DNA of 59,552 nt from Candidatus Altiarchaeota archaeon (GTDB lineage Archaea > SpSt-1190). The stretch is from the NCBI GenBank assembly GCA_030590165.1, contig JAUUZA010000001.1, positions 1 through 59,552 on the forward strand, given 5' to 3'. A program made the translations under genes and the position numbers. Of this stretch, positions 1-59,552 are shown piece by piece; positions within the stretch are counted from its first letter, which is position 1; each line of letters starts with the position of its first letter. The notes under the pieces are model-generated. The model did not search any database and was not told where the DNA came from. It was given only the letters and a program-made list of their open reading frames with translations.

Positions 1-953
1 AACAAAAAGAAATTATTAATGATTTTAGAGAAAAAAAATATGATGTTCTCATTTCAACATCTGTTGGTGAAGAAGGTCTTGACATTCCCTCTGTTGAAAC
101 TATTATTTTTTATGAACCAGTTGCCAGTGCAATTCGCCATATTCAAAGGAGAGGAAGATTAAGAAAAAATGGTAAAGTTTTCATATTAATAACAAAAAAC
201 ACACGTGAAGAAATTTATTTTTATGTTGCAAGAGCAAAGGAAAGACGAATGATTAAACTCCTAAAATCTTTTTCACCTTCAAAAACGAAGACAAAAAAAC
301 GAAAGCAGCCAACACTTTATTCATATAGCGAAAAACAAAAAATTATTGTTGACGACAGGGAAATTCAAATTGCAACTCACCTCAATAATTTCATAATCAA
401 ACGGCTCGAAATTGCTGACTTCATTGTTAGTGATAGAGTTGCAATTGAACGAAAAACTACCGCTGATTTTATTAAAAGTATAATGGACGGTCGTTTATTC
501 ACTCAGGTTTCAAAATTAAAAGAAACCTATGAAAAGCCCGTAATTATTCTTGAAGGTAGTGGTCTCTTCAAAAAAAGTGGCCTTCACCCAAATGCAATTC
601 GTGGTGCAATGGTCAGTCTTGTAATTGATTGGGGTATCCCAATTTTATTCACAAAAAATGAAGAAGATACTGCTCGAATGATTGAAATATTAGCAAAACG
701 CGAGTGGAAAGAAGGGCGTTCCCCCTCAATAAAAGTCCCAAAAGCAAAAACAATAAAGGAATTTCAAGAATTTCTAATTTCAATGTTACCCTTAATTAAT
801 CTTACTTTAGCAAAAAGGTTATTAGTGTCCTTAGGTTCCCCCTCAGAAGTCTTTAATGCATCAATATTTGAATTGATGAGTATTGAAGGTATTGGACAAG
901 AAAAAGCAAAAAGAATACGTAAAGTATTGGAACAAAAATATAGTGAAAAATAA
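1..953 (+). CDS. hef: Hef-like helicase/nuclease, C-terminal part (5' end outside window): helicase C-terminal motifs, ERCC4/XPF nuclease domain, HhH2
   Basis: Frame 3 is open from the window start. It reads ...ISTSVGEEGLDIPSVETIIFYEPVASAIRHIQRRGRLRKNG (helicase motifs V-VI), then an ERCC4-type nuclease block (DDREIQIA...ERKTTADF...ILEGSG) and a C-terminal helix-hairpin-helix pair (EGIGQEKAKRI). Confidence 0.75.
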   Translation, partial: QKEIINDFREKKYDVLISTSVGEEGLDIPSVETIIFYEPVASAIRHIQRRGRLRKNGKVFILITKNTREEIYFYVARAKERRMIKLLKSFSPSKTKTKKRKQPTLYSYSEKQKIIVDDREIQIATHLNNFIIKRLEIADFIVSDRVAIERKTTADFIKSIMDGRLFTQVSKLKETYEKPVIILEGSGLFKKSGLHPNAIRGAMVSLVIDWGIPILFTKNEEDTARMIEILAKREWKEGRSPSIKVPKAKTIKEFQEFLISMLPLINLTLAKRLLVSLGSPSEVFNASIFELMSIEGIGQEKAKRIRKVLEQKYSEK

Positions 954-1042
954 TGTTAACGGGGATTACAATCGCAATTGGCTCTGTGCTCTTTGGAACA
1001 CTCTTACTTCTTTCCGTCTCAAAAATGGAAGATTGGGTTTTC

Positions 1043-1597
1043 TTACCCAAGTAAAATTTTTACTAGGACCCCTGCCACAATAACTAAAATTAGAAGCAGA
1101 ACTGGTTGGGAAAGTTTAAAATTTTCATTCTCTTTCTTTAAATTCAAAGCTTCTATTTCATTTACTTCAAATTCAGCCAATTGAATCTTACTCTCATTAT
1201 ACAATCTTTCAGCTTCATCCAACCTTACCAATATTTCAGGATTATCTGTTGCTTCCCTTAAATCTTGAATTCTTTGAAAAAGCTCAATTTTCTCAGAATC
1301 AAATACATCAATTGTTGTTTCAGCCACTTCACCATTGAAATTTACTGAAATACTAAACTCACCAGTATCAAGAGGACTAAACACAACATATTCAGTCTTT
1401 CCTCTCGGACCGACCCAAACTCGTTTTATCTGCCAACTTAGATATGGACCATAAATCTCCAAGTCATAAACTTGACCTTCACCAATTAAGTCAATTTCAA
1501 AAGTTTCATTATCACCAACTTCCATACGGACATGAGTTGGTGAAATTGACAGGGCCATAGCACCTATAAGTAAAAGAGGAAATAATAGACGTTTCAT
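1043..1597 (-). CDS. hypothetical secreted protein with C-terminal membrane anchor
   Basis: N-terminal signal-peptide-like segment MKRLLFPLLLIGAMALS and a C-terminal hydrophobic helix PVLLLILVIVAGVLV. No recognisable catalytic motif. Confidence 0.45.
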   Translation of the reverse strand: MKRLLFPLLLIGAMALSISPTHVRMEVGDNETFEIDLIGEGQVYDLEIYGPYLSWQIKRVWVGPRGKTEYVVFSPLDTGEFSISVNFNGEVAETTIDVFDSEKIELFQRIQDLREATDNPEILVRLDEAERLYNESKIQLAEFEVNEIEALNLKKENENFKLSQPVLLLILVIVAGVLVKILLG

Positions 1598-1644
1598 AGG
1601 TATCTTTAACCTTTTCTTTATAAAAGTCTGTTGATTGCCCTAAT

Positions 1645-1983
1645 GTGGACAGATTACCCTCAAAGAGTGTTTTTATTTCTGAAATTAAGTCAAAAGACGA
1701 TAGGGTTAAGCTTTGTGGGAAAATTGTATCAATAAACCAAGAAAATGGAAGCCTTTCAATTGATGATAGCACGTCTAAAGTGGAGGTATTCTTAAATAAT
1801 CTTGAGTTAAAGAAAAATATAAAAAAATATAAATCAGAGGATCAAATAATGGTCATTGGTTGGGCAAAACCCACCGGAGTTGATGTTGAAGTCCTCCGAA
1901 AAATTGAGGGATTTGACTCGGCCCGTTACAAACAAGTATTAGAGGTGTGGAAAAATGTTCGAAGCAAAAATGAAAAATCCTGA
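1645..1983 (+). CDS. small OB-fold-like nucleic-acid-binding protein (RPA-associated-like), upstream of PCNA
   Basis: 112 aa with a KLCGKIVSI...VEVFL pattern typical of an OB-fold anticodon-binding-like core. Its end overlaps the PCNA start by 29 nt. Confidence 0.35.
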   Translation: MDRLPSKSVFISEIKSKDDRVKLCGKIVSINQENGSLSIDDSTSKVEVFLNNLELKKNIKKYKSEDQIMVIGWAKPTGVDVEVLRKIEGFDSARYKQVLEVWKNVRSKNEKS

Positions 1984-2695
1984 AATAATGGTAGAGGCAT
2001 TAAAAGCCGCCTACGAATTGGTTAAAGATGAAGTTACTTTCAAAATAAGTGAAAACGGAATTATATTACGTGCCATGGACCCTGCAAATGTTGCAATGGT
2101 CATAATGGAACTAAAGAAATCTGCATTCAGTGAATTTAAACTGGAAAAAGAAAGTTTTATTGGAGTCAATATGGAACGTTTCATGCAAGTTCTTAAGCGT
2201 TCTAATAAATCCGATGAAATGTTATTAAGAATTTCAGGTGGAAAGATGGAAATAAAATATACTGGAAAAACTTCACGTAGATTTTCATTACCCTTACTCG
2301 CACTCGAAAGTGGACCAAGACCAGAACCAAGTCTAACATTTACAATTACAACCATTATGCCTTCAGACTCTCTTAAAAATGCAGTTGAAGATGCTTCAGT
2401 AGTTAGTGATGCTATAACTTTAGTTGGTGCCAATGATGAATTACATATTTTAGCTCAAGGTGACCTTGGGGCTGTTGAAACTATTCTAAAGAAAAAAGAA
2501 GGACTTAAAGAAATTAAAATTAAGGATAAAGCTCGTTCTAAATATTCTGTAGATTATTTACGAAAAATAGCTAAGACAAAAATTGGAAAAGATGTTGAAA
2601 TCAAATTCAAAAGTGATTATCCTTTAATGATTACTTTCACAAAACCAGAAGTGAAGATGGCATTTATTTTAGCCCCACGAATGGATGTTGAATAA
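1955..2695 (+). CDS. pcn: DNA polymerase sliding clamp PCNA
   Basis: 246 aa. MFEAK...IILRAMDPANVAMV...LLRISGGKMEIKY matches the archaeal PCNA family layout over its full length. Confidence 0.85.
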   Translation: MFEAKMKNPEIMVEALKAAYELVKDEVTFKISENGIILRAMDPANVAMVIMELKKSAFSEFKLEKESFIGVNMERFMQVLKRSNKSDEMLLRISGGKMEIKYTGKTSRRFSLPLLALESGPRPEPSLTFTITTIMPSDSLKNAVEDASVVSDAITLVGANDELHILAQGDLGAVETILKKKEGLKEIKIKDKARSKYSVDYLRKIAKTKIGKDVEIKFKSDYPLMITFTKPEVKMAFILAPRMDVE

Positions 2696-2698
2696 ATA

Positions 2699-3883
2699 TC
2701 AACTTTCATTCACTGTTTTCCCAACAAAATATCCGGGGTTAACTGTGTAAATTGGTTGACACATATTGAAAAACTCTTCTTTTCTTGATTCACAATATTC
2801 ATCAGCACAAGGTATCCCCCACTCATTATAAACGCAATATTCAGCAGATTTATTAAAATCAGCCCCATAATAAAACCAAATATAAAAGTGAATATTTTTG
2901 TATGCATTGACTTCAGGGTCCATACCAACAACACTCGCACCCTCAGGAATCTGAGAAAAAGCTTCCTCAGGAATTGCATTGAATGAAAAAACAGACTGAA
3001 CTAAAAACAGATTCATTATTATAATTAAAATAAGTACAATCTCATGCAATCTTTCAGAAATTGCAAACCTGTTCCATTTTTCAGAAATTACAATTGCAAT
3101 ATAAGGAAGAACATCAATAAAAAATCTTTCTTCCTTATGAGGCAGAAGTGTAAAATAAATTAATGCAGCCAAAAAACCAAGAGTGAATCGCGATTTAGAA
3201 AATAAAGCCAGTAATAAAAGAGGGGTCGCAAATAAAACAGTTAAATAAAATGTTGGTTCTTTTTCCCAAAAATCAATATAACTATTATTAATCAATGTTG
3301 ACGCTGCTCTCATTTGAAAAAAGGGACTTCCAAACAAAATCCAGATAACGCTAAAATAAACTGTTAAAGTTAATAATGCACCAATCCATTTTTTCTTATC
3401 TTTCCAACAAATGAAAGGAATTTGTAAAAAATAAGTGAAACGAGTTAATCCAGAAAATGCTGAAAAAACACCTCCAAGAATTCCTGAAAGTGAATAAGCT
3501 AATACAAAAAACAACATTGCGAGTATGTGACTAAGTGGCATATGTGAATGAGCAAAAAAGATTGGATGTGTTGCAATAATTAATCCTAAATACTTTCGTG
3601 AATCTTTAAATTTAAAAAAAGGAACAAGAGGAATAGCAGCAAAAATTAAAAATGCTAAAGCTTTCATAGTGAATGGCATTGGAAGCCCAATTCTCCAAAG
3701 TGCACCAAGTATAATAGGCCAAATTGGTGGACGATAATTGGAAACATAACCATAATTTGAAAATATTGACTTTCCGTATGCTAAATATTCAGAAGGATCC
3801 CATCCAACTACTATTGGTTTCAAAAAAAAAGATATAATTAATAAGGCGTAAAGCAACCAAAAAATTAACAATTTTCTTTGCAA
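2699..3883 (-). CDS. polytopic membrane protein, GT-C-fold glycosyltransferase-like (PMT/ArnT-like), with Cys-rich extracytoplasmic C-terminal domain
   Basis: About 10 predicted TM helices. A first-loop acidic motif GWDPSEY resembles the DE-x-Y loop of GT39/GT83 enzymes. C-terminal soluble segment has 6 Cys. Overlaps the next gene by 19 nt (operon). Confidence 0.35.
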   Translation of the reverse strand: MQRKLLIFWLLYALLIISFFLKPIVVGWDPSEYLAYGKSIFSNYGYVSNYRPPIWPIILGALWRIGLPMPFTMKALAFLIFAAIPLVPFFKFKDSRKYLGLIIATHPIFFAHSHMPLSHILAMLFFVLAYSLSGILGGVFSAFSGLTRFTYFLQIPFICWKDKKKWIGALLTLTVYFSVIWILFGSPFFQMRAASTLINNSYIDFWEKEPTFYLTVLFATPLLLLALFSKSRFTLGFLAALIYFTLLPHKEERFFIDVLPYIAIVISEKWNRFAISERLHEIVLILIIIMNLFLVQSVFSFNAIPEEAFSQIPEGASVVGMDPEVNAYKNIHFYIWFYYGADFNKSAEYCVYNEWGIPCADEYCESRKEEFFNMCQPIYTVNPGYFVGKTVNES

Positions 3884-4500
3884 GCTAACGCCTCCAAATT
3901 ATCCAAACCAAGATAAGCATGACGTTTACCATCAATAATAATTGAAGGATATGAAGTAACATTATAAATTTTAAGAAGGGTATTAGCAACAGGATCATTA
4001 CTAGCTAATTCCATATTCACTGGAAAAATCAATACGTCCTCTTCATATTTTTTCTTTAAGTAAGTAAGTCTTTCAGACATTACATCACACTCCGGACAAT
4101 CAGGACCAAAAAAGAAAAGGATTAAACTATTATTCCAATCGCATTTTTCTTTAAAGTTTTTAGCAAAAAGCCAATATCTAACATTTGAAAGAAAATATTG
4201 ACGATATAAAAGTTGTTGTTGATCAATATCAAAGCGAGCGGCAGAGGTATATTTTTCATATCGTTCAAGTGAATCAGATAAATCCTTAATGGAATCATCA
4301 ATCAGTGGCTTCATTGAAGAACACCCAACATCATCAATCAACTGACTTTGTAAAAATAGTGAAGATGAATAGATTACCAATTCATCAATGTCTGCATCAA
4401 GCTTTTGACGCCTAAGATTATCCCAAAAAAGACCAAAGGACAATCCTGAAAAGAATATTAAAAACGTCAACAAACCAGCCAATATTGCTCTCTTCACCAT
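3865..4500 (-). CDS. membrane-anchored thioredoxin-fold protein (CxxC oxidoreductase)
   Basis: N-terminal TM helix, then a thioredoxin-like segment FFFGPDCPECDV with a CPEC active-site motif. Translationally coupled to both flanking glycosyltransferase genes. Confidence 0.55.
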   Translation of the reverse strand: MVKRAILAGLLTFLIFFSGLSFGLFWDNLRRQKLDADIDELVIYSSSLFLQSQLIDDVGCSSMKPLIDDSIKDLSDSLERYEKYTSAARFDIDQQQLLYRQYFLSNVRYWLFAKNFKEKCDWNNSLILFFFGPDCPECDVMSERLTYLKKKYEEDVLIFPVNMELASNDPVANTLLKIYNVTSYPSIIIDGKRHAYLGLDNLEALACKENC

Positions 4501-5717
4501 TTATTCTCCCTTTTTATCCATGAAACTGTGGCAAGTATTGTTGCCATTGAAAGAGCAAACCCATATGTAATTAAGAAGATTATGGCGTCAAACAAGTTTC
4601 CTCCTTTCTCTTCTGAAAATCTAAATGCAAAATAAAGAAAAGTAGATGTAATCAATAGAGTTACGGCAAAATAAAAAATAGTTTGTGGGTCTAAAATCAA
4701 TAAGTCCGGATTGAACTCTAAATTTAATAAATAAGGCATCCAATCAAAACCAACAGCCCTGAAAAAATAATAAACAGGTTCCATCCACTTAAAAAATCCC
4801 CAAACAAAAATTATGAGAAAGGCAATTGAGACTAAAAAATATAAGGATTTTAGAATAGTTTGACGCCCAAATTCATGTGAAACATTCATAGATTTTGGAT
4901 ACTTCCCAACAACATCAAAAAAACCAAGATGCCACCTTTTTCTCTGAGCTATTAATGTTTTCAAATCCCTAGGAATATCTGTTTTAACTATTGCTCGCGG
5001 ACTCATAATTATTTTATATCCTTTTTTTCTCATTCGATACACTATTTCAAGGTCCTCCGTAACAGAAGTTTCATCAAATCCACCAACTGCGCGTAAAGAC
5101 TCAGTTTTAAATAAGGAAAAGGGCCCAGGTGCAACTAATTGAGCATCAAATCCACTTAAAATATTTGAAAGATAGTTTCCATAAACATATTCAATTGCTT
5201 GAAGTCTTTCTAAAATTCCCTTAGTATTCTTTGCAACAACTGCAGGTGTTACAATATCATTTTCATTAGAAAATTTCAGAAGTTGAGATAAAGCATCTGG
5301 CTCTGCAAAAGAATCAGCATCCATTGTTACAATAAACGGTGCTTTTGTAAGCTTTAAAGCCGTATTAAGTGCTGCTGCTTTTCCCCTATTTTTCTTATGT
5401 TTTATGAGAGTTATTTTCAAATCCTTATGGTCTTTTGCAAACCTCTTGGCTTCAATCAGAGTATTATCTTTTGACCCATCATCAACTAAAATTACCCCTA
5501 ATTTCTCCTTTGAATATTCTAAATTATAAATTGATTTTAATGATTCATAAATATGTTTTTCTTCATTATAAGCAGGTAAGACTAAATCTACACAAACTTC
5601 GTCATTTGGAGATTCTGGTCTAGACTTATCTTCTAAATACATTAAAAGGAAATAAATTGAGATGAAAGTTGACGCTATCATAATAATCCACGAAAATAAC
5701 ATGAAAGGCGTCATCAT
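4494..5717 (-). CDS. membrane-bound family-2 glycosyltransferase with processive-synthase motif set (D, DxD, TED, QxxRW)
   Basis: Motifs LVDDGSKD, TMDADSF, SVTEDLEI and QRKRWHLG, followed by about 4 C-terminal TM helices and 1-2 N-terminal TM helices. The likely start is the internal MMTPFM (ATG at 5717); the track ORF extends to 5819, where it would overlap the divergent kae1 start. Confidence 0.7.
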   Translation of the reverse strand: MMTPFMLFSWIIMIASTFISIYFLLMYLEDKSRPESPNDEVCVDLVLPAYNEEKHIYESLKSIYNLEYSKEKLGVILVDDGSKDNTLIEAKRFAKDHKDLKITLIKHKKNRGKAAALNTALKLTKAPFIVTMDADSFAEPDALSQLLKFSNENDIVTPAVVAKNTKGILERLQAIEYVYGNYLSNILSGFDAQLVAPGPFSLFKTESLRAVGGFDETSVTEDLEIVYRMRKKGYKIIMSPRAIVKTDIPRDLKTLIAQRKRWHLGFFDVVGKYPKSMNVSHEFGRQTILKSLYFLVSIAFLIIFVWGFFKWMEPVYYFFRAVGFDWMPYLLNLEFNPDLLILDPQTIFYFAVTLLITSTFLYFAFRFSEEKGGNLFDAIIFLITYGFALSMATILATVSWIKRENKW

Positions 5718-5762
5718 TAAATTAATTAGTAAAAATCTTAAAATAGCTTTACACTTATTATT

Positions 5763-6719
5763 GTGAAAATAATAGGTATTGAAAGCACGGCACACACTTT
5801 TGGTGCCGGAATGACTCATAATGACAAAGTAATTTCAAATGTTGTTGATATGCACATTCCAAAAGAGGGTGGAATACACCCAAGAAAGGCAGCGGAACAC
5901 CACGCAAAAATAGCTGGAAAAATTATAAAAGAAGCCTTAGTAAAAAAGCCGGATTATGTTGCTTATGCTTGTTGTCCCGGTCTCGGTCCTTGTCTAAAAA
6001 TTGGTGCAGTAATAGCAAAACATCTTGCAATCAAATTCAATATTCCAATAATTCCAGTAAATCATGCAGAAGCACACATTGATATAGGAATAAAAACAAC
6101 TGGGGCAAAAGACCCTTTAATAGTATATATCAGTGGGGGAAACACTCAAATTATTGCGAACCGCAGGGGATGGAAAATCTTTGGAGAAACCCTTGATATT
6201 GCAATAGGAAATGCAATTGATAAACTTGCTCGACACCTAAAGATGGCTCACCCAGGTGGACCAAAATTAGAAAATTTAGCAAGAAATGGAACTTTTATCA
6301 AAATGCCATATACCGTTAAAGGAATGGACCTAAGCTATTCTGGAATTTTAACTCATGCAAAAAATGTACTGAAGACGCATTCAAAAAAAGATGTCGCATA
6401 CAGTTTTCAAGAACATATTTTTTCAATGCTTGTTGAAGTTAGTGAACGCGCCGTCGCTCACACAGGTAAGAAAGAAATTTTACTTGTTGGTGGTGTTGCT
6501 CAAAATTTAAGACTATGTGAAATGTTCAAAATAATGTGTAATGAAAGGGGGATTAAATTAAAAGTTGTCCCACCTGAATTTGCAGGGGATAATGGTGCAA
6601 TGATAGCTTACTCAGGATACCTCAAAGCCAAACAAGGTTTTACAATCCCCATAAAAAAAGTGAATTATTTTCAAAGAATGAGAGTCGACCAAAATTTACA
6701 AGAAATGTTTAAAGTTTAA
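5763..6719 (+). CDS. kae1: tRNA N6-adenosine threonylcarbamoyltransferase Kae1 (KEOPS catalytic subunit), unfused
   Basis: GTG start. (M)KIIGIESTAHTFGAG...HxxAH metal-binding pattern and ASKH-fold layout. 318 aa with no fused Bud32 domain. Confidence 0.85.
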   Translation: MKIIGIESTAHTFGAGMTHNDKVISNVVDMHIPKEGGIHPRKAAEHHAKIAGKIIKEALVKKPDYVAYACCPGLGPCLKIGAVIAKHLAIKFNIPIIPVNHAEAHIDIGIKTTGAKDPLIVYISGGNTQIIANRRGWKIFGETLDIAIGNAIDKLARHLKMAHPGGPKLENLARNGTFIKMPYTVKGMDLSYSGILTHAKNVLKTHSKKDVAYSFQEHIFSMLVEVSERAVAHTGKKEILLVGGVAQNLRLCEMFKIMCNERGIKLKVVPPEFAGDNGAMIAYSGYLKAKQGFTIPIKKVNYFQRMRVDQNLQEMFKV

Positions 6720-7104
6720 CATAAACATATTTTCTAGTAACTGCGTCCCGTTTTCGCATTACTTTTCCATTTTTTAAGAGTGAACGAAGTCTATTAGCAG
6801 TATAACCATAACTTCGTTTTATCTTTTTTGAAATTTCATGTATTGTTTTTGGTTTTGTTATTAGTTTAAAAATTTGGTCATCAACTTCCAAAGACTCGAG
6901 CTCTTGCATAATGCTTTCCCTTTCAGAAGGATTAAGTTTTGAAATTCCACTCGTAATTATTTCAAGTCTACTTATTCGTTCACCAGTTGGACCTAATGGT
7001 TTCAATTCATCTCGAATTTCTTGAACCATTTGAAAAATTGCCTCAGTCTTTTCACCATCAGATTGAGGCTCACTTCTCTTGAAAAGCTTCGCTAAACTAA
7101 ACAC
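6709..7104 (-). CDS. small winged-helix-like DNA/RNA-binding protein, hypothetical
   Basis: 131 aa, acidic N-terminal half and a basic C-terminal segment TIHEISKKIKRSYGYTANRLRSLLKNGKVMRK resembling a wHTH. Confidence 0.3.
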   Translation of the reverse strand: MFSLAKLFKRSEPQSDGEKTEAIFQMVQEIRDELKPLGPTGERISRLEIITSGISKLNPSERESIMQELESLEVDDQIFKLITKPKTIHEISKKIKRSYGYTANRLRSLLKNGKVMRKRDAVTRKYVYVKL

Positions 7105-7142
7105 AAATTAAGTAAATGTGAATAATAAATAAGCGTTGGGGG

Positions 7143-7685
7143 TTAAACATGCCCGACTTTTGGATTTATTTTAAAAGAGTAGTCTCCACTCAATTTATTT
7201 TTTGCCAAGCGATATGCTTCCTTTATGATTGGGACATGCTCATCAGAATCTACATAAACAGATAAAAGAACTTTTCCTGTTTTAACACGAGCAGCCACTC
7301 CAATTGGTTTCCCAAAAGCCATTTTCATTCCTTGTTGGAACCTGTCAGCCCCAGCACCTGTTGCCATTGGATTTTCACGCAAAACGTGATGAGGATATGC
7401 CCTTATACGAAAAAAGAAATTATCTCGCCCAATAGTCTTATTCAACTTCTTAAAAATTAACATCCTAATAGCTTCTAATTGATTGTGACGAATTTGGATA
7501 GTGTCTTTACAAATCATATCAACACCCATGACCCAATCTCTCTTAGTTCTATTTCCCATATCAAAAAGCCTTATTTTAGAACCAGGAATACCCCTAATAA
7601 ATGCTTTTTTCATGACACGATTGGCCTTACGCGTATATGCCCTGCCCCTAATGTGTCTATAACATTTTCCAGGTCTTAATCCCAT
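7143..7685 (-). CDS. rpl10e: 50S ribosomal protein L10e (uL16)
   Basis: MGLRPGKCYRHIRGRAYTRK... is the canonical L10e N-terminus. The ATG at 7685 is preferred over the upstream TTG of the track ORF. Confidence 0.9.
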   Translation of the reverse strand: MGLRPGKCYRHIRGRAYTRKANRVMKKAFIRGIPGSKIRLFDMGNRTKRDWVMGVDMICKDTIQIRHNQLEAIRMLIFKKLNKTIGRDNFFFRIRAYPHHVLRENPMATGAGADRFQQGMKMAFGKPIGVAARVKTGKVLLSVYVDSDEHVPIIKEAYRLAKNKLSGDYSFKINPKVGHV

Positions 7686-7741
7686 AATTATGAACAAAAT
7701 GCGGGATTTAAAAGAGTGGCGGTTTCACTAATGAAAAAAAT

Positions 7742-7778
7742 AAAATAAAAAAAATAAAAAGAAACCCAGCAAGCTGGG
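7742..7778 (-). terminator. hairpin CCCAGCTTGCTGGG followed by oligo-T (minus strand) downstream of the S-layer-like gene
   Basis: Minus strand reads ...GGGACCCAGCTTGCTGGGTTTCTTTTTATTTTTTTT directly after the stop codon. Confidence 0.6.
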
Positions 7779-7787
7779 TCCCTATTT

Positions 7788-9971
7788 TTAATCGAGTTCT
7801 TCACTTGTTATGGTTGTTGCACCTGAAGCAGATACAGTAATCATTGACTTTCCTTCTAAGTTAGAAAGAGTCTTTGCACCACTGACATACTGACTCAAGA
7901 TGTAAGCTGCGGCTCTTGTGTCCTTGGCATCCCATCCAGCTACTATCATAGCTTGGACACTCCAAGGAGTTTCGCTAACATCGTATAGTTTAACTACACC
8001 TTTTCCTGTACTTCCATCATATCCGAAGAAAGTTTCAGCATCAGCTGTACTAACTAATTGAGCTGCAATTGCATTTGCGAAAGGTCCACCAACAACTACC
8101 ATTGGGGTAGAGGTCGAAGCTTCACTATCGAGTACTGCAACTTCTGCATTCAATCCACTTAGAATCATCGAAGTTGATCCATCTGAAACTGTGGTTCCAC
8201 CACTAACAGACCCAAGATAGACTTTTGCATAAACCTGTTCATCAGGCACTTCAAAAGCTACTTCGTCGTTCTCAGCTCCAGCGTCAGGATCTTTCACGAT
8301 TATACCGAAAGTAGATCTAACATCTGTTTCCTTTGCTCCAATTTCAATGGAGTCAAGAATTATATCTCCAGCTTCAGCGTCTTCTGTTCCAGAATCATCT
8401 GCAAAAGCACTCAAACCATCAGTGTCATCGGTTACATCAAAGAGCAAATCATCAGTACCAATGGTTAAGATTACTTGTAGATTAACTCCAAAAGTAGCTA
8501 ATGCATCTTTAACTGATATATCAATAGTTGTATCTCCAAATTCACCACTAATTCCTGTAGCCCAAGTAGTATTCCAATCTCCCGTATCTGTTTCGTTACT
8601 TACTGCAAGGTCCCATTTGTTTTCATCTGCATCATACTGAGCAACGTATACACCTGTTGCGTTTGCGTGAATTGCCAATCTCTCATATTCTGTTGAGAAA
8701 GTGTCGTCATCAGGCCCAGTTATAACCATTGAAACTGCGGTATCTGATCCATCAATGTATTTTTCGGAATCTGCAACATCATTGTAGACATCAATTTCAT
8801 CAAACTTAACATCAAATGCACCCATTGTAACATCAGTCAATCCAGTAATTTTCATGGCAGCATAGTCATTCCAGAAATTGAAAGCGTCTCCAACTTCAAA
8901 TGCACCGTCATCTACTGAGTCATAATCAATACTGAGATATGCTCCCAAGTAATTGAGTGTTCCATCAGCATCTACACTAATATTCCATTTCCATGCAACA
9001 TCAGAATCGTCTGCATCTTCGTATCCAATGAAAGCTCCATTGTTATTGTATGATTCACTAAGTTCTTCACCAATTTCAATATCAACACTGTTTTCGGCTT
9101 CACCTACATCGGCGTACCAAATTCCACCCTCTAATACTTTAATTTGAAGGTCACAATCAGTATCGAAGGTATCGCCTTCTTCTATTGCTTCAGAATCTAC
9201 TGCACAACTTGCACCTGAAACTTGTATTCTTGCTTTGTCAGAAGTAATACCTGTAATTTCTACAGTAACTCCATCAACAACAACTGTATCTCCGACATAC
9301 ATAGTGTATTCAGTTGCAGAAGTAAGTGTTATTCTATCTGCGGTTGTTATTTCTGAAATTGAAATACTTCTTCCCATGAACTCAAGTTCAAGTGGGTCAT
9401 CAATGAGAGATGCATTGAATGCATCGTCAAAAACGTAGCTGTATCTAATATCTCCTTCTTCCATAGCAAGGTAGATCTTTGATGCAACAGTACTTCCGTA
9501 TTCATCAACATCATACATTCCACTTCCACCAGTTACACCAGTAATAGCTTTGAGACTTGATGTCCCAATAATTATTTCTTCGTGTATATCGTAGTCATCA
9601 CCGTCATATGTGATTTGTTCATCTAATAAGTAAGGAATTTTATTATCCTTAAATAATGATAACCCTAAACCAGATGCGACAGTCCCTCCAAGAGTTACAT
9701 CATCCTGAAGTCCGCCCGAAACTACTGCATCACCAGCAGTCGAACTTGCAGTTACTACGTGTTGACCAAATGCAGCAGCTATTTGAGCAGCAGCAATAAC
9801 GTCAGGCACAGCAGCACTTGCACCAACAACTATCTGTCCTGCAAATTGTTCATTTGCAATAAATGGAGCAGGTAGTCCTCCAAGGTTTGCAGCCATGGCT
9901 CCAGCCATTGTAGCACCGAGCATTACGATACTACCAGCAGCGACCCCTATTTTTCTTTTTAAGTCTTGCAT
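7788..9971 (-). CDS. putative S-layer / major surface glycoprotein (acidic, Thr/Asp/Gly-rich)
   Basis: 727 aa. N-terminal signal peptide MQDLKRKIGVAAGSIVMLGATMAGAMA, extremely D/E/T/G-rich with no Cys clusters. Strong TATA-like AT box plus GGTGA SD upstream and a hairpin/oligo-T terminator. Local GC is higher than neighbouring DNA, consistent with a highly expressed gene. Confidence 0.5.
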   Translation of the reverse strand: MQDLKRKIGVAAGSIVMLGATMAGAMAANLGGLPAPFIANEQFAGQIVVGASAAVPDVIAAAQIAAAFGQHVVTASSTAGDAVVSGGLQDDVTLGGTVASGLGLSLFKDNKIPYLLDEQITYDGDDYDIHEEIIIGTSSLKAITGVTGGSGMYDVDEYGSTVASKIYLAMEEGDIRYSYVFDDAFNASLIDDPLELEFMGRSISISEITTADRITLTSATEYTMYVGDTVVVDGVTVEITGITSDKARIQVSGASCAVDSEAIEEGDTFDTDCDLQIKVLEGGIWYADVGEAENSVDIEIGEELSESYNNNGAFIGYEDADDSDVAWKWNISVDADGTLNYLGAYLSIDYDSVDDGAFEVGDAFNFWNDYAAMKITGLTDVTMGAFDVKFDEIDVYNDVADSEKYIDGSDTAVSMVITGPDDDTFSTEYERLAIHANATGVYVAQYDADENKWDLAVSNETDTGDWNTTWATGISGEFGDTTIDISVKDALATFGVNLQVILTIGTDDLLFDVTDDTDGLSAFADDSGTEDAEAGDIILDSIEIGAKETDVRSTFGIIVKDPDAGAENDEVAFEVPDEQVYAKVYLGSVSGGTTVSDGSTSMILSGLNAEVAVLDSEASTSTPMVVVGGPFANAIAAQLVSTADAETFFGYDGSTGKGVVKLYDVSETPWSVQAMIVAGWDAKDTRAAAYILSQYVSGAKTLSNLEGKSMITVSASGATTITSEELD

Positions 9972-9978
9972 ATTTTTT

Positions 9979-9998
9979 CACCTTTTTATATATTTATA
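9979..9998 (-). promoter_or_regulatory. AT box TATAAATATATAAAA plus SD AGGTGA immediately upstream of the S-layer-like gene
   Basis: Minus strand reads AAGGCCTATAAATATATAAAAAGGTGAAAAAAT-ATG. The exact TSS is unclear and a longer 5'UTR from the 300-nt intergenic region is possible. Confidence 0.4.
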
Positions 9999-10300
9999 GG
10001 CCTTTCCTCCCTCTCGTTCGGCATTTGCCTATGTTGTTTTCGTCAGAGTCCTCTCTCTAAGAACTCCTACTGTCCAAAGAACATTAGGAGTATAAATTGA
10101 TTCACCCTCTTCTTTATAAACAAAAAGCATTTTTCATTCACTCTCAAGGTACTTGTAAGTTAAAACACTATATAAAGGCGTAATACGCAGTATTATTACA
10201 CTATCTATACACTAAGTTCTTTTGTTAATAATAAAGGGTTTAAACAATCAACCACAAGTAATATATAGATGCTACAAATAATCTCTTTGTGAAGAATATA

Positions 10301-10510
10301 ATGATAAAAAAAGAAGTGTATGAAGAGCTTAAATCCATTAAGGGTGAAAGTAGTTTTTCAGATATGATTGATTCACTTTTCAAAAGTAATGTTGAGTTGC
10401 GTAGAAAAAGTCTTCGTTCATACTTTGGTTCAAAAACAGATAAAGAAATTCGTGAAATAGAAAAAATAATCTCGGAGGTGTTTAGAGTTGCAAAAGGCCG
10501 CTTATTTTGA
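10301..10510 (+). CDS. vapB: VapB-type antitoxin (archaeal PF02697-like)
   Basis: MIKKEVYEELKSIKGESSFSDMIDSLFK matches the archaeal small antitoxin pattern (M.tIsIsdevyekLkklKg..SfSdvI). Overlaps the downstream PIN gene by 23 nt. Confidence 0.6.
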   Translation: MIKKEVYEELKSIKGESSFSDMIDSLFKSNVELRRKSLRSYFGSKTDKEIREIEKIISEVFRVAKGRLF

Positions 10511-10889
10511 TATCCACGCAATAACAAATTTATTACGTGGTAAGAAGGGCATTCTAAATATTATTGAAACTTACCGTGAATTTTATACTGGTTCACTAAT
10601 TGTGACACAATTAATAGGGGCGGAAGACTATCTTGTTGAGAAAAAAATCACAAAAGACAAAAACTTACGCGGTCTCATTGATTCATTTATAATTCTTGAC
10701 TTCACTCGTGAAGACGCAGAAAAAGCAGGTGAAATAATGGGGAAAGTAAAATCAGAAGGAAAGGATATAAGTATTAATGAAGCCATGGTCGCAGCACAAT
10801 GTTTTAGATATGGACTAACTTTAATAACAGGAAACAAAACATTCAATAATCTAAAAAATGCAGTCAAATTAGAAATTAAAATGGTTTAG
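10488..10889 (+). CDS. vapC: PIN-domain ribonuclease, VapC-like toxin
   Basis: 133 aa with an N-terminal acidic FDIHAI and C-terminal ITGNKTF blocks consistent with a PIN fold. TTG start overlapping vapB. Ends with TAG. Confidence 0.5.
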   Translation: MQKAAYFDIHAITNLLRGKKGILNIIETYREFYTGSLIVTQLIGAEDYLVEKKITKDKNLRGLIDSFIILDFTREDAEKAGEIMGKVKSEGKDISINEAMVAAQCFRYGLTLITGNKTFNNLKNAVKLEIKMV

Positions 10890-11389
10890 TCTCTTCCAAT
10901 AACTGTATAAATTAAATCAGTAGGAAGAACTCGTATCCAACCAACAAGTGGCATAAGAAAAACTGCCTTTCCCTTTACCCATTCTTCTTTCACTAACCAA
11001 GGGTCTTGTGCTGGATTTCTGTCTCCTTTGGTCACATAACCGTTTTCAGTAACCTCAATAACCCTATGAATAATTGCATACCTAAGATTCGGGTTAACAT
11101 AAACAATTACATCCCCAACTTCTATTTCTTTTGCTGAACCAATAATTAGTGCATCACCCTTATTAAATCCAACTTCAAAAGGAAACTCCCCTAAACTCTC
11201 ACGAGAAAATCCCTCGTCTTGCATCCAAACATAATAATTTTGAACTGAATATGCATCATGAACCATGCTCTCACTCATAACCGCAACAAAGGGAAAACTA
11301 GTTCCTAAAACGAAACCAAAAACAATACGCAAAAACATTGCCACAGTAAAAGCCCAAGCAATATCATAAAGAGTCTTACTTATTTTCAT
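10886..11389 (-). CDS. signal peptidase I, archaeal Sec11-type
   Basis: N-terminal TM helix followed by the AVMSESMVH block (catalytic Ser/His motif region of S26B peptidases). Confidence 0.65.
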   Translation of the reverse strand: MKISKTLYDIAWAFTVAMFLRIVFGFVLGTSFPFVAVMSESMVHDAYSVQNYYVWMQDEGFSRESLGEFPFEVGFNKGDALIIGSAKEIEVGDVIVYVNPNLRYAIIHRVIEVTENGYVTKGDRNPAQDPWLVKEEWVKGKAVFLMPLVGWIRVLPTDLIYTVIGRD

Positions 11390-12312
11390 TTAGATTGCAC
11401 CAATTTATTTTTTTTAACAATCCACTTATCTAAATCTCGTGATATATATGTTTGAGGGAAAATTTTTATTGCCGCATCTTTCAAAACAGAAAGGTCCATA
11501 TATCTTGGAGAAATATGAATCAAAAATAAAGTATTCACTTTTGCTTTCTTTGCTAATTTAGCGGCATCTTCAACCGAACTATGTCCGCGGTCAAACTGTG
11601 AACCGTCTTTTTCTAAATAAGTTGATTCATGAACAAGAACTGTAACTCCTTTAACATACTCTGCAACTGATTCACTATACTTTGTATCGCCAGTGTAAGC
11701 AAAGGAATCTCCTTTAACTGGAATTAACCATTCACTCGGTTCAAGTTTTTTTCCATCTATTTCAATTGTCTTTCCTTCTTTCAAAAGTCTAAATTTTGGA
11801 CTTGATTTTATGCCTTCTTTTTTCATTCTATCTGAATCAATATTGAAACTATCTTCTTCCCTAAAGAGATATCCAATAGAAGGTGGTCCATGGTCAGTCC
11901 TAAATGCTTTCACTGTATAATTTTTTCCTTTAACAACATCATCATGATTTAATTCATTCACTTCAATTTCAAAAGGGACATGTCCATATCCCAAGGTCAT
12001 AATCTGATTGACGAATTCTTTTGCCCTTGGGGGCCCATATATCCTTAGTTTCTTTGTTCTACCACCCTTTGCCATTGTAAAAATCATACCAGGAAGACCA
12101 TAAAAATGGTCACCGTGAAAATGAGTAATAAAAATTTTATCAACCTTCATTGGTGAAAATCCACTTTGACCTACTCTAATTTGAATTCCTTCACCTACAT
12201 CAAACATTAAAACTTCACCATTATACCTCAACATAATTGAAGAAGTGAATCGTTTTGGCGTTGGTTTCATTGCACCTGTTCCTAAGAAAACAAAATCAAA
12301 CACCGCAGTCAC
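11386..12312 (-). CDS. rnz: ribonuclease Z (tRNA 3' endonuclease, metallo-beta-lactamase fold)
   Basis: FITHFHGDHFYGLPG (HxHxDH motif) and a C-terminal His motif. 308 aa. Confidence 0.8.
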   Translation of the reverse strand: MTAVFDFVFLGTGAMKPTPKRFTSSIMLRYNGEVLMFDVGEGIQIRVGQSGFSPMKVDKIFITHFHGDHFYGLPGMIFTMAKGGRTKKLRIYGPPRAKEFVNQIMTLGYGHVPFEIEVNELNHDDVVKGKNYTVKAFRTDHGPPSIGYLFREEDSFNIDSDRMKKEGIKSSPKFRLLKEGKTIEIDGKKLEPSEWLIPVKGDSFAYTGDTKYSESVAEYVKGVTVLVHESTYLEKDGSQFDRGHSSVEDAAKLAKKAKVNTLFLIHISPRYMDLSVLKDAAIKIFPQTYISRDLDKWIVKKNKLVQSK

Positions 12313-14035
12313 CTTTTTGAGTGAACTCTAATTCACTTAATGTTTTTTTATCTGCATTATTTGGAGCATCTTCCATCAAAGCCCTCCCAGATTTACTCTT
12401 TGGAAAAGCAATCACATCTCTGATGCTATCTACATCTAACATAATTTGAAGCAACCTATCAAGCCCAAATGCAATCCCCCCATGTGGCGGAACACCATAT
12501 TCAAATGCATTAAGAAGCATACCAAATTTTTCATGTGCTTCATCTTTATTAATTCCAAGAATTTCAAACACTTTTTCTTGAAGTGTTTTTTCAGTTATTC
12601 TTATACTCCCACCCCCAATTTCAGAACCATTAAGAACAAGGTCATAAGCACGAGCCGGAATTTTTAATAATTCACCCTCACTTAAATCGGTGAATAACTT
12701 TTGGACGGTCTCTTTCGAAGGGGATGTAAATGGATGATGAACTGCAGTTATTTTTTTATCTTGTTCACTAATTTCAAACATTGGAAAATCAGTAATCCAA
12801 ACAAATTCCCTTCCTTTTCGTAAATCTAATTTTTCACCAAGTTTTAAACGGACTTCTCCCAATGCAATACAAACTTTATTCCATTCACCACAAAGCATTA
12901 AGTAAGTTCCTTTATTCTTAACAAATTTCTTTTTGAGTGAATCTGAAACTGCGGATAAAATAGAACCTGATAATTCCTCACTTGACTTAATCCAAGCCAA
13001 TCCAGGAAAACTTCTGCGTTTAACCACGGATTCCAATTCTCTTATCTCTGAACGCTTTAGAAGTTCTGGAATAAAAATTGTTTTTACAACTCCACCTTTT
13101 TTAATTTCATTTTCAAAAATCCGAAGTCCTGAATTTTCAAATGAATTAGTAAAATCAAGTAGAGGAATATTAAATCGAATATCTGGTTTATCAGAACCAT
13201 ATTTATTCATAGCTTCTTCCCAAGTCATTCTCTTAAAAGGTTTCTTTAATTTAATTCCAAGTAATTGTGAATAAAGAATTGAAATTAATCCTTCTGAAAT
13301 TTTAATGACATCAGACTCATCAACAAAACTCATCTCCATATCAATTTGAGTAAATTCATACTGTCTATCCTTTCTCAAATCCTCATCTCGATAACATCTT
13401 GTTATCTGAAAATATCTGTCAATCCCAGCAACCATCAATAATTGTTTGTATTGTTGAGGACTCTGAAGCAAAGCCCAAAATTTTCCCGGAAAAGTTCTAC
13501 TAGGAACAAGAAAATCTCTTGAACCTTCAGGTGTTGGTCGACCAATATATGGAGTTTCAACTTCTATAAAATTTTTCAAAGAAAGATAATTTCTAATTAT
13601 CATTTCAGCCTTAAATCTAAACTCCAACATGCGAAGCATCTTTGGTCTTCTTAAATCAAGATATCTATACTTCAATCTTGTTTCTTCCAAACTTTCAATT
13701 TCAGGACTAAACATTTCAAATGGTAAAGGTGATGCCTTTGATGAAATTACTAAAGTATCTACCATCACTTCAATTTCACCAGTTTCAATTTTATTATTCA
13801 CTTCCTTTCGATTTGTTACCTTTCCAGATGCAACAATAACAGATTCTTTTGGTAAATTTGTATAAATATCTTTGAATTTTTCATCCAAGACTAATTGAGT
13901 AATTCCATACCTATCCCTAATATCAATAAATGCTTTCCTCCCAAAAACTCGAATATGTCCAACCCAGCCAGTTAAAACCACTTTTTTACTAACATTCGTT
14001 TTTCTTAACTCGCCACAAGTATGAGTTCTAAGCAC
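12296..14035 (-). CDS. aspS: aspartyl-tRNA synthetase, bacterial-type (long form with insertion domain)
   Basis: 579 aa. N-terminal OB domain, QSPQQYKQLLMVAGIDRYFQITRCYRDEDLRKDRQYEFTQIDMEMSF (class II motif 2, bacterial signature), GLDRL motif 3. GTG start. Confidence 0.85.
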   Translation of the reverse strand: MLRTHTCGELRKTNVSKKVVLTGWVGHIRVFGRKAFIDIRDRYGITQLVLDEKFKDIYTNLPKESVIVASGKVTNRKEVNNKIETGEIEVMVDTLVISSKASPLPFEMFSPEIESLEETRLKYRYLDLRRPKMLRMLEFRFKAEMIIRNYLSLKNFIEVETPYIGRPTPEGSRDFLVPSRTFPGKFWALLQSPQQYKQLLMVAGIDRYFQITRCYRDEDLRKDRQYEFTQIDMEMSFVDESDVIKISEGLISILYSQLLGIKLKKPFKRMTWEEAMNKYGSDKPDIRFNIPLLDFTNSFENSGLRIFENEIKKGGVVKTIFIPELLKRSEIRELESVVKRRSFPGLAWIKSSEELSGSILSAVSDSLKKKFVKNKGTYLMLCGEWNKVCIALGEVRLKLGEKLDLRKGREFVWITDFPMFEISEQDKKITAVHHPFTSPSKETVQKLFTDLSEGELLKIPARAYDLVLNGSEIGGGSIRITEKTLQEKVFEILGINKDEAHEKFGMLLNAFEYGVPPHGGIAFGLDRLLQIMLDVDSIRDVIAFPKSKSGRALMEDAPNNADKKTLSELEFTQKGDCGV

Positions 14036-14054
14036 AAAAATTATGAAAAAGGGG

Positions 14055-14064
14055 CATTAATAAG
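14055..14064. promoter_or_regulatory. palindromic TATA box CATTAATAAG shared by divergent aspS and trpS
   Basis: Lies about 28 nt upstream of the aspS GTG on the minus strand and about 33 nt upstream of the trpS ATG on the plus strand. Confidence 0.4.
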
Positions 14065-14092
14065 CATCTCGGAAAGGGGAAAGATAAATAAA

Positions 14093-15157
14093 ATGACTGT
14101 AAAACCAATAGTAATGGACGCATACAATGTGGATGAAGTTGTTGATTATAATAAATTAATTAAGGAATTTGGAGCTAGTTTTATTAGTAAGAAACTTGCT
14201 TCAAAGATTGGGCACCCACTTGTACCTGACTTATTCTTTGCGCATCGTGATTTCGATAAAATTATTGAAGACAAGTTCGCAATAGTTAGTGGACGAGGTC
14301 CAAGTAAAAATTTACATTTAGGTCATTTTCTTGTCTTTAATTTTGTTAAATTTCTCCAAGACAAATTTGGAGCACATGTTTTTATTCCATTTAGCGACGA
14401 CGAAAAATTATTGGCTCGAGGACTCAGTAAAGAACATTTAATTAAGATGGATTATGAAAATCTTCTTGATATAATCGCAATTGGATTTGACCCAAAAAAG
14501 ACTGAAATAATGATGGACTTAGTAAATATGAAACAAGAAGTTTACAATCTTGCAATCAAAATTTCATCTCATTTAACAGCAAACACAGTTCGTTCTGCCC
14601 TTGGGTTTTCTCCTGAATCTTCAATTGGTTTTCAATTTTATCCGGCAATGCAAGCGGCTCATATTCTTTATCCAACATATAAATTAGGAATACCAACCGT
14701 TGTTCCAATTGGGGTAGACCAAGATGTATTTGTTAAATTAACAAGGGATGTTGCACCTAAAATTGGACTTCAAAAACCTGGGGATATACTGAGTAAATTC
14801 TTACCCGGTCTCACTGGAACTAAGATGAGTTCATCAAAGGCAGAAACCGCAATTTACATGACAGACACACCAAATCAAGTAAAGAAAAAAATTGGAAGCG
14901 CTCTCACAGGAGGACGAGACACATTAAAGGAACATCGTGAATTAGGTGGACAAACAGAAAAGTGTGTAGTGTGCAAATACCAAAATATCTTCTTTAATAA
15001 TTCACATTTGGTAGAAAAATGTGGACGCGGTGAACTCATGTGCGGTGAAAATAAAAAACTATTAATTGAAGAATTAAATCAGATGCTAAAAACCCACCAA
15101 GAAAAAAGAGAAAAAGCAAAAAAACTCATTCACAAATTCGTCCCTGAATTGAAGTGA
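14093..15157 (+). CDS. trpS: tryptophanyl-tRNA synthetase (class I)
   Basis: HLGHFLVF (HIGH motif) and KMSSSK (KMSKS motif), archaeal/eukaryotic-type TrpRS length. The start is moved to the internal ATG (MTVKPIV...) to avoid the 5' overlap with aspS. Confidence 0.7.
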   Translation: MTVKPIVMDAYNVDEVVDYNKLIKEFGASFISKKLASKIGHPLVPDLFFAHRDFDKIIEDKFAIVSGRGPSKNLHLGHFLVFNFVKFLQDKFGAHVFIPFSDDEKLLARGLSKEHLIKMDYENLLDIIAIGFDPKKTEIMMDLVNMKQEVYNLAIKISSHLTANTVRSALGFSPESSIGFQFYPAMQAAHILYPTYKLGIPTVVPIGVDQDVFVKLTRDVAPKIGLQKPGDILSKFLPGLTGTKMSSSKAETAIYMTDTPNQVKKKIGSALTGGRDTLKEHRELGGQTEKCVVCKYQNIFFNNSHLVEKCGRGELMCGENKKLLIEELNQMLKTHQEKREKAKKLIHKFVPELK

Positions 15158-15158
15158 A

Positions 15159-15713
15159 TTAAAAACTTGGTTTCTGGAAAGTTTCGGCTTCAACTTCAGC
15201 CGCCTCAATAGTATTTTCAAGCCACCCAATTGTACTCTCAATTTCTTCAATTGTTCTTAGACCGGGAATTATTGCCTTACCTGTTCTAAACACTAAAATT
15301 CTTGTTGAACCCTTCCTTAATTTCATTCCAGGGAATGCTTCAGGGTCATATTCAGAATCGGGAATAGCATAAGCCAATTCATGAAGGTGAAGACTCTTAT
15401 GGAGGTCAACACTTACCACAATATTTCTAACTTCTAAATTAGCATCCATAATTTTATACCCATTTTCTCTAAGAAGTGAAACTAAACTTTCAACATGTTC
15501 ATGAGCAAGCGCAATACTTCGTGAACCACTACATACAAAGTTACCTGAACTGTATATCAAAAACCCGACGCTAAATCTCTTGAGCCTAAAGGCCGGAAAT
15601 TTTCCCGGTTCATAAACCCCACCTGAGATTTTATTATACATATCAACAAGATCTAATTTGTCCGATAATCGTCCCGTAACTACGACATTTTGCACTTTAT
15701 ACTCAGGCTCCAC
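15159..15713 (-). CDS. tbp: TATA-box binding protein
   Basis: Two direct repeats beginning VQNVVVTGRL... / VRNIVVSVDL..., 184 aa with an acidic tail. Confidence 0.9.
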   Translation of the reverse strand: MEPEYKVQNVVVTGRLSDKLDLVDMYNKISGGVYEPGKFPAFRLKRFSVGFLIYSSGNFVCSGSRSIALAHEHVESLVSLLRENGYKIMDANLEVRNIVVSVDLHKSLHLHELAYAIPDSEYDPEAFPGMKLRKGSTRILVFRTGKAIIPGLRTIEEIESTIGWLENTIEAAEVEAETFQKPSF

Positions 15714-15727
15714 AGGAAATAAAGGTT

Positions 15728-16210
15728 CTACGCTTTAAAAGGATTTTTATCATTCACTGCAGATATTTTCACTCTTGGTGAATCAATTGCACTAGTCCCT
15801 TTAGGGTCGTGAATAATAAGCGTGAATTTCTTTTTTAAGAGCAAATCATTCACTTTAATTGTTCTTTTTCCAAAGACATCTTTTGCTCTTAAGAGTATTC
15901 CTTCCACAGTAGTTATAATTCCCTGTGATGCTGGACCAGGCTTAATTTCCAGTGGAAGTTCTGGAATAATAACGGTAGATGTTGAACTTCTGGCCACTAG
16001 GACATTCAAATCTTTATCACCATTCACTTTGAAAGTAAGTGTCCTTGGGCCATGCTGTTTTTCTGGAAATATATCAACCCCTTTAAATCCACATTCACAA
16101 GAAAACGCAAAAATAGATACTCCTTCCCCAACAAAATCAACATTGTCAATAATAGAATAAACAAGCGACTTTCTACAAACCGGGCAGATAAATTTACCGC
16201 ACAATTTCAA
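15728..16210 (-). CDS. ZPR1-type zinc-finger protein
   Basis: CPVCRKS...(20)...CECGFKG arrangement followed by a beta-rich domain, typical of archaeal ZPR1-related proteins. Confidence 0.55.
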   Translation of the reverse strand: MKLCGKFICPVCRKSLVYSIIDNVDFVGEGVSIFAFSCECGFKGVDIFPEKQHGPRTLTFKVNGDKDLNVLVARSSTSTVIIPELPLEIKPGPASQGIITTVEGILLRAKDVFGKRTIKVNDLLLKKKFTLIIHDPKGTSAIDSPRVKISAVNDKNPFKA

Positions 16211-16523
16211 CCACAGGTGGAACTAGAACTATCCAACTATCATCGAGTGCTGCTAAATCTGAACCTGTTACTTCACAATGAGTCTTCAATCTATCAACAG
16301 CTTTTTTTAGTTCATTCATATCTTTATCTCTTAAATGTGAAACACGAATCAAAAGAACAGTATCTGCCTTTCTAAATCTTGAAAGAATTTTTTCGATATC
16401 TGCATAGCGCTCCATCATCATCAAACTAAGTTTGAGCCTTGATCGAACCTCTCCTTTTATTTGAGCTTCAACAATAGTAGCGGTTTCCGGTTTTTTATTA
16501 GACCTTAATAGATTTCCTAACAT
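16194..16523 (-). CDS. sepF: SepF-like cell division protein (DUF552)
   Basis: C-terminal block ...DTVLLIRVSHLRDKDMNELKKAVDRLK...DDSWIVLVP resembles archaeal SepF. Start set at the internal ATG with a GGTG SD; the track ORF extends to 16619, where it would overlap the next gene. Confidence 0.5.
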   Translation of the reverse strand: MLGNLLRSNKKPETATIVEAQIKGEVRSRLKLSLMMMERYADIEKILSRFRKADTVLLIRVSHLRDKDMNELKKAVDRLKTHCEVTGSDLAALDDSWIVLVPPVVEIVR

Positions 16524-16567
16524 TTTAACACCTTTAACAATTGATTGTGGGGGTATATTAATCTTAC

Positions 16568-16828
16568 TTAACACTTGTAATTCGTGCAACAGGTTTCTAA
16601 AAGACTGGCAATCTCCCAAATTTGAGTACGTGTATTGAAAGGTAAATTAGAGTCCTGACTAAGTTCATCAAGCATACCAATTGCAGCCCCCATTCGAATA
16701 TGTACCCTTTCTTCTTTATTGGTCAAACGAGTATGTGCCTTCTTACATATATCTCTAATATTCTTCGGAACATATGAGTCATCAATAACCTCACTAAGCA
16801 ATTCAATCGCTTTTTCTAATGACTCCAT
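16568..16828 (-). CDS. conserved archaeal small protein, UPF0147-like
   Basis: 86 aa helical protein MESLEKAIELLSEVIDD...HIRMGAAIGMLDELS, a pattern of a widespread archaeal uncharacterised family. Confidence 0.45.
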   Translation of the reverse strand: MESLEKAIELLSEVIDDSYVPKNIRDICKKAHTRLTNKEERVHIRMGAAIGMLDELSQDSNLPFNTRTQIWEIASLLETCCTNYKC

Positions 16829-16832
16829 ATTA

Positions 16833-17159
16833 TCACCTTAACTTAGAACTCAATTCTTTAATTTTATTACTAAGCCTTTTTTCTTGACTTTTTATAGTTT
16901 TAATTCTGAGTTCGACCTTATCTCTTGCTTCTTTAAGATCAATTAAAACATCTTCTTTTTTCTTTTTTACTAATGCTGGGCCAATAGCCTTATACACTTC
17001 AGTGGCGCTTTCCTTTTTCAACTCTTCATACGACAAATCTATTTCCTTCAATTGAAGCTCCATCTGTTGTCTTTGAGAAATTAATATCTGAATTTGTTGT
17101 TGATATCCGTTCACTTGCGTGAGTGCATGCTTCTGTTGTGGGCTCATTTCTTTATCCAT
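16833..17159 (-). CDS. pfdB: prefoldin subunit beta
   Basis: 108 aa coiled-coil / beta-hairpin / coiled-coil layout (QQIQILISQRQQMELQLKEID...). Confidence 0.8.
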   Translation of the reverse strand: MDKEMSPQQKHALTQVNGYQQQIQILISQRQQMELQLKEIDLSYEELKKESATEVYKAIGPALVKKKKEDVLIDLKEARDKVELRIKTIKSQEKRLSNKIKELSSKLR

Positions 17160-17177
17160 TTTTTCCTCTCCTCTTCA

Positions 17178-17344
17178 CTATATGTCTTTAATAGCTTCAT
17201 AAATTCTAAGCAACGAATAAACTTCGGCTTTGAACTCTCTGAAACTTTTAGCGTTAATCTTCACTATTGCATTCGTTCCATCAAACGCAACATTTTTTCC
17301 CTCTGCCACAAGGGTTTTGAATATATTTTCAGTCGCCGGCAGTC
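17178..17344 (-). CDS. doubtful short ORF between rpoP and pfdB (no ATG; possible GTG start)
   Basis: The track ORF 17178..17417 has no internal Met and its first 24 codons overlap rpoP in another frame. Only about 55 codons lie clear of rpoP, in the slot where Brix normally sits. Confidence 0.2.
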
Positions 17345-17485
17345 TTATCGCGCCTTCATACGCTTGACCACTGGAGGTCTCATCTTTACTAATATTTTGT
17401 AACCGCAAGAGGGACACCTTATTTTTTCAAATCTTAAATCTATTGTAACCTGTTTTCCGCATTTCAAACATCGATATGTACTCAT
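17345..17485 (-). CDS. rpoP: DNA-directed RNA polymerase subunit P (Rpb12/RpoP), Zn-ribbon
   Basis: Not in the ORF track (46 aa). Minus-strand translation gives MSTYRCLKCGKQVTIDLRFEKIRCPSCGYKILVKMRPPVVKRMKAR with a CxxC...CxxC Zn ribbon. Its start overlaps the L37ae stop as ATGA. Confidence 0.8.
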   Translation of the reverse strand: MSTYRCLKCGKQVTIDLRFEKIRCPSCGYKILVKMRPPVVKRMKAR

Positions 17486-17706
17486 TTAACCACCCTATAT
17501 GCATGTGATGCAAACTTAAAATTACATTTGCCACATTGCCAAATTCCTGCGGCAACTCTCTTAACTTTCAATGCTCCACACTTAGAACATTTATACTTAC
17601 GGCCCATATAACCGCTTTCAATTTCATTTGTTCTTCTACGAGGTTTAGTACCATACCTTGGTCCAAATCTCTTAACTGTCTTCATTTTTTCTTTTGGCAT
17701 CTTCAT
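17482..17706 (-). CDS. rpl37ae: 50S ribosomal protein L37ae (eL43)
   Basis: ...YKCSKCGALKVKRVAAGIWQCGKCNFKFASHAY is the canonical L37ae Zn-ribbon. Confidence 0.9.
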   Translation of the reverse strand: MKMPKEKMKTVKRFGPRYGTKPRRRTNEIESGYMGRKYKCSKCGALKVKRVAAGIWQCGKCNFKFASHAYRVVK

Positions 17707-17921
17707 CCACCCATTATTAACGCGATTGCAATTAACCCAATCACTGCTACTCCTACTAACAGTAAAGGTTCTTGACTAAGGAGCTCGTTTAGTATATTTA
17801 AAAGCTCTCCGGTGGTGTACGCATAATAAATACCACCAATAAGCCCAGCAAAAAGAAGGAAAGATAACATCCGCTTCCAAAACGGTTTTGGTCTCAGTTC
17901 AGGAGGTAAGTCTTCATTCAC
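17703..17921 (-). CDS. small two-TM membrane protein, hypothetical
   Basis: 72 aa with two hydrophobic helices. GTG start, TATA CTTATAAT at about -28, ATGA overlap with L37ae. Confidence 0.4.
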   Translation of the reverse strand: MNEDLPPELRPKPFWKRMLSFLLFAGLIGGIYYAYTTGELLNILNELLSQEPLLLVGVAVIGLIAIALIMGG

Positions 17922-17965
17922 CTTAAAATTTTGCTGATAGAATTATAAGCTTGCTCGCTGGGTCA

Positions 17966-18024
17966 TAATGAGTGATGACAACAAATAGGCTGATGAAATA
18001 TGATGAAGCCGACCCAGTCTGACT
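17966..18024 (+). ncRNA. candidate C/D box sRNA
   Basis: Plus strand carries, in order, GUGAUGA (C, 17972-17978), an 11-nt guide, CUGA (D', 17990-17993), AUGAUGA (C', 18000-18006), a 12-nt guide, CUGA (D, 18019-18022), then CTATTTT. A TATA-like AATTATAAGC lies about 22 nt upstream. The terminal stem is weak. Confidence 0.4.
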
Positions 18025-19720
18025 ATTTTAATTCTTTTTTTATTTTGGCCATTATGATTTTTCCGGGAATCTTTCCGCGATATTTGGCCATTACAATTCC
18101 CATTATCCCTTTAATTGGGTCACGGGATTTTGATACGTAGTCAGATTTTTCCTTAATCACTTTTTTAATAAATTTTTCAATATCACTAATGTCCACTGTT
18201 TCAACTTCAATCTTCTTACCCTTTACCAAAGTCTCAAGTGCAATTACAATTCCGCCCTTGGTTAATTTTTTATTATTCACTAACTCCAAAACTGTTTTTA
18301 GGTGTTTTTCTGTAACTATCAATTTTTTTCTCCTCAAAGCAGGTAAGTGTTCAGTAATTATTATTCCCGCTAATTTTGTCCCCCCTAATTTTTCAAAGAG
18401 GAAATAATCAGGACTAAGATATAATTTACTCGCAATTTGAGAAGGTAAAATTTTGCTCAATCTCTCTAATCTTTGCTCTGGCTTCTCCAATGGTTTTGTT
18501 TTTGGGAGTAAAAAGGGCATTATATCTGTTTCAGGATACATTCTTGCTCCAGTTGGTAGTGGTCTCATATACTCGGTTGAGCCATCTTCTTTGGCCTTGC
18601 GTGTATCTTCTGAAACGCCTTTTGATAATTGAATTACTCTTTCTTTTACAAGGTCAAGAATGGTTTTGGTTCCGGCTGACATTATAATTAAATCATCTTT
18701 CTTTGCATTCAATAATTTCTTCACTTCTTTGAATTCATTTTCAATCTTATATTTTTTCATATTTTCATCTGAGTGAATAAATCCTTTATATCTAAATGAT
18801 TTGACATATTCTGCAATTTCCTTTCCAAAAGGTTTATTCTTATGAAGACTTTCAGCAAAAAGACCTGAAGAATCCTTCATAATGCACGCATATACTTCTT
18901 TGTCTTTGAAAATTTTATTTTTTGTTTTCTTGAAAGCGGATGAAACATCTTTAATCGATGTAAACTTTGCACACAGTCGTGATTTCAATTTAACTAAATT
19001 TTCTTGTCTTTCTACTTCAAAATCAACGAGTATAGGCATACTATCTAAGTCTTGAACTCCTTTAATTTCAACTCTTGCACCTTCAGGTATTGAGACATTC
19101 AAATCCTGTCTAATTGTTCCCAAACCCCTCCTTACATTTGCCATTCTAAATAAGGTTCCAATCTTTTTTGCAACCTTTTTTGCCTGTTCACCACTTGTTA
19201 TTACTGGCTCAGTTGCAACTTCAATTAATGGAACGCCAAGCCTATCAAGATTAAATCCTTTTTTTGTGGGACGCGCTGAATCTTCCTCTAAACAAATCAT
19301 AGAAATCGCAATACCATCAATGTCACCACCCGTTGCAATAAGTGAAGTTCTCTGAAAACCACCAACTGCAGAGCCATCAATTAAAATTTTTCTCATAAAA
19401 TATACTTCATCAACCAGTGTTGCATTTAATGCCAATGAAATCTGAGTAGCAATTCTTACTGCCTCTTCATCCGGTTTATGTGGAGGCTCTTCATCCCATT
19501 CAACAGCGCAAGATGTTTTTGTATTTGCATAATAGGTCATTTCCCTACCTCGCCTTGCTTCCAAGAGAGCGGCCCTATCAATTTGACCCATTTCACTTAG
19601 TACAGGACGCAAAGTTCTCTTAAATGTAAATTCAATCTCATCACTCAACTTCCCAGAACACCTACAAAATAATTTCCCTGTGTTCAACTGCTGATGCATT
19701 TCAAGACCAATTTTCACCAC
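18023..19720 (-). CDS. gatE: glutamyl-tRNA(Gln) amidotransferase subunit E (GatE)
   Basis: N-terminus IGLEMHQQLNTGKLFCRC (GatE-specific variant of the GatB/E motif), 565 aa, C-terminal GatB/YqeY-like helical domain. Confidence 0.8.
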   Translation of the reverse strand: MVKIGLEMHQQLNTGKLFCRCSGKLSDEIEFTFKRTLRPVLSEMGQIDRAALLEARRGREMTYYANTKTSCAVEWDEEPPHKPDEEAVRIATQISLALNATLVDEVYFMRKILIDGSAVGGFQRTSLIATGGDIDGIAISMICLEEDSARPTKKGFNLDRLGVPLIEVATEPVITSGEQAKKVAKKIGTLFRMANVRRGLGTIRQDLNVSIPEGARVEIKGVQDLDSMPILVDFEVERQENLVKLKSRLCAKFTSIKDVSSAFKKTKNKIFKDKEVYACIMKDSSGLFAESLHKNKPFGKEIAEYVKSFRYKGFIHSDENMKKYKIENEFKEVKKLLNAKKDDLIIMSAGTKTILDLVKERVIQLSKGVSEDTRKAKEDGSTEYMRPLPTGARMYPETDIMPFLLPKTKPLEKPEQRLERLSKILPSQIASKLYLSPDYFLFEKLGGTKLAGIIITEHLPALRRKKLIVTEKHLKTVLELVNNKKLTKGGIVIALETLVKGKKIEVETVDISDIEKFIKKVIKEKSDYVSKSRDPIKGIMGIVMAKYRGKIPGKIIMAKIKKELK

Positions 19721-19812
19721 ACAAAGAATAGCCTAATTCTTTTATATGTCTCTTGCCTCTTCCTAATGTGTCTAGTCCTTCAACCGAAATCCAAAAATTA
19801 TTTCATAGTGAA

Positions 19813-20712
19813 ATGGAAACTGTTTTGGTTTTGATTGTAATAACTACCTTATTATTCTTCTTTATTCCAGCGGCAAGAACCTACGCGGAAATACTACTCG
19901 CAATAGTAGGTTTTATTATTGTAATTCAAGGGCTAAAGGCATTAAATGTCATAAACGAAGTGAGAGAATATGAGAGACTCGCTATTTTCAGACTTGGCCA
20001 CTTTCATAAGGTTTCAGGTCCGGGTTGGATTCTTTTAATTCCCTTCTTTGAAAGAGCAGAAAAAATAGATTTGAGAGTACAGAAAATGGATTTACCACCT
20101 CAAGAAGTAATTACTGCTGATGAAATCCGCACCCACATTGACACCATTATTTATTACAAGGTGAAAGACCCAAAGAAGGCAGTATTAGCCGTGAAGGACT
20201 TCAAAGAAACCATTACAGGTTATATTTATGCATCACTTCGTGACATCGCAAGTAATCTTACTTTAAATGAATTATATTCTGAAATTGAAAAAGTGAATGA
20301 TATTGTTAAAGTCAAGATTGAGCCAATGACATCAGAATGGGGTGTTACTGTTGTTGATGTTGAAGTTCAAAATGTTCAAATTCCCGAATCCATTCAAAGT
20401 GCAATGCACTTTAGACGAAAGGCAAAGGAAGAATGGGCGGCCGCTCAATATCAAGCAAGGGCTCAACGAACTCTTATTGAAGCAGTTGCTGAGGCTGCAA
20501 GCAAATTAGATGAAAAAGGGCTTCAATATTTGTACATCAAAGAAACTTTACCAAAAATTGCGGCTGGAGAAAGTACTAAAATTGTATTCCCAATGAACTT
20601 CCCAAAGATGCCAGAAGGTGTTGAAAAGGCAGGAACAGAAACGGCAACTCTTAATCTCGGTGGTCTACTTGACTCGGTTGGAAAGAAGAAAAAGAAAAAA
20701 GTGAAAGAATAA
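19813..20712 (+). CDS. SPFH/band-7 (stomatin/prohibitin-like) membrane protein
   Basis: N-terminal TM helix, then an SPFH domain (AIFRLGHFHKVSGPGWILLIPF...), a coiled-coil segment and a Lys-rich tail. Start at the internal ATG downstream of the TATA box. Confidence 0.75.
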   Translation: METVLVLIVITTLLFFFIPAARTYAEILLAIVGFIIVIQGLKALNVINEVREYERLAIFRLGHFHKVSGPGWILLIPFFERAEKIDLRVQKMDLPPQEVITADEIRTHIDTIIYYKVKDPKKAVLAVKDFKETITGYIYASLRDIASNLTLNELYSEIEKVNDIVKVKIEPMTSEWGVTVVDVEVQNVQIPESIQSAMHFRRKAKEEWAAAQYQARAQRTLIEAVAEAASKLDEKGLQYLYIKETLPKIAAGESTKIVFPMNFPKMPEGVEKAGTETATLNLGGLLDSVGKKKKKKVKE

Positions 20713-20943
20713 TTATTTATTCATAAAGAAAGCCATACTCAAAGTTATTCCAACGCCGAGGTATGCCATTGATTCTGAAAGTCCTAATTTAAATGCACCA
20801 TACGCAATTAACACAGCTAAAATCAATTCAAACATCTTTGGTTTTGCGTCAGCCCCCGCAATAATAAAAAACGCAAATCCAATAAAGAAAACAAATGCAA
20901 ACAGGAAGACCCAAATTAATTCAACTACCACTAGCGTAATCAA
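20713..20943 (-). CDS. small two-TM membrane protein, hypothetical
   Basis: 76 aa, two hydrophobic helices. Confidence 0.35.
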   Translation of the reverse strand: MITLVVVELIWVFLFAFVFFIGFAFFIIAGADAKPKMFELILAVLIAYGAFKLGLSESMAYLGVGITLSMAFFMNK

Positions 20944-20953
20944 CAGAGGTCTC

Positions 20954-21316
20954 TTATATCTTTTTCAGTGTTGATTTTAATGCTCTTTTTTCAGGGGCAA
21001 TTTTTAGACCAGAAGCCATTAAAATTTCCTTAATAGCCCACATAAGAGCATATTTCTTGGCGTCTTTTGAAAGCTCTTGAGTTTTTACAACTCTCTTTGC
21101 AAGTTTATTAATTTCTTTTAATATTGGTTCAAATTCTTTTTCATCTAATTTTTCAACTGCTTTCTTCATTTCTGGAAAAAGCACACCAAGTTTAAATTGA
21201 CATGTTCCTTCAATAAGAGAAGTGAATGCAAAAAGTTTTTCTTTTTCACCTAAAAACTTTGTCCTGTAAAATGTTTTCCAACCTTCAATATCAACAGCAA
21301 ACTCAAGTCGTTCCAT
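20954..21316 (-). CDS. hypothetical protein
   Basis: 120 aa, helical and Lys-rich, no recognisable motif. Confidence 0.35.
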   Translation of the reverse strand: MERLEFAVDIEGWKTFYRTKFLGEKEKLFAFTSLIEGTCQFKLGVLFPEMKKAVEKLDEKEFEPILKEINKLAKRVVKTQELSKDAKKYALMWAIKEILMASGLKIAPEKRALKSTLKKI

Positions 21317-21337
21317 AATTCACTAAAAATTAATCAA

Positions 21338-22168
21338 TTAAAAAGATTTAGACTTTCTCAAAAAATGAACTTCCTTTTCATTAAAAAAATTGGAATACTC
21401 TTGAAATTCAAGATTATTAATTGAATATAGCTTCTCTTGATAAATCGACTTTTCCTTTTGTCTTTCAATATGTCTTTTGTACTGTTCTTTTGTTGGGTGC
21501 ATAGGTGTAATATGATTTATTACTCTAATTCTTTTCCCTTTCTTATTTTTCTTAGGAGTTATTGTATCTCCACTAAGTGAATTACCATACATTTCAATAT
21601 GGGTATATCCTTCATCAACCAATTTTTGAGCAAAGGCATTTTTTGCTGCACTTCCTCCTTGTTCTGAAAAAATTCGAGTATAAAAATCATTATAGTTTGG
21701 GCCAATTCCTCTATTTTGTTTATTAATATCTAAATCAAGGCCAATAACACCATCAAACTGAAGATTTGTAGAATCTAAATAGACCTTTGCAGAATATTTT
21801 GGACTTGAAGTCACAACATAAACACTTACGCCTTCTTTCTGTTTGAGTTTATTTACATAATCAATTAATTTTTGATTTGGACTTACGTCTTCGGTAGTAA
21901 ATTTTAATGACGGAGCATAAATTCCTGGAGCAACTTTTTCCATTGCTTTAACCTCAAGTGGTTTTGGATTTCCATCTGGAGACAATAAAAGTCTTGCAGC
22001 TATTGGGGGCAGTGTCAAATAGGCCAAAAATCTTGTCCATATTGGATTTCTGCAATCCTTTGCAACATTTTTAATTATATGAAGCGGGCCACTATTGAGT
22101 TCCCTAAAAGATTTACCTTCAACATAAGTAAGGCAATGGTCTAAATCAAGAAGAATTGCTTTTGTCAT
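21338..22168 (-). CDS. hypothetical protein, possibly HAD-like (N-terminal DxD motif)
   Basis: N-terminus ILLDLDHCLT resembles HAD motif I (DxDx[T/V]). Remaining HAD motifs could not be placed confidently. Confidence 0.3.
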   Translation of the reverse strand: MTKAILLDLDHCLTYVEGKSFRELNSGPLHIIKNVAKDCRNPIWTRFLAYLTLPPIAARLLLSPDGNPKPLEVKAMEKVAPGIYAPSLKFTTEDVSPNQKLIDYVNKLKQKEGVSVYVVTSSPKYSAKVYLDSTNLQFDGVIGLDLDINKQNRGIGPNYNDFYTRIFSEQGGSAAKNAFAQKLVDEGYTHIEMYGNSLSGDTITPKKNKKGKRIRVINHITPMHPTKEQYKRHIERQKEKSIYQEKLYSINNLEFQEYSNFFNEKEVHFLRKSKSF

Positions 22169-22235
22169 AACTTTAGAGGAGAGTCTCTAGATTAATAAAG
22201 ATTAAGTTTTTATGTGTCTAAAATGACGTAATATC

Positions 22236-22874
22236 ATGGAAGAACAGGTAGGAAAAGTCGTTTCCGTAAATTGGCAATCTAAAAATACTTTTTATCTTTT
22301 AATCAAACTTGAAAATGAAATGAATTTCAGTCCGGGAAAATTCATTAATTTGACCTATAAGGGAACAACAAGGTCATATACTGTATGTAACCATAAAAAA
22401 AGTGATATTCTTGAACTTTTTATTAAATTAAAAGAAGGTGGAGAAATTAGTGAAAAATTCAAGACCATCAAAGTTGGAGAAACTACTTCAATCAAGGGTC
22501 TATTTGATGAAGAAAAATTTGAAGGGAAAAAAATTATAGGTATAGGTGGGGGCTCGGGTATGGCTGCCTTCATTGCCTTGGCGCGTTCAATTGAAAGTGG
22601 TCTTGACAAAGAATTAATTTTTTTTGGAAGCAGCAGAAAGGCAGACGAAATTGCCTTCCCAAATGAACTTACAAAAATGAAAAAAGTGAAAGTAATACTT
22701 ACATTAACAAAGGAAGAAAATCCTTTATTTGAAAGTGGGCGAATTTGTAAGGAAATGATTCAAAAATTTGTAAACCCAAGTGGATATGAAATTCATATAT
22801 GTGGGCCAGAAGGTTTTACCAAAGCCATGGGTGAAATACTAAAAGAATATAATCCACATTTAATGATGTGGTAA
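22236..22874 (+). CDS. ferredoxin-NADP reductase-family flavoprotein (FAD/NAD(P)-binding oxidoreductase)
   Basis: RSYTV (RxYS/T FAD-binding motif) and GIGGGSGMAAF (NAD(P)-binding Gly-rich loop). No C-terminal Fe-S cysteine cluster. Confidence 0.6.
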   Translation: MEEQVGKVVSVNWQSKNTFYLLIKLENEMNFSPGKFINLTYKGTTRSYTVCNHKKSDILELFIKLKEGGEISEKFKTIKVGETTSIKGLFDEEKFEGKKIIGIGGGSGMAAFIALARSIESGLDKELIFFGSSRKADEIAFPNELTKMKKVKVILTLTKEENPLFESGRICKEMIQKFVNPSGYEIHICGPEGFTKAMGEILKEYNPHLMMW

Positions 22875-22903
22875 TTATTTAATTTAAGGGCTGTAAAGCC
22901 TTT

Positions 22904-23200
22904 ATGGAGTATAAATATACTTCCTACGAAAATTCAAAGGAAAAGATAATGGAAATTATTGGTCAAATTAAACGAATTGATTCTGATGTTGGTAAAAAAT
23001 TAGAAACAAATTCGGAAGAAGATTTTAAAAAATATTCCAGCCCCTCTTCTTACATTGGAGATTTGATAGAAAGACGTAATGTTCTCATAATACAAAATCA
23101 TATGACGTTATTGAATCAAAAAGACCCAAAACTTGCGGAAGAACTTGCAAAAGAACTTTCTGAAAACATTTACAGTAAAAATAACTTGGGATATTTCTAA
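22904..23200 (+). CDS. hypothetical protein
   Basis: 98 aa, helical, no motif recognised. Confidence 0.3.
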   Translation: MEYKYTSYENSKEKIMEIIGQIKRIDSDVGKKLETNSEEDFKKYSSPSSYIGDLIERRNVLIIQNHMTLLNQKDPKLAEELAKELSENIYSKNNLGYF

Positions 23201-23242
23201 GACTTAAATTTTGTTTCCAAAACAGAACAGAAAGAAAAAAAA

Positions 23243-23316
23243 TGCGCCAGCCGGGATTTGAACCCGGGTTTGCGCCGTGGCAGGGCACTGTCCTAGCCAG
23301 GCTAGACTACTAGCGC
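23243..23316 (-). tRNA. tRNA-Gly (GCC)
   Basis: Clean cloverleaf: acceptor GCGCTAG/CTGGCGC, anticodon stem GTGCC/GGCGC, loop CTGCCAC, T loop TTCAAAT. CCA not encoded. Trailer is a plain T8 run. Confidence 0.9.
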
Positions 23317-23613
23317 TTCAATAAATTGATTAAAAATTCATTATTTAAAAGATTTGAGCTTATTTTCATTCAATCCAGTTTTCAAATTATACTTTATTCT
23401 TTGTATCCCTTTCTTCTCCTGCCAAAAAAATATAAAATACCTGTTCGCTTACGATAAAAATCAGTCTTTAATCTATCAATACGCCTTGAAATTCTCTTCA
23501 TCCGTTTGCCAAAAGACTTTTGAGTCTTTTCCACCTAAAATTATTTCCTATTAAATTATCCAATTTTCGTTAAATTTTCAAGTTACACCAATCAGTCTCT
23601 TAATATATTTGAT

Positions 23614-23675
23614 CAAACTTTTCGAGCGAAAGGACAAGCGACTAAAAGGAGCGAGTCCGAAGCGAGAAAAGTTTG
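23614..23675. repeat. tRNA-3'-flanking palindromic element (copy at tRNA-Arg)
   Basis: CAAACTTTTCGAGCG...GAGAAAAGTTTG: 10-bp terminal inverted repeats and an internal GGAC/GTCC stem. The right end overlaps the tRNA-Arg 3' end by 2 nt. Confidence 0.7.
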
Positions 23676-23748
23676 GGCCTAGCGGGATTTGAACCCGCGA
23701 CTTACAGCTTAGAAGGCTGTCGCCCTATCCAGGCTAGGCTATAGGCCC
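23674..23748 (-). tRNA. tRNA-Arg (TCT)
   Basis: Acceptor GGGCCTA/TAGGCCC, anticodon stem ACAGC/GCTGT, loop CTTCTAA, T loop TTCAAAT. TATA TTATTATAAAAG about 27 nt upstream. Confidence 0.9.
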
Positions 23749-23770
23749 TTATCTAAAATAGACAAACTAC

Positions 23771-23782
23771 TTTTATAATAAC
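23771..23782. promoter_or_regulatory. bidirectional TATA box (TTTTATAATAAC) between tRNA-Arg and the downstream surface-protein gene
   Basis: Lies about 27 nt upstream of the tRNA-Arg 5' end on the minus strand and about 20 nt upstream of the GTG at 23798 on the plus strand (leaderless arrangement). Confidence 0.4.
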
Positions 23783-23797
23783 TGTCCTAAGAATTTT

Positions 23798-25855
23798 GTG
23801 TCGACAACCACCATTCATCATGTTCCAATTCTCTTACAAACTTTGGTTGTCGGGTTGCTAACAGTTCTTGTCGGTTGGAAAATTGCTGCCTTAATTTCAA
23901 ATCCTGTTATTTATCTTGACCCTGCACTTGAAACTGCTGCAAATGAACTTGCAATTGTGTGTGAAGGAAAATTAACTTCAACGACATTGACTCCGCCACC
24001 ACCTGGAGCGAATTATATTATAACAACTTGTTTAGACAAAAGTGCAGCGACCTTGGGATCTACGGCATTCACTCTTTATCAAATGAAAGACCTCATAAAA
24101 AGTGGAAAAGATTTTATTTCTTTTTTCAAATCTCCAAAAAATAATTTAGGAACTCTGTGGAAAAAGTTAGGAAAAGGACTCAACAATCTTGAAGAGGTTG
24201 GTAATTTAAGAAAACCAACTAGTGACCTCTTGGATACTATTGGAGATGTAGGAAACTCTATTGATGATGTCCAAGACGCATTAAAAAGTTTAGAAAATCT
24301 CCCAATTGATAATGTTGACGAAGTAAAAAAGTTACTCACACAAACTGATGACATAAAAGCAAATTTAAAAATTCTTGAAAATTATAAAACCGCAGGGGCA
24401 CCACCTCTAGATCCTAACAGTGAAGAATATGAAAAAATTATAAAAGCAATTAATGACCTTAAATCCCAAACTGCTAGTTTAGAAAATGGTCTCACAAGCT
24501 TTGCTGGTGGTCTAAATAAATTTCTTAAAACAGCAAATAATGCAGGAACTCTTGCCGCTGTTCTTCCAAAAAAATCAAAGGGCCTTACTATTTTCTCTTC
24601 CAAAACTAATAAAGTAATAAGTTCTGCTAAAACAACCTTACTCGATTTAAGTGATTGGCAAGCATCTAAAAATGTTTTCAAAACAATTAATCATGTAATA
24701 ACCTCTATTTCAAGTGGTATTAAGAAGAATAGAAAATCCATTCTTTATGCCAAAAACGCAATGAAATTTGCTCAAGATGTCTCATCTGAAAAAAATAGGC
24801 AAATTATTGATTCATATTTAACAACAAATAGTGAAGTATTCGAAATCTTAGCGGGTTCATTTATTGGGATACCATATTCACCCCTCGTCATAAATATAAT
24901 TAATATGACTGAAGATGATCCAAGGAATGACCGACTAATTGAATTTTCACAATCTGCCTTATATGTGACAGGGGATATGTCTAGTTATACTCGACAATTT
25001 AGAAAAGACAGTTCAACTTTCTTAGCCAGTAGGGGTTATTATCTTACTTCTTCCTTCATAAACGATTTGAATGATTACGAAATTTTAACCTATGACAGTC
25101 AAACGAATATTAATCCTTCAATCTTTTTCAGGCTTGCTTCGGAATTCGCAATCAAGTCAAAACCAATTTGTGAAGAAAGTGAAAATTGCGACACTTACTT
25201 TTCTGACCTTTTTGAATATTCAGTTAATATGAATTTAGATACTACTACTCTCGATGAATTTGAAACAATTTCTAAGTCAAATAATCCTTCAATCATCAAT
25301 CATGAATATCTAAAATTTGCTGATGTATTAAATTTCTTCAAAGAAAAAGATATTGAAGCTGGTCCTGTTTTTGATGACGCCGTTGAAGTTCAAAAAGAGG
25401 TTGGAAGTTGGATGGGTGAAAATTGCGAAACTTCTATTTTAAATCTTGATGAAATTGGTCCTGTTGAAGTAACTTCTTGTGGATTAGTAATTGATTGTTC
25501 ACCTATTGAATTTTGTTATGTTGGTCTCCCAGTAGTGAATGCCGATCCTTGGATTCCTTATATTCCTGTAACTTACTTAGACGGAGATGAGGTTGAAGGA
25601 CTTGGAAATTTAATAGGGATGAACTATGACTCAACAGAAAGGGTAATAACCCCAAAATGGTGGGGAGGGGCCTGTCTAACCCCAAGACAACTTGAACACA
25701 TTTATATTTGTGTATCTTTACCTAGTTTCAGTCGGTGTAAGGTTGTTGACTGTGGGAAACAATTGGATATTGAACCAACAAGATTTACCCCAACAGTAAC
25801 TGCTGAAGATATTGGAGAAAAAATGGAAATAAGGGGGAACTTCGCAACATGGTAA
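23798..25855 (+). CDS. large N-terminally anchored extracellular protein, hypothetical (Cys-rich C-terminal region)
   Basis: 685 aa. GTG start, N-terminal hydrophobic anchor ILLQTLVVGLLTVLVGWKIAALI, long N/S/T-rich middle, about 12 Cys in the last 230 aa. Confidence 0.5.
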   Translation: MSTTTIHHVPILLQTLVVGLLTVLVGWKIAALISNPVIYLDPALETAANELAIVCEGKLTSTTLTPPPPGANYIITTCLDKSAATLGSTAFTLYQMKDLIKSGKDFISFFKSPKNNLGTLWKKLGKGLNNLEEVGNLRKPTSDLLDTIGDVGNSIDDVQDALKSLENLPIDNVDEVKKLLTQTDDIKANLKILENYKTAGAPPLDPNSEEYEKIIKAINDLKSQTASLENGLTSFAGGLNKFLKTANNAGTLAAVLPKKSKGLTIFSSKTNKVISSAKTTLLDLSDWQASKNVFKTINHVITSISSGIKKNRKSILYAKNAMKFAQDVSSEKNRQIIDSYLTTNSEVFEILAGSFIGIPYSPLVINIINMTEDDPRNDRLIEFSQSALYVTGDMSSYTRQFRKDSSTFLASRGYYLTSSFINDLNDYEILTYDSQTNINPSIFFRLASEFAIKSKPICEESENCDTYFSDLFEYSVNMNLDTTTLDEFETISKSNNPSIINHEYLKFADVLNFFKEKDIEAGPVFDDAVEVQKEVGSWMGENCETSILNLDEIGPVEVTSCGLVIDCSPIEFCYVGLPVVNADPWIPYIPVTYLDGDEVEGLGNLIGMNYDSTERVITPKWWGGACLTPRQLEHIYICVSLPSFSRCKVVDCGKQLDIEPTRFTPTVTAEDIGEKMEIRGNFATW

Positions 25856-26193
25856 AACAAATTATAATAGTTAGGAAAGACATCAAAATGGGAAAAGGAA
25901 AAACTGCAGCACAAGTGGCCCACGCAAGTCTCGGTGCATATAAAAAAGCAAAAAAACTTTCACCTAAACTAATTGCAGAATGGGAAAGTGAAGGTGAGAA
26001 AAAAGTTGTTCTCAAGGGAACGCTTGAAGACCTCATTAATTTTAAGCAATGGGCGGATGCAAAAAAAATCCCAAGTTACATGGTAAGTGACGCAGGAAGA
26101 ACCCAACTCGCACCTGGAACTGTAACTACACTTGGAATAGGTCCAGAAAAAGATGAAGAACTCAAAGAAACTAAAATTCTTAAATTACTTTAA
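25849..26193 (+). CDS. pth2: peptidyl-tRNA hydrolase, archaeal Pth2 type
   Basis: KQIIIVRKDIKMGKGKTAAQVAHASL...DAGRTQLAPGTVTTLGIGP, full-length match to the PTH2 family. Confidence 0.85.
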   Translation: MVKQIIIVRKDIKMGKGKTAAQVAHASLGAYKKAKKLSPKLIAEWESEGEKKVVLKGTLEDLINFKQWADAKKIPSYMVSDAGRTQLAPGTVTTLGIGPEKDEELKETKILKLL

Positions 26194-26694
26194 TTACCAA
26201 TTATATGAAACTTCTTCAGTTTGAGTACCAGAATCCTTCCATCCTTCCTTTGAAAGTTCAAGAGCCTTCTTTACAGTTGGAAGAGTTCTCTCAAGCTCAT
26301 TTGTCACAAAAGTAATGGTTTCAACCATTATTTGTTCTGGGTTTTCACTTGTTGTGGCTTCAAAAGCACGAAGTGAAAAAGTCTTGTGCAAAACTACACA
26401 AGTCTTCAAAACATCCATCAATTCAGTTTTCATATGTTTTACAAATTTATTATCTTGAGATAAAATGAAATCAGTTGGCGAAATAAAACCTATCATTCCA
26501 TTTGCTAAGTGTATTGGGGCTTTTCTTGAAAACGCAAAAAGACTTAGAACACTATCAACATCATCTTCTTTTGGGAAACCAAAAACAGACATAAATGTTT
26601 TCAATTCAGGTAAATCCTTATGTTTCTTTTTTAATTTAGAATATTCAACTCTAATTTCTTTAATTCCCGTCATACACTTTACATAAATAGTCAT
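26194..26694 (-). CDS. hypothetical protein
   Basis: 166 aa, mixed alpha/beta, no recognisable motif. Confidence 0.35.
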   Translation of the reverse strand: MTIYVKCMTGIKEIRVEYSKLKKKHKDLPELKTFMSVFGFPKEDDVDSVLSLFAFSRKAPIHLANGMIGFISPTDFILSQDNKFVKHMKTELMDVLKTCVVLHKTFSLRAFEATTSENPEQIMVETITFVTNELERTLPTVKKALELSKEGWKDSGTQTEEVSYNW

Positions 26695-26747
26695 TTATAA
26701 GGCTTAAAGACGGTTAATCTTTTAAATAACTACTTTAAAATAAAAAC

Positions 26748-26957
26748 ATGAAATACAATCTAAAATTAAGGTATAAACCAATTCTTGATGAAACTCTCAG
26801 CTCTTTAGATGATGGGAGTATAAAATTTGAAACAACGAAAAATTTTGTAGAGGGTTTGTATAACGAAACAAAATTATCAAAAAATGAGATAGGTACTGCA
26901 ATAAAATGTGCAATATTAAACAGCCTTTGTGTTTATGTAAATCAAAATGAAAAATAA
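26748..26957 (+). CDS. hypothetical small protein
   Basis: 69 aa. TATA-like CTTTTAAATAAC upstream and a hairpin/T8 terminator (ACTCAATTTTTTTTGAGT) downstream. Confidence 0.35.
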   Translation: MKYNLKLRYKPILDETLSSLDDGSIKFETTKNFVEGLYNETKLSKNEIGTAIKCAILNSLCVYVNQNEK

Positions 26958-26994
26958 ATTTTAAATAAAATATATTTTACTCAATTTTTTTTGA

Positions 26995-27223
26995 GTGTAT
27001 CCCGCGAAGCGAGAGCAGTGAAAAAAAGTTGCCAAGTATAAGCGGGATTTGTGGGAGGAAATTTTATTCAAACTTTTCGAGCGGACCCCTGCGAGGAAAG
27101 CGAGCAGGGGGTAGTGAGAAAAGCTTGTCCCGCATAGGCGGGACTTGCAGAAGGAAATTTTACTCAAGCTTTTCGAGCGGACCCCTGCGAGGAAAGCGAG
27201 CAGGGGGTAGTGAGAAAAGCTTG
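26995..27223. repeat. tandem array of tRNA-flanking palindromic modules (two full ~100-nt units plus a degenerate third) ending at tRNA-Leu
   Basis: Unit = [TCCCGC-loop-GCGGGA hairpin][TTGCAGAAGGAAATTTTACTCAAG][CTTTTCGAGCGG ACCCCTGC GAGGAAAGCGAG CAGGGGG TAGTGAGAAAAGCTTG]. The 59-nt core occurs twice (27069-27127 and 27165-27223) and is identical apart from its first few bases. The inner stem CCCCTGC/GCAGGGG equals the tRNA-Leu acceptor stem. Confidence 0.75.
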
Positions 27224-27306
27224 CAGGGGATGAGATTTGAACTCACGAACCCACTAGGGACAGGAATCTGAATCCTGCGCGTTTGGCCAAGCTCCGCCAC
27301 CCCTGC
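27222..27306 (-). tRNA. tRNA-Leu (CAG), long variable arm
   Basis: Acceptor GCAGGGG/CCCCTGC, anticodon stem CAGGA/TCCTG, loop TTCAGAT, 14-nt variable arm, T loop TTCAAAT. TATA about 28 nt upstream. Confidence 0.85.
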
Positions 27307-27356
27307 AGCAATTATCCTTTCAAAGAGTAATTTAAATATGTAGTTTCATACTTATT

Positions 27357-27911
27357 GTGGACCCACGAATTAAAGTTGCACTCAAAGCCATAGAAATTAT
27401 GGAGAAATTACAACATTCAAAACTCCTTCGTTCTGATTTTCACGTCCTTACATCAAAAGTTAAACAACTTCAATGGATTGAAGATTTAAATTACTTGAAA
27501 AAAGAATGTGATTTTTTAGAAAAATTTTCATATGATTCTCTAAAATTTGATTCAAAAATAAATGCTGAAATGAAATGGTGCACAAACACTTTGAAAAAAC
27601 TCAAGTCTCGATTTGACAAGGGAAAAAGTGAATCAATTCTCGTAGGTCTTGATGTTGGTGTTGGTGAAATAATAACCACTTCAAAAGTTTCGGATAAACT
27701 TACTGTTTGTCGAATATCTTCAAAAATAGGGGATTTTACAGTTATCACAAATTTGAGTGTGAAAAAAGGAAATCGTTTGCCCTTTGTAATTTTACCGCCA
27801 ACTGTAATTGGCGGTGTAATGAGCGAAGCTATGTTTGTTTGGGGGCCAATTAAATCCCTTGATGAAATTGATTGGAAGAAGGTTGAGGGGACTGTTTCTG
27901 CTTTCTTCTAA
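27357..27911 (+). CDS. hypothetical protein flanked by tRNA genes and their palindromic elements
   Basis: 184 aa. Helical N-terminal half, Gly/Val-rich beta-like C-terminal half (GLDVGVGEIITT...VIGGVMSEAMFVWGP). No family recognised. Confidence 0.4.
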   Translation: MDPRIKVALKAIEIMEKLQHSKLLRSDFHVLTSKVKQLQWIEDLNYLKKECDFLEKFSYDSLKFDSKINAEMKWCTNTLKKLKSRFDKGKSESILVGLDVGVGEIITTSKVSDKLTVCRISSKIGDFTVITNLSVKKGNRLPFVILPPTVIGGVMSEAMFVWGPIKSLDEIDWKKVEGTVSAFF

Positions 27912-27914
27912 CTT

Positions 27915-27991
27915 TGATGAAACTTTTCGAGCGGAGCCCGAATCCCGCGTAGAGGAAGAGCGGGATGAGGGCGTAGTGAAGAAAAGTTTCT
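27915..27991. repeat. tRNA-3'-flanking palindromic element (copy at tRNA-Val)
   Basis: GAAACTTTTCGAGCGG...GTAGTGAAGAAAAGTTTC with perfect 10-bp TIRs and an internal GCCC-TCCCGC/GCGGGA-GGGC stem. Ends 1 nt before the tRNA-Val 3' end. Confidence 0.7.
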
Positions 27992-28065
27992 TGGGGCTGC
28001 CCGGATTCGAACCGGGGACCTCCGCCGTGTGAGGGCGGCGTCATAGCCAACTAAACCACAACCCC
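27992..28065 (-). tRNA. tRNA-Val (CAC)
   Basis: Acceptor GGGGTTG/CAGCCCC, anticodon stem CCGCC/GGCGG, loop CTCACAC, T loop TTCGAAT. TATA about 27 nt upstream. Track ORFs 27835..28032 and 27850..28050 are spurious here. Confidence 0.85.
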
Positions 28066-28085
28066 TCAATCATAATTAGTTCGAA

Positions 28086-28373
28086 ATGTTTTATAATGTT
28101 TATTTAGTAGTGGCGTTAGAATCTTATATGAAAATTAATTGGGATAAGCCCCAAGCAAACAAGGCCGTTCGAGTCATGGGCTCAGTCCTTATGCTTGAAA
28201 GTTTCATCATTATTTTCCTTTCAATTAGTCGTTTTTCAGACCTCGTCCTTGCAGCTGCATTATTCATTTTAGGAAGAGTAAGTATAATTCTAACTGAAAG
28301 TGATTTTTGGGACAACCTATTTGAACCACATAACAAACAAGTTTATAAAATCAGAAAAGTCAAACATAAATGA
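28086..28373 (+). CDS. small two-TM membrane protein, start-coupled to the ABC ATPase
   Basis: 95 aa, two hydrophobic helices, 4-nt overlap with the next gene. Confidence 0.35.
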   Translation: MFYNVYLVVALESYMKINWDKPQANKAVRVMGSVLMLESFIIIFLSISRFSDLVLAAALFILGRVSIILTESDFWDNLFEPHNKQVYKIRKVKHK

Positions 28374-29332
28374 CTGAAGCTCCTATTGTTTTTGTAAAAA
28401 ATCTTAAGAAAAAATACAAAGATGGAACAATGGCAGTTAAAGGTATTTCATTCAAAATAAAAAAGGGTGAAATTTTTGGCTTTTTAGGGCCTAATGGAGC
28501 CGGAAAAACAACCACAATTAAGATACTCACAACCTTACTAAAACCAACTGAGGGAAAAGCAATAATTTCTGGCGTGGACGTTGAAGAACAATCACACAAA
28601 GTTAGACAAAAAATTGGAGTTGTCTTTCAAACACCTGCCTTAGATTCAAAATTAACAGCTTGGGAAAATCTTGATTTTCACGCAAGACTCTATGGAATAC
28701 CTTCCACAAGAAGAGATAAAAGAATAAAACAAGTCCTCAAACTTGTTGGTCTTAATAAAATCTCAAAAAAATTGGTTGAGAAATTTTCAGGTGGAATGAA
28801 ACGCCGTCTTGAACTTGCCAGAGGTTTAATGCATAATCCTGAAATATTATTCTTAGATGAACCTACTCTTGGATTAGATGTTCAAACCCGTAATAAAATC
28901 TGGGAATACATTATGAAAATTAAAAAAGATGAAAATATGACAATCTTTCTAACAACGCATTATATGGAAGAAGCAGAGAAGGTTTGCGAAAGAATTGCAA
29001 TAATTGATGAAGGAAAAATCTTGAAAATGGGAACGCCACAAGAATTAATTGACGCTTCCTGTCATGGGATTATTACTGTAAAAACTAAGAATAAAATTAA
29101 AAAAAGTTCGAATATTCTAAATGTCAAAAAAATGAATGGAAAAACTTTGATAAAAGTGAAGGATAATAAAAAAATAACAAAAGTGATAAGTGAAATAATG
29201 AAAAAATACGAAGTTGAAGAAATTAGTATTAGTAAGCCTTCACTTGAAGATGTATTTCTTAATCTAACTGGAAAAAGTATAAGGGATGATAAACCACAAA
29301 AAAGAAAATTAAGGATAGGTAGATTCAGATGA
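28370..29332 (+). CDS. ABC transporter ATP-binding protein (ABC-2 / DrrA-like)
   Basis: Walker A GPNGAGKTT, signature LSGGMKRRL, Walker B ILFLDEPTLGLD, H-loop TTHYMEE. Carries a C-terminal extension. Confidence 0.85.
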   Translation: MTEAPIVFVKNLKKKYKDGTMAVKGISFKIKKGEIFGFLGPNGAGKTTTIKILTTLLKPTEGKAIISGVDVEEQSHKVRQKIGVVFQTPALDSKLTAWENLDFHARLYGIPSTRRDKRIKQVLKLVGLNKISKKLVEKFSGGMKRRLELARGLMHNPEILFLDEPTLGLDVQTRNKIWEYIMKIKKDENMTIFLTTHYMEEAEKVCERIAIIDEGKILKMGTPQELIDASCHGIITVKTKNKIKKSSNILNVKKMNGKTLIKVKDNKKITKVISEIMKKYEVEEISISKPSLEDVFLNLTGKSIRDDKPQKRKLRIGRFR

Positions 29333-30072
29333 AAGATAATAGAGAACTCCAATCAATATATGTATCTTGGAAACGAGTGATGATTAGACTCAGTCGTTCA
29401 AAAGGTAGATTATTTGGAACTATGTTTCAACCAGTTTTATTCCTTATTACCTTCGGTCTTGGTTTCCGAAAGGTTGGTGGAAATCTTGAATTTGTTTTAC
29501 CTGGTATCCTTGCAATGAATGCCATAATGTCTTCAGCAATGGCAGGAATTAGTGTTATTTGGGACAGGGAATTTGGGTTCTTAAAAGAAATACTAATAGC
29601 TCCAGTTAGTAGGGCTTCTGCTGTTATTGGACGCAGTCTTGGGGCAATAACAACTGCACTAATCCAAGGTATTTGGATTGGTTTTCTTGGAATTTTATTT
29701 GGAGCTAAAATAAATTATTTAGGAATAATACCTGCCTTTGTATTTTTAAGTTTAATATCCGCCCTTTCAGTTGGAATAGGACTTGCCTTCTCAAGTAAAT
29801 TAAGTGATTTTGAAAGTTTTCAAATTATTCATAATTTAATTATTATGCCTTTAATATTTCTATCATCTGCATTCATAGATGTTTCAACTGCACCAAAATG
29901 GTTAGTTTTTATTACAAAAGTGAATCCATTTAGTTATGGAATTAATGGATTACGGTATTCACTAACAGGAACTGGAACAGTGAATGTATTTTTTGATTTT
30001 GGGGTTATTTCACTTTTTGTGATACTCGCTACAATAATTAGTATACGCCTATTTGAAAAAATTGAGGTTTAG
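29329..30072 (+). CDS. ABC-2 type transporter permease
   Basis: 6 predicted TM helices, ABC-2 family layout, translationally coupled to the ATPase. Confidence 0.7.
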   Translation: MKDNRELQSIYVSWKRVMIRLSRSKGRLFGTMFQPVLFLITFGLGFRKVGGNLEFVLPGILAMNAIMSSAMAGISVIWDREFGFLKEILIAPVSRASAVIGRSLGAITTALIQGIWIGFLGILFGAKINYLGIIPAFVFLSLISALSVGIGLAFSSKLSDFESFQIIHNLIIMPLIFLSSAFIDVSTAPKWLVFITKVNPFSYGINGLRYSLTGTGTVNVFFDFGVISLFVILATIISIRLFEKIEV

Positions 30073-30097
30073 TTTTATTTGTTGACCACTTTTCTAA

Positions 30098-30673
30098 TTA
30101 AAGTTCTAAAAGAATTTTCTCAAATTTTCTATATACTAAATACGAAGTAGGTAAGGCTATGATTACTAAAATTGTTAAATATTTTCCGTAAGCATTAATT
30201 AAATGCCAGTTTTCTCCTAAGGTGTAACCACTGAAAGCAAAAACAAAATTCCAGATTATAGTTGCAATTGAATTTAGGAAAATAAATTTTCTTAATGGAA
30301 ATTTTGCTATTGCTGCAGGGAGAGGAATAAACATTCTAAGTGCTGGGATTAATCTTCCAAAAAATACGGCTTTGTCTCCAAATTTCTTGAAGAAATTTTT
30401 TGACATTGTAATTTGTTTTTCTATGAAACTTATTTTGTGAATAAATTTTATTTTTGAGCCCCATAAAAATATTATTAATGAGCCTATGAAATTTAGGATA
30501 CTTCCCCAGAAAGCAACAGTAAGCCAAGAGAAATATCCTCGTGAGGCTAAGAAACCTCCAAAAGGTACGACTATGAAACTTGGGATGGGAATCATCATTC
30601 CTTCAAGAAGAATTGATAAAAGGACGGCAAATAGACCATATTGCTCAAGAATTGGAATAATAAATTCAAACAC
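30098..30673 (-). CDS. DedA/SNARE-associated family membrane protein
   Basis: 191 aa polytopic. The LLEGMMIPIPSFIVVPFGGFLA pattern resembles the DedA core motif. Confidence 0.5.
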   Translation of the reverse strand: MFEFIIPILEQYGLFAVLLSILLEGMMIPIPSFIVVPFGGFLASRGYFSWLTVAFWGSILNFIGSLIIFLWGSKIKFIHKISFIEKQITMSKNFFKKFGDKAVFFGRLIPALRMFIPLPAAIAKFPLRKFIFLNSIATIIWNFVFAFSGYTLGENWHLINAYGKYLTILVIIALPTSYLVYRKFEKILLEL

Positions 30674-30799
30674 TATAAACTTTACAAAATCAAGTATAAA
30701 AGAATTTATTAAAGAAACACTAAAAGTATAAACTTAAACCTAAGCTTCAATTAAATTAAAAAACAATTATTCTCCTTCCAAGACAGTCTTAATATATTA

Positions 30800-31357
30800 T
30801 CAAATATACATAGTTGATTTTTTCCTAGACGTATCTAATTTTCCTTCAACATCTTTCTTATCAACTTCATAAGCCATTATTGTTTTTGCAAGATTAATAT
30901 TATCTGACGGTACGACCCTAAAATGATTTTTATCTGAAAAAAAGTAAGCCAAATCCTCTTCAATAACTGAAGCCAAACAATCTGCATACCCACTTAAATT
31001 CTCAAAATACTCCTTTACTTTGTCAACATAAATTCCAAGTTCATTAATAGGTTCTTCAGCTTTCATAAATGCCTCAGTTGATCGTTTGAGCAAGATAAGT
31101 GTTGCTCGTAGGTCTTGATAAATATTATTTCCAAACAATAATTCACCTTCTTTAAATTCAAGGAATTTTGATACTTCACTTTCATATATTGAAGATTCCA
31201 TGCGCTTCAAATCTTCTGCTTGTTGATAAAGTCCTTTTTCAATTAACTCTAATTTTTCAAACAATTCTTCATCTGTAACCTCAAAAAAAGTCTCAAAAAT
31301 TTTTCCAGTTCCATCCCGAACCTCTATTTTTCTTCTCTCTTTTGGTATTTTAACCAT
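30800..31357 (-). CDS. hypothetical acidic helical protein, paralog A of a tandem pair
   Basis: 185 aa, about 55% identical to the upstream paralog. Shares an identical LYQQAEDLKRMESSIYESE block and an identical KSTMYI C-terminus. Confidence 0.55.
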   Translation of the reverse strand: MVKIPKERRKIEVRDGTGKIFETFFEVTDEELFEKLELIEKGLYQQAEDLKRMESSIYESEVSKFLEFKEGELLFGNNIYQDLRATLILLKRSTEAFMKAEEPINELGIYVDKVKEYFENLSGYADCLASVIEEDLAYFFSDKNHFRVVPSDNINLAKTIMAYEVDKKDVEGKLDTSRKKSTMYI

Positions 31358-31490
31358 AAGTTCCCACCCATCTCATATGTATTTCTTTTAAAATATTTGT
31401 TTTACTTTCCAATTAAATCAGTTTAAACCAATCTAAAACAGGCATATATAATTAATAAAAATGTTGAAATTTAAATCTAAATTAATATTT

Positions 31491-32048
31491 TCAAATATAC
31501 ATAGTTGATTTTTCCTTAGTGAGCTTTTTTTTATCCTCAAGAATTCCCTTCTCCACTTCAAGCTCCATTACTATTTTTGCCATACTAATACTGTTTGAAG
31601 GTATGGCTCTTAACTGATTTTTATCTGAAATAAAATAAGACATTCCTTCTTCAACAGTTGCTCCCAAATTAAGTGTATACTCATTTAACTTCTTAAAATA
31701 CTTCATTACGTCCTCAATATAAATTCCAAATTCATCAATTGGTTCTTCAGCTTTTAGAAATGCTTCTGTTGCTCGTTTGAATAAATTAAGTGTTGCCTGT
31801 TGGTCTTGATAAACATCATTTCCAGACAATAAATCTTCTTCATTAAATTCAAGAAATTTTGATGCTTCACTTTCATATATTGACGATTCCATGCGTTTCA
31901 AATCTTCTGCTTGTTGATAAAGTTCTTTTTCAACTAACTTTAATCTTTCAGAAAACTCTTCACCTAAAACTTCTGAATAAACTTCAACAAGTTCTCCATC
32001 GTCGTTATGAATTTCAATTTTTTGTTTTTCTTTTAATTTTTTAACCAT
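31491..32048 (-). CDS. hypothetical acidic helical protein, paralog B of a tandem pair
   Basis: 185 aa. Same promoter/5'UTR sequence (TATTTTAAAAGAAATA...) and same 3' end as paralog A. Confidence 0.55.
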   Translation of the reverse strand: MVKKLKEKQKIEIHNDDGELVEVYSEVLGEEFSERLKLVEKELYQQAEDLKRMESSIYESEASKFLEFNEEDLLSGNDVYQDQQATLNLFKRATEAFLKAEEPIDEFGIYIEDVMKYFKKLNEYTLNLGATVEEGMSYFISDKNQLRAIPSNSISMAKIVMELEVEKGILEDKKKLTKEKSTMYI

Positions 32049-32144
32049 AAGCTCTCACTCATACTATGTCTATTTCTTTTAAAATATTTGTTTTACTTTT
32101 TAATTAACAGCCTTAACTAAGATTTTTGTAATTTTTTTAAGTTC

Positions 32145-32924
32145 TTATCTGAAACCAAGAGACGCATATCCAACAACTGAGGAATTATCTCCAGTTATGT
32201 CTCCTGAAGTATAATAGGTCAAAAGGTCTGATTCCTTTCCTTTCATCGCATACATTAAAGTTGCAATAGTAAAAGCCCCACAGATTGAAGTTTGATTTTT
32301 TTTCACAGTATCTAAAAAATCTTTAGGAGAACTTTTCATTATTTTTTCTAGTAAGAGTGAATCATCTTTCACAGCTTTTTGTCTCGGGACAAAATGACTA
32401 AAATCACTTGTTGCAATTATTGGGACATTCAAGAATCTCAAAGCCTAGCCAACTTCTTTCAATCTCTTGTGTGAAACTTGTGGAATTGTAATCGGTAAAA
32501 AACTAAATTTTTTTTGAGTGAATTGTAAGAAGGGAAGTTGAACTTCAATGCTATGTTCTTTCGGACTATCTACAATTGGCAAACCAAGAAAATCTAATTG
32601 TTCACTAAGTTCTGTTTCAACTTCAACCATACCAAGAGGAGTTTCCCATTTAGAATAAGGATGAAGACTAATATCATTTGTATTCCCATAATGGTCATTA
32701 CCCAAAATTACAAGATGATTTGTTTTTTTGAGTGATTTAAAGAAAGAAGCAGCAGCAAGGCCAGAATATACCAAACCAGCATGGGGAACAATTCCTCCAA
32801 TATAATTACGCCCACCTTCAACTTTTGAAAATAATTCACCCAAGAGTGCGAGTAAATCCTTCTTATCTTGAGGATAAAAACCAGTGGCGTATGAAGGTCT
32901 AATCATAGAATGAGTAAAAGTCAA
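32145..32924 (-). pseudogene. Memo-like (AmmeMemoRadiSam system protein B family) gene interrupted by an in-frame TAG
   Basis: Upstream part MIRPSYATGFYP...VPHAGLVYSG and downstream part ...IATSDFSHF... are in the same frame, separated only by TAG (plus-strand CTA at 32445-32447). The track splits it into a 159-aa and a 98-aa ORF. Confidence 0.6.
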
Positions 32925-32967
32925 ACTAGAAATGAATATCTAAAAACTTACAAGACAACAAACTTAT

Positions 32968-33000
32968 GTTAAAGAATAAAAAATAATCCAGCAAAGCTGG
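32968..33000 (-). terminator. hairpin CCAGCTTTGCTGG plus T-run downstream of rps2
   Basis: Minus strand reads CCAGCTTTGCTGGATTATTTTTTATTC. Nearly the same hairpin as the S-layer gene terminator. Confidence 0.5.
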
Positions 33001-33028
33001 AAAATAAATAAAAGAAAAAAGGAATAAA

Positions 33029-33634
33029 TTATTCCTGCTGTTCCTTTGGCATTTCCCCAATGAAATCTTCCAAAGGCGCTTCGAGGTCCTCATCTGCCTT
33101 CAAATCTCCCCTCTCAAAAAGGGTTTGATTTGTCAAAACATAATAAACCGCCGCAAGTGACCTTCGACCCTTATTATTACAAGGAATAACCAAATCAACA
33201 TTCTCAATAGTATTATTAGTTGAAGCTAAACAAATTACAGGAATACCTGAAGAAATTGCCTCACTAATTGGCTGTCTATCCCCATAAGGGTCACAAGCAA
33301 TCAAGAGTTTAGGTTCAATAAAGTATTCCAAATTTGGATTAGTCATAGTTCCAGGCATAAATCTTCCAAGGAATCTAGTAGCTCCAGTAATCTTCGAAAA
33401 CATTTCTGCTGGCTTTTGACCTTGTTCTTTCGAAGCCACAACCATAACATCTTCAATTGGATACTGATTAATGAATTTAGCAACCGTCTTAATTCTTTCA
33501 AGTGTTTCTTGAACATTTAAGACAGCCAATCCATCCTCACGAACCTTGAAAACAAATTTTTTCATAGATTCTACTTTTCTTTGAGTTCCAATATGAACCC
33601 CATTTTTAACCAATATTTGTCTTGCATTCTTCAT
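33029..33634 (-). CDS. rps2: 30S ribosomal protein S2 (uS2)
   Basis: ...GVHIGTQRK...FINQYPIEDVMVV...RFLGRFMPGTMTNP... is the standard uS2 layout. 201 aa. Confidence 0.85.
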   Translation of the reverse strand: MKNARQILVKNGVHIGTQRKVESMKKFVFKVREDGLAVLNVQETLERIKTVAKFINQYPIEDVMVVASKEQGQKPAEMFSKITGATRFLGRFMPGTMTNPNLEYFIEPKLLIACDPYGDRQPISEAISSGIPVICLASTNNTIENVDLVIPCNNKGRRSLAAVYYVLTNQTLFERGDLKADEDLEAPLEDFIGEMPKEQQE

Positions 33635-33644
33635 TATTCCACCT

Positions 33645-34421
33645 TTACTTTTTCTTAAGATACTTCAATAGCTTCTTGCTATGCTTTATAGCCCTTTCTA
33701 GAATGTCATCAAGTTCTTTATCAGATATACCTAAGTCTCCACCCATCTGAAGAGCAACAATATTGCCATCTTTAATTCCAACAGCGAGTCTTGAAACACT
33801 AGCATCTTCTTCATCCTTAGTTGGGTCAACAATAATTTTGTCTCCAACTTTCAAAAAGGTAGAAGCAACTGCTAAACCATTCACTGGAAGAGATTCTTTC
33901 AAATCAGTTCTAATGACTTCGTCATTTTCAAGTCTTGGTAATTTGGCAGTCATAAGAGCAGCCATTGCACCTAAAGTTGCCGCATCAATTAAGTTTCCGT
34001 CGAAGTTCATAGTATAAACATCCACAAAAACCATCCAGACTTTTTCACCAGCTTCAATACAAAGTTTTGAAACCTCAATTATTTTTCCCTCTCTTATAGT
34101 TCTATCAATTACACGAGAGATTTCAATTGCTTTTTCACGTGGTGGTCCTGATTCAAATTCACTACAGCTCATAGGCGATAATTCTAATCCAGTCATCAAA
34201 ACTCCTTTGTCGGGACTATCTGGATATGGTTTACCCAAATTCACTTTTACACCAACAAGAACTTCTGTTTTTCCGAGTTTAACTCTTGCTGAACCTTCAG
34301 CTTTTGAAATTACATTAGTTTCAATTTCAATGTCCCGGAATTCATCAATTTTTCGGCCATCTAATCTCTTGCCGTCCTTTAATAATTCCAATATATTTTT
34401 CAAAGTAACATTGTTCATCAT
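33645..34421 (-). CDS. rrp42: exosome complex component Rrp42 (RNase PH-like, non-catalytic)
   Basis: 258 aa RNase PH fold. Position after Rrp41 in the conserved superoperon order. Confidence 0.75.
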   Translation of the reverse strand: MMNNVTLKNILELLKDGKRLDGRKIDEFRDIEIETNVISKAEGSARVKLGKTEVLVGVKVNLGKPYPDSPDKGVLMTGLELSPMSCSEFESGPPREKAIEISRVIDRTIREGKIIEVSKLCIEAGEKVWMVFVDVYTMNFDGNLIDAATLGAMAALMTAKLPRLENDEVIRTDLKESLPVNGLAVASTFLKVGDKIIVDPTKDEEDASVSRLAVGIKDGNIVALQMGGDLGISDKELDDILERAIKHSKKLLKYLKKK

Positions 34422-35161
34422 TTTGACACCTCAAATTTATCTTTAAGAGCCTTGATTTGAGCCTTGTAAACAACATCAATTGCCTTGTCTGCCATCTTCT
34501 TACCCTTATCAAACTCTTCTTTCGTCATATCTCCATCCATTTGAAGAAGTACTACATCTCCAGTTGCTGGAGCTCTTGCATAAGCAACATCAGCCATACC
34601 CCACTGGTCTTCTGGTTTGTCTACATCAATTGCGACATGTCCAACTCCTTTTTCATCATAAATCTTACCAAAGGTAACACCTACAACTAAACTTCGCATT
34701 GGGATTCCAGCAGCAGCAAGTGCTAATGAAGCCGCATTTATTCCAGTAATACGTGTACTGGCATCAGCTTGAGTAACAGAAACAAACAAATCAATTACTG
34801 TCCTTGGGAATTTCTCCAAAAAGACAACACTCCTAAATGCTTCTGCTGTTACTTTACTAATTTCAATTTCACGTCGTCCAGGTCCTGGGCGTTTTCTATC
34901 CTCAACTGAGAAAGAAAACATGTCATACTTTGCACGCAGTAATGCCTTATCAGGAAGAGCAAGTCTTCTTGGGTGCATTACTCTAGGTCCGTGAACTGCT
35001 GCAGTTACCTTTGTTTTACCAAAGATTACTTCAGCTGAACCTTGTGCATTTGGTACTACGTCCATTTTAATTTTCATTTTTCTGTAATCGTCCAAATTTC
35101 TTCCATCAAGTCGTTTACTATTTTTATACAAATATTTTGGTTTAGTTTCCATCTTCTTCAC
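34418..35161 (-). CDS. rrp41: exosome complex exonuclease Rrp41 (RNase PH)
   Basis: ...GRNLDDYRKMKIKMDVVPNAQGSAEVIFGKTKVTAAVHGP..., 247 aa. ATGA-type overlap with Rrp42. Confidence 0.8.
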   Translation of the reverse strand: MKKMETKPKYLYKNSKRLDGRNLDDYRKMKIKMDVVPNAQGSAEVIFGKTKVTAAVHGPRVMHPRRLALPDKALLRAKYDMFSFSVEDRKRPGPGRREIEISKVTAEAFRSVVFLEKFPRTVIDLFVSVTQADASTRITGINAASLALAAAGIPMRSLVVGVTFGKIYDEKGVGHVAIDVDKPEDQWGMADVAYARAPATGDVVLLQMDGDMTKEEFDKGKKMADKAIDVVYKAQIKALKDKFEVSK

Positions 35162-35816
35162 CCTCCAAATATTCTTTTATTGAATCAGTTAGTCCTGAAA
35201 GATGTGCATTAGCTTCAATTTTTCTTATTACTTTTTCAGCTAATTCAACATTTCCTCCACTTATTGAAATTTTTCCATTTTGACCAACAAAAATTCTACT
35301 TCCAGTCTTTTCTTTTATCATTTTCACCATACTGGCATTTTTTCCAATAATTCTTGGAATTCTTGAAGGCTCAACATCTAAAAGTTTTCCTTCAGTAATT
35401 TTTCTAAGTCCAGGGCCACGAGCAGTGACAAGCACACTCATATTTTCCTCAACATTTTTTATTTTACAAATCACTACATCCCCAATTGCAAAAACTTTTC
35501 CAAGTTTATCTTTTCTGGGATCCAAAAATCTTTCAGAAGCATCACCAAGCATCATAGTCGCTTCATATGGCGAATTGATGTTGACACTCCAATTATTGTA
35601 TCTAACTTCTTTGATGACTCCAATTACGGGGTCATCCCTTTTTGGCATATATACACCAGATAGCGGAATTACTTTTACAAGTCTATCCCTAATATCTGAT
35701 AGTCCTAACACACTAGCTCTAATTTCTGAGCCACTTCTATGTGTTCCATCTCCTGGGAGATAATCCATGCCTTCGATTATACTTTCTCCTGGAGTTACTA
35801 TTTTTCTATTTTCCAT
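35142..35816 (-). CDS. rrp4: exosome RNA-binding subunit Rrp4 (S1 + KH)
   Basis: N-terminal domain, S1 (VIGVIKEVRYNNWSVNI) and KH modules. 224 aa. Confidence 0.75.
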   Translation of the reverse strand: MENRKIVTPGESIIEGMDYLPGDGTHRSGSEIRASVLGLSDIRDRLVKVIPLSGVYMPKRDDPVIGVIKEVRYNNWSVNINSPYEATMMLGDASERFLDPRKDKLGKVFAIGDVVICKIKNVEENMSVLVTARGPGLRKITEGKLLDVEPSRIPRIIGKNASMVKMIKEKTGSRIFVGQNGKISISGGNVELAEKVIRKIEANAHLSGLTDSIKEYLEGEEDGN

Positions 35817-35818
35817 TT

Positions 35819-36508
35819 TTATTCCTCCTTTATCATTACTTCGCCCTTAGTGGCGTCTCCAAGTTCAGTCATTATATCGACCTTTCTTCCACTTGGAATT
35901 TCTATTGTTGCTTGAAGTGAACCATTGGCAAGCCAACTTTCCTTCAAGACTTTTCCTAAACTTTTCACTTTCCCATATAGAGAAGGTGCAAATTTTGCAG
36001 GAACTACTATTCTTAATTTTGTAGTCCCAAACTTAAGTGGCAAAACCAACCTAAGTTCTTTTACTATTCCATTTAATTGTTCAGAAGCTGAGCTTAATTC
36101 AATTTTAACCTTTGCTTCATTAAAAGCCCAAAGAATTCGGTCACGTGTATGTGGTAAATTATTTCTTGGGTCTACTGAATTTTGAACTACGAGTTCAATC
36201 AATTGTAATTTCACTTTTTCTACCATTTTCTTTTTTTGTTCAGTAGTTGGATGAAATTTTCCTTTCTTCAATATTTCTTTAATAATTACTTCCAATTCAA
36301 GAGTTCCAAATGCCTTTTGTAAATCACTTTCACTGGCCGTGTCTGCTCGGTTTGCATTTTTAAAAATTTCAAAAACAGCAAGAGATTCTCGAAGCCTAAT
36401 TTCTTTACCTTCCCTAAATGCTAAAACTGCATCAGGGTCAGCTAAAATCTCAAAATGAATCCCATTCTTATCTATACTAACATTAGACGCATCTTCAATC
36501 TTTACCAT
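35819..36508 (-). CDS. sdo1: SBDS family ribosome maturation protein (Sdo1)
   Basis: 229 aa with an N-terminal FYSH-like domain. Position between psmA and rrp4 as in the archaeal exosome superoperon. Confidence 0.65.
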   Translation of the reverse strand: MVKIEDASNVSIDKNGIHFEILADPDAVLAFREGKEIRLRESLAVFEIFKNANRADTASESDLQKAFGTLELEVIIKEILKKGKFHPTTEQKKKMVEKVKLQLIELVVQNSVDPRNNLPHTRDRILWAFNEAKVKIELSSASEQLNGIVKELRLVLPLKFGTTKLRIVVPAKFAPSLYGKVKSLGKVLKESWLANGSLQATIEIPSGRKVDIMTELGDATKGEVMIKEE

Positions 36509-37211
36509 TTACCATCGCCGCCAATTCCTCACCAACAAGTTTATGGAAACCGTCTTTAGTAATTTGAGTAGCTTCAACGCGCTTCGTTGAGAATTTATCT
36601 TTGAGGACACCCTTCAAAGCTTTCATTCCCAAAGCAAAAGCTTTGTCTAAATTCATATTTGGTAAATATTCTTTATCTAAAATTCTCATTACTTCAACTC
36701 GACCCTCACCTACTGCAGTTGCAGCCCATTCGGTTGGTGTTCCACTTGGGTCAATTTCATAAATTCGTGGTTCAGTATCATAACCAGTTAAGAGTACAGT
36801 TACTCCAAAAGGTCTTATCCCTCCGTATTGGGTAAAAATTTGCATATAACTACTCAAATCGTAAACCATCTGTTTCATTGTTGCTGGTTCGTCAAATGAT
36901 AATCTATGACGTTGTGCTTGGAGTCTAGCTTGTTCAATTAATTTTCTTCCATCTGCAACCAATCCAATGGTGGCTGCTCCAATATGATCATCAATTTCAT
37001 ATAATTTTTCTATGCTTCGTGCCATAATTAAACTATGAAGAACTTTTTTATCTGCAATCATTGCAATTCCATTTTTTGCTTTGATTGCTATGACTGTTGC
37101 CCCTCTCTTTACTGCTTCCATAGCATATTGAACCTGAAATAACCTCCCATCAGGACTAAATACTGTAACTCCGCGGTCATACCCCATTCCATCTGGCGCC
37201 ATAATTTGCAT
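36495..37211 (-). CDS. psmA: proteasome subunit alpha
   Basis: ...GYDRGVTVFSPDGRLFQVQYAMEAVKRGATVIAIK..., 238 aa. Confidence 0.9.
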   Translation of the reverse strand: MQIMAPDGMGYDRGVTVFSPDGRLFQVQYAMEAVKRGATVIAIKAKNGIAMIADKKVLHSLIMARSIEKLYEIDDHIGAATIGLVADGRKLIEQARLQAQRHRLSFDEPATMKQMVYDLSSYMQIFTQYGGIRPFGVTVLLTGYDTEPRIYEIDPSGTPTEWAATAVGEGRVEVMRILDKEYLPNMNLDKAFALGMKALKGVLKDKFSTKRVEATQITKDGFHKLVGEELAAMVNGKD

Positions 37212-37236
37212 TCATTTTCACCTTGTCACTTCAAGA

Positions 37237-37791
37237 ATGGGTGTTTTTAAACCTACCTCACTATCTGAATCTGTGAATTGGATTAATTATTTTCGTAAAT
37301 GGGCAACTAAATATGAAAAGGATGTTGAAGGATACGGATATGACCCAGAAAAGCTCATAAAACCTTTTTTGAAACTCATAGGTATGCGAAAAACGGCATT
37401 AGATGTTGGGTGTGGAACGGGAAAGGGTTTAGAAGTAATTAGTAAATTCTGTGAAAATTTAAGTGGAATTGAACCAGTTGAAAAAATGGCAATTCAATCC
37501 AAACAAAAAGGTTTTCAAATTCTACAAATGAAAGCAAGAAACATAGGAAAATTAAAAATGAAATTTGACTTCATTAGTTTTTTTGCGAGTATTGATTATG
37601 TCAGTATCAAGCAAGTTGTTAAGGGATGTAAACAAATATTGAATGAAGGCGGTTTAATATTTTTAACAATGGAACCAAAAAGTGAAAAACGTATTCTGGA
37701 TTCTTTCTTGAAAAATGATTTTTTTATAATAAAAAAAGAGATTATACACGCATATCGAGGTCAGGAATATGTGTGTGTCCTAATTAAGTAA
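37237..37791 (+). CDS. class I SAM-dependent methyltransferase
   Basis: ALDVGCGTGKGLE (motif I) and an acidic motif II at the end of beta-2. Confidence 0.6.
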   Translation: MGVFKPTSLSESVNWINYFRKWATKYEKDVEGYGYDPEKLIKPFLKLIGMRKTALDVGCGTGKGLEVISKFCENLSGIEPVEKMAIQSKQKGFQILQMKARNIGKLKMKFDFISFFASIDYVSIKQVVKGCKQILNEGGLIFLTMEPKSEKRILDSFLKNDFFIIKKEIIHAYRGQEYVCVLIK

Positions 37792-37823
37792 TGGTTATAT
37801 ATGTCCCAAACAAAGCTTAAAAG

Positions 37824-38111
37824 GTGTTTAAGATGGAAGAACGAAGTGTAAATCAAACTTATGGGAAGGCAGTGTACAATGATGAAGGGTTCCTTTTCGG
37901 AAGAGTTCATGATGTGGTTATGGGAAAATATTCAATTCAAGGATGGGTTGTTAGTATTCCACCAGAAAGCGTACTCAAAAAAGCAGTTCCAACAGTGAAA
38001 GCCGTAGTGGTTCCTCACAAAGCAGTGAAAGCAACAGGGGACATAATAATAATAAATTCGCGTTTGGAAGTTCCACGACCTGCTAAGGGTGAAGAGGCCG
38101 AAGCGAGATAA
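37824..38111 (+). CDS. PRC-barrel domain protein
   Basis: YGKAVYNDEGFLFGRVHDVVMG...IQGWVV pattern of PRC/RimM-like barrels. Confidence 0.5.
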   Translation: MFKMEERSVNQTYGKAVYNDEGFLFGRVHDVVMGKYSIQGWVVSIPPESVLKKAVPTVKAVVVPHKAVKATGDIIIINSRLEVPRPAKGEEAEAR

Positions 38112-38147
38112 CCTCTTTCTTATTAAAGAATTAGAGGTTTATAGGTT

Positions 38148-40727
38148 ATGGAAAAATCCGCACTTAGGAAAATTTTTTCAGCGAAGCCAAATAAATTTTA
38201 TAATGTAGAAGTTTTGAAAGAGTTTGGATTCACTCGAAAAAAGTGTAAGAAGTGTGGAGATTATTTTTGGTCACTTGGAAAAGAAACTTGTGGAAATACT
38301 GCGTGTGAAGGTGGATACGACTTCATAGGAAAACGCGATATGGGTTGGGATTTTCTAACTGCAATTGAAAAATGGGAACGGTTCTTTGAAAAAAATCGAC
38401 ACAAAGTAATTGAACCCTATCCTGTCGTAGCAAGATGGAGAAAAGACCTTTTCTTTGTAATTGCAAGTATTGCTAATTTTCAACCTTGGGTCTTAAACGG
38501 AGTTGCTGAAGCTCCAGGAAATCCTCTTGTTGTCAGTCAACCTTGTATGAGATTTAATGACCTTGACAATGTTGGAAGAACTGGGCGCCACTTGAGTCTA
38601 TTCTTTATGGGCGGTCAACACGCCTTCAATATGCCTAATTATTGGATAAATGAAACTTTAACATATGGTTTCAGATTCTTAATCGATGTATTAAAAATAA
38701 ATCCAGAAGATATAACATATAGAGAAGATGTTTGGGCCGGTGGTGGTAATTTTGGTCCAAGTATGGAAGCTTTTGCTCACGGCGCTGAAATAGTAAATCA
38801 TGTTTTTATGCAATTTGAAGAAACTAACTTAGGATACAGGGAAATGTCAAGAAGAGTAATTGATACAGGATGGGGGCTCGAACGTCTTGCATGGTATGCA
38901 TCTGGAAAAGCCAATACATACGAAACTGTTTTTCCAAATGTTGCAAAATTAAGATTAGATCTTGGAATTGAAGTTGATTTTGAAGACCCTTTATGGACAA
39001 AATTAGGATTATACGATGTTAGTGATGGGGCTAAGGTTCCAAAAAATGTAAGAAATAAACTCAAGGAATGGAAACCTTTACACGACCTTTATAGAATTCT
39101 TGATCATACACGCGCACTCACTTTTGCACTTGCAGATGGAGCCATACCAAGTAATGTTGGAGGGGGTTATAATTTAAGAGTACTTCTAAGGAAAGCCCAA
39201 AGTTTAATTAATACAAATAAATTTGACCTTTCACTTAGTGAATTAATAAAAGAACACACAAGATATTTTTCTAGAAGATTTAAAAATATGAAAAATATGC
39301 CAGACATCAGTGATATCATTGGAGTTGAACAACTAAAATATACAGAGACTTTGAAAAAAGGAAGAGAACTCGTAAAAAAATATATTTCAGCCAATGTCAT
39401 TGAAAAAAAATTAGTCGAATTGTACGAATCAAATGGAGTTCCTCCTGAAACTGTTAAAAACATAGCTAAAAAGCTTGGAAAAGATATCTCAATCCCTGAC
39501 AATTTTTACTTAAAATTAAGCAATAAAAAGAAAAAAATAAAAAAAATTAAGGCAAAAAGAGACTTGCCTGAAACTGAAATTTTGTATTACTTGAAGCCTC
39601 CTGAAGAAATTTTTGATGCAAAAGTAATTTGGAGTGAAGGAAAAGAAGTAATCTTAGATTTTACACAATTTTATCCAACAAGCGGTGGACAAATTCATGA
39701 CACAGGAACTCTCCACTTAAATGATACTTCATTAAAAGTTATTGATGTTTACAACGAAGGCACTGCAATAATTCATGTACTCAATACACTCGCACCAAAA
39801 ATTGGAACAAAGGTAAAAGGTCAAGTTGATGCAGTAAGACGAAGAGACATAATGCGACATCACACCGCAGTTCACATAGTGAATGGCTCTGCACTAAAAA
39901 TTCTTGGAAAACATGTTTGGCAAGCAGGTGCCGAAAAAACTCCTGAAAAAGCGCGTCTAGATATTACTCACTATAAATCAGTCACTCGTGAACAAATCAA
40001 ACTCATGGAACGTGACGCAAATTCAATAGTGCTTCAAAATTTAAAAGTTAGAAAAAGAGACCTACCTCGAACTGAAGCAGAACAAAAATTCGGTTTTAGA
40101 CTTTATCAAGGAGGGGCAGTTCCAGGTGCAAAATTAAAAACAATTAATATCCAAGGTCATGACGCCGAGGCATGTGGTGGAACACATTGTAATTACACTG
40201 GTGAAGTGGGTTTAATTAAAATTATTGAAGCAAAACGTATCCAAGATGGGGTTGTTCGTTTAGAATTAATTGCAGGTATGCGAGTTTTAGAAAAAACTTG
40301 GGAGGATGAAGACCTAATACAAAGAACCTCAGAAGTGTTAGGAACCGACCCGAAAGACCTCGATAGAGGAGTTGAAAAACTTAAGAAACGACTTAAACAA
40401 AAAATAGCAAGTCAAGATTTAAAAATAAACTTAAGTGGTAAAAAAATAAAGTGGGGTTTTGTTGACCTTCCTTTCAAACAAATTCATGAACTTGGAAAAA
40501 CTTTAATTAAGAAACCAGAAAACGAAGTAGTTATACTCGTAAACAAAAAAGGCGACTTATCAGTTTCATCAAAGGGATTATTTAGTGCAGTAAAAATTGC
40601 AAAAGCTATTTCAACTGAATTAGGAAGTGGAGCTGGCGGAACTAAATTAATTGCCAGAGGTGGAGCAAGAGACACAACAAAACTAAAAGTAACAATCAAA
40701 AAAGTAATCAAAATATTCGAAAAATAA
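38148..40727 (+). CDS. alaS: alanyl-tRNA synthetase, archaeal type
   Basis: 859 aa. Class II core, editing-domain HTAVHIVNGSAL...(HxxxH / CxxxH-like) and a C-terminal DHHA1-like domain. Confidence 0.9.
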   Translation: MEKSALRKIFSAKPNKFYNVEVLKEFGFTRKKCKKCGDYFWSLGKETCGNTACEGGYDFIGKRDMGWDFLTAIEKWERFFEKNRHKVIEPYPVVARWRKDLFFVIASIANFQPWVLNGVAEAPGNPLVVSQPCMRFNDLDNVGRTGRHLSLFFMGGQHAFNMPNYWINETLTYGFRFLIDVLKINPEDITYREDVWAGGGNFGPSMEAFAHGAEIVNHVFMQFEETNLGYREMSRRVIDTGWGLERLAWYASGKANTYETVFPNVAKLRLDLGIEVDFEDPLWTKLGLYDVSDGAKVPKNVRNKLKEWKPLHDLYRILDHTRALTFALADGAIPSNVGGGYNLRVLLRKAQSLINTNKFDLSLSELIKEHTRYFSRRFKNMKNMPDISDIIGVEQLKYTETLKKGRELVKKYISANVIEKKLVELYESNGVPPETVKNIAKKLGKDISIPDNFYLKLSNKKKKIKKIKAKRDLPETEILYYLKPPEEIFDAKVIWSEGKEVILDFTQFYPTSGGQIHDTGTLHLNDTSLKVIDVYNEGTAIIHVLNTLAPKIGTKVKGQVDAVRRRDIMRHHTAVHIVNGSALKILGKHVWQAGAEKTPEKARLDITHYKSVTREQIKLMERDANSIVLQNLKVRKRDLPRTEAEQKFGFRLYQGGAVPGAKLKTINIQGHDAEACGGTHCNYTGEVGLIKIIEAKRIQDGVVRLELIAGMRVLEKTWEDEDLIQRTSEVLGTDPKDLDRGVEKLKKRLKQKIASQDLKINLSGKKIKWGFVDLPFKQIHELGKTLIKKPENEVVILVNKKGDLSVSSKGLFSAVKIAKAISTELGSGAGGTKLIARGGARDTTKLKVTIKKVIKIFEK

Positions 40728-40742
40728 AATTTAAAAAACCAT

Positions 40743-41666
40743 TCACTTTATTTTATTAAACAATCTTTCAGTGAATGTTTCCCAATATTTTTTCTTAACA
40801 AATCCGCCACTTGCTTGAGGATGACCACCACCATCACCAATTCCCTTTGTAAGTTCCTTAATTAAATTATTTAAATCGTCCCCATGCCTAAAACTAAGTC
40901 TAACAGTATCCCTCTCTTCTTGAGCAATAATTATCATCCTATCTGGATATTTTGATTTTGCCCACGCGGCAACTAAACTTTTAATTTTATGATTTGACTT
41001 GAACTTCAAAAGAATTAACTTATCTGTAATAATTTCATTACCAAATATGGATTCCACTTCATTCAGAATTTCCTTCTTAATTTTTTTTAATTGAGCTGCC
41101 TTTCCCTTTCCATTAAGAATTTCTTTATATGTTTTAGAAGATTTCAACACTTCAAGTGCTAAAAGTGCTCCTTTCGCCCTATATTTCGAAATTGCACAAT
41201 CAATCATTAATGCCATTTCACCAAGTAAATGATTTGCTAAATAAATTTGATCAACTTTTGGAATAAGTTCAGGAACCTCATCTTTCACTATTTCCCAAAA
41301 TTGTTTTGGCACCCTGTCAACACACCAATCTGCAACAACCCCGATAGCTGAAACCCAAGCCAATTTCTTTTCACCAAAAAGCGCATAAGTTGTAAAACTA
41401 ACTGGCCACTCAAATCCAGATTGTCTTGGGTTTGAATAAAATAAATTTAACTTATCTGAAATATGATGGTCAATCACTAAATTTATTTTTTCACTGGACT
41501 TCACATTTGAAATGTCCAATGAAATATTATTTTTACCCGTAAATTCAACATAGGCACCAAGACTTGGGTGTAAAGAATATTCTAAATTTAAACGGTCAAG
41601 TTCCTTTGAAACAAAGAAAGCAGAAACCACCCCATCACTATCGGCATGAAAATGAAGCTTTATCAC
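40743..41666 (-). CDS. DHH/DHHA1 family phosphoesterase (NrnA/RecJ-like core)
   Basis: LVIDHHISD (DHH motif) and GGGHPQASG (DHHA1 GGGH motif). 307 aa. Confidence 0.7.
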   Translation of the reverse strand: MIKLHFHADSDGVVSAFFVSKELDRLNLEYSLHPSLGAYVEFTGKNNISLDISNVKSSEKINLVIDHHISDKLNLFYSNPRQSGFEWPVSFTTYALFGEKKLAWVSAIGVVADWCVDRVPKQFWEIVKDEVPELIPKVDQIYLANHLLGEMALMIDCAISKYRAKGALLALEVLKSSKTYKEILNGKGKAAQLKKIKKEILNEVESIFGNEIITDKLILLKFKSNHKIKSLVAAWAKSKYPDRMIIIAQEERDTVRLSFRHGDDLNNLIKELTKGIGDGGGHPQASGGFVKKKYWETFTERLFNKIK

Positions 41667-41714
41667 TCTAAAAGGTGCGAGAAAAGTATATAAGTTTATA
41701 GGGCGATATCTTTA

Positions 41715-42236
41715 ATGATGGCCGGAAATCCCCCAGTAACGTCTCTAAAGAAAATAAAGACTGATATTGAGAACCTAAAACGTCAAGTAAATCCTGTAGA
41801 TACTCAACTCCTCCTAAGGCTCCTCGATTATATTGAGTCGAGAGAGAAAATGACAAAAGAACTTTTAATTCATATGAATGCCGTCGAAAATCATTTAGTT
41901 CGAACTACCGAAATGCTTCAAAAACTTCCTCAAGTGAATATTGGACTCCTAGCCGATTCACTTCAAGCTATGATACCTAAATTAGATGAAATTGCATATA
42001 ACACTAGAAAGATGGTGGATTATCTTGAAATTGCTGCTGATGTTGGGGATGACGATGATTCTGAAGAAAAAGAAAATCCAATTAAACTTGTTGAAGAAAA
42101 AAAAGAAAAACCTAATGAAAAACCTTCAACAATAGACCAATTAAGTAATATTGAAACTCAAAATAAATCATTAATAGGCGCATTAAGCAAGCTTTCAGAA
42201 AATCTAGACAAAATGGACAAAACGGGGAGCGAATGA
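41715..42236 (+). CDS. hypothetical coiled-coil protein with acidic tail
   Basis: 173 aa, heptad-like helices, DDDDSEEKE tract. Stop overlaps the first pilin-like gene. Confidence 0.35.
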   Translation: MMAGNPPVTSLKKIKTDIENLKRQVNPVDTQLLLRLLDYIESREKMTKELLIHMNAVENHLVRTTEMLQKLPQVNIGLLADSLQAMIPKLDEIAYNTRKMVDYLEIAADVGDDDDSEEKENPIKLVEEKKEKPNEKPSTIDQLSNIETQNKSLIGALSKLSENLDKMDKTGSE

Positions 42237-42691
42237 AGGGTGCAACTCCTATTATTGCAGTAATTTTATTACTTTTAATTACAATTGCGGCCGGAGGTTC
42301 AACTTATTTATGGTTGAGTCGTACTCAAAGCAAACTTTTTACTCAAACAACAACAGGAATTGATGAAAGCTCAAAAGATGTCTATGGAAAAATAACTGTG
42401 GTCAGTATTTGGAATATAACAACTGAACTTTGTCTTTTAATTAGAAATAGTTCAGACCAAGATATAACTTACAAGGTGGCAGACCTTGAAAGAATGGCAG
42501 TCTTGGTTGACAAAATTCCGTGTACTTTCAATACAACTGCGCTCAGCGATATTCGTCAAAGTGAAGTAGTTAGTTTTTGTATATACAATACAACTTCAGC
42601 ATGCAGATATGATGGAACTGAAACATCCATACTCATAAAAGTTGAGCCGCCTTTTGGTAATGGTGATGATTATGAATTTACGTACCCATAA
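42233..42691 (+). CDS. type IV pilin-like protein with archaeal class III signal peptide
   Basis: MKGATPIIAVILLLLITIAAGG: KG followed by a hydrophobic stretch matches the prepilin-peptidase (PibD/FlaK) substrate pattern. Confidence 0.6.
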   Translation: MKGATPIIAVILLLLITIAAGGSTYLWLSRTQSKLFTQTTTGIDESSKDVYGKITVVSIWNITTELCLLIRNSSDQDITYKVADLERMAVLVDKIPCTFNTTALSDIRQSEVVSFCIYNTTSACRYDGTETSILIKVEPPFGNGDDYEFTYP

Positions 42692-42704
42692 AAACTCAGG
42701 AAAA

Positions 42705-43358
42705 ATGAAGGGAGTCAGCGAATTAGTTGGAAATGTCCTTATGCTCTTAGTAGTTACCGGACTAATTTCAGAAGCCTTTCTTTTTGGAATGCCAATTTTA
42801 CAAAAACGAATGGACCAAGCATCAGTTAGTTATACTGAAAATTCATTAATTGAAGTTGCTGATGCATTTGAAGCCATTGCAAGAGAAGGCGGAGACACAA
42901 AAATCAGACTTGAATCTCAATCTCGGTTTGGTACGCCACCTGAAATTAAAATAACTCATGACGCAGTAGGTTACTATCTTGAATTGCGTGGGGCAACAAA
43001 AATTACTCATTACGCACCATACGATGTTCCTTTAAACGATTTTCTTGAATCCGTAAAAGACGGGGAAGAAATTGTAGGAACTCTTGGAATAAATAAAGCC
43101 ATAGTTGTTACTGGGCGTTCAACCAAATTATCAGGTGGAATAAGAAATGTAATGACTGTTCGACCAAGACCAATTAGAAGTCCTTCAAGCCCAGTGATTA
43201 CCTTAATTGAAATTACACCTGCTCGTGGAAAGAGTACGAAAACAACCTTACCCACAGTAGTTTATGTGAAGAAAGAAGGCGAGAGATTAGAATCACGTCT
43301 AGAAAATAATGAAACCCTTACCTACAAGATAATTTCTCTTGAGGTGGGATTTGAATGA
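42705..43358 (+). CDS. type IV pilin-like protein with class III signal peptide
   Basis: MKGVSELVGNVLMLLVVTGLIS. Start taken at the internal ATG with an AGGA SD; the track ORF starts earlier and overlaps the previous gene. Confidence 0.55.
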   Translation: MKGVSELVGNVLMLLVVTGLISEAFLFGMPILQKRMDQASVSYTENSLIEVADAFEAIAREGGDTKIRLESQSRFGTPPEIKITHDAVGYYLELRGATKITHYAPYDVPLNDFLESVKDGEEIVGTLGINKAIVVTGRSTKLSGGIRNVMTVRPRPIRSPSSPVITLIEITPARGKSTKTTLPTVVYVKKEGERLESRLENNETLTYKIISLEVGFE

Positions 43359-43762
43359 AGGGTGTAAGTTCAGTTATTGAAACAGTTCTAACCGCAGCGG
43401 CCACTATTTTATTTTTAGTTTATCTTGTTGAAGCCTTAAATGATTTTTCAGACAGAGTAGTGAATGAAAGAATGAGAGTTGCAATGTCAATTGATTCACA
43501 AAAAGTAATCAATGCAATACTCTTGGCAAGAAGAGAAGTAAGAGACGGTCAAGCTAAATTTTATGTATCTCTTTCAGATATAAATTATGAAATGTCCGTT
43601 CAAGATGGCGCTCTTATTACAAAAAATCGGAATCATTTAACTAATACTTCAATTTTCAATATGGACTCTTATCTAACATTTTCAGGAAAAATAATCAATT
43701 CAAAAAATCAAAAACCCTATGTTATAAGTTCGGGAAATCAAATAATTCTCGGTGTTGAATAA
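43355..43762 (+). CDS. type IV pilin-like protein with class III signal peptide
   Basis: MKGVSSVIETVLTAAATILFLVYL. 4-nt overlap with the previous gene. Confidence 0.55.
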   Translation: MKGVSSVIETVLTAAATILFLVYLVEALNDFSDRVVNERMRVAMSIDSQKVINAILLARREVRDGQAKFYVSLSDINYEMSVQDGALITKNRNHLTNTSIFNMDSYLTFSGKIINSKNQKPYVISSGNQIILGVE

Positions 43763-44337
43763 TGAAAGAAATCGGTGCAGAAGCAGAAATTACTCTTGAA
43801 AATGGTTTTATTTTAAAAAAAAGAATCGTAAAAAAATATAGAGAACCGCAATTAGACTTGCGAATTAGACGTGAACGAAATAAAAAGGAAGCTCGTCTAT
43901 TAGTTAAAGCGTCTCAAAAAGTGAATGTTCCAAAAATAATAGATACAAGTGAATTTTCAATTAAAATGGAATTCATTAAAGGTATAAAACTAAAAGACAA
44001 AGAAAATCTCAAGGGACTTGAAAAAAGGATGGGTGAACAAATTGGATTACTTCACAGTCTTAAAATATTTCATGGTGACTTAACAACTTCAAATATATTA
44101 TTAAAAAAAGATGAAATTTATTTAATTGATTTTGGTCTGGCAGATAGAGGAAAAATTGAAGACTTTGCAACAGACCTAAAAGTTCTATTTGAATGCGTAA
44201 AAGCGAGTCATACTGGATTTTCAGAAACCTCCTTTTTTGAAGGTTACTCCAAACAAATGTTAGAACACAATCAAGTATTTACTCGCCTAAAAAAGGTATA
44301 TGAACGCGGACGATACCGCATTAAATCGTCTCAATAA
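43762..44337 (+). CDS. bud32: Bud32/PRPK-type atypical protein kinase (KEOPS subunit), unfused
   Basis: 191 aa minimal kinase: Gly-rich N-lobe, catalytic HGDLTTSNILL, DFGLA. Its start overlaps the pilin gene stop (TAATG). Confidence 0.75.
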   Translation: MKEIGAEAEITLENGFILKKRIVKKYREPQLDLRIRRERNKKEARLLVKASQKVNVPKIIDTSEFSIKMEFIKGIKLKDKENLKGLEKRMGEQIGLLHSLKIFHGDLTTSNILLKKDEIYLIDFGLADRGKIEDFATDLKVLFECVKASHTGFSETSFFEGYSKQMLEHNQVFTRLKKVYERGRYRIKSSQ

Positions 44338-45811
44338 TAACATTCCTTGAAATTAATGGATCATTTTCCTTTAGGAATTTTTCAATTAATGTAATACGAT
44401 CTTTTACGGGTGTTATAATTCTTAATATTTTTTTACCTTTCTTCACTTTTGACCCCGAAAGAGCAAGAAGTTCAACACCTGCTCCTTTTATTGCAGGAGC
44501 TCCTGCAAGTCTTGCAAGTTGAGAAATTATGTTTGAATCATAATAAAGATAAGAAGTAGACACCTGCGAAAATACATCAACAGAATATTTACCAATTTCA
44601 ATGTCCTTTGCTTGAATATCAGGATTTCCACCCTGTGCTTTTATTATTTGTTTAAACTTTTGATAAGCCTTTCCTGAATCTAGAATTTTTTTTGCAAACG
44701 CATAACCATTACGCTTTCCAACCATATCAAATATTTCAGCAGCAAGTCTTAGAGATTTTTCACGCAGGTCTTTTGGACCCTTACCTTGAAGGACTGTTAT
44801 TACATCTCTTGCTTCAAGTGAAGGACCAACCCCCTTTCCAATTGGTTGAAAACCGTCAGTAATTACACTTCTAACTTCCATCCCAAGTCTCTTCCCTAAA
44901 TATTGAAAACGATGAGCTAAATTTTTTGCAGCCTTTGGATCTTTAACTTTTGCACCCATAGGAATATCTATTAACACTTTTTGTGAACCTGCTGATTTTT
45001 TCTTTGCTAAAATTGAAGCAAGTAAAAATGAAGTTGGATCAAGTCTCAACGGATACCTAAGTTTTAATAAAATATCATCAACTGGAGCAAGATTCACTGA
45101 ACCTCCCCAAATCATTGCAGCGCCAACTTTTTTAACAATTTTTTTCATATCTTTTGCAGAATATTCAATATTGCATAAAACTTCCATTACATCGGCAGTC
45201 CCTGCAGGGCTTGTTATTGCACGACTGCTTGTTTTTGGAAAAAGATATCCAGCGGCCGCAATAATAGGTATAACAATAGGAGTTGTTCTATTTCCAGGAA
45301 CCCCACCAATACAATGTTTATCAACAATGGGTCCTTTTGAAAAAGAAATAGTTTTACCAGCATCAACCATTGCACGCGTCATTGCTTCCTCTTCCTCAAA
45401 ACTGAGTCTTTGAACATAAGCACTAGCCACAAAATATGCAGCTTCAACTGAACTAAGTTTATTTTCCATTAAATCAAAAATAATTTCCCTAATTTCATTA
45501 CGTTTAAGAGGAGTACCCAAGAGTCTTTTTCTAATATATTTTACTGATTTTGGTTTTGTAAGAAGGGAAATCTTCACTTTTTCAGCTATACCGTCCTCCC
45601 ATACTTCTTTTGAAACGCCAATTTCATTCAGAGATACTGCACTTTTACATAAATTCACTACACCGACTAATTTCTTTTTATTAAAAGAAAGTTGAATACG
45701 GTCACCAACATTAATATTGAATTTTCTAGCATCTTCATATCTTAAATAAACTATACCGTGTCCATCTGTTTCCATTTCAACTTTTTTAACTTTAAACATC
45801 ATTTTTACCAT
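44321..45811 (-). CDS. AMP phosphorylase / thymidine phosphorylase family (archaeal long form)
   Basis: 496 aa. N-terminal extra domain, GGVPGNRTTPIVIPIIAAAG phosphate/ribose-binding region, TSSRAITSPAGTAD. Confidence 0.75.
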   Translation of the reverse strand: MVKMMFKVKKVEMETDGHGIVYLRYEDARKFNINVGDRIQLSFNKKKLVGVVNLCKSAVSLNEIGVSKEVWEDGIAEKVKISLLTKPKSVKYIRKRLLGTPLKRNEIREIIFDLMENKLSSVEAAYFVASAYVQRLSFEEEEAMTRAMVDAGKTISFSKGPIVDKHCIGGVPGNRTTPIVIPIIAAAGYLFPKTSSRAITSPAGTADVMEVLCNIEYSAKDMKKIVKKVGAAMIWGGSVNLAPVDDILLKLRYPLRLDPTSFLLASILAKKKSAGSQKVLIDIPMGAKVKDPKAAKNLAHRFQYLGKRLGMEVRSVITDGFQPIGKGVGPSLEARDVITVLQGKGPKDLREKSLRLAAEIFDMVGKRNGYAFAKKILDSGKAYQKFKQIIKAQGGNPDIQAKDIEIGKYSVDVFSQVSTSYLYYDSNIISQLARLAGAPAIKGAGVELLALSGSKVKKGKKILRIITPVKDRITLIEKFLKENDPLISRNVIIETI

Positions 45812-46797
45812 CTCTTCAAACCGGCAATTCCACCAAGACCATCAAGTCGCGATTGAGTATCTTTATTTCTACCAATAAGCATAATTTTTCCCCCTGTATA
45901 TTTTATCTTTTCGATAATACTCCGGAGTTTTGAATATTTCTTTGATTTTATTGACTCTGAAATAAATTTAGATGAAACTACTAATTCTAAAACATTTTTT
46001 TGTTCTACAAAATTAAGAACATCGTCCCACCCATAAAAAGCTTTATTATTATGAATATTATTAAAAACCCGATCGACTGCTTTTTGTTCTTCTGCTTCAC
46101 GAATTACTGCACCAATTTTTTCCAATGCTCCCCTTGAAATAACTTCACGCATTCCAGATTCACTCACTGAACTTGCTCCTTCAACAACATGTCGCATCTC
46201 CAAACTTGATGAAAATTTATCCTTAGTGAATCCAGGTCCGGCAACAACAACATATTCAGGTGAAATTTCTTTCAACCTCATTTTTATTTGCCCAAAGAAT
46301 GAACGATAATCTTCAACTTCGTCCGAACGTTTTGAAGGTAACCCACTCTTAATCCAGAATTTCTTACCCCCATGAACTATCAAAGCTTCATCCCTATCAA
46401 GAAGAACAAAAGCCACTTCAACCTGTTTCAACTTTGACTTCTTTAACATATCAATGTCTAGTGGACTCAAATCTTTCCAAATTTCCACTATTGATTTTTC
46501 ATCAATTGAAAAGCTATGACTCCCCTTAATATCCTCAGGACCTTCAACAATCTCCCCTTTAATCCTAAGATTTCCCGTATATTCCTGAAACTTCGTGGAA
46601 GCTACAGAAAGTTTAAGAAACATTGGTTTTTTTTCGGATTCAGACCTATCCCCTAATGAAAGTTTGATTTTACGAAGGGAGCGCATCCCAACAAGGTCGC
46701 CCTGTTTTAAAAGTTCAGAAATAAGCCAAAGGTCGTCTAAATTCTCGGGATTTAGCTTAACGTGGCCTTTTTTGATGTCGAGAGTAAGTATTCTCAC
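45805..46797 (-). CDS. pelA: Pelota (Dom34) mRNA surveillance factor
   Basis: MRILTLDIKKGHVKLNPENLDDLWLISELLKQGDLV is the canonical Pelota N-terminus. C-terminal eRF1 domain-3-like ...GGIAGLKRW. Confidence 0.85.
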   Translation of the reverse strand: MRILTLDIKKGHVKLNPENLDDLWLISELLKQGDLVGMRSLRKIKLSLGDRSESEKKPMFLKLSVASTKFQEYTGNLRIKGEIVEGPEDIKGSHSFSIDEKSIVEIWKDLSPLDIDMLKKSKLKQVEVAFVLLDRDEALIVHGGKKFWIKSGLPSKRSDEVEDYRSFFGQIKMRLKEISPEYVVVAGPGFTKDKFSSSLEMRHVVEGASSVSESGMREVISRGALEKIGAVIREAEEQKAVDRVFNNIHNNKAFYGWDDVLNFVEQKNVLELVVSSKFISESIKSKKYSKLRSIIEKIKYTGGKIMLIGRNKDTQSRLDGLGGIAGLKRW

Positions 46798-46846
46798 AAA
46801 AAATTTATCTCGCTACTTTTAAATACTAAGCTTACTTCATCCTTAA

Positions 46847-47986
46847 GTGAAAGGCGTAGGAATTCCTGAAATTGTAATTGTATTGGGACTTTTAATTGTA
46901 TTAATCGCAGGTTTTCTACCCTCTGGAGCGCCTTCACAATCTAAAGAACTCCTTTTACTCAGCAAACAGGCAGGACCAATTGGTGCACAGGGATTCAATT
47001 ATGACCATATCCCGTTGGCCTCAAATTTAATTCTTTCAAAGGGTGTTGATGGTTCTCCTCTTTTTATTAAAAACAATCAAGTTGAAGTTGCAAAGGGGAT
47101 GATAACAACCCAAGAACAAGAAATTGAATTCTCAATCCCTTCAACTACTATTGATGAATTAAGTTCAGCAACACTTTCATTAACAATTGTTGAAACTAAT
47201 GAATATGGTCCTTTGAAAATTTTTCTTAATAATAAAGAAATTTGGTCTGACCTTGTTGAAGCCTCAGAATCTTTAAATATTCCACTGCCTTTAGAGGACT
47301 TATCTGAAAGCAATCTAATAAAAATTACAGCCGGATCATCTGGATGGAAAATTTGGTCCCCAACTTATTATATATTGGAAAAAATTCAAATAAAAGAAAA
47401 ATTAACTTCAGGTGAAGAAGCTAACTTTAATTTTGAACTCACCGATGAACAATTGGAAAAATTTGACAGAGGACGAATTTACATAGGTAATGTTAATCCT
47501 ATAATTCAAGGTGAACTTGCAATAATTCTAAATGACGAACGAATAATTTTTAGAGGTATCCCCGGAAAAGCAAGTTTTATAACTAGTTTCTCATCTGGTG
47601 CACAAAAAGAAAATACACTAACATTCAAACTTCTTGAAGATGGACATTATGACTTACGAAATCTCGAAGTCATTATTTTCACTGCAACAAATTCAACAGG
47701 CGGATTTTCAACAGAATTCACTATTCCAGTTGAAGAACTCTCAAAAATGAGAGCCGGAACAAAGGAAGGTTTAATTGAAATTGAAATTCTTGAAACCTCA
47801 GAAAATCTTTTAGAAATAATTTTGTCAGGAGAAACAGACACCGAATTATACAATAATATCCCTGAAAAGGGTAAAATTTCATTAAAATTCACAGGATTTG
47901 AAGCTACAAAAGATAACATTCTTACAATAAGAAGTAGCGGAGAATACAACCTAGGAACAATCAATATTAAATTGGTGGAGAAATGA
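46847..47986 (+). CDS. large pilin-like / adhesin-like protein with class III signal peptide
   Basis: GTG start. (M)KGVGIPEIVIVLGLLIVLIAG, 379 aa, beta-rich. Stop overlaps the next gene. Confidence 0.5.
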   Translation: MKGVGIPEIVIVLGLLIVLIAGFLPSGAPSQSKELLLLSKQAGPIGAQGFNYDHIPLASNLILSKGVDGSPLFIKNNQVEVAKGMITTQEQEIEFSIPSTTIDELSSATLSLTIVETNEYGPLKIFLNNKEIWSDLVEASESLNIPLPLEDLSESNLIKITAGSSGWKIWSPTYYILEKIQIKEKLTSGEEANFNFELTDEQLEKFDRGRIYIGNVNPIIQGELAIILNDERIIFRGIPGKASFITSFSSGAQKENTLTFKLLEDGHYDLRNLEVIIFTATNSTGGFSTEFTIPVEELSKMRAGTKEGLIEIEILETSENLLEIILSGETDTELYNNIPEKGKISLKFTGFEATKDNILTIRSSGEYNLGTINIKLVEK

Positions 47987-48831
47987 AAAAAAGTCATTTA
48001 GTTTTAGCACTTTTAGTGTTATTTGCAGGATGTACCTCTTCAGATTCTAAAACAAATACTGAAGAAGAACAGGATACTACAACACCAAAAATATATGGGA
48101 ACGAACTTTCCATTTCTTTTGAAGATTTTCCACAAACCATTTCAAGCGAAGCTTTGGAATATTTCAAAATAAAATTTGATGCAAACGAAAATATTGAAGG
48201 TGTAAAAATTTTAGTTTATAATCTTGGTTCTTTCATAAGTAGTTCTTGTGAAGGAAAAACAGCAGTAAGAGATATTTCAGAAGGAACTTCAAAACAAATT
48301 AGTTGCACTCTTAAAGTTGAAGATGCCCCTTATGATGAAGTTAATCAAAATTTAAAATTTGAAACCATTTATAAGATATCTCAAGATAAAGGTCAAATTG
48401 AATTTACTGTATATGATTCTTCTGATTTTGAAACTTCACATCCTTCTCTCAGTGAAACGGAAACTGAATTATCTATTGGTTCACTGAAACTTGACAGCGG
48501 AAATATAAAGGAAGGCGAACCTTTAAATGTTGAATTTGACATCACAAAAAGTTTAGGGAAGGGCGATATTTGTAATTGCAATATTGAAGAAATTATTTTC
48601 AAAATTCCAATCGGATTCTCAATTACAGGACTTTCTGGATGGAACCGTTATAGTTGTGGTAGCTTTTCCTGTTTTAAAAAAGAAAATGTTGATTCTTCAG
48701 ATATTTCATTTACACTTTCTATTGCAGGAGTAACAAATACTGAAACTTTCCATTTAGGGCTTGAATTATACGGTATCTGGAAACAAATTGAAAGTTCAAA
48801 ATCAATAACAATACTTCCCATGAATGAATAA
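47983..48831 (+). CDS. putative lipoprotein / secreted protein
   Basis: MKKSHLVLALLVLFAGCTSS is a lipobox-like LFAGC. 282 aa, acidic T/S/E-rich. Confidence 0.45.
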   Translation: MKKSHLVLALLVLFAGCTSSDSKTNTEEEQDTTTPKIYGNELSISFEDFPQTISSEALEYFKIKFDANENIEGVKILVYNLGSFISSSCEGKTAVRDISEGTSKQISCTLKVEDAPYDEVNQNLKFETIYKISQDKGQIEFTVYDSSDFETSHPSLSETETELSIGSLKLDSGNIKEGEPLNVEFDITKSLGKGDICNCNIEEIIFKIPIGFSITGLSGWNRYSCGSFSCFKKENVDSSDISFTLSIAGVTNTETFHLGLELYGIWKQIESSKSITILPMNE

Positions 48832-48891
48832 ATTTTTTAATGTTTAATCTCTCTTTCGCTAAAAATCAATAAAGCTTTTCAAATTTTTTCA

Positions 48892-51543
48892 CTAAATTAC
48901 TTCTCGCATTATCTCATCTTCAGGAGTTCCTTTTATTTTTGGAAGTAAAAATTTCCAGAAAGCAAACCCAAATGCACCCAAAATAAGAGGTATAATTATT
49001 AAAGCAAAATTAAATCCCTCTTCATCTATTTCTTTAAAGAGAATATTTTCTGCATTATTAAACCTCAACTTTGCAGTAGAATAACGATTTTCAGAAATTG
49101 CTTGTTCAGCTTCATTAAGATAATCAACCACATCATAATATTCTCGTTCACTTAACAATTCACGTTTTTCTTCTAGAATCTTTTTATTACGCTCAAGTCG
49201 ATTAATCAACACATTGGCTTCTGCACTAACATATATTTCAATGTCTTCTGAAATGACAATATGAAATGTATTTGAAATAAGTTCAATTTCAATTTCTTCA
49301 GAACCAATATCTGACAAAGACGGTGACATCTCCAACTTAATCTTTGCTTCACCTTTTTCAGTTACAATCTTATTTGGAAGTGAAATCCAAGGAGGACCAG
49401 TGAAAGATAATGAAAAAGCATCATCAAGACCTCCCGTTCTTAAAGTTAAATTAACTATTTGAGAAGAACCTGGAGACACTCCATATTCTTCTTTAAAAAT
49501 TAATTCAGGTTCAAACTTCCCAATATGAACGGTTAACGGAAAATCAATTGAGTGCGTTCTTGTTTTTACATTTATATATACTTGAAGTTCTTCAACTTCA
49601 AAATATTCGGGAGGGCGTAAATCAATTTCTATATCCTTTGAGGAATACGCATCTAAATATATAAATGACCGCATATTAATGATGTCATCACTTGGTTCAA
49701 AATCAATTTCAAACCCTTCACCAGCATTATTCTTTAAAATATATTCATAAGAAACTGACTCTCCTGAAATTGCTTTTAGTTCATAGGGTCCAATTAATTC
49801 AATGACTTTCGGACCCTCAACAAAAACGGTTTTTGTAACCTCTCTGTCATCAAGAGTACTTAAATCAATTGAAAATAATATTAAATTTACTTCATCAACA
49901 CTTGAACAAGTCTCAGACATATCTGTCCCAACATCTTCTAATTCATTTTCAAAAGAAATTAAAAATAAATAAAGGTCTTCACGTTCATTTCTAAAATATT
50001 CAGAATCTTCTTCCTCTTGAATTCCTTCTACAAAATCTTCAATAATTCCTAAAAGCCTTTCAGTATCTGAAAATAAACTATTTGCTTCTTCTGATGTCAT
50101 TTTTAATTTTTCAGCATCAACTATATCTTTAAGAGTTAAAAGGGTTTCAATTTCAAGAGTATTTAAATTGGCTGTTAATTCATAAACTACTTTTCCCAAC
50201 ATCCAAACCTTTCTACCGGCATTAAATGCTCTTGTATTATCTTCAGTCATTGCACATGACCCCCCTACATCAAACTCAACTACATCTCTATTTATTTCAC
50301 CTACTTCAGCAATGAGTGAACTTACTCCTCTCCTAATATAAAGAGCTGGTTCAGTATAAACATAATAAAACATTAAGGGTGAAACAGTTCCAGAAGAATA
50401 AACTACAACTGAAAAATTATTTTCCTCATATGCATTCACTTCCGATATATCTCTTAAATTCACTTCTAAATTTGATTGTGTTTGAGGTCGTAAAACTAAA
50501 TCAAATGTTTTAATTCCAAGTTCCTCGGATGAAACATTAAATTGAAGTGTTTGTGAACCAATTTGAAGTTCAGGAACAGTATAAGATAATTTAATAACTT
50601 TTTCTCCCCCCTTATCAATAGTTCCAGGGTCAGTAACAGATAAAGACCAACCAGCCAATTCACCAAGACCAACACCCAAAACATCAACAAACACATCAAA
50701 TTCATCTAATAAAGAACCTGTATTTTTTAGTAATAAATCTAAAGAATAACTTTCCCCTGGTCTGAATTTTGGAATTTCAGGAACTTCAAGTTCAAAATCA
50801 TAAAATAAAAAAGTTTCATCAAATAATAAAAATGACTTTGTCTCAGTTTTTGCAACAACATAGGTAGTGTATATACCTCTTGAAACATTCAAACTTTCAT
50901 ATTCAAATCTACTTTCCTTAATTATTTCATCAGAACCAGAACCACTTGCATGAAGATCAACACGTGTAGATTCTTTCAATTCATTATCTAAAAAAACAGA
51001 AATAAAAACTTCTAAATCTTCAACCTCATTATTTTTTAAATCAAATTCAAATTTATGTGTTGATTGATTAAAATTTACTTCAGCATTTAAATTCAAAAGA
51101 GAATCATCCAAAAATAAATCATTCACTAATTCCCAATTAGCTTGACTACATTTTGGGTAACCTTCACTATCATTCACAACAAGTCTAAAAAATATTGGTC
51201 TATCGTCCGACCAAGTTGATGGGATAAAATAAGAATAATTTACGCCTGCATGAATTAGACTAACTAAAGGATAATTAAATCCGGGAAGAATTTGTGTTTC
51301 TGCCCCAGCAGAAGTCGCAAAAGAAAAATCAGGGATATATTTCACTTGGTCCTCTTCAGATACCACATCTAAAGTTATGAATCCTGAACTTTCCCTATAT
51401 TTTGAAGCATTAAAATAAATTACAAAATCTGAACAATCTTTCTCACTACATCTATCTTCAAAATCAGCCCATTCAAATTCATCAAAGGTACAAGAAGCAA
51501 AAATTACTGAAAAAAGTAGAAACATTATTAATATTTTTTTCAC
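48892..51543 (-). CDS. large surface protein with lipobox-like signal and C-terminal TM anchor
   Basis: 883 aa. MKKILIMFLLFSVIFASC (lipobox-like FASC), a long beta-rich ectodomain with repeated V/E/L-rich segments, C-terminal helix ALIIIPLILGAFGFAFW and a short basic tail. 4-nt overlap with rfcS. Confidence 0.5.
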   Translation of the reverse strand: MKKILIMFLLFSVIFASCTFDEFEWADFEDRCSEKDCSDFVIYFNASKYRESSGFITLDVVSEEDQVKYIPDFSFATSAGAETQILPGFNYPLVSLIHAGVNYSYFIPSTWSDDRPIFFRLVVNDSEGYPKCSQANWELVNDLFLDDSLLNLNAEVNFNQSTHKFEFDLKNNEVEDLEVFISVFLDNELKESTRVDLHASGSGSDEIIKESRFEYESLNVSRGIYTTYVVAKTETKSFLLFDETFLFYDFELEVPEIPKFRPGESYSLDLLLKNTGSLLDEFDVFVDVLGVGLGELAGWSLSVTDPGTIDKGGEKVIKLSYTVPELQIGSQTLQFNVSSEELGIKTFDLVLRPQTQSNLEVNLRDISEVNAYEENNFSVVVYSSGTVSPLMFYYVYTEPALYIRRGVSSLIAEVGEINRDVVEFDVGGSCAMTEDNTRAFNAGRKVWMLGKVVYELTANLNTLEIETLLTLKDIVDAEKLKMTSEEANSLFSDTERLLGIIEDFVEGIQEEEDSEYFRNEREDLYLFLISFENELEDVGTDMSETCSSVDEVNLILFSIDLSTLDDREVTKTVFVEGPKVIELIGPYELKAISGESVSYEYILKNNAGEGFEIDFEPSDDIINMRSFIYLDAYSSKDIEIDLRPPEYFEVEELQVYINVKTRTHSIDFPLTVHIGKFEPELIFKEEYGVSPGSSQIVNLTLRTGGLDDAFSLSFTGPPWISLPNKIVTEKGEAKIKLEMSPSLSDIGSEEIEIELISNTFHIVISEDIEIYVSAEANVLINRLERNKKILEEKRELLSEREYYDVVDYLNEAEQAISENRYSTAKLRFNNAENILFKEIDEEGFNFALIIIPLILGAFGFAFWKFLLPKIKGTPEDEIMREVI

Positions 51544-52505
51544 ACATTTTCTCTCCTTAAAGATGCAATTCTAGCAAGTAAAGCATCCAATTGGATTACT
51601 TCAGTCGCTCCCTCAAGCATACGAAATTCAAACTCACCAATAATATTTATCAGCTCCGCCTTTTTCTTGTCAGCTAAGCTTCCATTTACAATTAAAGAAT
51701 GCATTTCCTTAATAATTAAATCTCCACTAACTCCCTTAGTTACAAGCAAACTAAGCATTACACTTCTAGCCTCTGAAAATTTGCCAGCTATGGCCAAATC
51801 CATCATTTTCTTTAAATCTTCTGGTTTCGCCCTAGCTGAAGCTTCATAGACATCTTCTCGTGTAACATGATTATTCAATGCCGCTGACGCCTGTAAAAGA
51901 TTAATGACATATCTAGCATCTCCTGCGGCAATCTCAGTTAAAGCATCGTATGCCTCTTTATCAACTGTCAATCCTTCTTTTTTAGCTACTTTCTCAATCA
52001 AGATTTTTATGTCGGCATCAACAAAACTTTTTAATCTAAAAACGACTGTACGACTCTGAATTGGCTCTATTATTTTACTAGGATAATTACAACTCAAGAC
52101 AAACCTACAAGTTTTACTAAATAACTCCATTGTTCTACGCAATGCTTGCTGGGCATCCTTAGTAAGTGCATCTGCCTCATCAAGGAAAATAATTTTAAAA
52201 TCTCCACCAAGTGGTCGCGTCCTTGCAAAATCCTTCACTTTAACTCTGACAACATCAATTCCTCGTTCATCACTAGCATTAAGTTCAAAATAATTATCGT
52301 GCCAATGTTCACCAAAAAGTTCTCTTGCTAAACATATTGTTGCTGTAGTTTTACCAACCCCAGGAGGACCAGCAAACATTAAGTGAGGAATAGACCCATC
52401 CTTGACAAAAGCTTCTAATCTACTTACAATATGTCTTTGATTTATCATTTCTGAAAGTTTAGACGGTCGATACTTTTCCGTCCAAATTTGAGTAAAATCT
52501 GCCAT
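51540..52505 (-). CDS. rfcS: replication factor C small subunit
   Basis: ...IWTEKYRPSKLSEMINQRHIVSRL...HLMFAGPPGVGKTTA...DEAD-like FLDEADAL...SRC motif (LSCN), 321 aa, no intein. Confidence 0.9.
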   Translation of the reverse strand: MADFTQIWTEKYRPSKLSEMINQRHIVSRLEAFVKDGSIPHLMFAGPPGVGKTTATICLARELFGEHWHDNYFELNASDERGIDVVRVKVKDFARTRPLGGDFKIIFLDEADALTKDAQQALRRTMELFSKTCRFVLSCNYPSKIIEPIQSRTVVFRLKSFVDADIKILIEKVAKKEGLTVDKEAYDALTEIAAGDARYVINLLQASAALNNHVTREDVYEASARAKPEDLKKMMDLAIAGKFSEARSVMLSLLVTKGVSGDLIIKEMHSLIVNGSLADKKKAELINIIGEFEFRMLEGATEVIQLDALLARIASLRRENV

Positions 52506-52551
52506 ACTTTGTTTTTATTCAAAGATATAAAAGAATAACCACCTTAATATT

Positions 52552-53067
52552 TTATTCAAACGCTGGCTTTATTGAAGTTGATTCAAACACGCCGTCATAT
52601 TTTTTTTGAATTTCCCAAGGATAAACTATCCAATCAATTACATTATTGACTGCATACAAATCTGGTTGAAAAGATGTGTGTTTTTTTACATGGAGTGCAG
52701 CAGTAATTACTTTGTATCCTTGTATTTCAAATTCTTTTTTCATTGTAGCTAATGTATCCCCAGTATCAACAATGTCATCAATTAAAACTGCAATTTCGCC
52801 TGTTTCTAAGGCTTTTTCCTTTGGCACTTGATAAATGTCAAGTTCTCCCTTAGTTTTACCCTCATAAGAACGCACACCAACAGAAAATAATTTACGGTTT
52901 CCCAATTCGCGTGAAATAAAGACAGCAGGAATCCATCCTCCCTTTGCTAAACCAAAAATTTTGCTATCTCTCCCCTCAATTTCATTATAAATTTCTTTTG
53001 CTAAATTAGAACTCAAATCCATTACCTCGGCAAAGGACACATATTTTATTCCTCCCCAAACCATCAT
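52552..53067 (-). CDS. type I phosphoribosyltransferase (purine PRTase-like)
   Basis: PRPP-binding motif AVLIDDIVDTGDTL. 171 aa. Confidence 0.65.
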   Translation of the reverse strand: MMVWGGIKYVSFAEVMDLSSNLAKEIYNEIEGRDSKIFGLAKGGWIPAVFISRELGNRKLFSVGVRSYEGKTKGELDIYQVPKEKALETGEIAVLIDDIVDTGDTLATMKKEFEIQGYKVITAALHVKKHTSFQPDLYAVNNVIDWIVYPWEIQKKYDGVFESTSIKPAFE

Positions 53068-53132
53068 TACCTTAGTTCAGTTAGTTTAAATTTATGCCCT
53101 CATTAATTTAAACCGACAGATTTTCTTCAGAT

Positions 53133-54821
53133 ATGCGTAAATTGATGCTTGTATTCTTATTGTTTTTTCATGTTTTTGCAGCATCCCTGAGTGTTCCAGC
53201 AGTAAACACTGAAGGCCTTGGAATTTCTGCTACCTTAATTTGTGAAGTAAATCCAGGAAATGGACGAATTTTAGTATCAACTAATCCATTAATTGGAATA
53301 GATACTCAAGAATCTGAAAAATTAGCAGTCAATTTTGTTTCAGAAACTCTTAATATTGATATGTCCACAAAGGATATAATTTTTATCTTCGAATCAAACA
53401 ACACTCAAAGTATTGACGGAGGAAGTGCAGGCGTCTCTATGGCACTTTGTTTAATTTCTGAATTAACAAACACCCCATTAACAAAGGGAGTAAGTATTAC
53501 AGGAACCTTAAACGAAGACGGAACTATTGGAGTCGTTGGAGGAATATTACCTAAACTTAATTCAATTTCACAAATATCTTCTGTTTTTTTAGTTCCACAA
53601 GGTCAAACACAAATTTCAACTTATACAAAAACCTATGTTTCTCCAAAACCGGGAATATATATTGAGGAATTCCAAGCACTAAAAATTAATGTAAGTGAAT
53701 ATGGAAAAGAAAAGTTAGGGGTAAATGTTATTGAAGTAAAAACAATTTCTGAAGCTGAACAATATTTCTTTTCGGAAACTTCTTACCTCAGACCAAGGCC
53801 AATCTTCACTCTTCCTGAATTTGAAAAACAAGAAAGAATGACTCAAATTGCAAAATACGAAATTGAAAAAGCTAAGAAAGCAGTAGCTGAAACAAATTCG
53901 TCTTCAGCTGATGAATTTTTACAAAAAGCAATAAATGTTCAAGAAGGATACCATTATACTCAATCAAACTTTGCCTTTCTTGCTTATGTCATAGCAAATC
54001 CTGAATTTAAGGACATATCCTCTGCTACAAATGAATTAAAAAAACAATTAATAAAGTTAGAAACAAGTGACCCTTATTGGCGTGCAGAAAGTGAAATGAG
54101 AATTAGTTGGGCCATGTTTAATGAAGATTTCAGCCCAGCAAAAAAAGAATGGCTCATGCTTAGTACAAAAATGTTATCCTTGGAAAACTTTACTGGTGAT
54201 GTAATAGATATTGAATGGGTAAAAAATTTAGCTGACATAAAAATCATTGAAGCCAAGAGTGAAATTGAAATAATAGGATGTTGTGGAATTGATATTAGTG
54301 AAGCAAAAAATAGTTTAAATTATGCAATAAAATCATTTGAAAATGAAATGTACTTTTCTGCATTATATAATTCACTTGACGCAATTGCTTGGGCAAGAGC
54401 TAGCGAAACATCAAATTTTGTTTTGTCTGACCTTTTGTCAAATGCTTCAATAATGAAAGATGAATTTTCAGAAAGCTATCGACGTCATGCCTTTTTCTTG
54501 GCAAATGAAGGTGACTATAAAGTTGCGGCATATTCTTTATTCAGGGCAGAACTTCGCCAAGGAATCTTTGATAAAAGCGACACAGGGATTTTTTCATTCA
54601 CTTTTCCAAGTTTTGACTGGAAACTTGCAATTATTTTCATTCTATTTTATTATGTATTCAAAAATAAAAAATCAAATAAAACTGCCGTATTAAATCAGGA
54701 GGAACTTATGTTATTAACAGAAGCAAGAGCTAATGCAATAAAAATCCTACAGAAAAAATTAAAAGTCAATGAAATTGATGAAAAAACATATTTCAAGCTC
54801 ATAAAAGAGTTGGGTGGTTAA
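53133..54821 (+). CDS. secreted/membrane-anchored Lon-like (S16) protease domain protein without ATPase
   Basis: Signal peptide MRKLMLVFLLFFHVFAAS, then SIDGGSAGVSMALCLIS (Lon catalytic Ser context DGPSAG) and TGTLNEDGTIGVVGGILPK (Lys of the dyad in the GG..K context). Long helical C-terminal half and a C-terminal TM helix WKLAIIFILFYYVF. Confidence 0.55.
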   Translation: MRKLMLVFLLFFHVFAASLSVPAVNTEGLGISATLICEVNPGNGRILVSTNPLIGIDTQESEKLAVNFVSETLNIDMSTKDIIFIFESNNTQSIDGGSAGVSMALCLISELTNTPLTKGVSITGTLNEDGTIGVVGGILPKLNSISQISSVFLVPQGQTQISTYTKTYVSPKPGIYIEEFQALKINVSEYGKEKLGVNVIEVKTISEAEQYFFSETSYLRPRPIFTLPEFEKQERMTQIAKYEIEKAKKAVAETNSSSADEFLQKAINVQEGYHYTQSNFAFLAYVIANPEFKDISSATNELKKQLIKLETSDPYWRAESEMRISWAMFNEDFSPAKKEWLMLSTKMLSLENFTGDVIDIEWVKNLADIKIIEAKSEIEIIGCCGIDISEAKNSLNYAIKSFENEMYFSALYNSLDAIAWARASETSNFVLSDLLSNASIMKDEFSESYRRHAFFLANEGDYKVAAYSLFRAELRQGIFDKSDTGIFSFTFPSFDWKLAIIFILFYYVFKNKKSNKTAVLNQEELMLLTEARANAIKILQKKLKVNEIDEKTYFKLIKELGG

Positions 54822-55491
54822 TTTGCATGTCGTAATAATTGAACCCGAATATGGGGACAATCTTGGTTTAATCGCAAGAGTTATAAAAAATTTTGGAGCT
54901 GAAGGTTTAGTTTTAGTTAATCCTAAGATTGAAATTGAAGACGCTCGACAACGTGCAATGCACGCACAAGATATTCTTGATAACACTTTAATAGTGAATG
55001 ATTGGTCAATAGTTCGTAAAAAATTTTCTTATCTAGTTGGCTCAACTGCAAAACCTGCGAATGAATATAATGTTAATCGTGCCTCACTTTTTCCATGGGA
55101 AATTCCAAATGTCAAAAATATGGCACTTGTTATTGGACGGGAAAGTAATGGGCTAACAAATAAAGAACTTGAAGAATGTGATGCCATTGTTAGAATTCCC
55201 ACTTCCCCTCTCTATAGAACAATGAATATTACGCATGCAGTTGCAGTTTTACTATATGAAATGACAAAGGAGAAAGAGAAAAAAACAATAGCAGCCCCCA
55301 TACTTCGAACCCAAATTTATTCCTTTTGGGAGGCTTTACTCAATAAATTAAAGTATCCAATAAACAAAAAAAGAATTCAAACCCTCCTATTCAAACGAAC
55401 TCTTGAACGAGCGGCCCTTACAAGTCGGGAAGCCCACGGAATTGCAGGTGTTTTATCAAAAACTTTGAAACAATTAACACCAAAAGATTAA
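54814..55491 (+). CDS. SPOUT (SpoU/TrmH-like) RNA 2'-O-methyltransferase
   Basis: VVIIEPEYGDNLGLIARVIKNFGA...LVIGRESNGL...NITHAVAVLLYE, the three SpoU motifs. Confidence 0.65.
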   Translation: MVNLHVVIIEPEYGDNLGLIARVIKNFGAEGLVLVNPKIEIEDARQRAMHAQDILDNTLIVNDWSIVRKKFSYLVGSTAKPANEYNVNRASLFPWEIPNVKNMALVIGRESNGLTNKELEECDAIVRIPTSPLYRTMNITHAVAVLLYEMTKEKEKKTIAAPILRTQIYSFWEALLNKLKYPINKKRIQTLLFKRTLERAALTSREAHGIAGVLSKTLKQLTPKD

Positions 55492-55515
55492 TATCCTACT
55501 CAAAAAAGAGCTAAT

Positions 55516-56073
55516 ATGAAAGTTATTGTAGTTGGCGTTCCAGGTGCTGGAAAGACAAGCGTTGCTAAGGGACTAGAAAATTATGGATGGACTGTTGTAA
55601 CCTTTGGTACTTTTATGTTTGAAATAGCAAAAAAGGATTACGGAATTACTCATCGAGACCACATGAGAATTAAAATTAAAGCAAATGAATACAAAAAACT
55701 CCAAGAAAAAGCAGCCAAGGAAATTGCTAAACTCAAAGGAAAAATTGTTATTGACACTCATTTATCAATAAAGAAACCTGAAGGTTATTATCCGGGATTA
55801 CCTGAGAATGTATTAAAAAAACTTCAACCGGACGCAATGGTATTAGTTGAAGCCGATGGAAAAGAAATTGACCTAAGGCGAGAAAAAGATGCAGGAGAAA
55901 GAATGAGAGATGGAGATTCAACTGAACATCAACAAGTGAATAGATATTTTGCAGCGGCTTGCTCAGTAATTTCACGTATCCCAATTTCATTTATTAATAA
56001 TAAACAAGGAAAATTGAATGAAACTGTTGAAAAAATTGCTGATTTTCTAAAAAAGGTAGGAGAAGATGGGTAA
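55516..56073 (+). CDS. adkA: adenylate kinase, archaeal type
   Basis: MKVIVVGVPGAGKTSV (P-loop), 185 aa archaeal AdkA layout. Confidence 0.8.
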   Translation: MKVIVVGVPGAGKTSVAKGLENYGWTVVTFGTFMFEIAKKDYGITHRDHMRIKIKANEYKKLQEKAAKEIAKLKGKIVIDTHLSIKKPEGYYPGLPENVLKKLQPDAMVLVEADGKEIDLRREKDAGERMRDGDSTEHQQVNRYFAAACSVISRIPISFINNKQGKLNETVEKIADFLKKVGEDG

Positions 56074-56794
56074 AGCCTTAAAACGTGTTTTTAAAATAAT
56101 GCGAGAGAGCGATGTCGTTCTTGAATTGGTTGATGCACGTTTTCCACGGTTCAGTAAGAGAATCGAAAAATCACTTAAGCGCAGGGGAGTAAAACTTATT
56201 ATTGTTTTTAATAAATCAGATTTAATCAAAGACGATAAAGATTTACAAATAATGGCAAATGACTATAATGGAATTATATTTTCTGCAAAAACACATAGAG
56301 GAAAACGGAAACTAATAGGACGCCTTGAATCTTATGCTAAAAAATTACAAAAAGAAATAAAAGTAGGAGTAGTAGGCGTACCCAATGTCGGTAAAAGTAA
56401 AATAATTAATACCTTAGTCGGAAGAAAAAGCGCAAGAACAAGTGCTAAAGCAGGATATACAAAGGGGTCACAATGGGTTAGGCTTTCACCTAATATTCTT
56501 TTAGTTGATTCACCCGGTGTTATAACTTGGAGTGAACCTGAAGAAGACCTTGTATTACGTAATTCACTAGATGTTGATAGGGCAAAGGACCCTGTATTCA
56601 TTGCACTTCAATTATTTAATGAACAACCTCACGTAGTAAAAGTTCTTGGGCTCACTTCAGATAACGAAGAAGCATTAGAAGAATTTGCAAAAAAAACAGG
56701 TAAACTCAAAAGGGGTGGTGAACCAAATATTAAAGAAGCAGCCCGTATGATTATTAGAAAATGGCAGAAAGGCGAACTGGAAGAAACTAATTAA
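56066..56794 (+). CDS. circularly permuted GTPase (YlqF/RbgA-like ribosome biogenesis GTPase)
   Basis: G4 (VFNKSDL) precedes G1 (GVPNVGKSKIIN) and G3 (DSPG), i.e. a permuted G-domain order. 8-nt overlap with adkA. Confidence 0.7.
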   Translation: MGKALKRVFKIMRESDVVLELVDARFPRFSKRIEKSLKRRGVKLIIVFNKSDLIKDDKDLQIMANDYNGIIFSAKTHRGKRKLIGRLESYAKKLQKEIKVGVVGVPNVGKSKIINTLVGRKSARTSAKAGYTKGSQWVRLSPNILLVDSPGVITWSEPEEDLVLRNSLDVDRAKDPVFIALQLFNEQPHVVKVLGLTSDNEEALEEFAKKTGKLKRGGEPNIKEAARMIIRKWQKGELEETN

Positions 56795-56807
56795 ATTTAA
56801 AAAATAA

Positions 56808-57083
56808 TTATTTAGTTAATACAATATTAATGGATGAAACATTAATCTCTTCACCAGACTCTATTTTAATTTTCTCTGTACTAATGTTGATACTTTTTAC
56901 AGTCATATCTTCAATAAATCGATTCCTTACTATCTCAGCTACATCCACTGCTCGACTTATCGCCTTTCCTCTGGCTTTGATACTAACTTCCTTTGCACCT
57001 CCGTGAACTTGAGTAACCACTGCTAATACATAATTCATGGGAGGTTTAGTCCCAACAAACACAACATTATCTTTGTCTGACAT
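56808..57083 (-). CDS. albA: Alba DNA/RNA-binding protein
   Basis: ...[46 protein letters not shown]..., 91 aa. Confidence 0.85.
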
Positions 57084-57163
57084 ATTCTTACCTATTCTAA
57101 AGGGTTAAGATAATTTAAAAACCTTCTCTCAACTATTAAATACTTCAACACCCCTTTAATTCT

Positions 57164-57769
57164 GTGGGAGTCCTCCTTAAACGCTGTACTTATGGCGCAG
57201 CAGTAAAAGATGCAAAACAACAAATTATTACAAGTGTTGCACGATTCAATGAAATTCTACGAAAAAGTGCAAAACATTCAGTGAATTTAAACGCAAAAGG
57301 AAATATGAGAATTCTTATTATTACACAAAGCGGGTCAAGTAGGGATAAAGAAACTGAATTCCTTACTGATTCTTTATTTAATGAATTAATGAAAGCAAAA
57401 TCATTTGAGATTGAAATTGATGTAAAGTCAAAAGTTGGTATAGGAAAATTTAAAGTAATTTTTTGGTATGATGAAAAAGTTCATCTTGGTAATTCACTTG
57501 GAATAGATTTTGTTGCAAATTTTATGGAAGGATTAAATTTTTTATTTCTGTCTTTTGTCGCCGTATTAAATTCAATAAAAGCTGCTGCATTTAGGAGTCA
57601 AATTGAATCAGTAGTTACACGAATGCAATCATTATGGGAAGATGTTTTCAAAATGTATGTTGGGACAACAATGACAAAAACAGAACAACTCTTTAATTTA
57701 AGAAAATATGAAATGGATTCCATTATGATAAATGTATTCGGAAATATAATAAAATTAAGAAAAACTTAA
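57164..57769 (+). CDS. hypothetical protein
   Basis: 201 aa (possibly shorter from the internal Met MRILIITQSG). No motif recognised. Confidence 0.3.
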   Translation: MGVLLKRCTYGAAVKDAKQQIITSVARFNEILRKSAKHSVNLNAKGNMRILIITQSGSSRDKETEFLTDSLFNELMKAKSFEIEIDVKSKVGIGKFKVIFWYDEKVHLGNSLGIDFVANFMEGLNFLFLSFVAVLNSIKAAAFRSQIESVVTRMQSLWEDVFKMYVGTTMTKTEQLFNLRKYEMDSIMINVFGNIIKLRKT

Positions 57770-57778
57770 GGAAAAGCA

Positions 57779-58162
57779 TCAATCTGCTCTTTCCAAGAGT
57801 CTTCTACCCATTACAATCCACGAAAAGATTTTGTCTCCTGGTGTAAAAGTTTTTCCCTCTGGAATTTCTGATTCAAAAGTTTCATAAGATTGTAAATCCA
57901 TTAACTGAACTGTATTACCTGAAACTGATAAAACTTGAGCTTGTCTCTTTTCAACTATTGGAACTTCAATTCTTGCATCTCCGGGTTTAACAATACCTTT
58001 TCTACTCCCATCAAATAAACTAACGGCATCAATACGTGATTTTGCGTGACCGTGTTTTCCAGGTGCACTTTTTGTAATGTTTATTATTTTGCAGGGTTGT
58101 CCATCAAGAATAATATATCTACCTTTCTTCATATTGTGAATTTCATCCATAACTGTACTCAT
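57779..58162 (-). CDS. eif5a: translation initiation factor 5A (aIF-5A)
   Basis: Hypusination loop TKSAPGKHGHAK and SH3-like N-domain plus OB C-domain. 127 aa. Confidence 0.9.
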   Translation of the reverse strand: MSTVMDEIHNMKKGRYIILDGQPCKIINITKSAPGKHGHAKSRIDAVSLFDGSRKGIVKPGDARIEVPIVEKRQAQVLSVSGNTVQLMDLQSYETFESEIPEGKTFTPGDKIFSWIVMGRRLLERAD

Positions 58163-58195
58163 AAAAAAGGATAAAATAAGGGTATAAAAAGGTTT

Positions 58196-58211
58196 ATCCC
58201 CCGAAGGGGAT
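58196..58211 (-). terminator. hairpin ATCCCCTTCGGGGGAT followed by a T-rich tract, downstream of the MAT gene
   Basis: 6-bp stem with a tetraloop immediately after the stop. Followed on the minus strand by AAACCTTTTTATACCC, which also carries the aIF5A TATA. Confidence 0.5.
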
Positions 58212-59314
58212 TAGAATAATCTAAACTTACCTTCAACAAAACCTTGAGTTATTTCAGGAAGTTTTTCAAGTTCAGAAATAACAATTTCATCTAACTTAGT
58301 CGCATCACTTCGAATAAGTACTAAGGGTGGTTTTGTAATAGAATGCCCAATTCTACTTTGAATTATAACCTCTGCTGGTTTTGAAGTTTCTTCATAGATT
58401 CTTTCAGCAATACTTCTTGCCATTACATTGTAAATTTTTCCCACATGACTTACTGGGTTTTTTCCACAAGCCGCTTCTAAACTCATTGGTCTAGTTGGAG
58501 TAATTAATCCATTAATCCTATTGCCTCTTCCAGTAGCCCCATCATCACCTTGTTCTGCACTAGTTCCAATTACCGTCAAAAACAAATTATCTTTTGAAAT
58601 ATATTTATCAAGTGTATTAATTGAAATATTTTCAATCCCAAATTCATGTTTTAGAACTTCAGTTATTTCTTCCTTACTTTTTTTATAAGCATTAATTCCA
58701 CTAAGGTATTTATCAATAAAACCAAGAGCAACCGTTACATCAATTTCTTCCTTATACTTATGACCCATAACTTTAATATCTTTTCCAATTTCCGGAAACT
58801 CTTTCACCGCATCATTCACTAAATAATCTGAAATATCTAAAGTAAGTTGTTCAATTGGAGTAAAAGGGGAAAATCCAACCCCAACACTAGTATCATTTGC
58901 AACCACCCCATTCACAGTCCCTGCAAGTTCTGACGCCCCAACACCAATCATAGGTTCAATTATAAAATATTCATCACGAGACAGAGGTAGAATCTGTTTT
59001 ATATAGTCTCTAGCAGCTTTAATTGCAATAGTTTCAACAGGAATAGAATAATTTGCACGTCCAGCAATAATAATTCTTATTGGTTTTGTAATTTCTCCCC
59101 CTCCCCATTTTGTAATACTCTGGCCTGCAACAAGACCAACCTTATCAACATTATGGTGCTGAATACTTCCATGTTCTTTAATATACGCCTTGCTTAATGC
59201 GCGAGAAACTGCTTCTGAAATTCCATCACACAAACTATCTGGATGTCCTTCGGCTTTTCTTTCTACAACTTCACTAATCATCTCAACTGGATGATCTACT
59301 CTCACTATCTTCAT
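58211..59314 (-). CDS. mat: S-adenosylmethionine synthetase, archaeal type
   Basis: ...VVERKAEGHPDSLCDGISEAVSRAL...HHNVDKVGLVAGQS... matches the archaeal MAT family N-terminus. 367 aa. Confidence 0.8.
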   Translation of the reverse strand: MKIVRVDHPVEMISEVVERKAEGHPDSLCDGISEAVSRALSKAYIKEHGSIQHHNVDKVGLVAGQSITKWGGGEITKPIRIIIAGRANYSIPVETIAIKAARDYIKQILPLSRDEYFIIEPMIGVGASELAGTVNGVVANDTSVGVGFSPFTPIEQLTLDISDYLVNDAVKEFPEIGKDIKVMGHKYKEEIDVTVALGFIDKYLSGINAYKKSKEEITEVLKHEFGIENISINTLDKYISKDNLFLTVIGTSAEQGDDGATGRGNRINGLITPTRPMSLEAACGKNPVSHVGKIYNVMARSIAERIYEETSKPAEVIIQSRIGHSITKPPLVLIRSDATKLDEIVISELEKLPEITQGFVEGKFRLF

Positions 59315-59390
59315 ATCTAAAAATCATTCACTCGTTTTAAATCATTGGCATTCCTAAACTATATAAATTATTCCAATTGGAATATATATG

Positions 59391-59552
59391 ATGCCTTCTC
59401 TTTTTGACATAAAGCTTCGCAGGACTCTTCTTGGAATCAACCAAAAAGAACTTGCCGGACTAGCTAATATTACTCAAGGAACTATTGCAAAAATTGAAAA
59501 AGGAAAAATGATTCCTAATTATAATCTTGCTAAAAAAATTTTTGAAGAACTT
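59391..59552 (+). CDS. XRE-family HTH transcription regulator (3' end outside window)
   Basis: MPSLFDIKLRRTLLGINQKELAGLANITQGTIAKIEKGKMIPN is a classic Cro/C1-type HTH. TATA CTATATAAATTA about 30 nt upstream. Confidence 0.65.
   Translation, partial: MPSLFDIKLRRTLLGINQKELAGLANITQGTIAKIEKGKMIPNYNLAKKIFEEL

Follow-up and report, generated by a model that had tools for sequence, protein, structure and literature searches.

The window, i.e. the entire stretch of 59,552 nucleotides that was analysed, carries at positions 2699–5717 three co-directional, overlapping genes on the minus strand, which are apparent both in the list of open reading frames and in the sequence itself, with the 7-nt and 19-nt overlaps given in the preliminary description. 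The genes, their junctions and the adjoining intergenic region are the following.

4494..5717, minus strand: GT2, a family-2 glycosyltransferase of the predicted synthase type, 407 aa (the ORF spans 4494–5819)
3865..4500, minus strand: predicted thioredoxin-fold (Trx) protein, membrane-anchored, 211 aa
2699..3883, minus strand: GT-C fold glycosyltransferase, 394 aa, TTG start
4494..4500, minus strand: GT2/Trx stop/start overlap of 7 nt, ATGGTGA, with the Trp codon and stop of GT2 lying over the Met-Val of Trx (read directly)
3865..3883, minus strand: the GT-C gene begins ahead of the Trx stop (TAA), giving an overlap of 19 nt (TTG 3883) or 7 nt (TTG 3871) (read directly)
5718..5762, no strand assigned: divergent intergenic region of 45 bp that separates GT2 from the Kae1/TsaD gene, the start codon of which is a GTG at 5763

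The ATG at 5717 as the start of GT2 fits the 407-aa homologues, and the NCBI annotation gives a shorter product of 382 aa. For the GT-C gene, the alternative start TTG 3871 agrees with the N-termini of several homologues, and the N-termini MLAFW and MRKELLAFW found among these are compatible with either TTG 3883 or TTG 3871. The 7-nt overlap joins the end of GT2 to the beginning of Trx, implying presumptive translational coupling of the two genes. A TATA-like element, TATTTTAA, at 5738–5745, located ~25 nt ahead of the start codon of GT2, might conceivably drive a leaderless GT2 transcript, which is a weak suggestion given that the genome has 33% G+C; a sigma-70 promoter scan is not applicable to archaea. 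The putative S-layer gene previously placed near the operon (7788–9971) does match PF05124. In the window's clade, the S-layer, L10e, Kae1, trio, PCNA and Hef genes are all syntenic, housekeeping genes included, so the proximity of the S-layer gene is no functional evidence for the trio. In one relative, DsbD_2 and DsbA-like genes lie just downstream of the trio.

By hydropathy, GT2 consists of one N-terminal transmembrane (TM) helix, a GT-A domain predicted to be cytoplasmic and 3–4 C-terminal TM helices, with ...KW followed by the stop at the C-terminus, so that the flanking TM helices reported initially are recovered on both sides. The Pfam matches are PF00535 (2.9e-31), PF13641 (7e-26) and PF13632 (1e-23). 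Each motif of the set described earlier (DDG, DAD, TED, QRKRW) is present in the translation, as VDDGS, MDADS, TEDLE and QRKRW, and 38 homologues share, without exception, D80, D133/D135, E221/D222 and Q258-R259-x-R261-W262; ‘processive', as applied to GT2, is a label suggested by these motifs. The HMM searches bring out the synthase type: the best curated family is PgaC_IcaA (NCBIfam), with 151 bits over positions 9–386 of 407, i.e. nearly the full length. By curated equivalog score, GT2 fails every cut-off for orthology to a characterised synthase (151 vs 422 bits for PgaC_IcaA, 71 vs 550 for NodC and 80 vs 699 for CelA). The matches of the GT2 family profile to BcsA, HAS and chitin synthases run through QxxRW into the membrane part. 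GT2 thus resembles PgaC/IcaA, NodC, class I hyaluronan synthase, chitin synthase and BcsA in combining a GT-A domain and the D/DxD/TED/QxxRW set with TM helices on both sides, and its assignment to the membrane-integrated synthases is supported at the level of motifs, profiles and predicted topology.

The pairing of a GT2 with a GT-C enzyme is the classic layout of the three-component systems of the Gtr/Arn type (GtrB/GtrC, ArnC/ArnT, DPM1/PMT, CsbB/YfhO), in which GT2 would be a polyprenyl-phosphate-sugar synthase (DPM1, GtrB, ArnC or AglJ type) feeding the GT-C. A sequence search of the PDB with GT2 alone gives as its top match PcManGT (PDB 6yv7, the Pyrobaculum calidifontis mannosyltransferase; E 1.5e-22), which, like GT2, is archaeal and membrane-bound and which we take to be dolichyl-phosphate dependent; to our knowledge, PcManGT has no Trx partner. 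The title of the paper on PcManGT refers to N-glycan biosynthesis and to a minimal cellulose-synthase-like fold (cited in PMC8993221). When the GT2 family profile is used against the PDB, chondroitin synthase comes first and PcManGT second (9e-32). The alignment with PcManGT, however, ends at approximately residue 250, ahead of the QRxRW and the TM region of GT2, and nothing in the aligned part of this 355-aa protein corresponds to the N-terminal TM helix of GT2. Likewise, the alignments with AglJ, ArnC, DPMS and the sll0501 GT2 cover only the N-terminal, nucleotide-binding half (profile positions ~40–176 for the latter three), with low scores (33 bits for AglJ and 38 bits for ArnC), whereas the invariant QRxRW, the N-terminal TM helix and the 3–4 C-terminal TM helices are foreign to this clade. 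The profile searches therefore do not place GT2 in the dolichol-phosphate-sugar transferase clade (AglJ/DPM1-like). In 16 related loci, moreover, a separate small GT2 that resembles a Dol-P-hexose transferase, ArnC, PgfS or AglJ makes such a role redundant for the large one. A Gtr/Arn-type arrangement hence appears improbable. The cassette shares with the Gtr, Arn and CsbB-YfhO systems a GT-C that putatively modifies an already assembled glycoconjugate on the outside of the membrane with a polyprenyl-P-sugar, and, in those 16 loci, the small GT2 that would make this sugar donor; unlike in these systems, there is no small Dol-P-sugar synthase or GtrA-like flippase in the window's cassette, and, conversely, these systems include neither a synthase-type GT2 nor a Trx protein, both of which are present in the DPANN cassette.

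A further alternative follows from the match of GT2 to Pfam Glyco_transf_21 (53.5 bits, with a gathering score of 21.7) and from the match of its profile to ceramide glucosyltransferase, which extends over positions 4–267 and takes in the N-terminal TM helix and QxxRW. Under this alternative, GT2 would glycosylate a membrane lipid, perhaps host-derived archaeol, and the GT-C would extend the head group outside the cell, which is consistent with the dependence of DPANN archaea on scavenged lipids. The scores for GT21 (53.5 bits) and GCS (34.5 bits) are, however, well below those for PgaC (151), BcsA (98) and HAS (74), and this scheme leaves both the obligate Trx partner and the STT3-like neighbours described below unexplained, so that a glycolipid synthase is also a poor candidate, of about the same low probability as the Gtr/Arn-type arrangement.

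The 211-aa protein encoded next to GT2 begins with a TM helix, after which comes a helical hairpin (60–120), Cys60 and Cys120 lying together at one end of it. A minimal Trx fold (125–207) that carries C135-P-E-C138 and cis-Pro185 and a C207xxxC211 tail complete the protein. Its original description as a membrane-anchored CPEC thioredoxin-fold protein is upheld by three lines of evidence. The protein matches Pfam Thioredoxin (PF00085) with 25.8 bits, compared with the gathering score of 23.5. In the AF2 model (pLDDT 76), residues 125–207 follow the order beta1-alpha1-beta2-alpha2-beta3-beta4-alpha3, with CPEC immediately preceding the helix 136–155 and P185 immediately preceding the strand 186–189. 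The best 50 Foldseek matches in the PDB are thioredoxins or thioredoxin-fold proteins throughout, some of them in fusions or complexes (probability 1.0; target-normalised TM-score mostly 0.55–0.77, lower for the fusion and multi-domain entries). A thioredoxin fold with a redox-type CxxC, i.e. a predicted oxidoreductase, is thereby supported. Conservation across the family (n=76) is nearly complete for the CxxC (75/76), the cis-Pro (74/76), C60 (73/76) and C120 (75/76).

The topologies of the Trx and GT-C proteins were derived from the positive-inside rule and Cys parity. The charge bias across the Trx anchor (net +2.5 on the N-flank and net -2 on the C-flank, the N side being the more positive one in 72 of the 76 members) points to an N-in, C-out topology, and the even number of conserved Cys fits an outside location, so that the Trx domain is predicted to face the exterior of the cell, as expected of the CxxC domain in the preliminary description.

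The 394-aa protein is polytopic. Its first outer loop contains W28-D29...Y33...K38, and the sequence also has the pair R51-P52 and the motif HKEERF; D29, Y33, K38 and R51 are each present in 52/52 family members and W28 in 51/52. This protein has the GT-C fold, and the possibility that it lacks GT-C homology altogether is ruled out by its fold and by the structural and transitive Pfam matches. The top structural match is ALG12, although the sequence identity of the structural matches is 5–14%; a PDB sequence search with this protein, profile included, yielded no match. The GT22 profile PF03901 scores 34.3 (gathering score 23.8), but only residues 210–295, i.e. 86 of the 414 profile positions of this ALG12/ALG9 family, are matched (profile 266–359), and among the remote GT-C homologues reached transitively through Pfam, PMT_2 scores equal to or above GT22. 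Unlike ALG12/ALG9 (GT22), PIG-M, ArnT and PMT, the 394-aa protein is shorter and ends in a distinctive domain of ~90 aa with 2–4 paired Cys; in the protein of the window, this domain carries four invariant Cys, and four Cys lie within the last 45 residues, in agreement with the Cys-rich outer domain noted at first sight, and the number of Cys in the C-terminal 110 aa is even in 59 of the 63 members. GT-C homology, together with the positive-inside pattern, suggests that the first loop faces outward, and from charge bias and the paired cysteines, the tail would be outside the cell as well. A polyprenyl-phosphate-linked sugar would be the donor, by extension from the superfamily, and some related loci include a Dol-P-hexose-synthase-like GT2 and a PAP2 gene.

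Homologues at E<1e-80 were found for each of the three proteins, and the trio gene order recurs in ~70 species-level DPANN genomes. In the GT2-seeded survey (80 species-representative DPANN genomes holding GT2), the Trx gene is directly downstream in 72/74 loci and the GT-C gene is adjacent in 61/69; when metagenome loci are seeded with Trx, GT2 is upstream in 44/45 and GT-C downstream in 44/44. The carriers include the ultra-reduced host-attached lineages Nanoclepta and Nanopusillaceae. This recurrence of gene order is far beyond chance, and the trio is a DPANN-wide cassette, without lineage restriction; no paper describing this cassette was found in the literature. A reading in which the Trx protein has a general role as a disulfide oxidoreductase outside the cytoplasm and has only its transcript in common with two unrelated glycosyltransferases, with the gene order reflecting slow genome rearrangement, has in its favour that local synteny alone proves nothing in the window's clade, where the whole neighbourhood is syntenic, and that the Dsb-type genes found downstream in one relative hint at a general redox system. 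It is contradicted by the cohesion of the trio across phylum-level distances, over which the flanks vary, by the nearly perfect recovery of both partners from Trx and by the persistence of the 7-nt junction, i.e. the Trx start lying over the last Trp codon and stop of GT2, in half of the loci (37/73, in other DPANN genomes). The absence of a functional link is accordingly highly improbable, the least probable of the readings considered.

Outside the window's clade, an STT3/AglB-like gene, mostly in a tandem pair, is located directly upstream of the trio in 49/68 loci, and in the Trx-seeded metagenome loci an STT3-like gene is upstream in 37/38. The profile of this neighbour family matches STT3 (E 1.4e-11) and PglB (1e-7); the canonical WWDYG motif is absent from these neighbours, which therefore may not be true oligosaccharyltransferases. 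A PAP2 phosphatase gene is found in 16 loci, and the small Dol-P-hexose-transferase-like GT2 is another occasional neighbour. In the window's own clade, the trio has no adjoining STT3-like gene, Dol-P-sugar synthase or PAP2, and none of these was found in the entire 59.5-kb window. Because such genes flank the trio elsewhere, the function tilts to glycoprotein or surface-glycan assembly, and a protein- or lipid-linked surface glycan is a more likely end product than a free exopolysaccharide. The hedged function offered at the outset (a surface glycan or protein glycosylation) thus stands.

The opposite option, a free exopolysaccharide operon, is that a fully processive PNAG-, chitin- or cellulose-like GT2 makes a long polymer and exports it through a channel formed by the enzyme itself, with the single-pass Trx protein as a co-polymerase or guide subunit comparable to BcsB, PgaD/IcaD or Alg44 and with the GT-C only decorating the product. 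The complete and invariant D, DxD, TED, QxxRW set, the full-length best match to PgaC/IcaA and the profile matches to BcsA, HAS and chitin synthases, which take in the TM region, are all compatible with this option, as is the small number of TM helices in GT2 (only 4–5), such that the partner helix could complete the channel. The strict GT2-Trx adjacency with translational coupling and the fusion of two remote GT-C homologues to polysaccharide-deacetylase or DUF2334 domains can be read in the same way. Indeed, the presence of a small membrane partner encoded beside GT2 is shared with PgaC-PgaD, IcaA-IcaD and BcsA-BcsB, but the partner in DPANN archaea, with its thioredoxin fold and CxxC, bears no relation to PgaD or BcsB, and a purely structural co-polymerase would need no strictly invariant CxxC and cis-Pro. 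Furthermore, unlike the PgaC/BcsA-type synthase systems, the cassette includes no c-di-GMP module, deacetylase or porin, and the export, deacetylase or hydrolase genes typical of exopolysaccharide operons are missing. Taken with the scores far under every equivalog cut-off, with the STT3-like, Dol-P-sugar-synthase-like and PAP2 neighbours, which favour lipid-linked or protein glycosylation, and with the costly luxury that bulk exopolysaccharide would seem to be for ultra-reduced host-attached carriers, these differences make free exopolysaccharide synthesis rather unlikely, although less so than the Gtr/Arn-type and glycolipid schemes.

The preferred reading, which has about an even chance of being correct, is that the trio forms the conserved centre of a gene cassette with which DPANN archaea assemble glycoconjugates of the cell surface, one that, judging from the sequences and gene neighbourhoods, probably serves glycoproteins. 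In the first step, GT2, the architecture of which is apparent from its sequence, would act as an inverting enzyme that takes its donor, a nucleotide sugar, from the cytoplasmic side and adds beta-linked sugar(s) to an acceptor. The acceptor would be bound where the QRxRW site meets the membrane interface, and the product would then enter or cross the membrane; the sugar is possibly HexNAc, if the chitin-synthase and NodC motifs are, as we assume, a guide. In the second step, the 211-aa protein, consistently found beside GT2 and coupled to it translationally, would form a complex with it as a dedicated partner, and the Trx domain on the outer face would make, break or hold disulfides, the likely targets being either acceptor proteins that contain Cys or the outer domain of the GT-C with its paired Cys, by comparison with Ost3/6 in the eukaryotic oligosaccharyltransferase. 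In the third step, the GT-C, with the loop-1 Asp outside, would move a sugar from a dolichyl-phosphate-sugar to the external glycan or glycoprotein, a chemistry expected from the superfamily.

In Ost3 and Ost6, the Trx domain is N-terminal and precedes four TM helices. In the eukaryotic oligosaccharyltransferase, Ost3/6 provides a membrane-bound, non-cytoplasmic CxxC thioredoxin domain beside a GT-C enzyme (PMC8191290). The DPANN Trx domain is similar to those of Ost3p/Ost6p, TUSC3 and MagT1 in being membrane-bound, equipped with CxxC, predicted to be non-cytoplasmic and encoded beside a GT-C enzyme, and, the window's clade apart, the majority of DPANN loci have its gene two genes downstream of STT3-like genes. 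Unlike Ost3/6, however, the DPANN protein has the reversed order, with one N-terminal TM helix, the helical hairpin and a C-terminal Trx domain, and its tightest linkage is to GT2 rather than to the STT3-like genes; none of Ost3, Ost6, TUSC3 or MagT1 is among the sequence or fold matches of the Trx protein. The likeness would accordingly be one of functional analogy and not of membership in the family. A bolder version of the assembly cassette, and a considerably more doubtful one, is that DPANN archaea possess a multi-subunit, eukaryote-like extracytoplasmic glycosylation machine, in which the Trx protein, as an independent functional analogue of Ost3/6, would work with STT3-like and ALG-like GT-C enzymes while a synthase-type GT2, coupled to it both physically and translationally, builds the glycan and carries it across the membrane. 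If this bolder version is correct, the GT2-Trx pair would represent a new class of glycan synthase complex, the output of which would depend on thiol-disulfide chemistry.

The ORF table and the reverse-strand sequence place three co-directional minus-strand genes at 2699-5717, where the preliminary description had located a three-gene glycan-synthesis operon. All the motifs that it named are present in the sequence, namely, DDG, DAD, TED and QRKRW, the CPEC motif, and four cysteines in the tail of the 394-aa protein.

The three genes and their divergent neighbor
4494-5819, minus strand: ORF of the family-2 glycosyltransferase (GT2), with the ATG at 5717 giving a 407-aa product
4494-4500, minus strand: overlap of the GT2 stop and Trx start, ATGGTGA
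3865-4500, minus strand: ORF of the membrane-anchored thioredoxin-fold CxxC protein (Trx), 211 aa
2699-3883, minus strand: ORF of the polytopic membrane glycosyltransferase (GT-C), 394 aa
5763, divergent from GT2: GTG start of Kae1/TsaD, placed by the canonical MKIIGIES start

With the ATG at 5717, the 407-aa GT2 fits its homologues in length and N-terminus (17 of these, of 401-407 aa, back this start) and leaves a 45-bp gap to the Kae1/TsaD gene; the NCBI gene call, at 382 aa, would delete the N-terminal membrane helix. The Trx and GT-C ORFs share 19 nt; with the TTG at 3871 as the GT-C start, the overlap shrinks to 7 nt. A scan of the window for sigma-70 promoters and terminators was disregarded as inapplicable to archaea.

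The GT2 yields strong Pfam matches to family-2 models, including PF00535, PF13641 and PF13632. Its best NCBIfam model is PgaC_IcaA (151 bits across positions 9-386 of 407, with the equivalog cut-off far above, at 422 bits), compared with only 33-38 bits for AglJ and ArnC, the dolichyl- and undecaprenyl-phosphate enzymes. In an alignment of 38 homologues, the invariant residues are D80, D133/D135, E221/D222 and Q258-R259-x-R261-W262. When the profile of this alignment is run against all PDB sequences, it continues past QxxRW into the membrane part solely in BcsA (12-310), hyaluronan synthase (84-359), chitin synthases (up to 129-410) and, weakly, ceramide glucosyltransferase. A GT21-like glycolipid synthase appears quite improbable. 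For DPMS, ArnC and the sll0501 GT2, the alignment is confined to the nucleotide-binding half. Profile coverage and motifs led to the rejection of a Dol-P-sugar synthase, and a donor synthase of the Gtr/Arn type, set against the low ArnC score, has little probability. Hydropathy indicates a membrane helix at the N-terminus and three to four at the C-terminus, so that the predicted architecture is that of membrane-integrated synthases. Profile coverage, motifs and helices give no placement in the AglJ/DPM1-like clade and thus bear out the synthase-type assignment made at the outset. The best single PDB sequence match is PcManGT (6yv7; E 1.5e-22), with the alignment ending ahead of QxxRW; PcManGT is an archaeal membrane mannosyltransferase, and the title of its paper, as cited in PMC8993221, refers to N-glycan biosynthesis.

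The partner protein is barely recognizable as a thioredoxin from its sequence (Pfam Thioredoxin, 25.8 bits vs a threshold of 23.5). Its AF2 model (pLDDT 76) consists of a long N-terminal helix, a helical hairpin (60-87 and 92-120) with the invariant Cys60 and Cys120 at the same end, and a minimal thioredoxin fold (125-207) in which C135-P-E-C138 opens helix alpha1 and Pro185 precedes strand beta3. In a Foldseek search of the PDB, each of the top 50 matches is a thioredoxin or a thioredoxin-fold protein, in some cases within a fusion or complex. In a set of 76 different family members drawn from many DPANN lineages, 75 have the CxxC, 74 the cis-proline, 73 Cys60 and 75 Cys120; a C-terminal cysteine pair is usual as well, and the two residues inside the CxxC differ between members (CPSC, CPIC, CPEC and others). 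The median net charge is +2.5 on the N-terminal flank of the anchor helix and -2 in the 15 residues after it. Because the N side is the more positive one in 72 of the 76 members, the thioredoxin domain is predicted, by the positive-inside rule, to lie outside the cell; the three conserved cysteine pairs would fit this location.

The third protein is a more distant member of its class. Glyco_transf_22 of Pfam exceeds the gathering score, yet covers only 86 residues; neither the single sequence nor a profile matches any PDB chain sequence, and structural relatives are reached by fold comparison only, from a confident AF2 model built with 13 homologues (pLDDT 89.9, pTM 0.89). An exhaustive profile search collected 520 relatives, the remote ones with PMT_2 and Glyco_transf_22 domains. 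In the first loop, W28, D29, Y33, K38 and R51-P52 show no or hardly any variation across 52 members, a pattern that matches the catalytic loop-1 acidic residue expected of GT-C enzymes. The Pfam match, the remote PMT_2 relatives and the loop-1 residues leave the 394-aa protein with the GT-C homology initially attributed to it. The K/R-rich loops, by their positive-inside pattern, indicate an odd number of membrane spans with the acidic C-terminal domain facing outward, and 59 of 63 family members carry two or four cysteines within the last 110 residues. Two remote homologues of ~810 aa (P0237 and P0251) have the membrane domain fused to DUF2334 or polysaccharide-deacetylase domains, which hints that some members of the family may act on polysaccharide.

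Close relatives (43-63% GT2 identity) share the GT2-Trx-GT-C order and, on its flanks, the S-layer, L10e, Kae1, PCNA and Hef genes. Since these housekeeping flanks are equally syntenic, gene order among close relatives was dropped as evidence of linkage and a phylum-wide analysis was used instead. A scan of GTDB with the GT2 alignment, limited to a single genome for each species, produced 80 loci, the nearest in an Undinarchaeota bin (51% identity) and the others in Woesearchaeota, Nanoarchaeota, Aenigmatarchaeota, Nanopusillaceae, Nanoclepta, bins labelled 'Altiarchaeota' and many 'uncultured Methanosarcinales' records. The window is placed taxonomically by its nearest relatives, the Undinarchaeota bin and the 'Altiarchaeota' bins. 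The GTDB representatives titled 'uncultured Methanosarcinales' (L014, L021, L023, L026-L030 and others) contain a DPANN-type cassette at 31-39% identity, a level resembling that of the Woesearchaeota and Nanoarchaeota loci, and these labels are probably wrong.

Neighbors were counted by HMM searches on six-frame ORFs of the loci with enough sequence. Directly downstream of the GT2, and on its strand, 72 of 74 loci have a Trx-family ORF; a neighboring GT-C ORF was recognized in 44 of 69 loci by a narrow profile and in 61 of 69 once the profile was broadened. In 37 of 73 loci, the junction places a start codon over the terminal Trp codon and stop of the GT2. The Lys-Trp-stop at the end of the GT2 is nearly invariant ([AG]TGGT[AG][AG] in 66 of 78 loci, L009-L088), and W407 is invariant among the 38 aligned homologues; the last codons of the GT2 may be constrained by the overlapping Trx start, or vice versa. 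The reverse test, seeded on the Trx family in metagenome contigs, recovered an upstream GT2 in 44 of 45 loci and a downstream GT-C in 44 of 44; the seed was the narrower of two Trx alignments, the diverse one being too variable, so that these counts refer mainly to the Woesearchaeota-type subclade. A lineage-specific Trx/GT-C pair, suggested by the 12-13 relatives obtained in a word-indexed homologue search, was rejected as a sensitivity artefact after the HMM searches on the loci. Altogether, the trio is retained in about 70 species-level DPANN lineages, including the cultivable ectosymbionts Nanoclepta and Nanopusillaceae; the genomes of Nanoclepta minutus (L081) and Nanopusillaceae (L057, L067) carry the GT2-Trx pair. 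This linkage is strong genomic evidence that the three genes form a functional unit, and, next to such counts, their co-occurrence without a functional link is extremely improbable. The counts for GT2 and Trx also point to a possible 1:1 complex of the two proteins.

The neighborhood of the trio in other lineages became apparent when the neighboring ORFs of all loci were clustered. Two tandem paralogous membrane proteins, about 500 aa each, are found beside it, and their profile matches STT3 (E 1.4e-11), PglB (1e-7) and C-terminal domains of AglB. Of 68 loci, 49 have at least one such STT3-like ORF, usually the tandem pair, immediately upstream in the same orientation, as do 37 of the 38 Trx-seeded loci. 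The distal copy often contains [DE]SYFHLR, which we take to resemble the STT3 loop-1 motif, and the proximal one has a degenerate SH[YQ]xxG[FY]WI instead of WWDYG; the canonical WWDYG occurs in no copy examined. A small GT2 similar to dolichyl-phosphate hexose transferase, ArnC, PgfS or AglJ accompanies the trio in 16 of 80 loci, and a PAP2 phosphatase follows the GT-C, within or beside the cassette, also in 16 of 80.

Neighbors of the trio in other DPANN loci
L017:2404-5418, plus strand: tandem STT3/AglB/PglB-like pair directly upstream of GT2 (likewise in L014, L019, L022, L025, L030, L031, L044, L046, L064, L075 and L088)
L088:11430-12158, L036:9825-10667, L016:3792-4511 and L023:11658-12413: small soluble GT2s, about 230 aa, adjoining the trio
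L030:11521-11994: PAP2 phosphatase

DUF362 and UbiA-like ORFs were observed in 20 loci. In the clade of the window itself, the trio has no STT3-like, small-GT2 or PAP2 neighbors, and the 59.5-kb window contains no other GT2, GT-C or STT3-like gene. Judged by gene content, the neighborhood is typical of a putative lipid-linked extracytoplasmic glycosylation system, modifying proteins or other surface molecules, and not of an exopolysaccharide operon standing by itself. A fully processive synthase of a free exopolysaccharide, with the Trx as a BcsB/PgaD-like co-subunit, would accommodate the PgaC_IcaA and BcsA matches and is nevertheless unlikely given such neighbors.

The best reading, held with about as much confidence as doubt, is that the three proteins build a glycoconjugate as one cassette. 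The GT2 would add beta-linked sugars at the inner face, with the product then passing into or through the membrane; the Trx would present its redox-active thioredoxin domain on the outer face; and the GT-C would take a sugar from a dolichyl-phosphate donor and attach it, outside the cell, to the glycan or the protein carrying it. The thioredoxin domain may fold or regulate the Cys-paired tail of the GT-C; another option is that it holds acceptor proteins that contain cysteines, as Ost3p/Ost6p do opposite the STT3 active site of the eukaryotic oligosaccharyltransferase (PMC8191290). This Ost3/6 subunit is the sole close parallel to the GT2-Trx pairing, and a parallel in function only, being related to the Trx neither in sequence nor in architecture.

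The window contains no DsbB, VKOR or CcdA-like redox partner, its polytopic candidates being devoid of cysteines. In an 'Altiarchaeota'-labelled locus (L003:6682-10689, on contig JAAOXW010000025.1 together with L010), the cassette is followed directly by genes for an HMA+DsbD_2 protein, an FtrD-like protein and two DsbA-like proteins, possibly an extracytoplasmic thiol-redox system able to service the Trx.

Elsewhere in the window, two ORFs with hydrophobic segments and no Pfam match, at 23762-25852 (plus strand; 697 aa, 13 Cys) and 48895-51570 (minus strand; 892 aa, 8 Cys), may be surface proteins held by disulfide bonds. Counting N-glycosylation sequons in the S-layer protein and in the Cys-rich proteins gave no useful signal. 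A candidate ABC-2 transporter pair (28370-30069, plus strand), made up of an upstream ORF (28370-29329) and a permease (29323-30069), the latter covered by the Pfam scan, adjoins a DedA/VTT-domain membrane protein (30101-30733, minus strand); ABC-2 exporters often transport glycans, and DedA proteins are implicated in polyprenyl phosphate recycling. Overlapping ORFs of 73 and 133 aa (10289-10889, plus strand), at the position of a VapB-antitoxin-family gene in the syntenic L001, are likely to represent a toxin-antitoxin pair beside the S-layer gene. The left-edge ORF (1-953, plus strand), cut by the window start, appears, by synteny with L001, to encode the C-terminal ERCC4/HhH region of a Hef-type helicase-nuclease, which has 681 aa in L001. 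The Rfam scan of the window detected four tRNAs only.

Every component of the trio is a member of a known superfamily. Literature searches, including the Undinarchaeota paper, found no description of the cassette or of the pairing of a synthase-type GT2 and an obligate CxxC thioredoxin partner predicted to be extracytoplasmic, and the conserved combination, chiefly this pairing, appears to be undescribed. DPANN genomes are pared to the minimum. Because the cassette stays intact in about 70 of these reduced lineages, half of them with the same overlap junction, its conservation would mark it as a core part of DPANN cell-surface building. The cell surface is where DPANN meet their hosts, and three genes in about 3 kb make a small expressible target for the question of DPANN surface glycans; the cassette also raises the question of whether glycosylation came under redox control on more than one occasion.

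What the first reader, a model, noticed from the sequence alone, without database searches (positions are those of the whole stretch)
23614..27991. Family of GC-rich palindromic elements welded to the 3' ends of tRNA genes
Three of the four tRNA genes (Arg, Leu, Val; all minus strand) are followed within 0-2 nt of their discriminator base by a 60-75 nt element. The element has about 10-bp terminal inverted repeats (GAAACTTTTC...GAAAAGTTTC), a conserved core (CTTTTCGAGCG[G/A] ... GTAGTGA[A/G]GAAAAG) and a strong internal GC-rich stem in otherwise about 30% GC DNA. tRNA-Gly instead has a plain T8 terminator.

The element is symmetric, so both strands begin with CTTTTC. The TTTT after the tRNA could serve as a leaky terminator, and the hairpin as a processing or termination structure or a small structured RNA. 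In the Leu copy the inner stem is an exact copy of the tRNA-Leu acceptor stem (CCCCTGC/GCAGGGG). No target-site duplication is visible, so a MITE-like mobile origin is possible but unproven. I cannot match this to a described archaeal tRNA-trailer element from memory.
Basis: seen in the sequence. Interest (0 to 1): 0.75.

Follow-up and report, generated by a model that had tools for sequence, protein, structure and literature searches.

The report
Palindromic hairpin elements abutting tRNA genes
Three of the four tRNA genes on this archaeal contig are followed directly by a conserved hairpin-forming palindrome with a short T-run on each strand; the same element sits behind the same tRNA genes in related uncultivated archaea, and it is most likely a two-way transcription stop or boundary signal, although its function is unproven.

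Summary
The window holds four full copies and one decayed copy of a 59-72 nt imperfect palindrome. All lie on the 3' side of tRNA-Arg, tRNA-Leu (a three-unit tandem array, 96-bp period) and tRNA-Val, 0-3 nt from the discriminator. A covariance model finds nothing else in 59.5 kb, and all copies have the same orientation relative to the tRNA.

The contig comes from an Altiarchaeota-like archaeon. Syntenic contigs of relatives (34-63% GC) carry the same element behind the same tRNAs. The arms CAARC-T4-6 ... A4-6-GYTTG are conserved and keep pairing through compensatory changes. The cores vary from empty to about 80 nt of GC hairpins and share an AGCGAG/CGAGCG (tandem G.A) motif.

There is no Rfam match, no target-site duplication, no transposase nearby, and no significant similarity to the cognate tRNA in the window.

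Best reading (about 0.4): a tRNA-gene 3' boundary element. Mirrored oligo-T tracts stop transcription from both sides, and the GC core stabilises the downstream duplex or folds in read-through RNA.

Unexplained: the motif is conserved, and the loops are 84% purine on the strand antisense to the tRNA. This keeps two rivals alive: a strand-specific, protein-recognised or REP-like hairpin, and a trailer RNA released by RNase Z.

It is moderately interesting and appears undescribed.

The parts
23614..23675 (.). Arg copy of the element. Arms CAAACTTTTC / GAAAAGTTTG; the last 2 nt overlap A73 and C72 of tRNA-Arg. Core has stems GGAC/GUCC, GC/GC and CU/AG separated by purine mismatches. The conserved 5' flank TTTGAT lies at 23608-23613.
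   Evidence: model R1 hit 23608-23675 on the + strand, 66.1 bits
23674..23748 (-). tRNA-Arg(TCT). It has its own TATA-like box, TTATAAAAG on the minus strand, about 25-33 nt upstream.
26976..27031 (.). Decayed third unit of the Leu array. It includes T8 at 26985-26992, which also lies just after the + strand ORF 26748-26957.
   Evidence: R1 hit, 32 bits, E 2.4e-5, not in the seed alignment; 96-nt unit 27004-27099 is 79% identical to 27100-27195
27069..27127 (.). Leu distal copy. It is identical to the proximal copy except for one base in the 5' arm.
   Evidence: 63.5 bits
27127..27144 (.). Small hairpin GTCCCGC-ATAG-GCGGGAC between the two Leu copies. On the tRNA-sense strand it is followed by AAGCTTTTCT, so it occupies the position that the tRNA holds relative to the proximal copy.
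27165..27223 (.). Leu proximal copy. Arms CAAGCTTTTC / GAAAAGCTTG; inner stem CCCCTGC/GCAGGGG; it abuts tRNA-Leu.
   Evidence: 67.1 bits
27221..27307 (-). tRNA-Leu(CAG)
27919..27990 (.). Val copy. Arms GAAACTTTTC / GAAAAGTTTC; two-tier GC stem (GCCC/GGGC and ATCCCGC/GCGGGAT) with a GA/GA step. It starts 8 nt after the stop codon of the convergent + strand ORF 27357-27911.
   Evidence: 59.9 bits
27992..28065 (-). tRNA-Val(CAC)
23235..23316 (-). tRNA-Gly(GCC) with a plain T8 directly after it (A8 at 23235-23242 on the + strand). It has no palindrome and serves as the contrast case.

Best explanation
The element is a lineage-specific (Altiarchaeota-type) 3' boundary module of tRNA genes.

Anatomy, written on the strand antisense to the tRNA: TTTT(T)-GRT-CAARC-T4-6-[core]-A4-6-GYTTG-|tRNA.

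Proposed mechanism:
- Because the arms are a palindrome, an RNA polymerase coming from either side first meets an oligo-T tract and then a GC-rich core.
- The T-run that starts 2-6 nt after the discriminator ends tRNA transcription, in the archaeal, Pol III-like way.
- The mirrored T-run(s) stop convergent or neighbouring transcription before it can run antisense through the tRNA gene.
- The GC-rich core raises duplex stability just downstream of short T4-T5 tracts. In RNA that reads through, the core and arms zip into a long hairpin that closes off the 3' end.
- The family changes by local tandem duplication and by gain and loss of hairpins.

Shown here: the position, polarity, conservation at orthologous tRNAs, arm covariation, T-runs on both strands, and the existence of empty and expanded forms.

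Inferred: that termination happens at these T-runs, that the core strengthens it, and that the hairpin forms in RNA.
For: - Every copy in the window abuts a tRNA 3' end, and there are no others in 59.5 kb.
- The same holds in about 81 kb of related contigs, with one exception.
- The AT-rich arms and the T-runs persist in relatives with 42-63% GC.
- Empty palindromes occur at the same place, for example CAAACTTTTTTCTAAAAAGTTTG in L197 and AAGCTTTTTCTAAAAGCTT in L202. The T/A arms are therefore the constant part.
- The element separates tRNA-Arg from the tRNA-Gly promoter in L195, and separates tRNAs from convergent ORFs in the window.
- tRNA-Gly uses a plain T8 at the equivalent position.
- Published work supports the parts of the mechanism. 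T5 suffices for efficient archaeal termination, T4 gives about 50%, and no upstream hairpin is needed. For Pol III, lowering duplex stability downstream of a T5 tract weakens termination (PMC2253867).
- No transposase or integrase lies in the window.
Against: - Archaeal termination does not need hairpins, so this model does not explain the compensatory changes in the arms or the perfectly paired but unrelated inner stems.
- The conserved AGCGAG/CGAGCG (tandem G.A) motif, and the 84% purine content of loops on one strand, point to strand-specific recognition rather than simple duplex stability.
- The window copies have only T4, and the Val copy's outer flank has only T3.
- Convergent protein-coding gene pairs in the window, L202 and L203 have no such elements.
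- The core is absent at some orthologous sites, so it cannot be essential.
- No expression data were available.
Confidence: 0.4

Rival explanations
1. The element is a strand-specific hairpin, folded on the strand antisense to the tRNA as single-stranded DNA or RNA, and recognised by a dedicated protein. It would be a REP-like, selfish or domesticated palindrome that occupies and spreads among the palindromic terminators of tRNA genes, or a binding site that marks tRNA-gene boundaries.
For: - The antisense strand folds better in 12 of 14 copies.
- 178 of 212 unpaired core residues are purines on that strand.
- The motif 5'-GCGAG-3'/5'-CGAGC-3' gives tandem G.A pairs, which from my own knowledge are a very stable motif in both RNA and DNA.
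- The loop blocks are identical at three tRNAs within the window genome but differ from those of the relatives, while the stems are unrelated. This is what co-evolution with a trans factor would give.
- Filled and empty orthologous sites both exist.
- Small hairpin modules recur in either orientation.
- Candidatus Altiarchaeum hamiconexum is reported to have the highest MITE density among archaea (PMC11602168).
Against: - No Y1/HUH transposase, RAYT or other transposase lies in the window.
- There are only five copies in 59.5 kb, all at tRNAs, with no dispersed copies.
- Locus-specific signatures of the arm-closing pair are kept across genomes (G-C for Arg, C-G for Leu, GC-GC for Val, in L195, L198, L200, L201, L202). 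This indicates long vertical inheritance rather than recent insertion.
- The insertion boundaries show no hallmark of transposition.
Confidence: 0.2
2. The element is a tRNA-linked trailer RNA. It is co-transcribed with the tRNA, RNase Z cuts after the discriminator, and a stable hairpin RNA with pyrimidine-rich loops is released and has a function of its own, or controls 3' processing.
For: - The element starts 0-3 nt after the discriminator, and its orientation relative to the tRNA is fixed.
- The window copies have only T4, which is leaky in vitro.
- A tRNase Z-like metallo-beta-lactamase is encoded at 11386-12312.
- Three arm mismatches become G.U pairs on the tRNA-sense strand (and the sequences).
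Against: - A T5-T6 tract sits at the very 5' end of the would-be RNA in most relatives and should terminate most transcripts.
- The sense strand is the less stable fold, with C.U and U.C mismatches.
- There are no C/D or H/ACA boxes and no Rfam hit.
- The apical loops are not conserved.
- Empty versions exist.
Confidence: 0.15
3. The element is a relic of recombination at tRNA genes. The sequence behind the tRNA would be left over from integrative elements (att-site flanks), or from tandem duplication of the tRNA 3' end with its trailer, later turned into a palindrome. It would have no present function beyond the T-run.
For: - True partial copies of the tRNA 3' end, starting in or near the T-loop, lie 82-106 bp downstream of the tRNA in L197 (16 nt, score 32, 0 of 200 shuffles), L202 (19 nt, 0 of 200; three to four units) and L204 (25 nt exact).
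- Tandem arrays recur: window Leu, L200 Leu, L202 Val, L196 Val.
- The Leu inner stems match the cognate acceptor stem in the window and in L197, and they differ between the two genomes in step with the tRNA.
Against: - In the window no element or 96-bp unit resembles its tRNA more than shuffles do.
- The loop motif and arms are conserved across tRNA types and across genomes of very different GC content, which neutral relics would not be.
- No integrase gene or fragment lies nearby.
Confidence: 0.1
4. The element is a classical MITE, mobilised by a DDE transposase, that happens to have landed near tRNA genes.
For: It has 10-bp terminal inverted repeats, is small, and has several copies. A high MITE density is reported for Candidatus Altiarchaeum.
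Against: - There is no target-site duplication.
- Every copy sits in the same position and orientation relative to a tRNA.
- The interiors are unrelated between copies while the termini and loops are shared.
- The element occupies orthologous sites in distant relatives.
- No transposase is present in the window.
Confidence: 0.03

Closest known systems
Archaeal (Pol III-like) oligo-T terminators
   Same: A T-run of 4-6 nt directly follows the tRNA, just as the plain T8 does behind tRNA-Gly. T5 is the minimal efficient signal in vitro (PMC2253867).
   Different: Here the T-run is one arm of a conserved 10-bp inverted repeat that covaries and encloses a GC hairpin. Hairpins are not part of the described archaeal signal.
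Bacterial bidirectional intrinsic terminators
   Same: A single palindromic element sits between convergent transcription units and presents the same signal on both strands.
   Different: The polarity is reversed. Here the order is U-tract, hairpin, A-tract on each strand, so the U-tract comes before the hairpin. The bacterial order is A-tract, hairpin, U-tract.
REP/BIME extragenic palindromes (RAYT-mobilised) of bacteria
   Same: Both are short imperfect GC-rich palindromes with conserved mismatches, found at gene 3' ends. Both show strand asymmetry, clustering and tandem arrangement.
   Different: This family is tied to tRNA genes only, has AT-rich outer arms, has no RAYT gene nearby, is archaeal, and has a low copy number as far as could be seen.
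Methanopyrus kandleri motif CGTTA-N9-TAACG, about 10 bp downstream of tRNA genes (PMC5217627)
   Same: It is a lineage-specific palindrome placed just behind about half of the tRNA genes of one archaeon. Its function is unknown, and a role in 3' maturation has been proposed.
   Different: The sequence is different. It is much shorter (19 nt), has no T/A arms, no GC core, and no reported tandem copies.
[quoted passage not shown]
   Same: A structured RNA-coding sequence starts immediately after the tRNA, so an RNase Z cut would create its 5' end.
   Different: The present element has no C/D boxes or guide regions. A T-run sits at its 5' end, and the core varies and can be absent.
Pol III terminators modulated by downstream duplex stability (Braglia et al. 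2005, as cited in PMC2253867)
   Same: A short T tract is followed by a stable duplex, and that stability strengthens termination.
   Different: This was shown for eukaryotic Pol III only. It has not been tested for archaeal polymerase or for this element.

Membership tests
MITE | Terminal inverted repeats of at least 10 bp | tested here: met
   CAAACTTTTC/GAAAAGTTTG and its variants
MITE | Target-site duplication of 2-10 bp flanking the element | tested here: not met
   The flanks differ at every copy, for example GAT...GGC, ACT...CAG and GAT...TTG.
MITE | Dispersed copies with a homologous interior, and a related transposase | tested here: not met
   All copies are at tRNA 3' ends. The interiors are unrelated between loci. 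No transposase lies in the window. The rest of the genome could not be reached.
REP/BIME | Imperfect GC-rich palindrome with conserved mismatches and strand asymmetry | tested here: met
REP/BIME | An associated RAYT (Y1 transposase) gene and a high extragenic copy number | tested here: inconclusive
   There is none in the 59.5-kb window (Pfam scans). The other contigs of this genome could not be retrieved.
Bacterial-type intrinsic terminator | A GC-rich hairpin immediately followed by a U-tract | tested here: not met
   On both strands the U-tract comes before the hairpin and an A-tract follows it. Terminator-like sites are not enriched: 10 found against 8.5 expected.
Archaeal oligo-T terminator | A run of at least 4-5 T on the non-template strand directly after the gene | tested here: met
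   T4 in the window and T5-T6 in relatives, 2-6 nt after the discriminator. The function itself was not tested.
C/D box or H/ACA sRNA linked to a tRNA | C/D (RUGAUGA/CUGA) boxes or an ACA box, and a K-turn with a 3-nt bulge | tested here: not met
   No Rfam hit at gathering or E-value thresholds. By inspection the internal loops are symmetric, and no box sequences are present.
Any Rfam 15 family | A covariance-model match | tested here: not met
   Only the tRNAs match. The best sub-threshold hit in the region is CRISPR-DR28 on the 18-nt hairpin, at E 0.51.
Integrase att-site duplication at a tRNA gene | A direct repeat of the tRNA 3' part downstream of the gene | tested here: not met
   Window: nothing above shuffle level. 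The feature is met in relatives L197, L202 and L204.
M. kandleri tRNA-downstream palindrome | CGTTA-N9-TAACG about 10 bp after the tRNA | tested here: not met
   By inspection, this sequence is absent from the elements. Only the location is analogous.

The most novel reading that the evidence does not exclude
The core is not a passive GC clamp. It is a strand-specific, purine-looped hairpin with tandem G.A pairs that a dedicated factor of this lineage recognises. This would make it a previously undescribed class of archaeal element specific to tRNA genes. It could be a REP-like palindrome that homes to the palindromic terminators of tRNA genes, or a boundary or processing signal that couples tRNA 3'-end formation to a protein partner that has co-evolved with the loop motif.
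Probability: 0.2. Interest if true: 0.75.

Novelty: new variant of a known kind. Interest (0 to 1): 0.5.

Why it matters
- Archaeal termination is thought to need only oligo-T. A conserved, covarying hairpin palindrome attached specifically to tRNA genes would show that some archaea build more elaborate, two-way gene boundaries around their most heavily transcribed small genes.
- It would give a concrete, testable case for how tRNA genes are shielded from antisense read-through in tightly packed genomes.
- If the core is instead recognised strand-specifically, it would be the first REP-like or protein-bound tRNA-flank element described in archaea.
- Practically, the motif marks tRNA 3' ends in Altiarchaeota-type genomes. 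It is also a likely source of MITE calls in that lineage.

Tried and rejected
1. DNA-pattern scans with CTTTTCGAGCGRA-N20-50-GYGARRAAA. The representative-genome collection gave 74 single hits in unrelated bacteria. None of the best-folding or lowest-GC hits inspected had the arm/core architecture, so both sets look like chance. The viral collection gave 0 hits. Absence from the metagenomes cannot be concluded.

2. Exact look-ups of window proteins, to find the source genome's other contigs, all failed. The cluster look-up gave no names.

3. The 685-aa neighbouring protein had no word-level homologues. Relatives were reached through Pth2 and AlaRS instead.

4. The idea that the core is a decayed copy of the cognate tRNA 3' end, or that the 96-bp unit is a decayed tRNA-Leu gene, is rejected for the window. 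Cognate scores equal non-cognate and shuffle scores.

5. The idea that the orphan element L196 3537-3581 marks a lost tRNA-Val is not supported by sequence.

6. K-turn, loop E, bulge-helix-bulge and hammerhead readings of the internal loops were rejected by inspection, and Rfam gave nothing.

7. Bacterial-type terminators are not enriched.

8. A promoter reading of the 5' flank was considered. It is TATA-like only in the AT-rich window genome and not in GC-rich relatives, and the predicted transcription start would fall inside the element. Rejected.

Full report
**1. What is in the window**

ARAGORN and Rfam agree on four minus-strand tRNA genes: Gly 23243-23316, Arg 23674-23748, Leu 27221-27307 and Val 27992-28065.

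The core CTTTTCGAGCG occurs exactly four times, at 23618, 27073, 27169 and 27923. A descriptor scan delimits four full elements:
- 23614-23675 (Arg)
- 27069-27127 (Leu distal)
- 27165-27223 (Leu proximal)
- 27919-27990 (Val)

Each element has three parts:
- 10-bp arms, C/GAARCTTTTC ... GAAAAGYTTG/C;
- a conserved pair of internal-loop blocks, C-GAGCGRA ... GWAGYGA-G;
- an inner GC stem whose sequence is unrelated between loci but always complementary: GGAC/GUCC; CCCCUGC/GCAGGGG; GCCC/GGGC plus AUCCCGC/GCGGGAU.

The folds are far more stable than shuffles, with z from -4.3 to -7.3 on the + strand.

The covariance model R1 was built without that unit and finds it at 26976-27031 (32 bits).

With filters off, R1 finds only these five sites in the window. 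The four full copies score 60-67 bits, and the next unrelated hit scores 15.6 bits. The same loci on the opposite strand score only 12-16 bits. The element is therefore polar and always faces the tRNA the same way.

No other non-coding repeat family exists in the window. tRNA-Gly has a plain T8 instead.

**2. Where it comes from**

The window is an entire NCBI contig. It carries archaeal housekeeping genes: PCNA, TBP, Kae1, GatE, AspRS, AlaRS, exosome subunits, a proteasome subunit, RFC, Pth2 and a tRNase Z-like enzyme. No transposase or integrase is present.

Its AlaRS belongs to a tight group of 16 other proteins at 55-70% identity. The only named members are 'Candidatus Altiarchaeota archaeon'. 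Identity then drops to about 45%. I therefore treat the organism as Altiarchaeota-like. It was not placed phylogenetically.

**3. Relatives**

Both large DNA-pattern scans returned only chance hits. Syntenic contigs were reached through Pth2 and AlaRS homologues instead.

These contigs range from 42 to 63% GC, against 34% for the window. They keep the gene order: an approximately 690-aa protein, Pth2, a 158-aa protein, and the same tRNA-Gly, -Arg, -Leu and -Val genes.

Almost every one of these tRNAs is followed by the same architecture. Written on the strand antisense to the tRNA it is TTTT(T)GRTCAARC-T4-6-[core]-A4-6-GYTTG, abutting the discriminator.

R1 recovers copies that were not in its seed alignment:
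- L201 Arg;
- the empty palindromes of L197 Arg and L202 Leu;
- L204;
- L196 3537-3581.

The best hit outside such sites is an AT-rich palindrome in L203, at 19.7 bits.

The descriptor scan covered 137 kb. Every hit with a GC-rich core is within 3 nt of a tRNA 3' end, or lies in a tandem array behind one. The single exception is L196 3543-3581, which follows a protein-coding gene. I could not show that it marks a lost tRNA.

**4. Structure and evolution**

*Arms.* The non-T/A part of the arms covaries. The variants are CAAAC/GTTTG, CAAGC/GCTTG, CAACC/GGTTG, GAAAC/GTTTC and TAAGC/GCTTA. Four of five pairs show changes on both sides, 91.7% of cells are paired, and 0 of 500 shuffles reach the observed score.

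*Cores.* The cores range from nothing to about 80 nt holding two or three hairpins:
- Empty: L197 Arg, CAAACTTTTTTCTAAAAAGTTTG; L202 Leu.
- Largest: L201 Arg.

Most cores share AGCGAG 5' of the stem and CGAGCG 3' of it. These pair as G-C, C-G, G.A, A.G, G-C, which is a tandem G.A motif. From my own knowledge this motif is very stable in both RNA and DNA.

*Locus signatures.* The closing pair of the arms is specific to each tRNA and is kept across L195, L198, L200, L201 and L202: G-C for Arg, C-G for Leu and GC-GC for Val. This argues for vertical inheritance at each tRNA. In the window genome, by contrast, all three loci share one variant of the loop blocks.

*Tandem duplication.* Duplication recurs independently in window Leu, L200 Leu, L202 Val and L196 Val.

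*Partial tRNA copies.* True partial copies of the tRNA 3' end lie 82-106 bp downstream in L197, L202 and L204. In the window, however, neither the elements nor the 96-bp unit resemble their tRNAs above shuffle level.

**5. Which strand?**

As RNA, the strand antisense to the tRNA folds better in 12 of 14 copies. The summed energies are -348 against -289 kcal/mol. With DNA parameters the difference is small.

Of 212 unpaired core residues, 178 are purines on that strand. Predicted G.U pairs number 11 against 6. Arm mismatches slightly favour the sense strand.

The asymmetry is therefore real, but its meaning is open. Both strands have T-runs placed before the core. In relatives with T5-T6, these should keep most transcription out of the core. 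T5 is efficient and T4 about 50% in a Pyrococcus in vitro system.

**6. Explanation**

I favour, at about 0.4, a tRNA-gene 3' boundary element with these steps:
- The tRNA-proximal T-run terminates the tRNA transcript.
- The mirrored T-runs stop incoming transcription before it becomes antisense tRNA.
- The GC core stabilises the duplex just downstream of short T tracts. This effect is documented for Pol III.
- In read-through RNA the core folds with the arms.

This accounts for the position, the symmetry, the persistence of AT-rich arms in GC-rich genomes, the empty forms, and the plain T8 at tRNA-Gly.

It does not account for the arm covariation, the conserved G.A motif or the purine-loop asymmetry. 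Those features keep three rivals alive:
- a strand-specific, protein-recognised or REP-like hairpin (0.2);
- an RNase Z-released trailer RNA (0.15);
- a relic of recombination or integration at tRNA genes (0.1).

A classical MITE is essentially excluded. There is no target-site duplication, the position and orientation are fixed, the interiors are unrelated, and the same sites are occupied in distant relatives.

**7. Comparison with what is known**

No Rfam family matches. My literature searches found no description of such an element in Altiarchaeota.

The nearest analogues are:
- the M. kandleri palindrome CGTTA-N9-TAACG behind tRNA genes, which has a different sequence and unknown function;
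- tRNA-sRNA dicistrons in N. equitans;
- archaeal oligo-T terminators;
- bacterial REP elements and bidirectional terminators, compared from my own knowledge.

Candidatus Altiarchaeum hamiconexum is reported to have the highest MITE density among archaea. Whether those calls include this family could not be checked, because no supplementary files were held.

**8. Verdict**

This is a real, conserved and apparently undescribed family of tRNA-flank palindromes. It is best filed as a new variant of terminator-associated extragenic palindromes. Its mechanism is unproven, and an unexplained strand-specific motif remains.

Interest is 0.5.

Noticed in passing
L204 1-310: A complete tRNA-Arg (128-205) is nested between two fragments. 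Upstream lies a diverged 5' fragment of a tRNA-Arg-like gene (252-275), placed at the normal distance from the conserved promoter AAACTCCTTTTATAA. Downstream lies an exact 25-nt copy of the tRNA's own 3' end (29-53). The palindrome at 54-78 is inverted relative to all other copies.
   Followed up: partly
L202 2186-2528: An array of three to four units of 82-106 bp lies downstream of tRNA-Leu. Each unit holds a partial tRNA-Leu 3' end (GC[A/G]GGGGAAGGGATTTGAC), one or two GC hairpins, and in most units an empty T/A palindrome. One fragment carries the GCAGGGG acceptor variant that the window's tRNA-Leu uses.
   Followed up: partly
L196 4999-5051; also window 27128-27143, L197 2071-2085, L198 1670-1684: A small hairpin module TCCCGC-N3/4-GCGGGA recurs next to tRNA genes in several genomes. 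L196 has three tandem copies, each followed by T4-T5. In L198 the loop is inverted (TCT instead of AGA).
   Followed up: partly
window 23798-25855 (+), with Pth2 at 25849-26193: A 685-aa protein has no Pfam domain and no word-level homologues. Even so, an approximately 670-760-aa gene sits in the same place in every relative that reaches that position, with its stop overlapping the Pth2 start. It looks like a fast-evolving, lineage-specific protein.
   Followed up: partly
window versus L195-L204: Relatives that share this gene order range from 34% to 63% GC. This is a very wide compositional spread for contigs whose Pth2 is 64-68% identical and whose AlaRS is 63-67% identical.
   Followed up: no
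window 23317-23613: A 297-bp stretch with no convincing ORF lies between the Arg element and tRNA-Gly. L197, L198 and L201 have a 124-162-aa gene at this place, and L195 has only 130 bp. The stretch may be a decayed gene. On the minus strand it contains a T7 run (about 23425-23431).
   Followed up: no
window 30800-31357 and 31491-32048: Two adjacent 185-aa paralogous genes have no Pfam match. They are 74% identical over 300 nt of DNA (family D1).
   Followed up: no
window 11386-12312 (-): A metallo-beta-lactamase-fold protein gives a weak match to the tRNase Z N-terminal domain. It is the likely enzyme for tRNA 3'-trailer removal in this organism.
   Followed up: no
L196 3487-3511, L200 1855-1877, L204 105-128: A short hairpin module (GTTGCGTCAGTTGAC or its reverse complement) lies directly upstream of the tRNA-Leu 5' end in L196, with a diverged form (CAACTGGGGTCAGTTGAC) at the same place in L200. 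In L204 it lies directly downstream of tRNA-Arg, in the opposite orientation.
   Followed up: no

Follow-up and report, generated by a model that had tools for sequence, protein, structure and literature searches.

Patchy identity of a tandem archaeal gene pair is most readily explained by recent duplication and uneven protein constraint

The 59,552-nt stretch of Candidatus Altiarchaeota DNA analysed here (the window) carries two adjacent ORFs of 185 aa each on the minus strand, paralog A at 31491-32048 and paralog B at 30800-31357, both of which encode proteins ending in KSTMYI. A first-pass annotation had described them as a tandem paralog pair with about 55% protein identity; the positions, lengths and strand of the two ORFs were all confirmed, and the identity measured between A and B is 56%. 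The flanking genes are also those that had been named, with a VTT/DedA-domain gene (30098-30673, minus strand) on one side and a Memo pseudogene on the other. The Memo gene is split by a single in-frame TAG (32445-32447, minus strand). Recoding of this codon was considered and rejected, because TAG terminates 6 of 60 long ORFs and is thus an ordinary stop here. The gene order is psmA, SBDS, Rrp4, Rrp41, Rrp42, S2, Memo, A, B and DedA, all on the minus strand. Housekeeping genes lie on both sides of the pair, and no other mobile-element genes were found near it in the window. The G+C content around the pair is 29%, compared with about 33%, which marks a stretch of lower G+C. The nearest relatives of Rrp42 come from DPANN-type genomes and are about 50% identical (best 52%), and synteny between the closest genomes and the window is limited to the exosome genes.

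The duplication extends beyond the coding sequences. Blastn and self-comparison aligned 31485-32107 (promoter, gene A and 6 nt) with 30794-31416 (promoter, gene B and 6 nt), both on the minus strand, as a gapless unit of 623 nt with a period of 691 nt; the two units differ by 141 mismatches (77.4% DNA identity) and by 0 indels. Between them lies a unique spacer of 68 nt (31417-31484, minus strand), which holds a T5 run at 31457-31461. Comparison of the spacer with the sequences upstream of A and downstream of B gave no significant similarity, nor did comparison of the spacer and the outer flanks with one another, and the alternative 5' end of L001 has no significant homology to the flanks. No further copies of A or B were found in the window by either tblastn or blastn. 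Third codon positions mismatch at 24% between A and B and at ~49% when either copy is compared with the outgroups (the other members of the family, described below), for which dS exceeds 1.1. The lower value within the pair argues that the duplication is recent relative to the divergence of the family and that its synonymous sites are not saturated. Outside the conserved segments, the protein difference between A and B almost equals that between either of them and the outgroups. Changes that could be polarized with the outgroups comprise 21 derived in A and 24 derived in B, showing that both copies have diverged about equally.

The identity between the copies is genuinely mosaic rather than uniform, as had been suggested, and the three near-identical patches were recovered at the places indicated for them. 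Permutation of mismatch positions along the CDS showed clustering beyond chance, with the minimum mismatch count being significant for windows of 100 nt (P=0.0004) and 60 nt (P=0.007); taken alone, the longest exact run (27 nt) does not reach significance in the same kind of test (P=0.08). The upstream patch is an exact 29-mer, AAAGTAAAACAAATATTTTAAAAGAAATA, located at 32071-32099 for A and at 31380-31408 for B (minus strand), and it occurs at these two sites only in the window, even when 3 mismatches are allowed. The remaining 30 nt of the 59-nt upstream region contain 10 mismatches. The internal patch covers CDS nt 126-184 (31865-31923 in A and 31174-31232 in B, minus strand) with 2 mismatches in 59 nt. 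At the protein level the internal conserved segment comprises codons 43-68, which read LYQQAEDLKRMESSIYESEASKFLEF in A (31845-31922, minus strand) and lie at 31154-31231 on the same strand in B; 25 of these 26 amino acids are identical between the copies, and the codons differ by 3 synonymous changes and 1 non-synonymous change. The 3' patch consists of 23 identical nt that encode K-S-T-M-Y-I and include the TGA stop (31491-31513 in A, 30800-30822 in B, minus strand).

Archaeal core promoters combine a purine-rich BRE with an A/T-rich TATA-like octamer about 25-30 nt before the transcription start. In the upstream 29-mer, a TATA-like TATTTTAAAA comes after a BRE-like ACAAA, 34-43 nt before both ATGs, and many other start codons in the window are preceded by TATA-like boxes 24-35 nt upstream. 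The 22-nt leader downstream of the 29-mer carries 8 mismatches (36%), a level comparable to or above the synonymous divergence; such divergence directly beside an identical 29-mer implies that the 29-mer itself is constrained. From this arrangement we infer that the 29-mer is a BRE/TATA core promoter followed by a short leader of about 10 nt. The T runs at 31457-31461 (after A) and 30758-30763 (after B) are possible archaeal terminators. The earlier proposal of selection on a nucleic-acid-level feature would hold for the upstream patch, in the ordinary form of a core promoter located outside the ORF, and is not supported for the two patches within the ORFs, as discussed below.

The first-pass description of the products as acidic helical proteins holds: A has a pI of 4.7 and is mostly helical in an AF2 model. 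This model, based on 4 sequences, has a pLDDT of 73 and includes two beta-hairpins (residues 10-27 and 136-150) and four long helices; codons 43-68 fall into helices H29-58 and H61-65. The first-pass annotation had found no assignable motif, and Pfam, NCBIfam, PHROGs, PADLOC, and PDB sequence and fold searches were likewise all negative. A word-indexed search of 5.8 billion proteins returned the pair itself only. P0003 was the sole further member recovered by an exhaustive HMMER search of 1.84 billion representatives, a profile search added P0004, and a metagenome scan yielded only loci of the P0004 type. No relative of A or B was found among IMG/VR viral contigs, and tblastn against phage genomes returned nothing. 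Beyond the pair, the family is thus represented by three other lineages among about 15 billion proteins: P0003 (187 aa; L018, L019), P0004 with its near-identical variants (L020, L021, L039; P0125-P0128), and a type known from C-terminal fragments (L037, L038). The best-conserved motifs of the family are KRAxEAxLxAEEPIxEF and EExMxYFxSDK.

All of the other members are single-copy and located immediately upstream of a gene for a metallophosphoesterase of 317-327 aa with an N-terminal HTH region, which matches the PHROG 'DNA repair exonuclease' (E=5e-12). Conserved small ORFs precede the outgroup members in these cassettes, and none of the cassette neighbours is present in the window. Homologs of the metallophosphoesterase were found on 15 IMG/VR contigs, and a homolog shares a 21.8-kb contig with genes for portal and terminase. 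In L039, the first gene of the cassette has 52% identity to a gene of L040 that adjoins a minor-head-protein-like gene. On the basis of this gene content, we link the outgroup cassettes to head-tail viruses. Beside metallophosphoesterase genes at 40 other loci, an HMM search yielded no distant homologs; proteins of 179-180 aa from L040 and L041, which are alike by eye, reached an hhalign probability of 2.6% (E=0.018) and were not accepted as members.

The extreme C-terminus is shared by all lineages of the family. The proteins end in MYI (A and B), YYI (P0003), FYT (P0004) or LYS (P0128 and the L037/L038 proteins), and the longer tails read KSTMYI in A and B and VSTYYI, PDFYT or PNLYS in the other members. 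Every member has Tyr at the penultimate position (Y184) and a hydrophobic residue (M, Y, F or L) at position -3; the final residue differs among members. The ~25 residues that precede the tail are unalignable and contain indels, and the hydrophobic-Tyr-X end is kept in all lineages; P0128 and P0126 differ in the tail alone (APDFYT vs VPNLYS), again with hydrophobic-Tyr-X kept. Residues 174-185 have a pLDDT below 50 in the AF2 model, which was built on 4 sequences only, and the tail is probably flexible. In the window, a hydrophobic-Tyr-X end is found in 2 of 60 long ORFs, namely A and B. A reading of the tail as a PIP box, a motif with the pattern Qxx[LIVM]xx[FY][FY], was rejected because the spacing fits P0003 only.

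Codon-based comparisons of A and B revealed an uneven distribution of amino-acid change. The mismatches are distributed almost evenly over the three codon positions (45/41/44). Counting methods applied to the whole gene gave dN of 0.25-0.29, dS of 0.21-0.35 and dN/dS of 0.75-1.2, and a pairwise maximum-likelihood codon model (F3x4) gave an omega of 0.63, which is not significantly different from 1. When codons 41-70, 91-110 and 180-185 were separated from the remainder, a partition picked after inspecting the data, omega in these codons was 0.12, significantly different from 1 (p=0.0015), compared with 1.16 in the remaining 129 codons. A partition defined by the outgroups only (NG86) gave an omega of 0.48 for sites at which the outgroups agree and of 1.19 for those at which they differ. 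The unevenness resides in codon positions 1 and 2, at which codons 41-70 contain 2 mismatches in 60 sites, compared with 26/80, 21/60 and 25/78 in the variable blocks; the blocks are far more alike at third positions, where the corresponding counts are 4/30 and 11/40, 7/30 and 13/39. Third-position mismatch in codons 41-70 is lower than elsewhere in the gene (4/30 vs 40/155), but not significantly so. Among degenerate codons for identical amino acids, synonymous differences were found at 3 of 24 within codons 43-68 and at 16 of 76 outside (Fisher p=0.55), a test of low power, as 3 differences were seen where 5 were expected.

Both reading frames appear to be under selection for their length. 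A neutral simulation of the variable 129 codons predicted ~5 stops, and the probability of finding no stop was 0.004, which indicates that both ORFs are being maintained. The single-copy relatives are clearly under strong purifying selection, to judge from a strain pair of the P0004 type with 9 third-position changes and 0 changes at positions 1 or 2 (omega 0.02). Since these relatives are strongly constrained, the duplication appears to be what led to the near-neutral rate in A and B. An omega of about 1 is a value that relaxed and diversifying selection can both give and that does not separate them.

Synonymous divergence that is low throughout, together with amino-acid constraint that is very uneven, can account for the patches within the ORFs, with no need for an embedded nucleic-acid element or for ongoing gene conversion. 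We consider it likely that the mosaic as a whole arose from a recent tandem duplication, uneven constraint on the amino-acid sequence, and retention of the promoter, the helix segment and the tail. A 623-nt unit would have been duplicated in tandem in this lineage only, and recently (dS about 0.3), leaving each copy with its own promoter and probably with its own T-run terminator. About 70% of the codons in both copies would then have changed at a near-neutral rate (omega about 1.2), with selection keeping both reading frames at full length. Three constraints would have shaped what remained similar. The first would act on the core promoter, so that the two genes are probably co-expressed; the second on the helix segment of codons 43-68 and on the AEEPI and YFxSDKN motifs; and the third on the probably flexible C-terminal tail with its hydrophobic-Tyr-X end. 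A and B could be pictured as small acidic adaptor-like proteins, in which a common core and a docking tail would be retained and the other surfaces diversified. The region of codons 43-68 is not the best-conserved one in the family, being 40-45% identical between P0003 and P0004 as against 95% between A and B. Because the family conserves these codons only averagely, either a lineage-specific constraint or gene conversion must be invoked for them. A constraint of this kind could come from, for example, a partner shared by both proteins or an interface between A and B.

Gene conversion, which the first-pass annotation had suggested to be ongoing, is possible but rather unlikely. One or a few tracts, covering the promoter, a stretch at codons about 36-70 and/or the 3' end, would have been re-homogenized some time after an older duplication, with the 2-4 internal differences arising afterwards; a single tract of intermediate age over codons 43-68 is also conceivable. 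Direct repeats in tandem, with a spacing of 691 nt, readily serve as substrates for conversion. A and B are 95% identical in the internal tract, a segment that the family conserves only averagely, and an identity of 25/26 is very unlikely given the outgroup-defined site classes (about 3e-6 per window, as an estimate). The nucleotide identity of this contiguous segment is significantly above the background of the gene (P=0.0004 and P=0.007 in the permutations above), and the deficit of third-position mismatches in codons 41-70 is in the direction that conversion predicts. The comparison restricted to synonymous differences speaks against it, however, as these are not significantly depleted within the patch. 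The few changes inside the internal tract are mostly synonymous, as under purifying selection on the protein (omega 0.12), whereas non-synonymous changes dominate outside; purifying selection must hence have acted there with or without conversion. Furthermore, six conserved residues, which the homologs keep with other codons, suffice to explain the whole 3' patch, and three short and separate patches would demand several independent tracts.

Neutral drift of A and B, either as non-functional duplicates in decay or as spurious ORFs within a tandem repeat, is very unlikely. The even distribution of mismatches over codon positions and a whole-gene omega not significantly different from 1 would suit such drift, but about five stops would be expected in the variable codons where none occurs, and the units have accumulated no indels. 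The conserved segments at an omega of 0.12, the identical promoters on both copies, and the motifs common to both copies and to homologs that are under purifying selection elsewhere also argue against decay. Still less likely is a nucleic-acid element within the ORFs (a structured, antisense or small RNA, an internal promoter or a protein-binding site), which has the identity of the patches itself as its sole support and was rejected on the results of Rfam (no match at E<=1 over 30000-33000), folding (patch RNA no better than shuffled, with z = +0.66, -0.86, +1.0 and -0.03), motif recurrence (the internal and 3' motifs occur nowhere else in the window) and homolog DNA identity (53-68% over the internal patch, that is, no conservation at the nucleotide level), in addition to which no listed ORF of at least 50 aa over B corresponds to the plus-strand one over A's patch (31859-32044), both synonymous differences in the 59-nt patch are at third positions as constraint on the peptide predicts, and distant homologs keep the 3' tail at the protein level with different codons.

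Several known systems offer comparisons. Concerted evolution by gene conversion, exemplified by tufA/tufB and rRNA operons, also involves close direct repeats with near-identical segments. In contrast to tufA/tufB, A and B have diverged by 23%, and non-synonymous changes dominate outside the patches. Classic concerted evolution homogenizes synonymous and non-synonymous sites alike, whereas the synonymous sites in the internal patch of A and B are not significantly closer than elsewhere. Tandem duplicates under relaxed or diversifying selection are common in virus-host conflict genes and among phage and viral accessory ORFans. The pair resembles these in its head-to-tail duplication that includes the promoter, an omega of about 1 over most of the protein and conserved core segments, as well as in belonging to a tiny and patchy family whose other members reside in virus-like cassettes. 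It differs from virus-host conflict duplicates in that A and B have no PADLOC defence or anti-defence match and stand alone between housekeeping genes. The adaptor-like picture drawn above under duplication and uneven constraint would fit a virus-host conflict gene that was captured in the host chromosome.

The C-terminal tail suggests a candidate partner for such proteins. The HbYX motif docks activators onto the 20S proteasome (PMC11475706, PMC12352868). About 0.93% of archaeal proteins end in HbYX, most of them with no known proteasome role (PMC11475706). The family has in common with HbYX proteins such as PAN, archaeal Cdc48, PbaB, PI31 and PA200 a hydrophobic-Tyr-X sequence at the extreme C-terminus, on a tail predicted to be disordered; it differs from the activators in having no sequence or fold similarity to any known one. 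The gene for a canonical proteasome alpha subunit, psmA (36495-37211, minus strand; Pfam Proteasome and Proteasome_A_N), lies 4.5 kb upstream of the pair on the same strand. Its product aligns best to the alpha subunit of PDB 6he5 (E=1.6e-68) and second best to 6he8 (2.6e-68). The aligned region of psmA includes YDRGVTVFSPDGRLFQVQYA and SIEKLY, and the Lys in SIEKL is presumably the pocket lysine, by T. acidophilum numbering. The 6he8 sequence is the same as that of 6hec, an entry for the archaeal 20S-PAN complex (PMC11475706).

These observations raise the idea, which we regard as unlikely, that the family comprises unrecognised small acidic proteins of DPANN-type archaeal viruses whose tail docks in the alpha-ring pockets of the host 20S proteasome. 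Such a tail would open or block the proteasome gate. A captured copy, located just downstream of the proteasome-exosome cluster, would have been duplicated in the host, and both copies would keep the tail and the core helix and diversify elsewhere on the surface, with the recruitment or the shielding of different clients as one possible role. Should the tail indeed bind the proteasome, the use of small HbYX proteins to manipulate proteolysis, by archaeal viruses or by their hosts, would be suggested here for the first time.

Under the favoured explanation by recent duplication and uneven constraint, the patchy identity of A and B has an ordinary cause and is not to be taken for a hidden regulatory element or for active conversion. 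The pair would represent a clean, small case of duplicates that evolve at an omega of about 1 with both ORFs kept. The family to which it belongs is extremely rare, with four lineages among about 15 billion proteins, and, judging from the gene content of the outgroup loci, it connects the chromosome of a DPANN-type archaeon with cassettes of head-tail viruses.

The paralog pair and the Memo-family gene (32145-32924, minus strand) that precedes it lie directly downstream of, and on the same strand as, a block comprising psmA, SBDS, Rrp4, Rrp41 and Rrp42, followed by ribosomal protein S2 (33029-37211, minus strand), a gene order that is the classic archaeal proteasome-exosome cluster. The Memo-family gene is split by one in-frame TAG at 32445-32447 (..KEVG*ALRF..), and each half matches Pfam Memo. 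Recoding of this codon is disfavoured, since TAG terminates 6 of the 60 long ORFs in the window; a genuine nonsense mutation or an error in sequencing seems the likelier cause of the split.

Many genes in the window carry a TATA-like box of the form TTTATAAA, TATATAAG or TTTAAATA (upstream regions of about 36 genes were considered). Because these boxes end only ~24-35 nt 5' of the start codon, their spacing implies that the mRNAs of this organism would be mostly leaderless or carry very short leaders.

The two paralogs (A, 31491-32048; B, 30800-31357; both minus strand) show a small directional bias: at 6 of the 8 Glu codons that differ synonymously, A has GAA where B has GAG, and G+C is slightly higher in B (30.5% vs 29.6% in A). 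Another junction next to the pair is found in a Logan contig from SRR18920792, which is 99.95% identical to window positions 30056-32107. Its nt 1-61 bear no relation to window 32108-32168 (the upstream 3' end of the Memo-family gene), and the breakpoint coincides exactly with the boundary of the duplicated unit. The junction could be an assembly artefact, or else a population variant that differs in its context or in the number of copies.

Outside the window, two 21.8-kb contigs, L042 and L043 (source name Candidatus Aenigmatarchaeota archaeon), encode a portal, a large terminase, an HTH-metallophosphoesterase and a 1229-aa protein combining DNA methyltransferase and DNA ligase domains; they resemble a head-tail virus or provirus that binning has assigned to a DPANN archaeon. 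In two further contigs, 179-180-aa proteins are encoded just downstream of metallophosphoesterase genes related to those found near this family (L040 3387-3929; L041 1962-2501). These resemble the orphan family in length and, around residue 145, in a YF[VL]xD..GLP motif; their C-termini (HTYV, HMFI) are likewise reminiscent of its end. The hhalign probability was only 2.6% (E=0.018), and the likeness could reflect either very distant kinship or coincidence.

Within the P0004 cluster of near-identical single-copy family members, P0128 differs from P0126 only in the last 7 residues (PVPNLYS vs PAPDFYT), and PVPNLYS is the tail of the more divergent L037/L038 type (L037 1-291). Because P0128 is thus P0126 with an L037/L038-type tail, the comparison suggests that virus variants have exchanged tails by recombination.
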